From: Candidatus Nanoarchaeia archaeon
GTDB taxonomy: Archaea; Nanobdellota; Nanobdellia; UBA10117
Assembly (NCBI GenBank): GCA_038851215.1
Contig: JAWCLD010000002.1
Coordinates: forward strand, 1-41,124
Direction of reading: 5' to 3'
DNA length: 41,124 nt
Every line of letters begins with the position of its first letter. Position 1 is the stretch's first letter. Below are positions 1 through 41,124 of this stretch, piece after piece. Below the pieces are notes generated by a model. The model was not told the origin of the DNA. It made no database searches and saw only the letters and a program-made list of their open reading frames with translations. The position numbers were made by a program, and so were the translations under genes.

Positions 1-87
1 TGCAAGGAAGGTGGAAGTTGTGGCATACTAAAATCTAGCCTTTAATTATTAATAAATACTATGCTATCATTAAGAAGTGCTGTAGAA

Positions 88-160
88 CTTTATAATAGAG
101 TTAGGTGAAGCACTCATTTGTCAAGCTATCTCGGCCGCTAAAAGTGAAAGCTTATTAATT
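88..160 (+). promoter_or_regulatory. candidate archaeal TATA-box region upstream of the ATPase gene
   Basis: TATA-like words ctttataata (88-97) and ttattaat (153-160). The second lies ~27-34 nt upstream of the ATG at 187 with no Shine-Dalgarno-like purine run between, which fits a leaderless or short-leader transcript. Confidence 0.25.
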
Positions 161-186
161 CTGCCATAGATTTTTTTTCGGCCATT

Positions 187-2463
187 ATGCCTGAAGTAGG
201 AGAATACCAAATTATCAGAGAAGGCTCTGAAAAAGTACTTCGCATCAATTATGAAGGCTCTAGTTTTACACCTTCTATTGAAGATGACAAAGTTATAATG
301 TCAAGGGTTTTTGATATTCTGCTAGAAGTTGGCAAAGTTTCAAAAATTATCTTCCTACAAAGAGAAGAATACGAATATGACTGGGCGCAAGTCCGTCTTT
401 TGCTGGAACTTGTTGATGCGTATACCAAATTGGTTAAAGAAGAAAACATACTAAACTTTGGTGCTCTAGGTCTTGCGCCGGAATGCCAGCGTTTCTTACC
501 GGGTTGGTACGATTTTCTTCGCAGCACAATTTTACATCAATTGAAGGAGGACCCGATTGGAGCTTTTGTTGAGCTTGTAAGAAGGCATAGAGAGGAAGTG
601 ATAAAACAAGCACATCCCCCAGCGCCAGGCTATGAAACTTGTGTAGCACCTTTTGTTAATATTTTACAACATGCAATTGATGTGCTTGGAAATACAACAC
701 TCCTAAAGTTAGTTGCTGGAAAGTTACCGGGCTTCAAGCCTGGCGACAGAACTTTATATAGAGAGCATTTTAGACCTTCTATAAGACCACATTTTATGTA
801 TACAAAGCTTGTCACAGCTTTCCCACCTGGTGCGGAGGAGCTTGCAAGCTACAAGATTGCAGAGGGAACTGAAGTTTTGATACTAAAAGTGCCTCAAGAT
901 ATTAGGCCTCTATATCATATAATTCCACCAGAATTCCGTCTCACTGAAGATAGGTATGCGTTGTTAACAGAGGCGAGAGAAATAATGGCAGAACACAGGC
1001 CGCAAAGATCAGAGTTCATAGACCCTGCAAGGACAAGAGAAATATTTTTGTCTGTTGAAAGAGACTTGCTGGCAGACCTTGCGAGAAGCAAAGGTGTGAA
1101 GCTAAGTTACAGCGAACTTGAGGAATTAGCAAAAATACTTCTCCGCTATACAATAGGTTTTGGTCTTATAGAAGTTGTTTTATCAGACCCGAATATACAA
1201 GATGTCGTTGTTAACGCCCCGCTAGGAACACAACCGATATCACTAATACATGCAGATTTCGGTGAATGTCGCACTAATATCACACCGCTGCCAAAAGAAG
1301 GAGATTCGTGGGCAACAAAGCTTCGTTTAATTTCGGGAAGGCCTTTTGACGAGGCAAACCCCATTCTCGATTCTGATTTGCTTTTACCGCATGCACGGGC
1401 AAGAGTTGCCGCCTTACAAGCCCCACTATCACCACTTGGCTATGCATTTGCTTTTAGAAGGCATAGAGATAAGAGTTGGACATTGCCGCTATTTATAAAG
1501 GCAGGTATGCTGACACCATTAGCAGCAGGTTTGATTTCTTTTTTAGTGGACGGAGCACGGACTATACTCATTGCTGGCACAAGGAGTGCAGGCAAAACAT
1601 CGCTATTAGGCGCGTTGATGGTAGAAATTCCAAGAATTAATAGAATTCTTTCAGTCGAGGATACGTTAGAGCTTCCAATTTCTCAGCTAAGAGGGCTCAA
1701 TTATGACATTTTATCAATGAAAACACGCTCTGTTATAACAGGTGCGGAGGCCGAAGTTCCGGCAGAGCAGGCAATCAGAACCGCTTTACGATTAGGAGAT
1801 TCTGCATTAATAATTGGCGAGGTTAGAAGCTTAGAAGCAAGAGCACTTTATGAAGCAATGAGGATTGGCGCACTTGCAAAAGTTGTTGCAGGCACTATTC
1901 ATGGCGCATCGCCTTACGATGTCTACGACCGTGTTGTAAATGATTTAGGTGTGCCAAAAACAAGCTTCAAAGCAACCGATATTATCATGGTGGCAAATAC
2001 AGTCACATCACCATCCGGTCTTGAGAGGTGGAGACGGCTAACCCAGATTTCTGAGGTCAGAAAGCTATGGACTGAAGACCCAATAATAGAAAAGGGATTT
2101 GCAGATTTAATGGTGTATAATGCGGCCAAGGATATAATAGAACCAACAGATATTTTAATTGAAGGCGAATCCGAAACATTAAAGGCTGTTGGAGGCCGTG
2201 TGCGAGAGTGGGCTGGCAATTGGGACGCAATTTGGCAAAATATAGAGTTAAGGGCAAAGATAAAGCAAGCTATTGTCGATGCAGCAAACAAAACAAAAAT
2301 ACAAGATTTGCTTGAAGCACCATTCGTCGTTGCGTCAAACGACGAATTTCACAGATTGTGTGCAATAATTGCAGAGGAAGTTGGCTTCACAGATCCTAAG
2401 AGGGTTTATGCTGAATGGAGCAATTGGCTAAAACAAAGGATAAAAAAGATGAAAGGAAGCTAA
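187..2463 (+). CDS. type IV filament / secretion ATPase (GspE-PilB-FlaI-VirB11 superfamily)
   Basis: 758-aa ORF. Walker A GTRSAGKTS, Asp-box-like SVEDTLEL, Walker B region ALIIGEVRSLEA and His-box-like AGTIHGASP occur in the canonical order for this superfamily. The ~330-aa N-terminal region and ~100-aa C-terminal tail have no motif I recognise. Confidence 0.85.
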   Translation: MPEVGEYQIIREGSEKVLRINYEGSSFTPSIEDDKVIMSRVFDILLEVGKVSKIIFLQREEYEYDWAQVRLLLELVDAYTKLVKEENILNFGALGLAPECQRFLPGWYDFLRSTILHQLKEDPIGAFVELVRRHREEVIKQAHPPAPGYETCVAPFVNILQHAIDVLGNTTLLKLVAGKLPGFKPGDRTLYREHFRPSIRPHFMYTKLVTAFPPGAEELASYKIAEGTEVLILKVPQDIRPLYHIIPPEFRLTEDRYALLTEAREIMAEHRPQRSEFIDPARTREIFLSVERDLLADLARSKGVKLSYSELEELAKILLRYTIGFGLIEVVLSDPNIQDVVVNAPLGTQPISLIHADFGECRTNITPLPKEGDSWATKLRLISGRPFDEANPILDSDLLLPHARARVAALQAPLSPLGYAFAFRRHRDKSWTLPLFIKAGMLTPLAAGLISFLVDGARTILIAGTRSAGKTSLLGALMVEIPRINRILSVEDTLELPISQLRGLNYDILSMKTRSVITGAEAEVPAEQAIRTALRLGDSALIIGEVRSLEARALYEAMRIGALAKVVAGTIHGASPYDVYDRVVNDLGVPKTSFKATDIIMVANTVTSPSGLERWRRLTQISEVRKLWTEDPIIEKGFADLMVYNAAKDIIEPTDILIEGESETLKAVGGRVREWAGNWDAIWQNIELRAKIKQAIVDAANKTKIQDLLEAPFVVASNDEFHRLCAIIAEEVGFTDPKRVYAEWSNWLKQRIKKMKGS

Positions 2464-2469
2464 GAGACA

Positions 2470-4524
2470 ATGCCAGAATTCGATGAAACAACAAGAAGAA
2501 TAATTTATGCAAAGTATCGAAAAAAGATAGAAGAGGAAGTTGGTCAGTCCCCTGACATCAAAGCCGAGCCCGAAGCATCATACTCCGAAGCGTATCAAAT
2601 ATTTAGAAAAGAGCAACTTAGCTTAGGGCACACACTTTTTGAAAGGCTTTGTAATGGGGCTGAAAGAGTATTGCAATTAAAATTAAAGCAAGCTGATATA
2701 GAAAAAATTCTGCCAGCGCTCGAGATGGCGCATATTGCAACAACGCCGCAGGGCGTCTACGCCCTAGCTGTCCTAACAACAATCGCAAGCTTCATTACAA
2801 GTTTTGCAATTGGATTAGTGCTTGGTAGCATTTGGATAATACTTCTGGGTTCACTTGTCGCAGCCGGTCTATTCTTCTACATCCCAACATTGCCAAAAAA
2901 AATGTTTTTAGCCTGGCGTGCAAAGGCTTCGGATCAAATTATTCTTGCGGTACTTTATATGATAATCTATATGGAACACACTCCTAATTTGGAGTTAGCA
3001 ACTTGGTTTGCAGCAAAGCACCTTCCTCCTCCTTTGTCATTGGATTTTATTAAAGTTCTATGGGATGTCGAAACAAAAAAATATAGTTCCTTGATTGCAG
3101 CATTGGAAGATTACATTGAAAGTTGGCGGGGCTGGGATGATGCCTTTATAGATTCGATACATATTTTACAAACATCTCTGGCTGTGGAAGCGAAGTCTGA
3201 AAGATTAAAGATTTTAGAAAAGGCTGAAGAAGTAATTCTCGAAGGCACATACGATAAGATGTTAGCTTTTGCACACAACTTGCAAGGCCCTGCACAGACG
3301 CTGCACATGCTTGGTACTGTACTGCCAATAATGGGTCTTGTTATGCTTCCAATGGTTTCTGCCTTTATGGGCGCAACAATAAAATGGTGGTACTTAGTAA
3401 TTTTATATAACATTTTACTGCCAATAGCTGTCTATGGAATTGCAAAATCAATACTTACAGTACGGCCAGCAGGCGCGAATCCTACAGATGTTTATTTACA
3501 TTTAGCAGAGAAGTATGCTAAGCCTACAATTTCTCCTTTAATAATAGGTATTGCAATCTTCGCAGCAATTTCAGCTCCAGCATTTTTTTATTTCACAGTT
3601 AATTTCCCGACAGGCGCGGCAGCTTTTAGTCTGTTGCCCCTATTGTTTTCAACCTTATTCGTTGCGGCCGCAGGCATTAGCATTAGTGCTTACTATTGGT
3701 ACAAATCTAACGCACTGATGAAGATAAAGAAAAAAATCTTACAAATAGAAGATCAGTTTGCAGCAGCAATTTTCCAGCTCGGAAATAAAGTTGCTGAGGG
3801 TGTGCCAGTCGAAGCTGCAATAACTTATGTTGTAGAGGCAATGCCAAAAGCTGAAGTTGCAGATTTCTTTAGAATTATAGATAGAAACATGAGAGAATTA
3901 GGTATGAACTTAAAAGATGCAATTTTCGACGAAAGGAAAGGCGCGCTTGCTGCTTATCCATCAGCAATAATCAAATCCGTTATGCAAACCACTGTAGAAG
4001 CTGCGAAGAAATCGCCTGAAGTTGCAGCTTCTTCGCTAATAACAATTTCAAGATATTTGACGAATGCGCATCGCGTAAATGAAAGACTGAAGGATTTGTT
4101 AGCAGATACTATCAGTTCATTGTCGATGCAAACTAAACTCTTTGCACCTGTAATATCTGGCATTGTTGTAGGTCTCTCATCATTGACCACAGCGATATTG
4201 TTCAATCTCGGAGAAAAGTTAAAGGGCTTTGAGGTTAGTGGCGAAATGCCTGGCTTTGGCGCAGGCTTGCTACAAATCTTTCAAATAGAACATATGTTGC
4301 CTGCTTGGCAATTCCAGTTCATAGTTGGTATTTATTTGTTACAGCTCGTTGCACTGACAGCAATTTTATTGAATGGAATTATAAACGGGCCTGACAAACT
4401 AGAACAAGAAGATATGATGGCAAAAAGCATGCTTTATGCGACCGTATTTTACGCTAGCCTTACCGCATTAGCTTCATTGTTATTCCTCAACTTAGTTAGC
4501 GGAATAGTGGAGGTAATTGTTTAA
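2470..4524 (+). CDS. polytopic membrane platform protein (FlaJ/TadC/PilC-like, two T2SSF-like halves)
   Basis: 684-aa ORF starting 7 nt after the ATPase stop. It has at least 8 hydrophobic segments in two blocks, each preceded by a soluble helical domain (e.g. IEDQFAAAIFQLGNKVAEGVPVEAAITYVVEAMP...NLKDAIFD). This is the layout of archaeal FlaJ/TadC platforms. Confidence 0.75.
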   Translation: MPEFDETTRRIIYAKYRKKIEEEVGQSPDIKAEPEASYSEAYQIFRKEQLSLGHTLFERLCNGAERVLQLKLKQADIEKILPALEMAHIATTPQGVYALAVLTTIASFITSFAIGLVLGSIWIILLGSLVAAGLFFYIPTLPKKMFLAWRAKASDQIILAVLYMIIYMEHTPNLELATWFAAKHLPPPLSLDFIKVLWDVETKKYSSLIAALEDYIESWRGWDDAFIDSIHILQTSLAVEAKSERLKILEKAEEVILEGTYDKMLAFAHNLQGPAQTLHMLGTVLPIMGLVMLPMVSAFMGATIKWWYLVILYNILLPIAVYGIAKSILTVRPAGANPTDVYLHLAEKYAKPTISPLIIGIAIFAAISAPAFFYFTVNFPTGAAAFSLLPLLFSTLFVAAAGISISAYYWYKSNALMKIKKKILQIEDQFAAAIFQLGNKVAEGVPVEAAITYVVEAMPKAEVADFFRIIDRNMRELGMNLKDAIFDERKGALAAYPSAIIKSVMQTTVEAAKKSPEVAASSLITISRYLTNAHRVNERLKDLLADTISSLSMQTKLFAPVISGIVVGLSSLTTAILFNLGEKLKGFEVSGEMPGFGAGLLQIFQIEHMLPAWQFQFIVGIYLLQLVALTAILLNGIINGPDKLEQEDMMAKSMLYATVFYASLTALASLLFLNLVSGIVEVIV

Positions 4525-4619
4525 TGGAGTGGGCAGAGTTCGTACTACTTCTAGGCTCTGTTCTTGCAATTGCTATAATAATATATATAATACTTACAGC
4601 ACTAGGTATAATACACTAA
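4524..4619 (+). CDS. possible 31-aa single-TM micro-protein, translationally coupled to the platform gene
   Basis: Not in the ORF track because it is under 60 aa. The ATG shares the last A of the platform stop (tAATGg). GGAGGT at 4509-4514 sits 9 nt upstream. Translation is MEWAEFVLLLGSVLAIAIIIYIILTALGIIH. The N-terminus resembles that of the next gene (MAEWTLEEILLLL). Confidence 0.3.
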   Translation: MEWAEFVLLLGSVLAIAIIIYIILTALGIIH

Positions 4620-4646
4620 AAGTGCGTTATAGCGAGCAAATGCGAA

Positions 4647-5165
4647 ATGGCTGAATGGACATTAGAGGAAATCTTGCTTCTGTTAATTGCCATATTTGGA
4701 TTTATATTGCTAGCGATAATATTAGGGTTCTTTAAATTTGGTAAGGAACTTTGGTATACTGATTGCCGTAATGTGCCAGAAGGACCGCGCTGCTTCCAGC
4801 TAGGCGAAACTGTTAGTTGCATAGCTGCAGAGAATATTTCAAAAGATGTTAACATACCTCTCGCTGGCTATTACAACCCCCTATGTAGTATCTATAGCGA
4901 TAGTGAGTATAAATGTATTTACGCTTTTCCTAATCTTACCAAAAATGAACAGGCATTTCAAGTTTGTAAATTCATACCAGCCTCTTATGTAGTAGAGGCA
5001 CCTGCTGGTAAAAAAGCTGGGAAAGATAGTCTTTGCCTATTAAACGCACAAATTGATTGTGCAGATCTATCACAAAAAACATCACCAAAATGTCAAGAGG
5101 TATTAGGTTGCAAGCCCGTCAATGCAATCGAAGCCGCTTTTGAGCGGTTAAAGCCACCATCATAA
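4647..5165 (+). CDS. N-terminally anchored, Cys-rich extracellular protein (pilus-locus component)
   Basis: 172 aa with the hydrophobic helix EEILLLLIAIFGFILLAIILGFF at the N-terminus, then a soluble part with 10 Cys and NxS/T sequons (NIS, NLT). No [KR]G cleavage site is seen. Confidence 0.6.
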   Translation: MAEWTLEEILLLLIAIFGFILLAIILGFFKFGKELWYTDCRNVPEGPRCFQLGETVSCIAAENISKDVNIPLAGYYNPLCSIYSDSEYKCIYAFPNLTKNEQAFQVCKFIPASYVVEAPAGKKAGKDSLCLLNAQIDCADLSQKTSPKCQEVLGCKPVNAIEAAFERLKPPS

Positions 5166-5190
5166 AATACAATGCAATTTGTTATGTAAA

Positions 5191-6177
5191 ATGGATAAAA
5201 AAGGGAAGTTAGTAGCAGAGACGCTTCCAATTATTGCGATTACTATACTTGGAGGTATAATAATTATAAGTTTCATTCTCATCTTTGCAGGCTATATTAA
5301 GCCAGAGCTTGGGAGCTTTGGCTGCAGCCTTAACATAAGGATTTATTCTGCAATGTTAGGCGGCTCTGGCGGTCTTTTATCAACACCAATATTTATGTGC
5401 AATCAGTACAGAGAGCCAATTGAAATAAATGCAGGGAAATGGTCTGATTGTCCTGGCATAGCAGATTTCTGTAAGAAAGAGACTTCCAAAGAAGTATTGG
5501 CGCAATGCTATCGACAATGCGCAAGAATACAAATTGATAAATTAACAGAGTCTTGTTGGTCGATGGGCGGTTCTGGCACGCTCTCTTTATGGTCAGCATG
5601 GGACAGAATAGGTGCTTTTACTTATAATGTTGGAAAATTTTTAGATGCAACAGTAAAGGCTATTGAGCTAGAAGCGGCATACGGTGCGAATTATTTCCTC
5701 TTAGGTTTGCCAGAGCTAACCGGTATTACTAATATAAAGGAACTTAATTATAAAATCTTGAGCGATACCCGCCAAATGGAAGCTAAGAAAAGTGCAATTC
5801 TTCGCTGCTATAAATTTCAAATTGTGAATCCTGGCAGGCTGCCAGTGCCTCCAGAACAAAATTTCTTTTACGATTGGAGTTATGGACGTAGTTGGTCTTA
5901 CAACTTAAATGCTACAAATCCTGAACTTTGCAGAAAATATGCAACAGCAGAAGATAAAATTTGTAGCTATGGTGGTGACGGTGTAAGCTACTTAAACCAA
6001 AATATAACTTCAATTAATGATTTAGAGGCTGACATGAGTCTATATTTAAATTATATAGCAGAACCTCGCCAAGTTTGCTACATAGCTTATTATCAGGAGG
6101 AAGGGGGTAGAAATTATGTAATAAGAAGCTGTGAGCACTGGTCAGTATATGGCGGCGGTAGCTTTTTCTTGAACTAA
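5191..6177 (+). CDS. prepilin-like (class III signal) Cys-rich secreted protein
   Basis: I chose the ATG at 5191 over the TTG at 5179 in the track. N-terminus is MDKKG|KLVAETLPIIAITILGGIIIISFILIF. The mature part of about 300 aa has at least 12 Cys. Confidence 0.65.
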   Translation: MDKKGKLVAETLPIIAITILGGIIIISFILIFAGYIKPELGSFGCSLNIRIYSAMLGGSGGLLSTPIFMCNQYREPIEINAGKWSDCPGIADFCKKETSKEVLAQCYRQCARIQIDKLTESCWSMGGSGTLSLWSAWDRIGAFTYNVGKFLDATVKAIELEAAYGANYFLLGLPELTGITNIKELNYKILSDTRQMEAKKSAILRCYKFQIVNPGRLPVPPEQNFFYDWSYGRSWSYNLNATNPELCRKYATAEDKICSYGGDGVSYLNQNITSINDLEADMSLYLNYIAEPRQVCYIAYYQEEGGRNYVIRSCEHWSVYGGGSFFLN

Positions 6178-6214
6178 GTTAGATGTTCTTCGCGCAATAC
6201 AGCTTATAAATTGT

Positions 6215-6373
6215 TTAAGGTTTTGTTTGGTTAAGCAATGCGATAAGCTTTGCACTGACTTCGCTGAAGCCGCCTCTAAAAATCCACAGCACTAAAATTA
6301 TGCCAATTACACCAAGAGCTATCATAATTATATAAGACAACCCAATTTCTATTCCTTTTTTATTGCTTTTCAT
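6215..6373 (-). CDS. 52-aa mini-pilin (class III signal plus one hydrophobic helix plus a short tail)
   Basis: Internal ATG of the track ORF 6215..6406. Translation is MKSNKKG|IEIGLSYIIMIALGVIGIILVLWIFRGGFSEVSAKLIALLNQTKP. Confidence 0.6.
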   Translation of the reverse strand: MKSNKKGIEIGLSYIIMIALGVIGIILVLWIFRGGFSEVSAKLIALLNQTKP

Positions 6374-6374
6374 T

Positions 6375-6533
6375 CTATTTAAACAGGTCGGAAAGTTTTT
6401 TTCCAATATCTATTGCTGTCTGTTCGCCACCACTTTTTATATTATAATAAAGTGCGATAATAAGTATCGTAACGACAAGGGCGACGAGCGTAGCAGCGAG
6501 AAAGTGCCACCATTCAGCGCCTTTTGCAGCCAT
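6375..6533 (-). CDS. second 52-aa mini-pilin, absent from the ORF track
   Basis: Hand-translated from the minus strand: MAAKG|AEWWHFLAATLVALVVTILIIALYYNIKSGGEQTAIDIGKKLSDLFK. The stop (6375-6377) lies 1 nt before the start of the downstream mini-pilin (6373). On the minus strand a GAGG lies just upstream of the ATG, and a TATA-like tttatta sits about 19-25 nt upstream. Confidence 0.5.
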   Translation of the reverse strand: MAAKGAEWWHFLAATLVALVVTILIIALYYNIKSGGEQTAIDIGKKLSDLFK

Positions 6534-6762
6534 GCCTCTAATACAAAACAGTGGTTAATAAATTTAGCTAGCAACGCTCTAATCATTACAAATTGGATTC
6601 CGTGCAATGCAATGAATTAGCCTTTTAACTTGCTTTAAGATTTATTGCCGCTTGAATGGAAAGGCTGCTGTGAAAGAGTGTCTCGCATTTGAAGAGTTGC
6701 CAACGATTAGAGAAAGCCAAATTCGACAAAAAGAATTTTAAATTATAATTTTCTTATTAAAA
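6534..6762. promoter_or_regulatory. divergent intergenic region between the minus-strand mini-pilins and the plus-strand 829-aa gene
   Basis: 229-bp non-coding gap, the largest in the pilus locus. A TATA-like tttaaattataa (~6737-6748) lies ~15-25 nt upstream of the ATG at 6763. A TATA-like element for the minus-strand pair lies at ~6553-6560. Confidence 0.3.
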
Positions 6763-15260: not shown

Positions 15261-16063
15261 TGCTTAAAAGTCGAGGGTCAGCAGATTTGTTGTTGGAAAT
15301 AGTAATAAGTACTATAATATTTTTTATTGTCGTTATTGTTCTCTTCGGGATAAGGCTTCCACAGCTTGAGTATCGAGCCCACGCAACAGTCTACTCTGTA
15401 GATTCAGCATTAGTTTGCAGCACCACACTGACAAATTTGCTGCGGACTGAAGAAAATGGCATACCAATATCAGAATTTTTATCTAGAGGCAGCTATGATG
15501 ATTTCAATAAGACTGTAACAAAACTTCTTGACAGCGTATTTACTGAAAGTGGTGGGTGGGATCTTGCCATTGTATTACCAAATGGAACTTCAATCTTAAA
15601 CATTCCGAAGTTAAAAGCTACTAGCTATGCCCCTTGTAAGGCTTTCGTACCTTTTAACACTACATATACGCAAACAAGCTGTTTGTGGTCTAAAACTTTG
15701 CATGACATACAGCATAACAACGATATAAGTTTCGAATCGCCGGACGGTAAAATAGTTTGCACTATTATAAACGATGGTACGCAGTTTGGCGTAAGAACCG
15801 GCAGCAAAGATTGCCCACTTGACTTAAAGCCAAAAACTCTATTTGAAGAGAGTCTCCCCGCAACTATAGAGGATAGCACAGACTGTGTCAATGCTAAAAA
15901 CTGCTTAGACACAATATCTTTGCCATTAAACATAAAAGGTATACAATATGAGCTAACGCTTACAGAAACAAGCGAAGAAAAGGCCGACGTGACTCTTGCT
16001 AGAGCGCCACTGATCGATAATTGCGGCTTAACCGTTATGTTAAAAATAGGAGGTCTTCAATGA
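15257..16063 (+). CDS. prepilin-like protein, 268 aa
   Basis: ATGA overlap with the previous gene. N-terminus MMLKSRG|SADLLLEIVISTIIFFIVVIVLFG. Confidence 0.6.
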   Translation: MMLKSRGSADLLLEIVISTIIFFIVVIVLFGIRLPQLEYRAHATVYSVDSALVCSTTLTNLLRTEENGIPISEFLSRGSYDDFNKTVTKLLDSVFTESGGWDLAIVLPNGTSILNIPKLKATSYAPCKAFVPFNTTYTQTSCLWSKTLHDIQHNNDISFESPDGKIVCTIINDGTQFGVRTGSKDCPLDLKPKTLFEESLPATIEDSTDCVNAKNCLDTISLPLNIKGIQYELTLTETSEEKADVTLARAPLIDNCGLTVMLKIGGLQ

Positions 16064-16833
16064 TGTCACAAAAAGGACAACTATTAGCTTTTCTCGCACT
16101 AGGAATTACGCTGGCGCTAATATTCATTAGTTTTACGTACACTAGAGAGGTATATAATTTTTCAATGTTTATCGGAAATGAAAGTGCCCATCTCATAAAC
16201 GGCTATGCCGAAACGGAAAGCGCTAAGCTTTATTTAAAAAATGCATTAAGACAAGCAGCTTACGAAGCAATTTACCAACAAACATTGGATAAAAGTTGTA
16301 ATTTTACAAAAGCTTGTAGCGATAAAGAACAACTAAAAAACTTAACAAGAGGATATTTTGAAGACTATCTTTCGATGTATATATCGAGCACCGAGCTTTT
16401 AGAGGTAACACTTCCAAATTATTTACTTGAGTTAGAAACTTGCAACAATAAAACAATAATGTTTGAAGCATTCGGCTTTTCTCAAGGTTGCATATTGAGG
16501 TCTGATTGGGCGTGGCCAGAATTGCCTTGCGAGGACCAAAATATAACTTCTTGCAATACAATAAAGTTTACAAATGGAAGGGCAAATGCCTGTGTTTGGA
16601 ACGCTACTACTAAGCTTTGTGAGGACTCAAAGCCAGCACCAGACTGCGAATCTATTACAAAAGCAGAGGATTGCAACGGTGACTGCAAATGGCAAACTTC
16701 TTACAACGAGCAAATTCATGTTTATTCACCATCAGGCTTAGCTAATTATCAGTTTGATGTCGCATCAGATGCACACTTCATTACAACAATTAATTGTGCG
16801 CAGTACGAAGCTTTTGCTGCGAAGAGAGTGTGA
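16060..16833 (+). CDS. prepilin-like Cys-rich protein, 257 aa
   Basis: ATG at 16060 is preceded by TAGGAGG (16047-16053) and overlaps the previous stop. N-terminus MMSQKG|QLLAFLALGITLALIFISF. Cys-rich C-terminal half (CEDQNITSCNT...CVWNATTKLCEDSKPAPDCESITKAEDCNGDCKW). Confidence 0.65.
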   Translation: MMSQKGQLLAFLALGITLALIFISFTYTREVYNFSMFIGNESAHLINGYAETESAKLYLKNALRQAAYEAIYQQTLDKSCNFTKACSDKEQLKNLTRGYFEDYLSMYISSTELLEVTLPNYLLELETCNNKTIMFEAFGFSQGCILRSDWAWPELPCEDQNITSCNTIKFTNGRANACVWNATTKLCEDSKPAPDCESITKAEDCNGDCKWQTSYNEQIHVYSPSGLANYQFDVASDAHFITTINCAQYEAFAAKRV

Positions 16834-16882
16834 TTAAGCACACTACGTTAAAGTTATAAGTAGCTATCTCTTTTCATTCAAA

Positions 16883-18817
16883 ATGGCTACTAAAAAAGGC
16901 TCCGCCGCTTTAACAATAATTATAATAATGGCAGTATTACTTACAATTTTTCTAATCTTTACAGGATTCGTTCGAGGAGGTTTCATGCAAGAACGCGCAC
17001 TTATCCATGAGAGCATTAAAAAGACCGGAGAAGTGCCTTGCCTTAAGGCGCCCGAGGTTAGCTTGCCGGCAATTATTTTAATCAATCCACAACAATTTCC
17101 AAGCGATGTGTTAGTGCCGATAAAAGCCACAATAAACTCAAATTGCTTCGAAAACCTTAGCATAACTTGGAATTTTGACGGCTCTCCTTTTATAGAAAGT
17201 GAATGTGCATATCCTTATACTATGGAGAATTGCTCCTTTGTCAACTATACCTTTTCCAACATCAATATTAAAGATATTTGGACTTCTCATGATATTTCTA
17301 TAGATGTATTTGGCTTGCGCTCGGGTTTTTATGCTTCCGCAGCAAGTGTTGGCTTCGTTACAGACCCGAATTTTAAATTTATGAACACGGTGATTAATAG
17401 TAATAATTTTGCTTGCATGAAGCTCGATTATACACTCAACTGGACAAAGCCGGCAGCTCCAACAATCGAATTTGAAATTAAAGATAATGGAAGGCAAAAA
17501 GTTGCAGAGAGTAGCCAAATTGCGCCTTCAAAGTCAGGCACAATTATATATCGTGCTATACCAACTGGGACACTTGATAAGAAACACAATCTTGAGTTAT
17601 CTGCAACAGTGGGCTGGCAGACAGTTAGGGCGCAGGAAGTATATAATGAACCGTCGCGCCTAATTTCAAAAGAAGATATTATAGCATTTGGCAATCCGGG
17701 TAATGTTACAATTTTTACACAAAGCTTCGACCCAAAGCAATTCAAAGCAGGAGGCTATTTCCCAGACACCACTTTAATGGATACAGATATCGCAGCTGGA
17801 GACCTGAATAACGACGGAGTTGAGGATGAGTTTGCATTTCTGCTGACTGAGGGCGGTAAGGCCGAACTTTTCATACTGTCTTACCAAAAGCTCCTGTCAG
17901 ACTTACAGCCTAACTTGGAAAAGTTTGACATAGATAGACTTAAGCAGATTTGGCCGCACTATACTTTAGACGAATTAAAAAAAATATATGAAAGTGATTT
18001 CAATAGCCCAGGCTGGAAAGCAGTGGCCGCTGGCAAAAGCGTCAAGAGCTCTGATAAAAGCAAAACAGGCAACTTAATTGTATTAGGAAACCCTGGTGAT
18101 TTAGATTTGTATAGATATCGCAGTGGATTTATCGAACAAGTAGAGAGAGGCACAGACTTTAAGGATTTTATACACCATGGTACCGGCTGGGATGCAGCTC
18201 TTAGTGATTGGCAAGACATCGCAACAGCAGACTTTGACAGAGACGGAGAAGATGAAATAATTGCTCTTCGCTCCTATTACTATACTGATGGAGTTGAATA
18301 TTCAACTCATGATTTATATGTCTTCAAGTACGGGGATTACAAAAATGTTGATAACAAAGCTCCTTATTGGCATAATTTGCCTGAAATCAAAATAAACGGC
18401 AATCCTTGGTTTGCTGTTGCAGCAGGAAATATGGACAAAACAGAATATGGAGGATATGATCCTTTAGAAATTGTAGTGTTGGGAGGAAGCAATAAGGTTG
18501 GAGACCTTTACAAAGTGCAATATTTTCCTGTCGAGAATCCTAAAGAAAATCCTTTTAGCTTACCATTACACAAACGAGATTGGCCAGATGGACCAATCTG
18601 GCTGGATGTCACGACAGTGGACTTTAATGGCGACGGCCTCGATGAGTTGGCCTTCCTCTATAAATATAATAATGATTATTATGTTTCAATCATTAATTAT
18701 ACTAATGCTCTTAAAGTTACAGATTTCGATAGCTTTACAAGACTTTCAATGAATACCGCAAAATTGGGAAAAGCCGATTGGAATTCAATTTCAGCAGGAG
18801 ATTTCACATGCCTCTAA
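16883..18817 (+). CDS. 644-aa prepilin-like protein fused to FG-GAP/VCBS-like (integrin-alpha-type beta-propeller) repeats; candidate adhesin
   Basis: N-terminus MATKKG|SAALTIIIIMAVLLTIFLIF. The C-terminal half carries repeated Ca-binding-type loops: AAGDLNNDGVEDEFAFL, ATADFDRDGEDEIIAL, TTVDFNGDGLDELAFL and the terminal ISAGDF. Confidence 0.7.
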   Translation: MATKKGSAALTIIIIMAVLLTIFLIFTGFVRGGFMQERALIHESIKKTGEVPCLKAPEVSLPAIILINPQQFPSDVLVPIKATINSNCFENLSITWNFDGSPFIESECAYPYTMENCSFVNYTFSNINIKDIWTSHDISIDVFGLRSGFYASAASVGFVTDPNFKFMNTVINSNNFACMKLDYTLNWTKPAAPTIEFEIKDNGRQKVAESSQIAPSKSGTIIYRAIPTGTLDKKHNLELSATVGWQTVRAQEVYNEPSRLISKEDIIAFGNPGNVTIFTQSFDPKQFKAGGYFPDTTLMDTDIAAGDLNNDGVEDEFAFLLTEGGKAELFILSYQKLLSDLQPNLEKFDIDRLKQIWPHYTLDELKKIYESDFNSPGWKAVAAGKSVKSSDKSKTGNLIVLGNPGDLDLYRYRSGFIEQVERGTDFKDFIHHGTGWDAALSDWQDIATADFDRDGEDEIIALRSYYYTDGVEYSTHDLYVFKYGDYKNVDNKAPYWHNLPEIKINGNPWFAVAAGNMDKTEYGGYDPLEIVVLGGSNKVGDLYKVQYFPVENPKENPFSLPLHKRDWPDGPIWLDVTTVDFNGDGLDELAFLYKYNNDYYVSIINYTNALKVTDFDSFTRLSMNTAKLGKADWNSISAGDFTCL

Positions 18818-18969
18818 AATCAAAAAGCAAAGGCTTCGAGACAATTTGGTGGACTTTAATTATCTTTGTACTTGTTATTGTGATATTTTTGCTTTTCTTT
18901 TTCTTCTTTCGTTCAGGCTTTATACATATAGAAACAAGCACCTTTAACATATTTAAGGCGGTACCTTAA
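18808..18969 (+). CDS. 53-aa mini-pilin
   Basis: MPLKSKSKG|FETIWWTLIIFVLVIVIFLLFFFFF plus a short tail. The ATG at 18808 overlaps the stop of the FG-GAP gene (18815-18817). Confidence 0.5.
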   Translation: MPLKSKSKGFETIWWTLIIFVLVIVIFLLFFFFFRSGFIHIETSTFNIFKAVP

Positions 18970-18973
18970 TACC

Positions 18974-19846
18974 ATGAAACGCGGACAAGGACAAGAAAAA
19001 CCTATAAGCTTGTTAGGGGTTAGCTTGCCGTTACTTATAATTTTTTTTATAATTGTGGCGTTTATTTTTATTCCAGATCTTGGCCAAAAAATAGTTGAAA
19101 TTTTTAATGTAAAAGTTCTAGCGCCTATTGGCATATCACCAATATCAATACCTGAGTTTGGCAAACCTGTAGCGGAGAAAGTTGGTCTTAATGCAACAAT
19201 TACCATTGTACCCGACTTACCAGCTTGCACCTTCGAAAAGCTCTTCTTTTCAGCGCTAAATTCGCACCTGCCGACAGGAATAGAGTGGGGCTCTGTAAGT
19301 TGCATTTGGGACTTCGATATAAGCAAAGATACTAGTAACGATGGTATCGCGGATAACGATATTGATTCGAGCCAATGCGAAGTAGCAACAGAAAATGCGA
19401 CAATAAAATCCTCGCAAACAGTTAAACTCATATTAAAAACGCAGCAAGGAGTAACGGATAGTGCAGAATCAACAATCACCACAACTTTGTTATGCGACAA
19501 GGCACAGCTGCAAAACAAAGTTGTTCCAAGTGGCGATGTGACCAGTTTAATATTAGGCAAGAACTGGACTGTTCAAAGCTTACATATTAAAATAAGACCT
19601 GAAGCTGTAGATAATATTACAAACATAACAATAAATGTTATAGGTAGTTCGGCAGCTGTAGATTACTCTTTCGAAGGTATAATTTATGATGAGTTCTTAA
19701 TTTATGATCAAAACCTTGAGGCTGCTATAAACTCTGTGCTCGAGAAATGTAAAGCAACCACTTGCAGCGTTAATTTGATATGGTCATTTGGCTCTGGTAG
19801 CGCAAGAATAATTGATGTGCACATTCCTTACACTGTAAACTTATAA
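18974..19846 (+). CDS. prepilin-like secreted protein, 290 aa, last gene of the locus
   Basis: N-terminus MKRGQG|QEKPISLLGVSLPLLIIFFIIVAFIFI. It has an Asp-rich loop DTSNDGIADNDIDSSQC and many NxS/T sequons. Confidence 0.6.
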   Translation: MKRGQGQEKPISLLGVSLPLLIIFFIIVAFIFIPDLGQKIVEIFNVKVLAPIGISPISIPEFGKPVAEKVGLNATITIVPDLPACTFEKLFFSALNSHLPTGIEWGSVSCIWDFDISKDTSNDGIADNDIDSSQCEVATENATIKSSQTVKLILKTQQGVTDSAESTITTTLLCDKAQLQNKVVPSGDVTSLILGKNWTVQSLHIKIRPEAVDNITNITINVIGSSAAVDYSFEGIIYDEFLIYDQNLEAAINSVLEKCKATTCSVNLIWSFGSGSARIIDVHIPYTVNL

Positions 19847-19872
19847 GCAAAAGTTTAGTTTCAGTAATTGTC

Positions 19873-20127
19873 TTAAAAAAATGTCTTTAAGATAAAGAAA
19901 CCAATCAGGAAGCCCAATAGCGTGCCAATTAGACTTCCATGTATAAAATCAACAATTTCTTCTCTCGCTTTAATAGAAAAGCAAAAAGGTAATTTCGTAC
20001 GGGGATCGTGCAAGCTATGTGATCTAGCCAATGCCTTGAACTTCTCTAAAAACCTTAGTATGGCCATAAATACATTTTTATAAACTGATATCTTATAAAG
20101 TTTAGCAATGTCGTTAGCTGCCATCAA
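19873..20127 (-). CDS. hypothetical small protein with a C-terminal TM helix
   Basis: 84-aa ORF ending SLIGTLLGFLIGFFILKTFF. Its first 20 nt overlap the divergent 20108 gene, so the internal Met at 20067 (MAILRF...) may be the true start. Confidence 0.35.
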   Translation of the reverse strand: MMAANDIAKLYKISVYKNVFMAILRFLEKFKALARSHSLHDPRTKLPFCFSIKAREEIVDFIHGSLIGTLLGFLIGFFILKTFF

Positions 20128-20800
20128 AAGGCCCTTTTCGGCTAGGGTTTTGCCAGGCTTGTTGCTAGTCTTATTCCCAATAATTGAATTCTTTGCTATG
20201 GGTTACAAGCTAGTCTGCGCCAGAACTGCAATGTCATTCGATTATAAACTGCCGCCTTGGAAAGCGTGGAAAGAACTTTTTGTTTTTGGTGCTGTAGCTA
20301 GAGTAATTCAAGCTCTTTGGCTAACACCAGCGATCGTCACGCTAATAGTTCTTTGGTTAAAACTTAAGAGCTTTAATGCTGCAGCGCTTCAAAGCACAAC
20401 TACAACGATATTACAACAATTCCTCGCAATTAGAAACCTCTTTGCAATTTTAATAGCACTACTAATTATAGCTGCAATTTTCGCCCCAGCATCCATACTG
20501 AACTATGTCACAGAAGGTCATTTCAGCGCAGCTTTTTCTTTTTCGATGTTAAAGAGAATGTTTAGTTTTAGGTATCTTATCGGCTTGTTAGTAGCAGGCG
20601 CTTATGTAATTTTTGTGCTAGGATTATCCTTTAGCCTTTTCTATTTCGTAGGACGAGCCCTCCAGGCCCAAAGTCCTTTTCTAATCGCAACTTTCGTATT
20701 GCCTGTAGAAGCTATTTTGCTATGGTTGCCTTTCGTAACGATTTGGACCTTATTGGGGGAAGCATGGGGCAAAGTACTACAAAAAGAATATGTTGTATAA
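20108..20800 (+). CDS. polytopic membrane protein, DUF4013-like
   Basis: 230 aa with about 6 TM segments. The N-terminal pattern FPIIEFFAMGYKLVCARTAM..YKLPPWKAWKELFVFG resembles my recollection of the archaeal DUF4013 family (P...GY...R....LP.F.DW..L...G). Confidence 0.4.
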   Translation: MSLAAIKRPFSARVLPGLLLVLFPIIEFFAMGYKLVCARTAMSFDYKLPPWKAWKELFVFGAVARVIQALWLTPAIVTLIVLWLKLKSFNAAALQSTTTTILQQFLAIRNLFAILIALLIIAAIFAPASILNYVTEGHFSAAFSFSMLKRMFSFRYLIGLLVAGAYVIFVLGLSFSLFYFVGRALQAQSPFLIATFVLPVEAILLWLPFVTIWTLLGEAWGKVLQKEYVV

Positions 20801-20828
20801 GCAATTGCCAATAAATTTAGAAATCGCA

Positions 20829-21056
20829 CTATGTTACAATCAGTGTTGAAGTTTGCTTAACACCTTTTATACTCCTAATATTTTCAAGGATAAAGTTGCC
20901 GAGTTGTGAAATCTCATCAACTTTTAACTTCACAATAATGTCCCATTCACCATAAATCAATTCTGCCTCTTCAATTTCATCGAATTCTAATAAATCGTCT
21001 ATAATTTCTTTTTCCATACCAGAATCTGAACGTATCAGAACGTAGGCGGATGGCAT
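20829..21056 (-). CDS. stand-alone Lrp/AsnC-type ligand-binding (RAM) domain protein
   Basis: 75 aa. AYVLIRSDSGMEKEIIDDLLEFDEIEEAELIYGEWDIIVKLKVDEISQLGNFILENIRSIKGVKQTSTLIV matches the AsnC_trans_reg beta-alpha-beta-beta-alpha-beta pattern. There is no HTH domain. Confidence 0.7.
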   Translation of the reverse strand: MPSAYVLIRSDSGMEKEIIDDLLEFDEIEEAELIYGEWDIIVKLKVDEISQLGNFILENIRSIKGVKQTSTLIVT

Positions 21057-21124
21057 GGCTAAAAGGGTAGCTCTAATTATTTAAAGGTTTTTAATGTCAG
21101 AAATTTAAAGCTAACTTATACAAA

Positions 21125-21997
21125 ATGCCAACAAATGTAGGGCCAAAATATCTTGCTGCCGAGAAGAAATATTACGAGGCTAGAACTGAGAAGGAAAAAC
21201 TAACTGCACTGAAAGAAATGCTCGCGACTGTTCCAAAGCACAAAGGAACCGAACGGCTGCAGCTACAAATTAAAAGGAAAATAGCGGAGCTTCAAAAAGA
21301 GATCGAAAAAGAAAAGAAGGCAGGTAAGAAAAAATCTTTTACAATTAAGAAAGAAGGTGCTGCAACTGTTGCCTTTATTGGTGTTTTAAATTCAGGTAAG
21401 ACACGGTTGTTTTGCAAATTAACTGGTGATAATTATGAAGGTGAAAACAACTATGAAATCAAAATGCGTATGATACCATTTGAAAATATATGGTTGCAAG
21501 GTTTAGACTTGCCTGCTTTTCATGCAAATTTCGCAAATTCAACAATAGCTGGGCAAGTTTTTAATCTTATCAGAAACTCAGATGTTATAGTAATAGTTGC
21601 AAATGACGAAAAAGAAATACAATTTTTACAATCTATTTTGGAGAAAGCAAATATCAAAATAAGCCAAAAGAAAATGCAAACATTTGAAAAGACTGAACTC
21701 CCAGCTATTGCAACGATGTCTGATATTGTTGATACAGAACAGTTTAAACAGCAGATCTGGATGAAAGCAGGCAAGATACGAGTGCAGACAAAGACTTCAG
21801 AAAAAATCGCTGAAAAGCCAATTGTGTTGAAAGAAGGTGCAACTGTGCGGGATTTAGCAACTGCTATACACCAAGATTTTGTAAGAAATTTCAAGTATGC
21901 GAAAGTTTGGGGCAAATCTGCTAAATTTCCTGGCCAAGCTCTAGGCATGAGCCATAAGCTTTTAGATAAAGATATTGTAGAAATATTTACAAAATGA
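21125..21997 (+). CDS. DRG/Obg-family GTPase-like protein with a C-terminal TGS domain (shortened, degenerate G motifs)
   Basis: 290 aa with KKEGAATVAFIGVLNSGKTRLFCKLTG (G1), LQGLDLPAF (G3 DxxG changed to DLPA) and the C-terminal TGS-like GATVRDLATAIHQDFVRNFKYAKVWGKSAKFPGQALGMSHKLLDKDIVEI. Confidence 0.65.
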   Translation: MPTNVGPKYLAAEKKYYEARTEKEKLTALKEMLATVPKHKGTERLQLQIKRKIAELQKEIEKEKKAGKKKSFTIKKEGAATVAFIGVLNSGKTRLFCKLTGDNYEGENNYEIKMRMIPFENIWLQGLDLPAFHANFANSTIAGQVFNLIRNSDVIVIVANDEKEIQFLQSILEKANIKISQKKMQTFEKTELPAIATMSDIVDTEQFKQQIWMKAGKIRVQTKTSEKIAEKPIVLKEGATVRDLATAIHQDFVRNFKYAKVWGKSAKFPGQALGMSHKLLDKDIVEIFTK

Positions 21998-22365
21998 GAT
22001 CTAAAGGTTCGGCGGCTGAAAGAGAACTTTTGACTATGCTATGGGGTTGCAACTTCGCCGCTATTAGAGCTGCTGGAAGTGGCGTGCAGAAATTTTATTG
22101 CCCTGATGTGCTTGCATCAAACGGAAATCGCGTCATTGCAATAGAATGCAAATCAACAAAGCACAAGTACCAATATTTCGAGCCAGAACAAATAAGACAG
22201 TTGTTAGAATTTGCTAAAATGTTCAAAGCAGAAGCTTGGCTGGCTGTCAAATTTTCAACAAATTGGAAATTCTTTAGACCTGAGGATTTAAAGCCGACAG
22301 GAAAAGCACTTGTTGTAACAGCCAAGGACAATGCAAAACTTTTTTCAGATATTACTTGTGCTTGA
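21994..22365 (+). CDS. hjc: archaeal Holliday junction resolvase Hjc
   Basis: 123 aa with KGSAAERELLTML, PDVLA and IAIECKS, the Hjc nuclease-fold signature (E...PD...E-x-K). ATGA overlap with the GTPase gene. Confidence 0.8.
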   Translation: MRSKGSAAERELLTMLWGCNFAAIRAAGSGVQKFYCPDVLASNGNRVIAIECKSTKHKYQYFEPEQIRQLLEFAKMFKAEAWLAVKFSTNWKFFRPEDLKPTGKALVVTAKDNAKLFSDITCA

Positions 22366-22681
22366 AGGAATGTTCGAACTTGATTTTAAATCTCTCACGC
22401 AATCTCGACAATTCTCTTTTGAATGTTGTTCTGTAGTAAATAAAAAAGCCAAACAAGATTATTGCAACTTTTAGTGGCAGAGTCACTATTAATAAAATGC
22501 TAAGTGGCGCGCCTTTCAGCGTTGTGTATGCCAAATACATAAGCCAACCTAATATCCCTATAAAAAGTACTGACCAAATTAAACTTAAATGCTGTAGAAC
22601 TAGTGCTATCGGTTTATAATAGTGTAGCGAAATTGGCCTAGCAATGTGATGATGTAATGTAAAATTTCTAATAGTAGCCAT
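22352..22681 (-). CDS. hypothetical membrane protein
   Basis: 109 aa with 2-3 hydrophobic segments and a basic C-terminus. Its 3' end overlaps the hjc 3' end by 14 nt (convergent). Confidence 0.4.
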   Translation of the reverse strand: MATIRNFTLHHHIARPISLHYYKPIALVLQHLSLIWSVLFIGILGWLMYLAYTTLKGAPLSILLIVTLPLKVAIILFGFFIYYRTTFKRELSRLRERFKIKFEHSFKHK

Positions 22682-22693
22682 ATTTTCTTATTT

Positions 22694-23902
22694 TTAGAGG
22701 CTAATAAAAGCTTTGCTTTCAAACAGCATTAACTTCATTAAGACATTAAATAAGCGAGTACCATTTAATTGCCCTAATGTGCCTTTAACTGCAAATGCCT
22801 CGCCGAAGCGAAGGCAATCACCAAGTTCGCCTGGCACGTAAATTAGCACGGGGACAGGGTTTGCCGAATGTGCTTTGGTTTCGCAAGGCGTGCTGTGGTC
22901 ACCAGTTATGCAAACAATTGTATTTTGCAAATAATTTTTACGTATAAATTTGGCTAAAAACTTTTTGTCAAAATCTTCTATTATATCTTTCTTACCTTTC
23001 CAGTCACCATTATGCGAAAATACATCAGTGTCCTTGATATGCAGGTAAACTGCAGAATATCTTTTTAACGCCTTTCCTACTTGCAAAACCAGCCTATCAA
23101 AATTTTTTGCCTTCTTTATAATGTGCATCCCCATCAGCTTTGCAAGAGCAGTCTCAGTAGGCATATCAACAAGTGCTGCCCAGTTTTGCAGCTTAGCAAG
23201 TTTCGGCAAATTCGAGCCGGCGCCTCTTGTTATAATTGCAAGATTTTGCTTCTTTAATAGCGCATTAGCTTTTTCGAGAAATGCGTTAACGACATTTGCT
23301 GTTTTAACAGCTTCTTTCGTATTCTCTAAAGGCCTGCACGCCTGTAAGGGGATGCCTAACCGAGCTGGAAGCGCCGACGATACAAAATTTTTGTAAATTC
23401 CGTAACCCGGATGCGTATTTGAAATTCTTGGTGAAAGACCCTTACCTCGCAGCACAAGAACTGCTCTGTAGCCCTTCGTGCATTTGAATATTACTTTAAC
23501 ACTATCAATGGTTTTAATTTTCTTACTTATTAAAGCAGCTAAAACTTTAGCTTCTTTATCTGTAACGCTCGCTCTAACATTTCGCAAAATATTACTTTCT
23601 GCATACGCAAAATTACATCGTAATGCTACATCGCCTTTTTTTAATTTTATTCCAAAACCAAATGCTTCTATCGGTCCCCTTCCCTTATAACATTTGAAAG
23701 GATTATTGCCGAAAAGTGCTATTGTTGCCACATCAGATTCGGGCGCAAGGCCCCTTTCCACAGGATATAATAAACCAAGTTTTGCTTTTGCAGCTAGCTC
23801 GTCAAAATGTGGCTTAATTGCGGCTTCTAGTGGCGTCTTGTTTTGCAAAGCTTTTATTGGCTTATCCCCAAGTCCGTCTAAAATAATATAGAGCAGTTTC
23901 AT
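22694..23902 (-). CDS. apgM: 2,3-bisphosphoglycerate-independent phosphoglycerate mutase, archaeal type
   Basis: 402 aa. The N-terminus MKLLYIILDGLGD and the C-terminal ITGDHSTPC...HSANPVP are metalloenzyme-superfamily motifs typical of ApgM. Confidence 0.8.
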   Translation of the reverse strand: MKLLYIILDGLGDKPIKALQNKTPLEAAIKPHFDELAAKAKLGLLYPVERGLAPESDVATIALFGNNPFKCYKGRGPIEAFGFGIKLKKGDVALRCNFAYAESNILRNVRASVTDKEAKVLAALISKKIKTIDSVKVIFKCTKGYRAVLVLRGKGLSPRISNTHPGYGIYKNFVSSALPARLGIPLQACRPLENTKEAVKTANVVNAFLEKANALLKKQNLAIITRGAGSNLPKLAKLQNWAALVDMPTETALAKLMGMHIIKKAKNFDRLVLQVGKALKRYSAVYLHIKDTDVFSHNGDWKGKKDIIEDFDKKFLAKFIRKNYLQNTIVCITGDHSTPCETKAHSANPVPVLIYVPGELGDCLRFGEAFAVKGTLGQLNGTRLFNVLMKLMLFESKAFISL

Positions 23903-23907
23903 GATTG

Positions 23908-25398
23908 TTATATTATTTTTATTTTGTAAGGATTATTTGTTTCGACGAAGGAGAGACCTTCAGACAGCTTTCGGCCAGATTCGGCGTATAAAGTAAATAG
24001 CTTGTCTCCTTCTTTCACTTTATCGCCAACTTTCAGGTGTAAATAAAGACCCGCACCTTTGTTATAGGGTGCGCCTAAACGCCTACCAATTTTTTTGACA
24101 ATATCGTTGTCAATTGCTTGTATTATACCAGATTTTTCCGCAGTAATTGTTTCGTCATACTTTCCTGCCATCAATGTGTCAGATGTTATAGTAGGGTTTC
24201 CTTTCTGTGCTTTTATTATTTCTTTAAATTTGTCAAGAGCTTTACCAGATTCCAAAATTTCTTTCGCCATTTTCAGCCCAGAGCCTCGCTTTGCAACCTT
24301 ACCCATTTCCAGCAACAAGCCGGCAAAAAATAGTGATTTATTTTTCAAATCATTGGGACAAGATTTTGAGTTTTCCAAAACCTGCAGCACATCCTTACAC
24401 TCTAATACAGGCCCTATACCATTCCCAACGGGTTGCGAGCCATTAGTTTTTATAACTTTAACATTGATGCCAAGCCTACCACCAAGTATCATAAATTTTT
24501 TCTCCAGTTCATTTGCCTTCGGTTTTGTACATTTTGTTCCCGGCCCAAATGGAATCTCCATCAGGAGGTCGGTTGTACCTATAGCGTATTTTTTTGCTAG
24601 GATTGATGCCAACAACATCGCAGTTGGGTCTAGCTGAAGTGGATGCTCAACTTCAATGATAATATCATCAGCAGGCGCTATATCAAGCGCGCCGCCCCAA
24701 GCAATACAACCTTTATGATGTAACACAATATTCTTGATTTCCTCCAGCTTGAGAGATACTGGAGCTAAAACCTCCATAACATCAGCAGTTCCTGCAGGGT
24801 CTGTAATCGCACGTGACGCAGTTTTAGGTATACACAAACCCGCAGCTGCAACAATTGGTACCACAATTAATGTTGTCCTATTCCCTGGCACGCCGCCGAT
24901 AGAATGTATGTCTATAACAGGTTTTATACCAAGGCGAAGTATTTGACCAGTCTCCGCCATAGCTCTTGTTAAATGCTCAGTTTCATCAAGGTCCATACCT
25001 TTTGTATAAGTTGCAGTGATAAAAGTAGCAATCTCCGCTTGTGTTAATCTGTTATCAACAATATCCGTAACCAATTCGAAGATTTCGTCTTTAGTAAGTT
25101 TAGCACCTTCAAGCTTTTTTCTAATACTTGAAATGGAGAAGGGCTTTTCTTCAGCTATTACTGTCAGAGGCTGACCGTCGCTAATATTCAACAAATCCTT
25201 AACCTCGTCAAAAAGACCAATTTCATTTTCCTCTATGTGTGTTGAAGAATCGGCAATAGCAACAGCGTAATGCTTTTCAGCCATAATTCTAACACGATCA
25301 GCAGGCCCCAGGTCCATCTCTTTAATTGTTGTTGGGTTTAAAACAACAATCAAAGGACCGCCAGATTCTATATTCAGAAGCTTTGCTTTTAGCCTCAT
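23908..25398 (-). CDS. deoA: AMP phosphorylase (archaeal thymidine-phosphorylase-family enzyme with an extra N-terminal domain)
   Basis: 496 aa. The N-terminal domain MRLKAKLLNIESGGPLIVVLNPTTIKEMDLGPADRVRI is followed by a glycosyltransferase-family-3 core (IDIHSIGGVPGNRTT, TDPAGTADVMEVL). Length and N-terminal domain fit AMP phosphorylase rather than bacterial DeoA. Confidence 0.75.
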   Translation of the reverse strand: MRLKAKLLNIESGGPLIVVLNPTTIKEMDLGPADRVRIMAEKHYAVAIADSSTHIEENEIGLFDEVKDLLNISDGQPLTVIAEEKPFSISSIRKKLEGAKLTKDEIFELVTDIVDNRLTQAEIATFITATYTKGMDLDETEHLTRAMAETGQILRLGIKPVIDIHSIGGVPGNRTTLIVVPIVAAAGLCIPKTASRAITDPAGTADVMEVLAPVSLKLEEIKNIVLHHKGCIAWGGALDIAPADDIIIEVEHPLQLDPTAMLLASILAKKYAIGTTDLLMEIPFGPGTKCTKPKANELEKKFMILGGRLGINVKVIKTNGSQPVGNGIGPVLECKDVLQVLENSKSCPNDLKNKSLFFAGLLLEMGKVAKRGSGLKMAKEILESGKALDKFKEIIKAQKGNPTITSDTLMAGKYDETITAEKSGIIQAIDNDIVKKIGRRLGAPYNKGAGLYLHLKVGDKVKEGDKLFTLYAESGRKLSEGLSFVETNNPYKIKII

Positions 25399-25413
25399 AT
25401 TACGACCTATTTG

Positions 25414-26400
25414 CTACGATTCTTTACGGCTGTTCCTAAATTCCAAACCAGCGCCGTGAAGAATTGAAACTATTACAACGAGTGCTGCAGGTCCAACAAT
25501 AAAACCTGCTGGCCCCATTACGAGCACACCACCAAGCATTCCAGTTAATATCATCAATGGATGTATAGCCGACCATTTGCCCGCAAAATATGGTCTAATG
25601 ACATAATCCAAAAACCCACCTATCGCCAAGCCATAAACAAGAATTCCAACTGCTGCAGAGATATCTCCTCTTAAATATAATAGTGCAGCAGTTGGTATGT
25701 ATAATGTGCCTGGCCCTAGAACTGGTAAAATGGAAAAGACAGCAGCTGCGATTCCAGCTAACAACGGAGCAGGCAAATCAAACAATATAAAACCGACAAT
25801 AGCTACTGCACCTTGTATTATACCTATTAGAAACCAAACGAAAAGGAACGAGTTTGCATATTTGCTTAAGTCGCGAAACATATGTGCCTTTTTCTCGCCG
25901 GAAAGTGGAAATATTCTTTCAACCCATTTATACAATTTCTCGCCATCTAGCAGGAAGAAAAACACTGAAACCGTAAAAACGAATAGTGATAAAATAATCT
26001 TTGGAAGCTCTGCAATGAATGAGGTTGTACTTTCTATTATTTTTTGTAGCACGAGCCTTGTCAAAGATTGAAGCGTGGTAGCAAGTTCTGGAATTTCGGG
26101 CAAAAATTTTTCAAAACGAAATTCGCTGGCCAAAATAAAAATTTGGCCAATTTCTTTTAATAATGCATTGACGCCCACAGCAATTATAGTTATAATTAAT
26201 CCTAAAATAAATGCAGTCAGGAGCCCTGCTGATAATATTTCGGGTATTTTTTTACGGAGCCACTTATGTGGCTTATATAATATAAAAGCAATAACTGCTG
26301 CAAATGCTAAAGCAGTAAAAAAAGGCCTAAGGAGCAGAAAGCCTGCTGCGAGGGCGCCTATGATTAGAAGTACGTTCACCAAACTTTTGTCAATGGCCAT
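25414..26400 (-). CDS. AI-2E family transporter (PerM/UPF0118-like permease)
   Basis: 328 aa, about 8 TM segments, with the characteristic C-terminal block SILPVLGPGTLYIPTAALLYLRGD...GLAIGGFLDYVIRPYF. Confidence 0.7.
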   Translation of the reverse strand: MAIDKSLVNVLLIIGALAAGFLLLRPFFTALAFAAVIAFILYKPHKWLRKKIPEILSAGLLTAFILGLIITIIAVGVNALLKEIGQIFILASEFRFEKFLPEIPELATTLQSLTRLVLQKIIESTTSFIAELPKIILSLFVFTVSVFFFLLDGEKLYKWVERIFPLSGEKKAHMFRDLSKYANSFLFVWFLIGIIQGAVAIVGFILFDLPAPLLAGIAAAVFSILPVLGPGTLYIPTAALLYLRGDISAAVGILVYGLAIGGFLDYVIRPYFAGKWSAIHPLMILTGMLGGVLVMGPAGFIVGPAALVVIVSILHGAGLEFRNSRKES

Positions 26401-26456
26401 TTTAATAGATTAAATCAAAGGTAATTAAAAACCTTTACTATAGCAGTAGCAAAAGT

Positions 26457-27128
26457 TTATAGTTCTCCCTTAAAATACTCCGGCAACAATGCTATGGATT
26501 GTAAAATCATTGAAGGGTTTTCTTTTGCCAGCGTATTAAGGTCATGCACGCCTGTTAGCACTGCTATTGTCCTAACATTGGCGTTTTTACCTGTCCTTAT
26601 GTCATAAATAGTGTCGCCAACGAGCCAAATTACTTTTCCTTTTGCTTTTTCCTCTATTGTATCTATTATGTCGGGATCTGGCTTAAGGTGTATATCTTCA
26701 GTACCTAAAATCGCAGCGAACCATTTTTTCTTTAACCCTGCAGCCTGCACTGCCGCACTAATTTCTGCTCTCGTTGCGTGTGAATAAATGGCAAGCTTGA
26801 AATCTTTACTAAGCTCTTCTAAGGCCTTCGCAACACCTTCTATTGGCTTCACTAGTTTAGCAGTTTGCTCGACAAAGAATTTCTGCTTGTCAGCAACAAC
26901 TTGCTGTAACTTTGCCTCCGAAATGCCTGGAAACAATTTTCTAACGATTGCTTCAGCAGGTGGGCCTAATTCCATAATTATTTTCTCCTCTGGCAATTTA
27001 GGTAAGTTATTCTTTTCAAAAGCTAAATTAAAAGATACTGCATGCGCTTGCTGCGAATTAGCAAGCGTGCCATCAAAGTCAAAGCAAATAATTTCATCGA
27101 AACCAACAGACTTATGCTTTGCAGCCAT
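26457..27128 (-). CDS. HAD-superfamily hydrolase (phosphoglycolate phosphatase / beta-PGM-like subfamily)
   Basis: Motif I ICFDFDGTLANS, motif II IYSHATR and motif IV GDTIYDIRTGKNA. Confidence 0.75.
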   Translation of the reverse strand: MAAKHKSVGFDEIICFDFDGTLANSQQAHAVSFNLAFEKNNLPKLPEEKIIMELGPPAEAIVRKLFPGISEAKLQQVVADKQKFFVEQTAKLVKPIEGVAKALEELSKDFKLAIYSHATRAEISAAVQAAGLKKKWFAAILGTEDIHLKPDPDIIDTIEEKAKGKVIWLVGDTIYDIRTGKNANVRTIAVLTGVHDLNTLAKENPSMILQSIALLPEYFKGEL

Positions 27129-27132
27129 CGCA

Positions 27133-27420
27133 CTATCTTTTTTTAGCTAACGCGAGACTATAAATTGTTTCTATAAGTATGGCTAAGATAAGTATTATAC
27201 TCAGGACAAAGAAAACTGAACTCTTAATTTGCCATGAATAGTACAAAAGCATACTATTACCTATTGCGTAAAGAATTGCAAAATGTATGTGTATGTTAAT
27301 TTTATGTTTCTTATAGTTTTCCCAAGTTTCCCAAATCCATGCAATTATTAGTAAAATTGAACCAATAACGCCGATAATAAGTCCTAAAGGTAGTATGGCA
27401 GCCATACAATAAAAAAACAA
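27133..27420 (-). CDS. small 3-TM membrane protein (PQ-loop/SemiSWEET- or LAB_N-like size and layout)
   Basis: 95 aa with three hydrophobic helices and a WETWENYKKHK loop. The family assignment is only a guess. Confidence 0.3.
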   Translation of the reverse strand: MFFYCMAAILPLGLIIGVIGSILLIIAWIWETWENYKKHKINIHIHFAILYAIGNSMLLYYSWQIKSSVFFVLSIILILAILIETIYSLALAKKR

Positions 27421-27422
27421 AC

Positions 27423-28466
27423 TTATATTTTAAATCTTAGTATTGCGCCGAGCCCGCCCAATCCGTCTAGTTTCTCACCAGCTTCATACTTACTATTAAT
27501 AATATGAATTTCACCTCTTGTTGCTTCAACCGCATCGAAAAGCTCCGCTAGTTCGTTGTACTTTTTAAGCTCTCTATATCTTTCAATTAATTTTTCCGTT
27601 ACTAATAAAATTTTAACAGCTCCTGCTGCAGCCGCTTCTTTGATAGCTGGCAGTTTATAAATAGCCAACTTACTTTCTTTTCCTACTTCTGCCATAAATA
27701 ACTCAACCAATTCGAATTCTCTTTGTAGCGCCGTACCCTTAACAACCTTATCCAAAGCCCCTCTCTTAAGAAGTTCAATAATGCCGCGTTTGCCAGCCAT
27801 GCTAATATCTTCTAATTTTATTTTATCAATAAGCTCTTCGTGTTTTTCTTTTAACCTTTTAAGAACCTCTTCTTTCCAAAATAAAGGACTTGCAATGATA
27901 ACTATATCGTGAGATTTGGCAATTTCCGCAACAGCTGCAACTAATTTACCCATTCGCTCTTCAACTTTTTCTGTAAACCTCTTTTTTGCCAAACCTAGTT
28001 GCAGCTGTGCCAAATACTTAATACCTGTAGGTGTAAGCTCTGCCAAATTCGCCGCTTCGTCATCCAGAACACACACAGCAACAGATGGCATCTTTGTTGC
28101 AGCCTCAGCTTCTTTCAGTCGCTTTACTTGAAAAGGTTTCCAAGCCTTGAATATTTTTATTGTATCCCCCAATTGGATATCAAGAGTATGATGACTCCCT
28201 AAAGGCAACTCTTCAGGCCCTTCGGCAATTGTCCCAACAATACGAACGGCAGAGGGCTCAAAAATGACTTTTTCAGTCTTTATCTTGACAAAGTATACCT
28301 CTCTTTTAAGTCTAGCGCGTTCCTCTTCCCTACCGATTTTTACTTTTCGCACAATTTCGCCTGCAACAAAGTCGTCCGGCTCTATTAGTCGCGAGAGATG
28401 CCATAGATCGTCTGCAGTGTCTACTTTTACGCGCGCTTCGTCCTTACTTAAATAGAGGATTTTCAT
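27423..28466 (-). CDS. pelA: Pelota (aRF1-related mRNA surveillance / ribosome rescue factor)
   Basis: 347 aa. The N-terminus MKILYLSKDEARVKVDTADDLWHLSRLIEPDDFV and the C-terminal GGLGAILRF are typical of archaeal Pelota. Confidence 0.85.
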   Translation of the reverse strand: MKILYLSKDEARVKVDTADDLWHLSRLIEPDDFVAGEIVRKVKIGREEERARLKREVYFVKIKTEKVIFEPSAVRIVGTIAEGPEELPLGSHHTLDIQLGDTIKIFKAWKPFQVKRLKEAEAATKMPSVAVCVLDDEAANLAELTPTGIKYLAQLQLGLAKKRFTEKVEERMGKLVAAVAEIAKSHDIVIIASPLFWKEEVLKRLKEKHEELIDKIKLEDISMAGKRGIIELLKRGALDKVVKGTALQREFELVELFMAEVGKESKLAIYKLPAIKEAAAAGAVKILLVTEKLIERYRELKKYNELAELFDAVEATRGEIHIINSKYEAGEKLDGLGGLGAILRFKI

Positions 28467-28554
28467 AGTCTAAAAAGAACTTATGGTTATTTATAATATT
28501 GTGGTCGGAGAATACAGAATAACCTTTTTATAGCAACTTTTACTTTACTTAATA

Positions 28555-29715
28555 ATGGCCACAGAGATGCAAGGTCAAATAGGACCATTCATAATATTAT
28601 TAGTGTTATTAGGCGGGATTATATTTTATGTAATTTCTATAAATCCTGTCGAGCGAGAAGCTATTATAGGACCAATTCTTTATGAAAGATACGTGTTAGA
28701 TACACAACCCGGTTTAGTAGAGGCCACGCCTTTAACAACATATAAAGTGAGTAAGGACTTAGGTATTTCTTATCTCGATTATAGTCCTATACCAACACCA
28801 AAAATACTTTCGGAACAAATTTCTATTAAGCGCTCGGCAACAACAAATACGCAAACAGCATTTCCTGTAAATATCAACAAACAAGAGTTAACCGCAGCAA
28901 GTCTTGATTTTAACATAGCAAGCAAGCTTGGTAATGCGGGTTTGACAGTAACACTAAATGGAATAGTTGTCTTTACAGGCAACCTTGAGCCGGGGCGACA
29001 ATCTATAGACTTGCCACTTGATGTATTACAGCAAGGCCCAAATGAAATTATAATTTCAGTTGCACCACCAGGCATTGCATTTTGGCGCTCTACAACCTAT
29101 GTCTTAACAGATGTTGAGTTTGTATCAAAGAATTACATGCCAGAAAGAGCAGTATCTGAGCAAATTGTCACGCTGACACCACAAGAATTGACTGGTTTGA
29201 TATCTGCGCGCCTTGATGCTTATGCAAAACAGCTAAGTGCAAAGCCTGCAACAATAACATTGAAATTTAATGACAAGCAACTTTATTCTGCGATACCAAC
29301 AGATGAAAGATTAAGAATAGATTTGCCACCAGTTCTAGTACAAACAACAAACAAACTGAATTGGGCTGTTGCCCGTGATGGCAAATATGATATAATATTC
29401 GGCAAGTTAACAATTACATACGCTAAAGCGCCATATAAAGTTAAGAGCTGGACTTTTGCAATTACGGACTTTGAAATTTCAGCGAGTAAAACTGGGCAAA
29501 TCAATTGCCTGCTGCAAGTTACTGCAGCAACTGATGTCACAAAGTTACTTACATTTCAGATAAACGCGCAAACAGTTTCTATAGAAATGAAAGATGGTAA
29601 AATTGAAGAGAATATTTGTAGATATCTACAGCCAGGCGATAATTACCTTGCTGTTTATTCGCCTTCAGACATCAAGCTTGACAAGCTGAGCATTCTGATA
29701 AAAGGAAAGGCTTAG
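28555..29715 (+). CDS. N-terminally anchored secreted protein (first gene of a four-gene envelope module)
   Basis: 386 aa with the N-terminus MATEMQGQIGPFIILLVLLGGIIFYVI (QG followed by a hydrophobic helix, possibly prepilin-like), then a beta-rich sequence. Confidence 0.55.
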   Translation: MATEMQGQIGPFIILLVLLGGIIFYVISINPVEREAIIGPILYERYVLDTQPGLVEATPLTTYKVSKDLGISYLDYSPIPTPKILSEQISIKRSATTNTQTAFPVNINKQELTAASLDFNIASKLGNAGLTVTLNGIVVFTGNLEPGRQSIDLPLDVLQQGPNEIIISVAPPGIAFWRSTTYVLTDVEFVSKNYMPERAVSEQIVTLTPQELTGLISARLDAYAKQLSAKPATITLKFNDKQLYSAIPTDERLRIDLPPVLVQTTNKLNWAVARDGKYDIIFGKLTITYAKAPYKVKSWTFAITDFEISASKTGQINCLLQVTAATDVTKLLTFQINAQTVSIEMKDGKIEENICRYLQPGDNYLAVYSPSDIKLDKLSILIKGKA

Positions 29716-29716
29716 A

Positions 29717-31048
29717 ATGGATTCTAAACAACATACTGAAGAAGAAGTAGAGGAGCCTGAATATCAATCAGGCAGGTCCCCGTGGGCTGCTATCCTCTTT
29801 ATAATCTTAACCTTTTTTGTATTTCTCCTAAATCTGCTTGGCATATCACCACTTTGGTTTACTATGACTTTATTTTTCTTTTTCGCATTAGGTGCCGCGA
29901 TTTCCCTCTGGCTCGGAGGTCGCAAAGGTAAGGCAGTAATCATTTTCATAATCATGTTTTTCGGCTTTGGCTTTGCTTCTTGGTGGATGGTCGAAACACC
30001 TCTTGGAAAGCAGTTGGTTGGTAAGCTTGGTATCGGTGGCGTCCAACTTATGGAAGGTTTGCGTGGCCTTACAGGTCCAATTAATATTATGATGCAAATT
30101 TTCAAAGGAACATATAATCCTGAAAATCTCTGGCAATCAAATGTTGTTGAGTCGCAATATGAAGTGGCAAAGGACGTTGGCGTTACTTTAGTCGATGTTA
30201 AAGCGTTACGCGAAATTTTTGAAGTAAGCCAAGAACTTGTAATTACTGGTAGGATAAACGCAGTGGGCTTTCCTGGCACAGAGGTTACAGCAGCATTAGG
30301 AGCTTGCGAGTTTGACATCACTAGAAGAGAATGCAAAAGCAACAGTTGGAATTGCATACCTTCAGAACTTAAGGTGCGAGAGGCAAGGAATAGAGTTTTT
30401 ACATGTAAGCACCCCCCTATTGGAAAAGAGGCTACCCCTTATACAGTAAATATCGAAGCTAAGGCAGAAGATACGATACTTATAGCAGGTAAACAATTCG
30501 TATTTGCCTCTACAGACGCACTACTCGCAGTAGAGCCAGGCATAAGTCCGTTGGATGCATTTGGCGTTCCTGCAAATAGCTTGAAAAGTTGGCAGAAAGG
30601 CGACAGCTCTGTAAATTTAGGAATAGATATTTCCGGCAGACCAGAAGTTCTTGAAACAGATGTTGAATATTTTCTCGGTGTTAGCGTAGAAAATCCTGTT
30701 TCGCATACAGGAACTGCTTTTATTAAAGAAGTAGAGTTTTTTATACCTGCAGCAAGGCCAAATCTTGGCGCGAAAAGCGCAGATAAAGATTTCATTTGCA
30801 ACCAACCTATAACACAAGAGGATATTGCTACACTGAAATTACCACAAGGAGTTGTGCTTAACAAGTGTGTTGCGAGGCTTAACAAGCAACTAAAGCCAGG
30901 AGATTTCTTAAATTCTTATATCAAAATCAAAATTGCAGAAGATGAGTTGGTGGGGCAAGATTTTAGCACCTTCTTCGTCCTTGCAAGGTTAAAATATGAT
31001 TACTCAAACAGCAAACTTATCCCGCTCACAGTGAAAGAATTAACATAA
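29717..31048 (+). CDS. membrane protein with ~3 N-terminal TM segments and a large extracellular domain
   Basis: 443 aa, starting 2 nt after the previous stop. Its C-terminal strand ARLKYDYSNSKLIPLTV resembles the C-termini of the next two proteins. Confidence 0.55.
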   Translation: MDSKQHTEEEVEEPEYQSGRSPWAAILFIILTFFVFLLNLLGISPLWFTMTLFFFFALGAAISLWLGGRKGKAVIIFIIMFFGFGFASWWMVETPLGKQLVGKLGIGGVQLMEGLRGLTGPINIMMQIFKGTYNPENLWQSNVVESQYEVAKDVGVTLVDVKALREIFEVSQELVITGRINAVGFPGTEVTAALGACEFDITRRECKSNSWNCIPSELKVREARNRVFTCKHPPIGKEATPYTVNIEAKAEDTILIAGKQFVFASTDALLAVEPGISPLDAFGVPANSLKSWQKGDSSVNLGIDISGRPEVLETDVEYFLGVSVENPVSHTGTAFIKEVEFFIPAARPNLGAKSADKDFICNQPITQEDIATLKLPQGVVLNKCVARLNKQLKPGDFLNSYIKIKIAEDELVGQDFSTFFVLARLKYDYSNSKLIPLTVKELT

Positions 31049-31049
31049 A

Positions 31050-32027
31050 ATGCAATCTGCAAGAAAGCTAAGCGTTAAGAACTATGAAAAGCCAAGTAAA
31101 GTTAGAAAATTATTTATCACAGAAATTACATCAAAATCTTTAACGTTAATCTTCTTGGTAATGGTAATTGTAGTAAGCGGCTGCATTAGCTTACCGATAT
31201 TCAGTACGCGAGAGATCGAATCAGAGACCTTTATTGGCGGTACTGATGGTCTTGTGCTACGTTTTCTAAGCTTGCCATCGACAGTATTACAAAATCAAAG
31301 TTTTAGCATCGTAGCGCTAGTAGAAAATAAAGGAGAATCTGATATTAACGCAGAAGACGCTTTCTTTACATTAAACAATGCGAATGCATTTAACATTCCT
31401 GATAAAGAGATAACAAAAAGAAATAGTATAAAATTAACTGGCGCCAAGCTAGTTGGAGGTGTTGTGATGCCTGGCGGAAGTGAACAAATTGCATGGGGCC
31501 CAGCCAAAATCACAAGCCTTATTTTGACAGAGCAGCAAATCATTCCACTTAGCATAGATGCTTGTTATCCATACACCACTACAGCAACATCACGCGTGTG
31601 CATTAGCAAAACGCACAAATTATGCGAGCCTGTTGCAGAAAAAATTGTAAAAAATTCGGGTGCGCCAATCCAGCTAACATCACTACGGCAAATTGCACTT
31701 CCAAAAAATAATGATATAGAACTTACCCTCATATTTGAAATAAAAAATGTTGGTGGCGGTGCTGTTTTCGAAGCGGTAGCAAGTTGCCCTAACCCAAATA
31801 TTGCCCAAAAGGATTATGTTAACATAAAGGCAATAAAGCTAGGAGGCAAATCTCTTGATTTGAAAAACTGTTCTGAACTAAGTATGAGCTTGTTTGAAAA
31901 TAAGGGCTCAGCGAGCTGTACCTTCACAATTCCTGCAACAACCGACTATGAAGAGCAACTAACAATAGAGCTAGAATACAAATACAAAAAAGGCTTGTCA
32001 GGGCAGGTGGTTACAGTTCCGATTTGA
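31050..32027 (+). CDS. lipobox-containing surface protein, paralogue 1 (CARDB-like beta-sandwich composition)
   Basis: 325 aa with the signal LIFLVMVIVVSGC|IS. It shares FIGGTDG, VENKGES, MPGGSEQI, NSGAPIQLTSL, EIKNVGGG and YEEQLTIELEYKY with the 32091 gene. Confidence 0.6.
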   Translation: MQSARKLSVKNYEKPSKVRKLFITEITSKSLTLIFLVMVIVVSGCISLPIFSTREIESETFIGGTDGLVLRFLSLPSTVLQNQSFSIVALVENKGESDINAEDAFFTLNNANAFNIPDKEITKRNSIKLTGAKLVGGVVMPGGSEQIAWGPAKITSLILTEQQIIPLSIDACYPYTTTATSRVCISKTHKLCEPVAEKIVKNSGAPIQLTSLRQIALPKNNDIELTLIFEIKNVGGGAVFEAVASCPNPNIAQKDYVNIKAIKLGGKSLDLKNCSELSMSLFENKGSASCTFTIPATTDYEEQLTIELEYKYKKGLSGQVVTVPI

Positions 32028-32090
32028 TCCTTTTTTCAGCATTCTTCAATCAAAACAAACCTTTTAAAATGCCAATATGCAAATATTAAT

Positions 32091-32993
32091 ATGGCCTCAA
32101 AGACTGGAACAATTCTTCTCGCAATAGCGCTTATTATTATAATAGCATTTTCTGGCTGTATAAGCAAGCAAAAAACAGAACAAATTGTAAAGCAAAAAGC
32201 CTTTATCGGCGGGAATGAAGGTATTAGTATAGAAAAAATGACTGGTCTGCCACCCGACCAAATATATGAAGGCCAAGATTTTCAAATTGGTGTTACACTT
32301 AAAAACAAAGGCGAGGCTGAGGCGTCAAATATTGTTGTTAGCGTGGCAGGCATCGACGCTACACGCTTTCAACTAAGTCCTGTTTCAGAGCAGCTAATAA
32401 AATTATCACCCGTTTCTAAGATAGGAGATACAATGATACCTGGTGGACAAGCGCAAATCATTTTTAATGCGAAAGCGCCCGATATAGTTGGGGCGCAGGC
32501 GCAATATCCGCTTCAGATTATAGCGATTTACGATTATAGCACGCAAGCGGTTGCTGGAGTTTGCATGAAGGAAAGTCTAATCCAGCAAACAACCGCAGGA
32601 CCAGAAATTTGCAAATTAACTGGTAATAAGCCAGTTGAAAGTTCAGGCGCGCCAATGAAAGTAGTCTCGGTCGAAGAACTTCCGACAGGATTTAATATCA
32701 AAATCAAAAATGTCGGCCGTGGCTACCCCTTTGTTTCTACTACGAGACCGTCCAACGAAGGCGATATAAATCCGTTCACCCAAAAAGATAGAGTGGAAAT
32801 ATCGGCAAAGCTTGGCGATACGACGCTAACTTGTACACAATCAGTATTGTTGCTTACAAATAATGAAGCAACTGTTTTCTGTCCTGCAACATTAAGTGCT
32901 GGTGCAGAATACGTCGAACAACTCGCTATAAAATTAAATTATGGTTATGTTGAAAGAATAAGTACAACGCTCAATATACTGGCCATAAGCTAA
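32091..32993 (+). CDS. lipobox-containing surface protein, paralogue 2
   Basis: 300 aa with the signal LAIALIIIIAFSGC|IS. Shared blocks are FIGGNEG, LKNKGEA, IPGGQAQI, SSGAPMKVVSV, KIKNVGRG and YVEQLAIKLNYGY. Confidence 0.6.
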   Translation: MASKTGTILLAIALIIIIAFSGCISKQKTEQIVKQKAFIGGNEGISIEKMTGLPPDQIYEGQDFQIGVTLKNKGEAEASNIVVSVAGIDATRFQLSPVSEQLIKLSPVSKIGDTMIPGGQAQIIFNAKAPDIVGAQAQYPLQIIAIYDYSTQAVAGVCMKESLIQQTTAGPEICKLTGNKPVESSGAPMKVVSVEELPTGFNIKIKNVGRGYPFVSTTRPSNEGDINPFTQKDRVEISAKLGDTTLTCTQSVLLLTNNEATVFCPATLSAGAEYVEQLAIKLNYGYVERISTTLNILAIS

Positions 32994-33056
32994 GTTGCGA
33001 AATTTAAGTAGTTGAAAGTAGAATAGCTTTTATTTCTTTTAGGCATTAAAAATTGC

Positions 33057-34316
33057 ATGAGGCTATTTGCAGACCTTCATATACATTCGAGATTTAGCAA
33101 GGCTTGCTCCCAAGATCTTAATCTGCAAAATCTAGAAAGATGGGCTTTAATTAAAGGCCTTCATATTCTTGGTACCGGAGATTTTACGCATCCTACGTGG
33201 CTAAATGAATTAAAACAAAATCTGCAGCAAGTGACAGATGATGGCATTTTTTCTTATGGAAAGATAAACTTTATCTTGACGACAGAGATTTCAAATGTCT
33301 ATGAATTAGATGGTAAAATTAAAAAGATTCATCACATATTGCTTGTACCCAGCTTTGAGGTTGCAGAACAGATAAATGATTATTTGTCAAAGTTTACTAA
33401 TTTATCTGTAGATGGAAGGCCGACTGTAAGAATAGCTAGTCCGAAGCTTGTTGAAGATATAAAATCAATTTCCAGCAAAATAGAAATTATCCCTGCACAT
33501 GCGTGGACGCCACACTTTGCCTTGTTTGGTAGCAAGTCTGGTTTCGATTCCTTAAAAGAATGCTATGAGGATAAAGCAAACGAGATTCACGCTATTGAAA
33601 GTGGCATGAGCTCTGACCCGGCAATGAATTGGAGACTCTCAGCACTTGATAAGATACAGATAGTTTCATTTTCAGATGCCCATTCTTATTGGCCTTGGCG
33701 CATTGGGAGAGAGGCAACAATTTTCGATACAGAGCTAAAATACAATAAAATTATCAACGCAATAAGAACTGGCGAAGGCCTTGCGGGAACTATAGAGACT
33801 TCGCCCGAATACGGCAAATATCATTTTGATGGCCATCGTAACTGTGGTGTGTGGATGGAGCCCCAGCAATCAAAAAAGTATAACAATAGATGTCCAAAAT
33901 GCGGCAAACCTTTGACAATAGGTGTGCTGAACAGGGTTGAGCAACTTGCTGATAGACCTGCAAATTATAAGCCAGAAAAAAGACCACCTTTCTATACTTT
34001 ATTGCCTCTAGCAGAGCTGTTGGCAGCCTCGCTTGGCACGAAATCGGTGACAGCCAAACCAGTCTTGCAAATTTACAATGAAATGCTGGAAAGGTTTAGC
34101 TCAGAATATGCGATTCTAATGGAAGCGCCGCCAGAACAGCTATCTGAAATTGTTACGGATGACATTGTAGAGCTGATAATTAAAAACAGATTTGGTAAAC
34201 TAACAGTGCAGCCGGGCTACGACGGTGTTTATGGCAAACTGCTTTTAGAAAAAAATGCGAGCAATAAAATGCAACAAATGGCGAGCGAGCAAAAATCCTT
34301 ATTTGATTATAATTGA
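33057..34316 (+). CDS. PHP-domain nuclease, endonuclease Q (EndoQ)-like
   Basis: 419 aa. The N-terminal PHP metal site is FADLHIHSRFSKACS...GTGDFTHP. The internal Zn-finger-like region is YHFDGHRNCGV...NNRCPKCGKPLTIGVLNRVEQLADRP. Size and domain order match my recollection of Pyrococcus EndoQ. Confidence 0.6.
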   Translation: MRLFADLHIHSRFSKACSQDLNLQNLERWALIKGLHILGTGDFTHPTWLNELKQNLQQVTDDGIFSYGKINFILTTEISNVYELDGKIKKIHHILLVPSFEVAEQINDYLSKFTNLSVDGRPTVRIASPKLVEDIKSISSKIEIIPAHAWTPHFALFGSKSGFDSLKECYEDKANEIHAIESGMSSDPAMNWRLSALDKIQIVSFSDAHSYWPWRIGREATIFDTELKYNKIINAIRTGEGLAGTIETSPEYGKYHFDGHRNCGVWMEPQQSKKYNNRCPKCGKPLTIGVLNRVEQLADRPANYKPEKRPPFYTLLPLAELLAASLGTKSVTAKPVLQIYNEMLERFSSEYAILMEAPPEQLSEIVTDDIVELIIKNRFGKLTVQPGYDGVYGKLLLEKNASNKMQQMASEQKSLFDYN

Positions 34317-34338
34317 AAGATAAAACTGCTTTAAATCC

Positions 34339-35130
34339 TTAGCTAGTTAATTGTATTTGAAAAGTTCCTGCGTTTGCGCCAAGTTGTTTATCTAATTCTG
34401 TTTGTATGCTTTTAATAATTTCATCTAAGGCTCTCTTGTTCGCACCTTCCAAACTAAATTTATATTTTGGAGCTGATATATATTTTACCTCTAACTTTGC
34501 ATTTGCCTTGCTGGCAATTTCAATCGCTTTTGATATCGCACTTTTTATTACCTCAAGACCATTCGGCGCGGCAGATTGTATTAAGAAATAACCGTCTAAC
34601 TTTGCTTTTGGCGGTACAATTCTTTTTTGCACCAATGCCGAAAGCTGTTCGGCAAGCTTCTTATCCACACCCAATCGCTCTAGAATAAGCGAGCCTTTTT
34701 GCGAAATTTCAAGGAACGCAGGATATAGCGCACCGAAAGTCTGGAGAATTTTATTTCCAATTTTCTCGTAAGCAACTTTTACCGTAATCCCAGACTGCTT
34801 TGCAAAAACTTCTAAAATATCATTAGCGATCTTTTCATTCGCCCATTGTTGTAACTTTGTTCTTCGCTGGCCTTCGCCAACTCTTCTTAAGGAGAGCTCC
34901 GCAAATCTTTTCCCAGCGTCTATTGACATAACCTTACAAACAACCTTCGTACCTGGTTTCAAATAAACTTTCATTGCTCTTACCTGCTTTCGGGCAATTT
35001 CAGAAACATGTATCCACCCTTCTACATCCTCAAATTCGTCCAAAATAACAAATACAGAACTTGGGGTTGCCTCCCTAATTGTGCAGATTACAAGCTCATC
35101 CTTCTCTGGCAAATTCTTTTTAGTATACAT
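34339..35130 (-). CDS. eif2a: translation initiation factor aIF2 alpha subunit
   Basis: 263 aa with the N-terminal S1 domain LPEKDELVICTIREATPSSVFVILDEFEDVEGWIHVSEIA. It lies downstream of S27e, as in the conserved archaeal operon. Confidence 0.85.
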   Translation of the reverse strand: MYTKKNLPEKDELVICTIREATPSSVFVILDEFEDVEGWIHVSEIARKQVRAMKVYLKPGTKVVCKVMSIDAGKRFAELSLRRVGEGQRRTKLQQWANEKIANDILEVFAKQSGITVKVAYEKIGNKILQTFGALYPAFLEISQKGSLILERLGVDKKLAEQLSALVQKRIVPPKAKLDGYFLIQSAAPNGLEVIKSAISKAIEIASKANAKLEVKYISAPKYKFSLEGANKRALDEIIKSIQTELDKQLGANAGTFQIQLTS

Positions 35131-35171
35131 AAAAAAAATTATATTATAGTCCTTTTAAATGTTTATTAAAC

Positions 35172-35357
35172 TTAACTAAGTACTTCTAGAATATGGGCTT
35201 TGATTTTTGCAGCACCACCAGTTGCTTCAGCAAGCACTTCACCACAAACAAGACATTTGACAGTTGTAGCAGCTCTGTTAAAAATTATTTGCTCATTCTT
35301 ACATTTTTCACAACGCACTTTAACAAACCTCGATTTTAAATTATAATTTTTTGTCAT
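35172..35357 (-). CDS. rps27e: 30S ribosomal protein S27e
   Basis: 61 aa with the C4 zinc ribbon VRCEKCKNEQIIF...VKCLVCGEVLA. Confidence 0.85.
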   Translation of the reverse strand: MTKNYNLKSRFVKVRCEKCKNEQIIFNRAATTVKCLVCGEVLAEATGGAAKIKAHILEVLS

Positions 35358-35647
35358 ACTAGCTCAACTTTTCGCACTCTTCTTGGTGATTGCTTAAAAT
35401 GTGCTTTATTGCATTTGGTGCACTGAAATTTCAAATTTGCCTTTTTTGTAACTTTTGCTTTTTCGTGAATTATCGGTCTCGGAGAACCTCCATATCCTGA
35501 CTCGATGTAAGCGTAATGCCTAACACCCCACTTTAGAGCTTTCTTTTTCGTTTTAGGCCTGGGTTTAGTTTTCTCTATTACTACCTTATGTAAAGTGTGC
35601 GCCCTACAGCTAGGGCAATACTTTTTGACTTGTTTCGGTATCTTCAT
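35354..35647 (-). CDS. rpl44e: 50S ribosomal protein L44e (eL42)
   Basis: 97 aa with KKYCPSCRAHTLHKV...KFQCTKCNKAH. 4-nt overlap with rps27e. Confidence 0.85.
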   Translation of the reverse strand: MKIPKQVKKYCPSCRAHTLHKVVIEKTKPRPKTKKKALKWGVRHYAYIESGYGGSPRPIIHEKAKVTKKANLKFQCTKCNKAHFKQSPRRVRKVELV

Positions 35648-35673
35648 AGGACATTACCCAATGATGTAAGATA

Positions 35674-36309
35674 TTAGGTATTTTGCGTTGTTTCATTTTT
35701 AACTTCCGTGACGGCGATTTCCACAGCCTTGTTTTGCTTAAGCAATAGTTCTGCCAGTTCTATTGGAAGCTCTACCTCAGAGCCAGCAGTAAATGGACCA
35801 TAGCGATTGAGTTTTGTGTCGATTAGCTCTGGGATAGCCTCAAGCAGTTTTATTCGCTTACTACCTGAAAGCGATGCTTGCTCAGTTTCTTTTAAATGCT
35901 TCGGTTCAGCAGTATAGCTATGATTTAAGAATTCAAAGAAGCCTTCGCCGCTTTGTTTTATTATTTCTAGTAGCGCAAAATATAATTTTTCTTCAGAAAG
36001 TAACATATTTGTAGTATCTTTAAGCTTAAATCCTCCACGAGCGGTAAATAGTGCTCTACTTATGACTTTTCGCTCTCGTCTGTCATACAAATCTCGTAGC
36101 GCTCTTTTAGCGTTTTCTAGTTCTAGTTTTGTCTTTTCTGCAGCCTCGTCAAAACCTGCATCTTTTTGCCGAACGAGAAACTCTTCTTTTGACTTAAAAT
36201 AAGCGCTGATTTTTTTTAACTGTTCTTTATCTATCGGTTGGAGGTCGGTGGAATATTTTTCCGCCCTAAGTATTTCATAAAGGTCTTCGTATGAAAATTC
36301 TCCTCCCAT
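35674..36309 (-). CDS. GINS complex subunit (Gins51/Gins15-type)
   Basis: 211 aa with the N-terminal YEDLYEILRAEKYSTDLQPIDKEQLKKISAYF and the C-terminal B-domain-like NRYGPFTAGSEVELPIELAELLLKQNKAVEI. It sits immediately downstream of the primase gene, the conserved archaeal priS-gins arrangement. Confidence 0.7.
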   Translation of the reverse strand: MGGEFSYEDLYEILRAEKYSTDLQPIDKEQLKKISAYFKSKEEFLVRQKDAGFDEAAEKTKLELENAKRALRDLYDRRERKVISRALFTARGGFKLKDTTNMLLSEEKLYFALLEIIKQSGEGFFEFLNHSYTAEPKHLKETEQASLSGSKRIKLLEAIPELIDTKLNRYGPFTAGSEVELPIELAELLLKQNKAVEIAVTEVKNETTQNT

Positions 36310-36415
36310 TGCACGCCCAATAACTAGTTAGGGCTAACATTTAATAACTCTTTTGCTAAACTTAAATTATTCAAATCTTTAAGTAAATAACAATCTTTAC
36401 TTTTTATCATAATTT

Positions 36416-37669
36416 TTATTTTTTTCTTCCGAGCTTGTGTCTTGGGTAGCTAAGTGGATTTCTGATTTTGCTACAAATAAAATCTGGTTTGCAAACACCA
36501 ATATCTTCAAAAAATTTCTTACAGTTTGGCGGCGGTACTCGTTCTTTACGCCGAAAATGCCAATTTAACTGCGATTTTATATATCCTAACTTTAGCGGCG
36601 GCAAGTTTTTGTTGTTCCACTCATAAACAAATTTCTCGATTTCAGGCCAAGGCCATTTGGTGGCTTTAAGAAAATTAATCAAAGCAAAAAGTGCGCGCTT
36701 TCTCCCATCTGGCAAGCCTCTTAGTGTTGCAATCATGCAAGGTGGAAACATTTCTACTGAAACTTTGCTAGCATAATCTTCAATCTTTACTTTATCTTGT
36801 TGTACGCTTTCTTGCACTCGCAAATTCCAATCCAAAGCCTGCATTAGCAACTGCGCAGCTTCCCCATGCCGCACATTTGTCGTATCCAAAAATTTTACGT
36901 CAACAGACTTCACATTTTCCGGTTTTGCTAATTCTATCGTAAACGTGTCAATATCTTTTGGTCTAATCGGTAGCGAGACAAGCCATTTTTTTTCATTTAA
37001 GGAATAAGGCATCCTAAAGAGATGTCGCGGCGCTATTAATATCGTATCGATTTCTAATAGTTTGTACGGGTCTAATACATCATTTTGTATGAATGTTGCA
37101 GGTTTCTTACCACTTTTCTCACTAATTTTCGCCACGTCTTGCTCAAGCTCTATAATATTGCGAGCCAGCGGTTGTCTAATATACTCTCTCAAATACTTGG
37201 CAACAATTTGGGGCGTGTCTGGAAACGCCAATCTCTCATCCGTTGAAAAGGCTTCCCAAGGTATTCCGATATGAAAGCCACTACCACCGGAAAATTTTAC
37301 GCTATAACACTTAACATTGTGCGTTTCAAGAGCCCAGCAAAGTAGTTTTGCACAGATTTTTGACCATTCTAACACTTTACAATCAATGTCTAATACAAGA
37401 TCAAAACCTATTCTCAATGCATCAAGATCCTTTTTTTCCGAATCAGTTTTCAAGCCCAGCGGATTTGTCCACCTTTCTTCAGAACAATGGAAGCTTGTTG
37501 CACCTTGCCTGACTTGCTTTATAACGTCGGCAGGAAATTCTAACGTGTCGGGCCTCTTGCCAAATACCTGACCAAATTGGACTGCCACCTCTCTATTAGC
37601 AGCTACTCGAACCAATTCTGCACAAATAGCCGGATTTGAGTAATATGTTATAATTTCTGACAATTTCAT
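36416..37669 (-). CDS. priS: DNA primase: PriS-type AEP catalytic domain fused to a PriL-CTD-like 4-Cys (Fe-S) module
   Basis: 417 aa. AEP motifs are FDLVLDIDC (motif I), SGGSGFHIGIPW (motif II) and LFRMPYSLNEK (motif III). The C-terminal ~115 aa contain FPPCM and then PPNC-x9-C-x5-C (Cys311/383/393/399), matching the FPPCM signature of primase large-subunit C-terminal domains. Confidence 0.75.
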   Translation of the reverse strand: MKLSEIITYYSNPAICAELVRVAANREVAVQFGQVFGKRPDTLEFPADVIKQVRQGATSFHCSEERWTNPLGLKTDSEKKDLDALRIGFDLVLDIDCKVLEWSKICAKLLCWALETHNVKCYSVKFSGGSGFHIGIPWEAFSTDERLAFPDTPQIVAKYLREYIRQPLARNIIELEQDVAKISEKSGKKPATFIQNDVLDPYKLLEIDTILIAPRHLFRMPYSLNEKKWLVSLPIRPKDIDTFTIELAKPENVKSVDVKFLDTTNVRHGEAAQLLMQALDWNLRVQESVQQDKVKIEDYASKVSVEMFPPCMIATLRGLPDGRKRALFALINFLKATKWPWPEIEKFVYEWNNKNLPPLKLGYIKSQLNWHFRRKERVPPPNCKKFFEDIGVCKPDFICSKIRNPLSYPRHKLGRKK

Positions 37670-37779
37670 ACTTCTAGTCCATGCACCTCAATAAAAATTT
37701 CAAAAAGAACTTTAATAAGTATTTGTTTAGTAATGACTATTTGCTAAATTGCTAAGCTTAACTTTCTAAAAATAACGGG

Positions 37780-39519
37780 TTAATCTCTTAGTTTAGGTAG
37801 AAATCTAGAAAGTTCGGAAAGTTTTCTTGTATTTAGAATGTTCTTTGCCTCAGCCCAACCTCGTCTTGCATTATAAACTCCAAACTCCATGTACCGTAAT
37901 TGGTCCGGGGTATGTGCGTCGGAATTAATGCATAGCATCACACCAGCTTCAATTGCGGCCTTAATGTTTACGTCATTTAAATCAAGCCTATCAGGAATGC
38001 TGTCAATTTCCAAAATTTTCTTCTTTTCCCTTGCAACTGCATAAATCTGTTCAAGGTCTAAGTCAAAAGGCTTCCTTTGATTTATTATTCTACCAGTTGG
38101 ATGACCTAAAATGTCTAGATTTTTATTTTCTAAAGCTTTTATTATGCGCCCCGTTATTATTTTTCTAGGGGATTTCCACCCAGTGTGTACACTTCCAATA
38201 ACAACATTTAATTTTTTTAGAATTTTTTCAGGATAATCAAAACTACCATCTGCCAAAATGTCCACTTCAGCGCCAGTAAGGATATGAATATCCTTGAATT
38301 TTTTCTGTACAGACTTAATTTCTTGAAGCTGGCTTAGAAGTTTCGCCTCGTCCAAGCCTCTTGCAATTGCCCTGGTTTTACTATGGTCTGAAATGCAAAC
38401 ATATTCATAGCCTCTAGCCTTTGCTGCAGAAACCATCTCCTCAATTGAAGCACCACCATCGCTCCAATTTGTATGAATGTGAAAATCGCCTTTAATATCG
38501 CCCAGGGTAATTAATTTTGGCAGTCTGCGTTTTTGTGCAGCTTCTATTTCGCCTCTCATCTCTCTGAGTTCTGGTTCTATATACTGTAAACCAAGTTTTT
38601 TGTAAACTTCATTTTCAGTTTTGCCAGCAACAAGTTTACCCGTTTTCCTGTCGAAGAGGCCATATTCTGAAAGCTTATAGCCTTTTTCTATTCCAATTCT
38701 CCTTAATGCAACATTGTGCTCTACATTTCCAGTAAAATATTGGAGCGCAGCACCAAACACATTGTCATCAAGCACACGAACATCTGCCTGCAAACCGTTG
38801 CGCAATACAACTGTCGATTTCGTTAAGCCCTTAGCCAAAACTCGGGCGACTTCTGGCATAGTTGTAAAAGTATCCATTACTTTTATTGCTGCAGACGGTT
38901 TTTTTATTGTAACAAGAATGTCTAAATCGCCAACAGTTTCTTTTCTGCGTCTTATGCTGCCTGCTTCTGAGATATGACCTATTTCAGATATTTTCTTTAA
39001 CCTTGAAATTATTGTCTGCGCAATAGGTAAGATCTCGCCTAATAAAAATCTCCCTTTCCCCTTTTCAAACAATCCAATTCCGGCAGCGATGTTCTCCTCT
39101 GATTTTGGCCCAAATCCGGGTAATTTGGCAATTTTGTGCTGAGAAATTGCTTTCTTTAAGTCATCAATATTCTTAATCTTCAGTTCTCTCCACAGTCGAA
39201 TAGCCTTTTTTGGCCCAATTGATTCTATCGATATGAGAGTTGCAAGACCGGCCGGCACTTTCGCTTTTAGCCTTTCGTATTCGTTGACTTTGCCAGTTTC
39301 AATAAATTGTACAATCTTTTTTGCAATTCGCTCTCCAACGCCAGGTATTTCCTTTAGCGCCTTTATACCACCTTTTTTATAAATGTCCTCAATCGCTTCA
39401 GGAATAGCTTCTATAGCCTGTGCAGCCTTCCGGAATGCACGAGGCTTCCATTGTATCCCAAGAAGCTCTTGTAAATCTGCTATGTCGTAAAATATTTTAG
39501 CAATTTCAAAGTTTAGCAT
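37780..39519 (-). CDS. polX: family X DNA polymerase with a C-terminal PHP domain (PolX)
   Basis: 579 aa. It has N-terminal HhH/8-kDa-like IAKIFYDIADLQELLG...IPGVGERIAKKI and LPGFGPKSEENI, the palm motif GDLDILV, and the C-terminal PHP motifs GDFHIHTNWSDG, ISDHS and NSDAH. Confidence 0.85.
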   Translation of the reverse strand: MLNFEIAKIFYDIADLQELLGIQWKPRAFRKAAQAIEAIPEAIEDIYKKGGIKALKEIPGVGERIAKKIVQFIETGKVNEYERLKAKVPAGLATLISIESIGPKKAIRLWRELKIKNIDDLKKAISQHKIAKLPGFGPKSEENIAAGIGLFEKGKGRFLLGEILPIAQTIISRLKKISEIGHISEAGSIRRRKETVGDLDILVTIKKPSAAIKVMDTFTTMPEVARVLAKGLTKSTVVLRNGLQADVRVLDDNVFGAALQYFTGNVEHNVALRRIGIEKGYKLSEYGLFDRKTGKLVAGKTENEVYKKLGLQYIEPELREMRGEIEAAQKRRLPKLITLGDIKGDFHIHTNWSDGGASIEEMVSAAKARGYEYVCISDHSKTRAIARGLDEAKLLSQLQEIKSVQKKFKDIHILTGAEVDILADGSFDYPEKILKKLNVVIGSVHTGWKSPRKIITGRIIKALENKNLDILGHPTGRIINQRKPFDLDLEQIYAVAREKKKILEIDSIPDRLDLNDVNIKAAIEAGVMLCINSDAHTPDQLRYMEFGVYNARRGWAEAKNILNTRKLSELSRFLPKLRD

Positions 39520-39558
39520 GGCCAGTTAAACTACATAAACGAGAAATAAAAACTTAAC

Positions 39559-39918
39559 TTAGCCTGAGCAGGCATAACTATGCTCAAGTTCCCGTAAATA
39601 ATTAATGATGTCTGCTTTGCTTGCATTTAATTTGCTTTTTTCTTCGTTGGTTAATTTGCGTTCAAGTCCTAGAGCTTTCTCGACAGGCTTTGCGTTTAAC
39701 AAAGATATAAGCGCAGGTCTAGAATAACTTTCTTCATGCAGCACGACAATTTTTCTAGAGCTATCTTTTCTTGCAATTGTCAAGCACACATTTTCATAGC
39801 TCTTTTCAACATATGCAATAACATAAAGTTCGCCTATTTCAATATATGGTACAATTGCATCGTGCTTGACAACAACCATACAATTTAAAGGGAAATAAAG
39901 AAATAAAAATTTTCTCAA
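39559..39918 (-). CDS. hypothetical protein
   Basis: 119-aa ORF coupled by a 4-nt overlap to the Nudix gene, with no recognisable motif. The start could be the internal Met at 39879. Confidence 0.4.
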   Translation of the reverse strand: MRKFLFLYFPLNCMVVVKHDAIVPYIEIGELYVIAYVEKSYENVCLTIARKDSSRKIVVLHEESYSRPALISLLNAKPVEKALGLERKLTNEEKSKLNASKADIINYLRELEHSYACSG

Positions 39919-40373
39919 AAAAATTTGCTTAATTCAGTATCAGGTATTTTCTTAAGATACGCTTCAGCCTTTTCCAATATATCCTTATCCGACTTGAATG
40001 TTAGCCGCTTAATTGCATCTTCGTAAGGTAGCCATTCGTAGCCAGCGTGTTCTGAAGAGACTTTGACATATGCTTGTGAAGTTCTTGCTAATAAATAAAT
40101 TACGTCTTTTGAAACTAACTCACCTTCCTTTCTATAAATGTAATGTATCTTTTCCCTAAAGCCTGGAAAAAATTCCAAGTCTTTTATGCCGGTTTCCTCT
40201 TGTACTTCACGAATTGCAGCGTCTTTTTCCTCTTCGCTTTTTTCTACAAGGCCTTTTGGAAAAGCCCAACTTTCTTTATATTGGCCAGAAGCGGCCTTAT
40301 ATAGTAAGAGGTAAAACCTTTTGCCCTTTTCCTCCCGGAAAACAACGCAACCAGCCGATTTTTCTCGTATCAT
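39915..40373 (-). CDS. NUDIX hydrolase
   Basis: 152 aa with the Nudix box FPKGLVEKSEEEKDAAIREVQEETGI (GX5EX7REUXEEXGU). Confidence 0.85.
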   Translation of the reverse strand: MIREKSAGCVVFREEKGKRFYLLLYKAASGQYKESWAFPKGLVEKSEEEKDAAIREVQEETGIKDLEFFPGFREKIHYIYRKEGELVSKDVIYLLARTSQAYVKVSSEHAGYEWLPYEDAIKRLTFKSDKDILEKAEAYLKKIPDTELSKFF

Positions 40374-40852
40374 TTTTGAAGGTCCCGAGTATAAAGTTCG
40401 ATTTTTGCCATGCCTGCCTCGAATCTCTTTCTTTGCGTTGGAAATCTCATTGCTGCAGATGGATGTGGCAGCTCTATGTACGTCGCATTAAAGACTAAAG
40501 GAACATTTTTCGCAGCAATTTTGCCAAGGAGAACTATAACTTCAGGTTTTATTTGCTTAAGCTCTCTTTTTAACATGGGAAGATATTTTTTAATTAGTTT
40601 AGGTTTTGGAGGTCCGATACATCTTACTTTAACAACATTTGTGATGTAAACTTTCTTTCTGTCAATTTTATGTAATTTCAGTTGCTTATCAAGAAATTTT
40701 CCTGCTCTGCCAACAAACGGTCTGCCTTTTTTTTCTTCCTCAACGCCTGGCGCTTCTCCAATAAAAACAATTTTAGCATTCTTTGGCCCTTCGCCCAAAA
40801 TCATTTTTGTGGCCATACGATACAAAGGATGGACGAGTATAAAAATTCTCAC
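40370..40852 (-). CDS. udg: uracil-DNA glycosylase superfamily protein (family-4-like motifs, Cys-poor, short)
   Basis: Motif A is GEAPGVEEEKKGRPFVGRAGKFL and motif B is ELPHPSAAMR. Only one Cys is present. The start may be the internal Met at 40816 or 40804, because the 5' end overlaps the upstream ORF. Confidence 0.7.
   Translation of the reverse strand: MRIFILVHPLYRMATKMILGEGPKNAKIVFIGEAPGVEEEKKGRPFVGRAGKFLDKQLKLHKIDRKKVYITNVVKVRCIGPPKPKLIKKYLPMLKRELKQIKPEVIVLLGKIAAKNVPLVFNATYIELPHPSAAMRFPTQRKRFEAGMAKIELYTRDLQK

Positions 40853-41124: not shown

Follow-up and report, generated by a model that had tools for sequence, protein, structure and literature searches.

A probable Tad-like type IV filament locus rich in pilin-like genes in a Woesearchaeota/Nanoarchaeia-type DPANN archaeon

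Within the 41,124-nucleotide stretch of DNA analysed here (‘the window’), positions 187–19846 (~20 kb) encode a secretion ATPase, a polytopic membrane platform and 19 further open reading frames (ORFs); an ensemble that, in our view, very probably represents the assembly system of a type IV filament—a Tad-like archaeal type IV pilus—of a Woesearchaeota/Nanoarchaeia-type DPANN archaeon. The original prediction of a filament gene string is confirmed, with most of the features it described being present. It is best read as a DPANN-typical system with Flp-sized and modular pilins and not as a new kind of machine, since related uncultured archaea commonly carry this cluster, with its gene order retained.

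Layout and conservation of the locus

Nearly all ORFs of the locus lie on the same strand, with intergenic distances of −16 to +79 nt; the near gap-free string that had been described holds, except at 6177–6763. The features are as follows (a slash within a sequence marks the end of the leader; identities are to the ortholog in a related locus, named by its L number where given):

187..2463, + strand: secretion ATPase of the TadA/FlaI/GspE superfamily, the motor; 758 aa
2470..4524, + strand: polytopic membrane platform, FlaJ/TadC/PilC-like; 684 aa
4524..4619, + strand: single-helix micro-protein, probable gene; 31 aa; start overlaps the platform stop by 1 nt
4647..5165, + strand: N-anchored protein; 172 aa; 10 Cys; no KG motif; L059, 32%
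5191..6177, + strand: prepilin-like; 328 aa; 12 Cys; MDKKG then helix; L001 and L059, 35%
6215..6373, − strand: mini-pilin, Flp-sized, candidate filament subunit; 52 aa; MKSNKKG/IEIGLSY...; 54-aa L059 ortholog, 61%
6375..6533, − strand: mini-pilin; 52 aa; MAAKG/AEWWHF...; ortholog a 59-aa L059 gene carrying KKA/VEAWW
6763..9252, + strand: variable surface protein, non-pilin; 829 aa; internal N-proximal anchor, C-terminal anchor and basic tail
9320..9745, + strand: pilin of the [KR][GA]/QGLP family; 141 aa; 6 conserved Cys
9759..10154, + strand: paralog of the 141-aa pilin; 131 aa; 8 Cys; MQKG/QGLPIN...; L059, 51%
10139..10333, + strand: mini-pilin; 64 aa; KGKKG/IQLTMEI...; L059, 71%
10330..11307, + strand: prepilin-like; 325 aa; MNSKKG/LWGG...; ATGA-coupled to the preceding gene; L001 and L059, 28%, KKG retained
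11310..11717, + strand: prepilin-like; 135 aa; MKKG/AEPVVG...; 33%
11743..12432, + strand: N-anchored protein; 229 aa; 14 Cys; K without G before the helix; L059, 33%
12512..14728, + strand: modular prepilin-like giant; 738 aa; MQSRKA/ISDLVL...
14730..15260, + strand: prepilin-like; 176 aa; ..NKRG/IEQPQV...; L059 ortholog starting MRKG/VEQPQV, 40%
15257..16063, + strand: prepilin-like; 268 aa; 8 Cys; KSRG/SADLLLE...; ATGA-coupled; 36%
16060..16833, + strand: prepilin-like; 257 aa; 12 Cys; SQKG/QLLAF...; 7 N-glycosylation sequons; 42%
16883..18817, + strand: prepilin-like with FG-GAP repeats, candidate adhesin-pilin; 644 aa; MATKKG/SAALT; 32%
18808..18969, + strand: mini-pilin; 53 aa; KSKG/FETIWW...; 57%
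18974..19846, + strand: prepilin-like, last gene of the string; 290 aa; MKRG/QGQEKP...; 30%
20108..20800, + strand: DUF4013 membrane protein (Pfam 1.4e-18); 5 hydrophobic segments; adjoins the 3' end of the string; 56%

The 19 ORFs 3' of the platform comprise 15 pilin-like genes, three N-anchored genes lacking a KG motif and the 829-aa non-pilin, such that the predicted load of ~18 prepilin-like or N-anchored proteins survives as 15 plus three, with the 829-aa product removed from it. Start and stop codons overlap as ATGA at 10330, 15257 and 16060, and there are further gene overlaps of 1 nt at 4524, 16 nt at 10139 and 10 nt at 18808; all six had been noted previously and are real, 16060 proving to be an ATGA as well.

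For every gene of the locus, related Woesearchaeota contigs contain a one-to-one ortholog, and the order of the genes is the same; close relatives preserve the ~20-kb arrangement in full. Given these ordered orthologs, the ORFs are evidently real genes, and fast-evolving ones; identities range from 28 to 71%, compared with 79–84% for the ATPase. Family members of the 172-aa protein, whose N-terminus is conserved as M[AP]EWT, occur in five loci, those of the 328-aa protein in 11 and those of the 6215..6373 mini-pilin in 12. ORFs of 39–43 aa occupy the position of the 31-aa gene in L059, L002 and L003; no sequence similarity was detected between the micro-protein and these positional counterparts. 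L060 and the L002 contig have the DUF4013 gene in the same place, and we count it as a conserved neighbour and only as a putative member of the system. The contig begins 186 nt 5' of the ATPase gene and, because it does so, the upstream partners conserved in related loci are missing here.

Whilst the locus had been put forward as unusually complex, this is not borne out: other Woesearchaeota loci carry 7–10 such genes within the first 8–10 kb downstream of the ATPase, itself a member of a family with >5000 homologs in the database.

The ATPase and its platform

The assignment of the first gene as a GspE/FlaI-type ATPase is well founded, with a Pfam T2SSE match of 1.3e-14 and all four motifs intact: Walker A (GTRSAGKTS), the Asp box (VEDTLEL), Walker B (ALIIGEVR) and the His box (GTIHG), each read from the sequence. 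The 758-aa protein combines the boxes and the family match by which an ATPase of the type IV filament (TFF) superfamily is recognised. Its best solved relatives in the PDB are A. fulgidus GspE (2oap; 2.7e-26), CpaF (7e-22) and FlaI (4e-17), with alignments spanning residues ~211–644 only; the N- and C-terminal extensions align to no solved chain, FlaI included. Among NCBIfam models a TadA-like family is the top match (1.1e-34); the FlaI equivalog NF058587 scores 108.7 bits, far below its cut-off of 550, and the BasE model 53 bits with a cut-off of 1000. Names carried by homologs of the ATPase at JGI include ‘archaellum biosynthesis ATPase’ and ‘FlaI’.

Automatic ‘flaI/flaJ/flaK’ annotations in Woesearchaeota often imply that loci of this kind encode an archaellum, and hence motility. 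The JGI names would favour such an identity, as would the listing of flaI, flaJ and flaK as motility genes in Woesearchaeota papers (PMC5994134, PMC11606122) and a weak, sub-threshold FlaC match (1.4e-4) in a small upstream coiled-coil protein of L020. Against it, families for archaellin, FlaF, FlaG and FlaH match none of the 20 locus products at E<=0.1 (Pfam), GspE and CpaF rank ahead of FlaI among solved relatives, the extensions align to no FlaI chain, and the ATPase falls far short of the FlaI cut-off. The earlier statement that archaellum genes are not recognisable here is upheld, and we consider a motility locus to be extremely unlikely.

The platform gene starts 6 nt 3' of the ATPase stop and encodes a protein with ~9 hydrophobic segments. 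Its own T2SSF match is weak (Pfam 0.0063, below threshold); nonetheless, seven of 33 platform orthologs match this family, the best at 29.7 bits with a cut-off of 25.2, and it is via this ortholog family that the predicted FlaJ/TadC-type platform can be recognised. The half of the protein that matches varies, being the N-terminal half in L046 and L052 and the C-terminal half in the window, L037 and L039. A repeat test detected no internal duplication in the window platform, and the family profile finds GspF in the PDB at E=0.39 only. Both the window and most related loci have a single platform gene.

Pilin-like N-termini and the proteins that carry them

Fifteen products open with a short basic leader that has [KR][GA] as its last two residues and leads directly into a single strong hydrophobic helix; a pattern that corresponds to a class III signal and is found in 15 of the 19 downstream ORFs as compared with none of the 29 window ORFs outside the locus (Fisher p=3.5e-9). 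Across 57 related loci, such N-termini account for 98 of 273 ORFs downstream of the ATPase versus 20 of 647 elsewhere, a 17-fold enrichment (odds ratio 17.6, p=1.5e-38). The motif profile has K at −3 (67%), K or R at −2 and G (72%) or A (27%) at −1; the leader has a median length of 6.5 aa and an acidic residue lies within +1 to +5 in 61% of motif N-termini, as against 32% elsewhere. The KG motif is kept in 14 of 15 ortholog pairs despite their overall identity of merely 28–71%; in the remaining pair, that of the 290-aa gene, it is present in both members but out of register. On this pattern, class III processing of the locus products is plausible. In several pilins of the locus the mature chain would appear, from the sequences, to open with a Q directly behind [KR][GA], a feature that has been reported for EppA substrates.

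None of the products clears a curated pilin model: the sole match is a sub-threshold one of the 135-aa protein to the archaeal Pilin_N family of Pfam (0.0061), with nothing in NCBIfam, and several N-termini fail strict FlaFind-type patterns. The claim of a class III signal on ‘nearly every product’ stands for 15 and fails for the 172-, 229- and 31-aa proteins, which lack the KG motif, and for the 829-aa protein. One N-terminal helix and an even number of cysteines (4–14), as expected of exported proteins, are found in almost every product of medium or large size.

These same observations could be taken to mean that the products are ordinary, uncleaved signal-anchored proteins, secreted and membrane-tethered, that merely adjoin an ATPase/platform pair; a reading encouraged by the three products without a KG motif, by the failure of all products to pass curated models and by a search of the 41-kb window for an A24 prepilin peptidase (tblastn and motif search), which found none. 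We judge it very unlikely, however, as the KG motif and its nearby acidic residue are retained whilst the remainder of each protein diverges, the 17-fold enrichment over 57 loci is specific to the region 3' of this ATPase, and four related loci carry an A24 peptidase gene inside this very operon. In these (L020, L023, L056 and L053) the peptidase closes the pilin string, with Pfam Peptidase_A24 matches of 2e-11 to 5e-10 and an AGGDAKL motif.

The four mini-pilins of 52–64 aa had been correctly identified, save that two of them (6215–6373 and 6375–6533) lie on the minus strand, inside what had appeared as a gap. The Cys-rich 141- and 131-aa pilins are indeed paralogs (42% identical). In their QGLP family alignment Q7, G8, L9, C58, C62, C81, C104 and C124 are invariant and C139 nearly so; the 141-aa protein, which has 21 database relatives, is modelled by AlphaFold (pLDDT 85) as a 34-residue N-terminal helix with a small head, for which no structural match was found among PDB folds.

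Two of the three giants described as pilin-type, the 738- and 644-aa proteins, are prepilin-like. For the former, a set of 1.84 billion representatives yields just 45 clusters; most of its invariant columns fall within the first 120 residues, and some distant relatives of 462–1003 aa match it best over this N-terminal module (the AlphaFold model is poor, pLDDT 47). The latter contains integrin-type propeller repeats (FG-GAP_3 3.3e-8, FG-GAP 1e-6, both above threshold), as does its ortholog. The 829-aa protein was rejected as a prepilin: its first hydrophobic segment lies at residues 68–86, a start codon is lacking immediately 5' of this, and the C-terminus is formed by a membrane anchor with a basic tail. 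We take it, from these predicted segments, to be a C-terminally anchored surface protein. It has no Pfam match; its slot is filled by a 582-aa protein in L059 and by proteins of 948–1090 aa in L001–L003, all C-terminally anchored, with a Kelch beta-propeller in those of L001 and L002 (precomputed Pfam).

The size and number of these substrates raise a further alternative, in which the motor would build only a short, membrane-proximal stub from which the many large class III proteins are displayed on the outside of the cell, much as has been proposed for bacterial T2SS pseudopili or the Sulfolobus bindosome. Many substrates are large (257–738 aa), Cys-rich and of distinct domains, a simple fibre would need far fewer than 15 different subunits, and class III signals on archaeal non-filament proteins are reportedly widespread (bioRxiv 10.64898/2026.04.22.720090). 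Yet substrate-binding-protein families match none of the locus products (Pfam), the ATPase is remote from the BasE cut-off, and four conserved Flp-sized mini-pilins with little beyond one helix are a better fit to a filament body; we therefore regard surface display by a pseudopilus as rather improbable.

Proposed assembly and comparison with known systems

For the type IV filament that we favour, the 758-aa ATPase would dock as a hexamer onto the 684-aa platform, and the ~15 precursors would enter the membrane via their single N-terminal helices. An A24 prepilin peptidase, presumably encoded elsewhere in this genome and in other Woesearchaeota at the 3' end of the same operon, would then remove the short basic leader after [KR][GA], allowing ATPase and platform to pull the processed subunits out of the membrane and stack them by these helices. 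The likeliest filament body would consist of the Flp-sized mini-pilins together with the 131- and 141-aa QGLP pilins; the larger proteins, including the FG-GAP protein and the 738-aa giant, may be modular minor pilins bearing adhesive or other domains, with the variable 829-aa protein a separate C-anchored surface protein of the same locus. The role that we infer as most likely is adhesion, whether to surfaces, to a host or to partner cells, and a T2SS-like multi-subunit tip can be envisaged.

More tentatively, and with considerable doubt, the locus could constitute a distinct TFF subtype with which Woesearchaeota-type DPANN archaea make contact with host or partner cells, as may be marked jointly by a long ATPase extended at both termini in a lineage-specific way and a single fused platform; by a conserved upstream coiled-coil protein and paralogous 4-TM partners; and by a Flp-like mini-pilin fibre presenting fast-diversifying modular adhesin-pilins. 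If so, the swappable C-anchored giant would set partner specificity.

The archaellum (FlaB/ArlB, FlaF/G/H/I/J) shares with our locus a homologous ATPase superfamily, the platform type and class III logic, but differs in having archaellin, FlaF, FlaG and FlaH, and in an ATPase from which ours is distant by the FlaI cut-off. Resemblance to bacterial Tad/Flp systems is seen in the TadA-family and CpaF matches of the ATPase and in the mini-pilins, each a leader ending in G, one helix and a short tail, with acidic and aromatic residues near the start of the helix. Reading G/IEIGLSY, G/AEWWHF, G/IQLTMEI and G/FETIWW, with D/E at +1/+2 and Y at +4/+6/+7, these have the Flp architecture without the Flp G/XXXXEY motif. 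Where bacterial Tad has a TadB plus TadC platform, this locus has one 684-aa gene, and it differs further in its ~15 pilin-like genes, giants included; Tad families (secretin RcpA, TadZ, TadD/E/F/G) were not found in the locus by Pfam and NCBIfam scans. Identity with the bindosome (Bas) was rejected, given 53 bits for BasE with a cut-off of 1000 and no locus product that matches a solute-binding family.

Epd-type pili of Methanococcus (System 1; Makarova 2016, Sivabalasarma & Albers 2026) likewise have many different pilins per system, and the Q start suggested above for several mature chains recalls the substrates of EppA. Some DPANN are reported to possess System 1 (bioRxiv 10.64898/2026.04.22.720090). 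It is, however, defined by two platform genes beside the ATPase (same source), as opposed to one here, and, in contrast to Epd-type pili, the locus products give no above-threshold match to Pfam class III signal/pilin families.

A fitting description is that of the DPANN ‘dark matter’ type IV pilus islands of Makarova, Wolf & Koonin 2019 (PMC6393860, Fig. 2A), in which a FlaI-like ATPase, a TadC-like protein and surface proteins are likewise followed by putative, diverse ‘pilins’ recognisable by little but a signal peptide. The general idea had thus been published before; that paper offers a broad prediction without motif analysis, count, peptidase linkage or experiments. Finally, in episymbiotic Saccharibacteria (CPR) type IV pili have been shown to drive host binding (PMC9894109, PMC11623550). 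The machines concerned are bacterial, of the T4a type with PilB/PilT, and not orthologous to the present locus; theirs too is a lineage of ultra-small cells that depend on a host and have conserved genes for type IV pili, and they offer a functional analogy for the attachment hypothesis.

The ATPase and its platform partner

The locus opens with two closely spaced genes:

187-2463, ATPase
2470-4524, platform; starts 6 nt downstream of the ATPase gene and encodes about nine hydrophobic segments

The original prediction of a GspE/FlaI-type ATPase is borne out by Pfam (T2SSE, 1.3e-14): Walker A, Asp box, Walker B and His box can all be read in the sequence, and residues about 211-644 align with A. 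fulgidus GspE (2.7e-26), CpaF (7e-22) and FlaI (4e-17). Against more specific models, the protein scores 53 bits for BasE of the bindosome (cut-off 1000) and 108.7 bits for the NCBIfam FlaI equivalog (cut-off 550); its best NCBIfam model, of the TadA family (1.1e-34), likewise leaves it far under that model's cut-off. Since all three fall so short, the ATPase is, as judged from model scores, a distinct clade of the superfamily, a placement resting on these scores and on matches to solved relatives. The low FlaI score also counts against reading the locus as an archaellum, an unlikely identity; as first remarked, archaellum genes are not recognisable, with archaellin, FlaF, FlaG and FlaH matched by none of the products (Pfam, E<=0.1).

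The clade is very large (>5000 database proteins match), and the source names of the ATPase homologs read Woesearchaeota, Nanoarchaeia, Pacearchaeota or DPANN. MAGs of Woesearchaeota, Pacearchaeota, Parvarchaeota and Aenigmatarchaeota contain near full-length relatives that share 47-84% identity; those of Nanopusillaceae reach about 41%, those of Altiarchaeota 33-36%. Several orthologs are unusually long, at 1092-1979 aa (database homologs P0019, P0032, P0047 and P0050; loci L040, L042, L043, L047 and L056), and database copies of such long ATPases carry intein/LAGLIDADG families (PF14528, PF14890), so that the gene appears to be a recurrent intein host in the lineage.

Assignment of the second gene as a platform finds its support in the family rather than in the window copy, where T2SSF is sub-threshold (0.0063): the domain is matched in 7/33 orthologs, one of them above the cut-off (29.7 bits; cut-off 25.2). 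The matches fall in the N-terminal half in L046 and L052 and in the C-terminal half in the window, L037 and L039, a distribution that fits the two-domain FlaJ/PilC plan. Comparison of the two halves with hhalign detected no internal repeat (probability 0.15%), and a search of the PDB with the family profile returned GspF only, unconvincingly (E=0.39).

The gene string and its leader motif

Past the platform lie 19 ORFs, in which every start/stop coupling originally listed is present, along with a further ATGA at 16060. Those needed below are:

6215-6373, minus strand, mini-pilin, 52 aa
6375-6533, minus strand, mini-pilin, 52 aa
6763-9252, plus strand, 829-aa giant, no domain match
9320-9745, 141-aa QGLP pilin
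9759-10154, 131-aa paralog of the preceding
12512-14728, 738-aa giant
16883-18817, 644-aa FG-GAP protein

In fifteen of the products, [KR][G/A] immediately precedes the sole strong hydrophobic helix; three (31, 172 and 229 aa) are N-anchored only, without the motif. The anticipated set of about 18 prepilin-like or N-anchored proteins is thereby recovered, minus the 829-aa protein, which is not prepilin-like; of three supposed prepilin-like giants, those of 738 and 644 aa stand. In the 829-aa protein the first hydrophobic segment is internal: about 65 residues come ahead of it, and no start codon lies close by. The C-terminus consists of a hydrophobic anchor and, beyond it, a basic tail. Four mini-pilins (52-64 aa) are indeed encoded, two of them on the minus strand, where they account for a seeming 585-nt gap (6177-6763).

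Two loci from other samples (L059 and L060) and the L002 contig hold all the genes in the same order: first the platform, then the string up to its final gene (290-320 aa), then DUF4013, a small AsnC-like gene, a TGS GTPase and Hjc; retention of this full order indicates that the ORFs are real genes. The platform is 73% and the GTPase 66% identical to its L059/L060 counterpart, the pilin-like genes only 28-71%; in L001, the ATPase is 84% identical and the downstream genes 28-63%. The string is thus conserved in order yet fast-evolving.

Because several N-termini fail, by eye, the strict FlaFind-style pattern expected of class III signals, we replaced it with the looser [KR][G/A]-plus-helix rule, controlled against flanking ORFs. 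The looser form is clearly enriched: elsewhere in the window it is found in 0/29 ORFs (Fisher p=3.5e-9). In 14/15 window-L059 ortholog pairs the K/R-G/A motif keeps its place before the helix in proteins otherwise highly diverged (KKG/IEIGLSY and KKG/DIGYSY; RAQGLPL and KGQGLPL; KRG/IEQPQV and RKG/VEQPQV, window first). Across 57 loci, fetched with the ATPase and with ORFs called crudely, it occurs in 98/273 same-strand ORFs downstream of the ATPase versus 20/647 other ORFs (odds ratio 17.6, p=1.5e-38). The pooled profile has K at -3 (67%), K/R at -2, G (72%) or A (27%) at -1 and Q, I, D or E at +1, with a median leader length of 6.5 residues; an acidic residue falls within +1..+5 in 61% of downstream motif ORFs, compared with 32% of background matches. 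We propose K-[KR]-[GA], frequently followed by Q or an acidic residue, as a candidate class III leader motif. That these N-termini are instead plain signal anchors is unlikely.

In four Woesearchaeota loci that are more distant (L020, L023, L056 and, in truncated form, L053) the pilin string is closed by an A24 peptidase, a 277-283-aa membrane protein that bears an AGGDAKL aspartyl motif and clears the Pfam threshold for Peptidase_A24 (2e-11 to 5e-10). Nowhere in the 41-kb window is such a gene found. The slot it occupies in more distant loci is held here by the gene for a DUF4013 membrane protein (20108-20800, plus strand), which adjoins the pilin string in the window and in two relatives.

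Candidate subunits, variable slots and flanking genes

The family of the 141-aa pilin shows an invariant Q-G-L straight past the G/A, and six conserved cysteines. AlphaFold models this pilin (pLDDT 85) as a 34-residue N-terminal helix with a small head domain, for which Foldseek gave no match in the PDB at E<=0.001. The QGLP/mini-pilin superfamily is found in 14 loci, and both groups are candidate major subunits. For the 738-aa giant, word-index search gave 8 homologs and exhaustive HMM search 45 clusters among 1.84 billion representatives, so that by sequence the family is narrow even after the latter. Some distant matches, ranging from 462 to 1003 aa, align best with the N-terminal ~120 residues of the giant, which points to a modular pilin; the AlphaFold model (mean pLDDT 47) is confident at residues about 155-290 only. 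In the 644-aa protein, FG-GAP repeats (integrin-type propeller repeats) sit behind a KKG leader, making it a plausible adhesin-pilin; this protein and the variable 829-aa giant are our candidate adhesins.

The pilin load had been thought exceptional. Fifteen such genes in a 15-kb string is at the high end, yet typical of the lineage, given that other Woesearchaeota loci (L020, L023, L035, L053 and L056) show 7-10 motif-positive ORFs per visible 8-10 kb past the ATPase.

Three local differences set the window apart from its relatives. The mini-pilin pair, unlike that of the window, lies there on the plus strand, past the giant. The giant slot itself, past the 328-aa gene, is filled by unrelated large proteins:

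Giant-slot proteins in relatives of the window locus
L059:2591-4339, 582 aa
L001:16165-19011, 948-1090 aa class, Kelch beta-propeller by precomputed Pfam
L002:16203-19475, 948-1090 aa class, Kelch beta-propeller by precomputed Pfam
L003:17570-20728, 948-1090 aa class

All share with the 829-aa protein a similar C-terminal hydrophobic anchor and RRR/KK tail, and the slot looks like a swappable surface-protein cassette. In relatives, moreover, the 738-aa ortholog is separated from the pilin gene that follows by one additional gene on the minus strand, 315-334 aa long and lacking a Pfam match (L059:10503-11507, minus strand; a 315-aa equivalent in the L002 contig). It is absent from the window, where the corresponding site (about 14728/14730) separates genes 1 nt apart.

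A perfect 17-nt inverted repeat (6641-6657 and 7880-7896) is the only one in the window and rare by chance (2/200 shuffles). One arm falls in the promoter region from which the mini-pilins and the 829-aa gene diverge, the other within the 829-aa gene itself. We considered an invertible segment and set it aside: inverting the segment in simulation does no more than truncate this gene, yielding no new signal-bearing ORF. Pfam scans of the window ORFs found no recombinase, and the relatives contain no comparable inverted repeat.

The contig, which is the window in full, begins 186 nt ahead of the ATPase gene and cuts off partners that related loci retain about 0.1-4 kb upstream of it (e.g. L002:7087-9401, L020:7654-9890). 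Among L001-L057, 38 loci have enough upstream sequence: two divergently transcribed coiled-coil proteins precede the ATPase in 30/38, and in 24/38 so do 4-TM proteins of 165-205 aa, tandem paralogs present in twos or threes (71 members). The 4-TM family returned nothing meaningful in Pfam, NCBIfam or a PDB profile search; one short coiled-coil protein gave a sub-threshold FlaC match (1.4e-4). Linked to the ATPase more faithfully than any pilin, both groups are probably part of the machine.

GC is even (0.36-0.42) over the locus and its flanks, and no mobile-element signs were seen at the locus. The window is, from its sequence, archaeal and of DPANN type; its 21-41 kb part encodes Hjc, aRF1, aIF2-alpha, L44e, GINS, PolX and an AMP-phosphorylase-like enzyme. 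A single 417-aa protein (36416-37669, minus strand) matches the families of both primase subunits, small and large, and may thus be a PriS-PriL fusion. Four consecutive ORFs (28555-32993, plus strand; 386, 443, 325 and 300 aa) that begin with a hydrophobic or lipobox-like stretch and match nothing in Pfam form a second block of putatively exported 'dark' proteins.

Proposed role and relation to known systems

The locus probably encodes a type IV filament machine; recognition of it as such, and not as an archaellum, was correct. Its gene content, motifs and synteny and, in relatives, the linked peptidase are observed directly. The N-terminal helix would anchor precursors in the membrane, an A24 peptidase, its gene presumably outside the window, would trim them, and the ATPase/platform pair would polymerise the trimmed products; we infer a shaft of mini-pilins or QGLP pilins, with the larger products as minor or tip subunits. 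The main rival, in which the same components would build a short surface-display or pseudopilus structure, appears rather improbable.

DPANN archaea, abundant and for the most part uncultured, are believed to live attached to other cells, by means about which, to our knowledge, there is little information. As one of few large conserved surface systems in so small a genome, a filament machine at this locus offers a concrete candidate for an attachment apparatus, although its use in host contact is, at present, a tentative suggestion. The leader motif, the candidate peptidase family and the candidate major subunits and adhesins can now be put to the test.

Novelty, as first claimed, does not extend to the kind of system, which is a member of a known superfamily, common in its lineage. 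Makarova, Wolf and Koonin describe islands in DPANN that combine a FlaI-like ATPase and TadC with 'dark matter' proteins bearing signal peptides, proposing the latter as diverse pilins (PMC6393860); the general prediction was thus already in print. A 2026 preprint classifying archaeal TFF (type IV filament superfamily) systems mentions DPANN in its text under System 1, Aap-like and 4A only, and never names Woesearchaeota or Pacearchaeota there (bioRxiv 10.64898/2026.04.22.720090). Woesearchaeota genome papers give such genes as flaI/flaJ/flaK motility or adhesion genes (PMC5994134, PMC11606122); the flagellar/motility label, routine in MAG studies of this group, is unsupported for the present locus. 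What is new here, relative to these accounts, is the motif, the pilin count, the full synteny, the in-operon peptidase of relatives and the exclusion of an archaellum.
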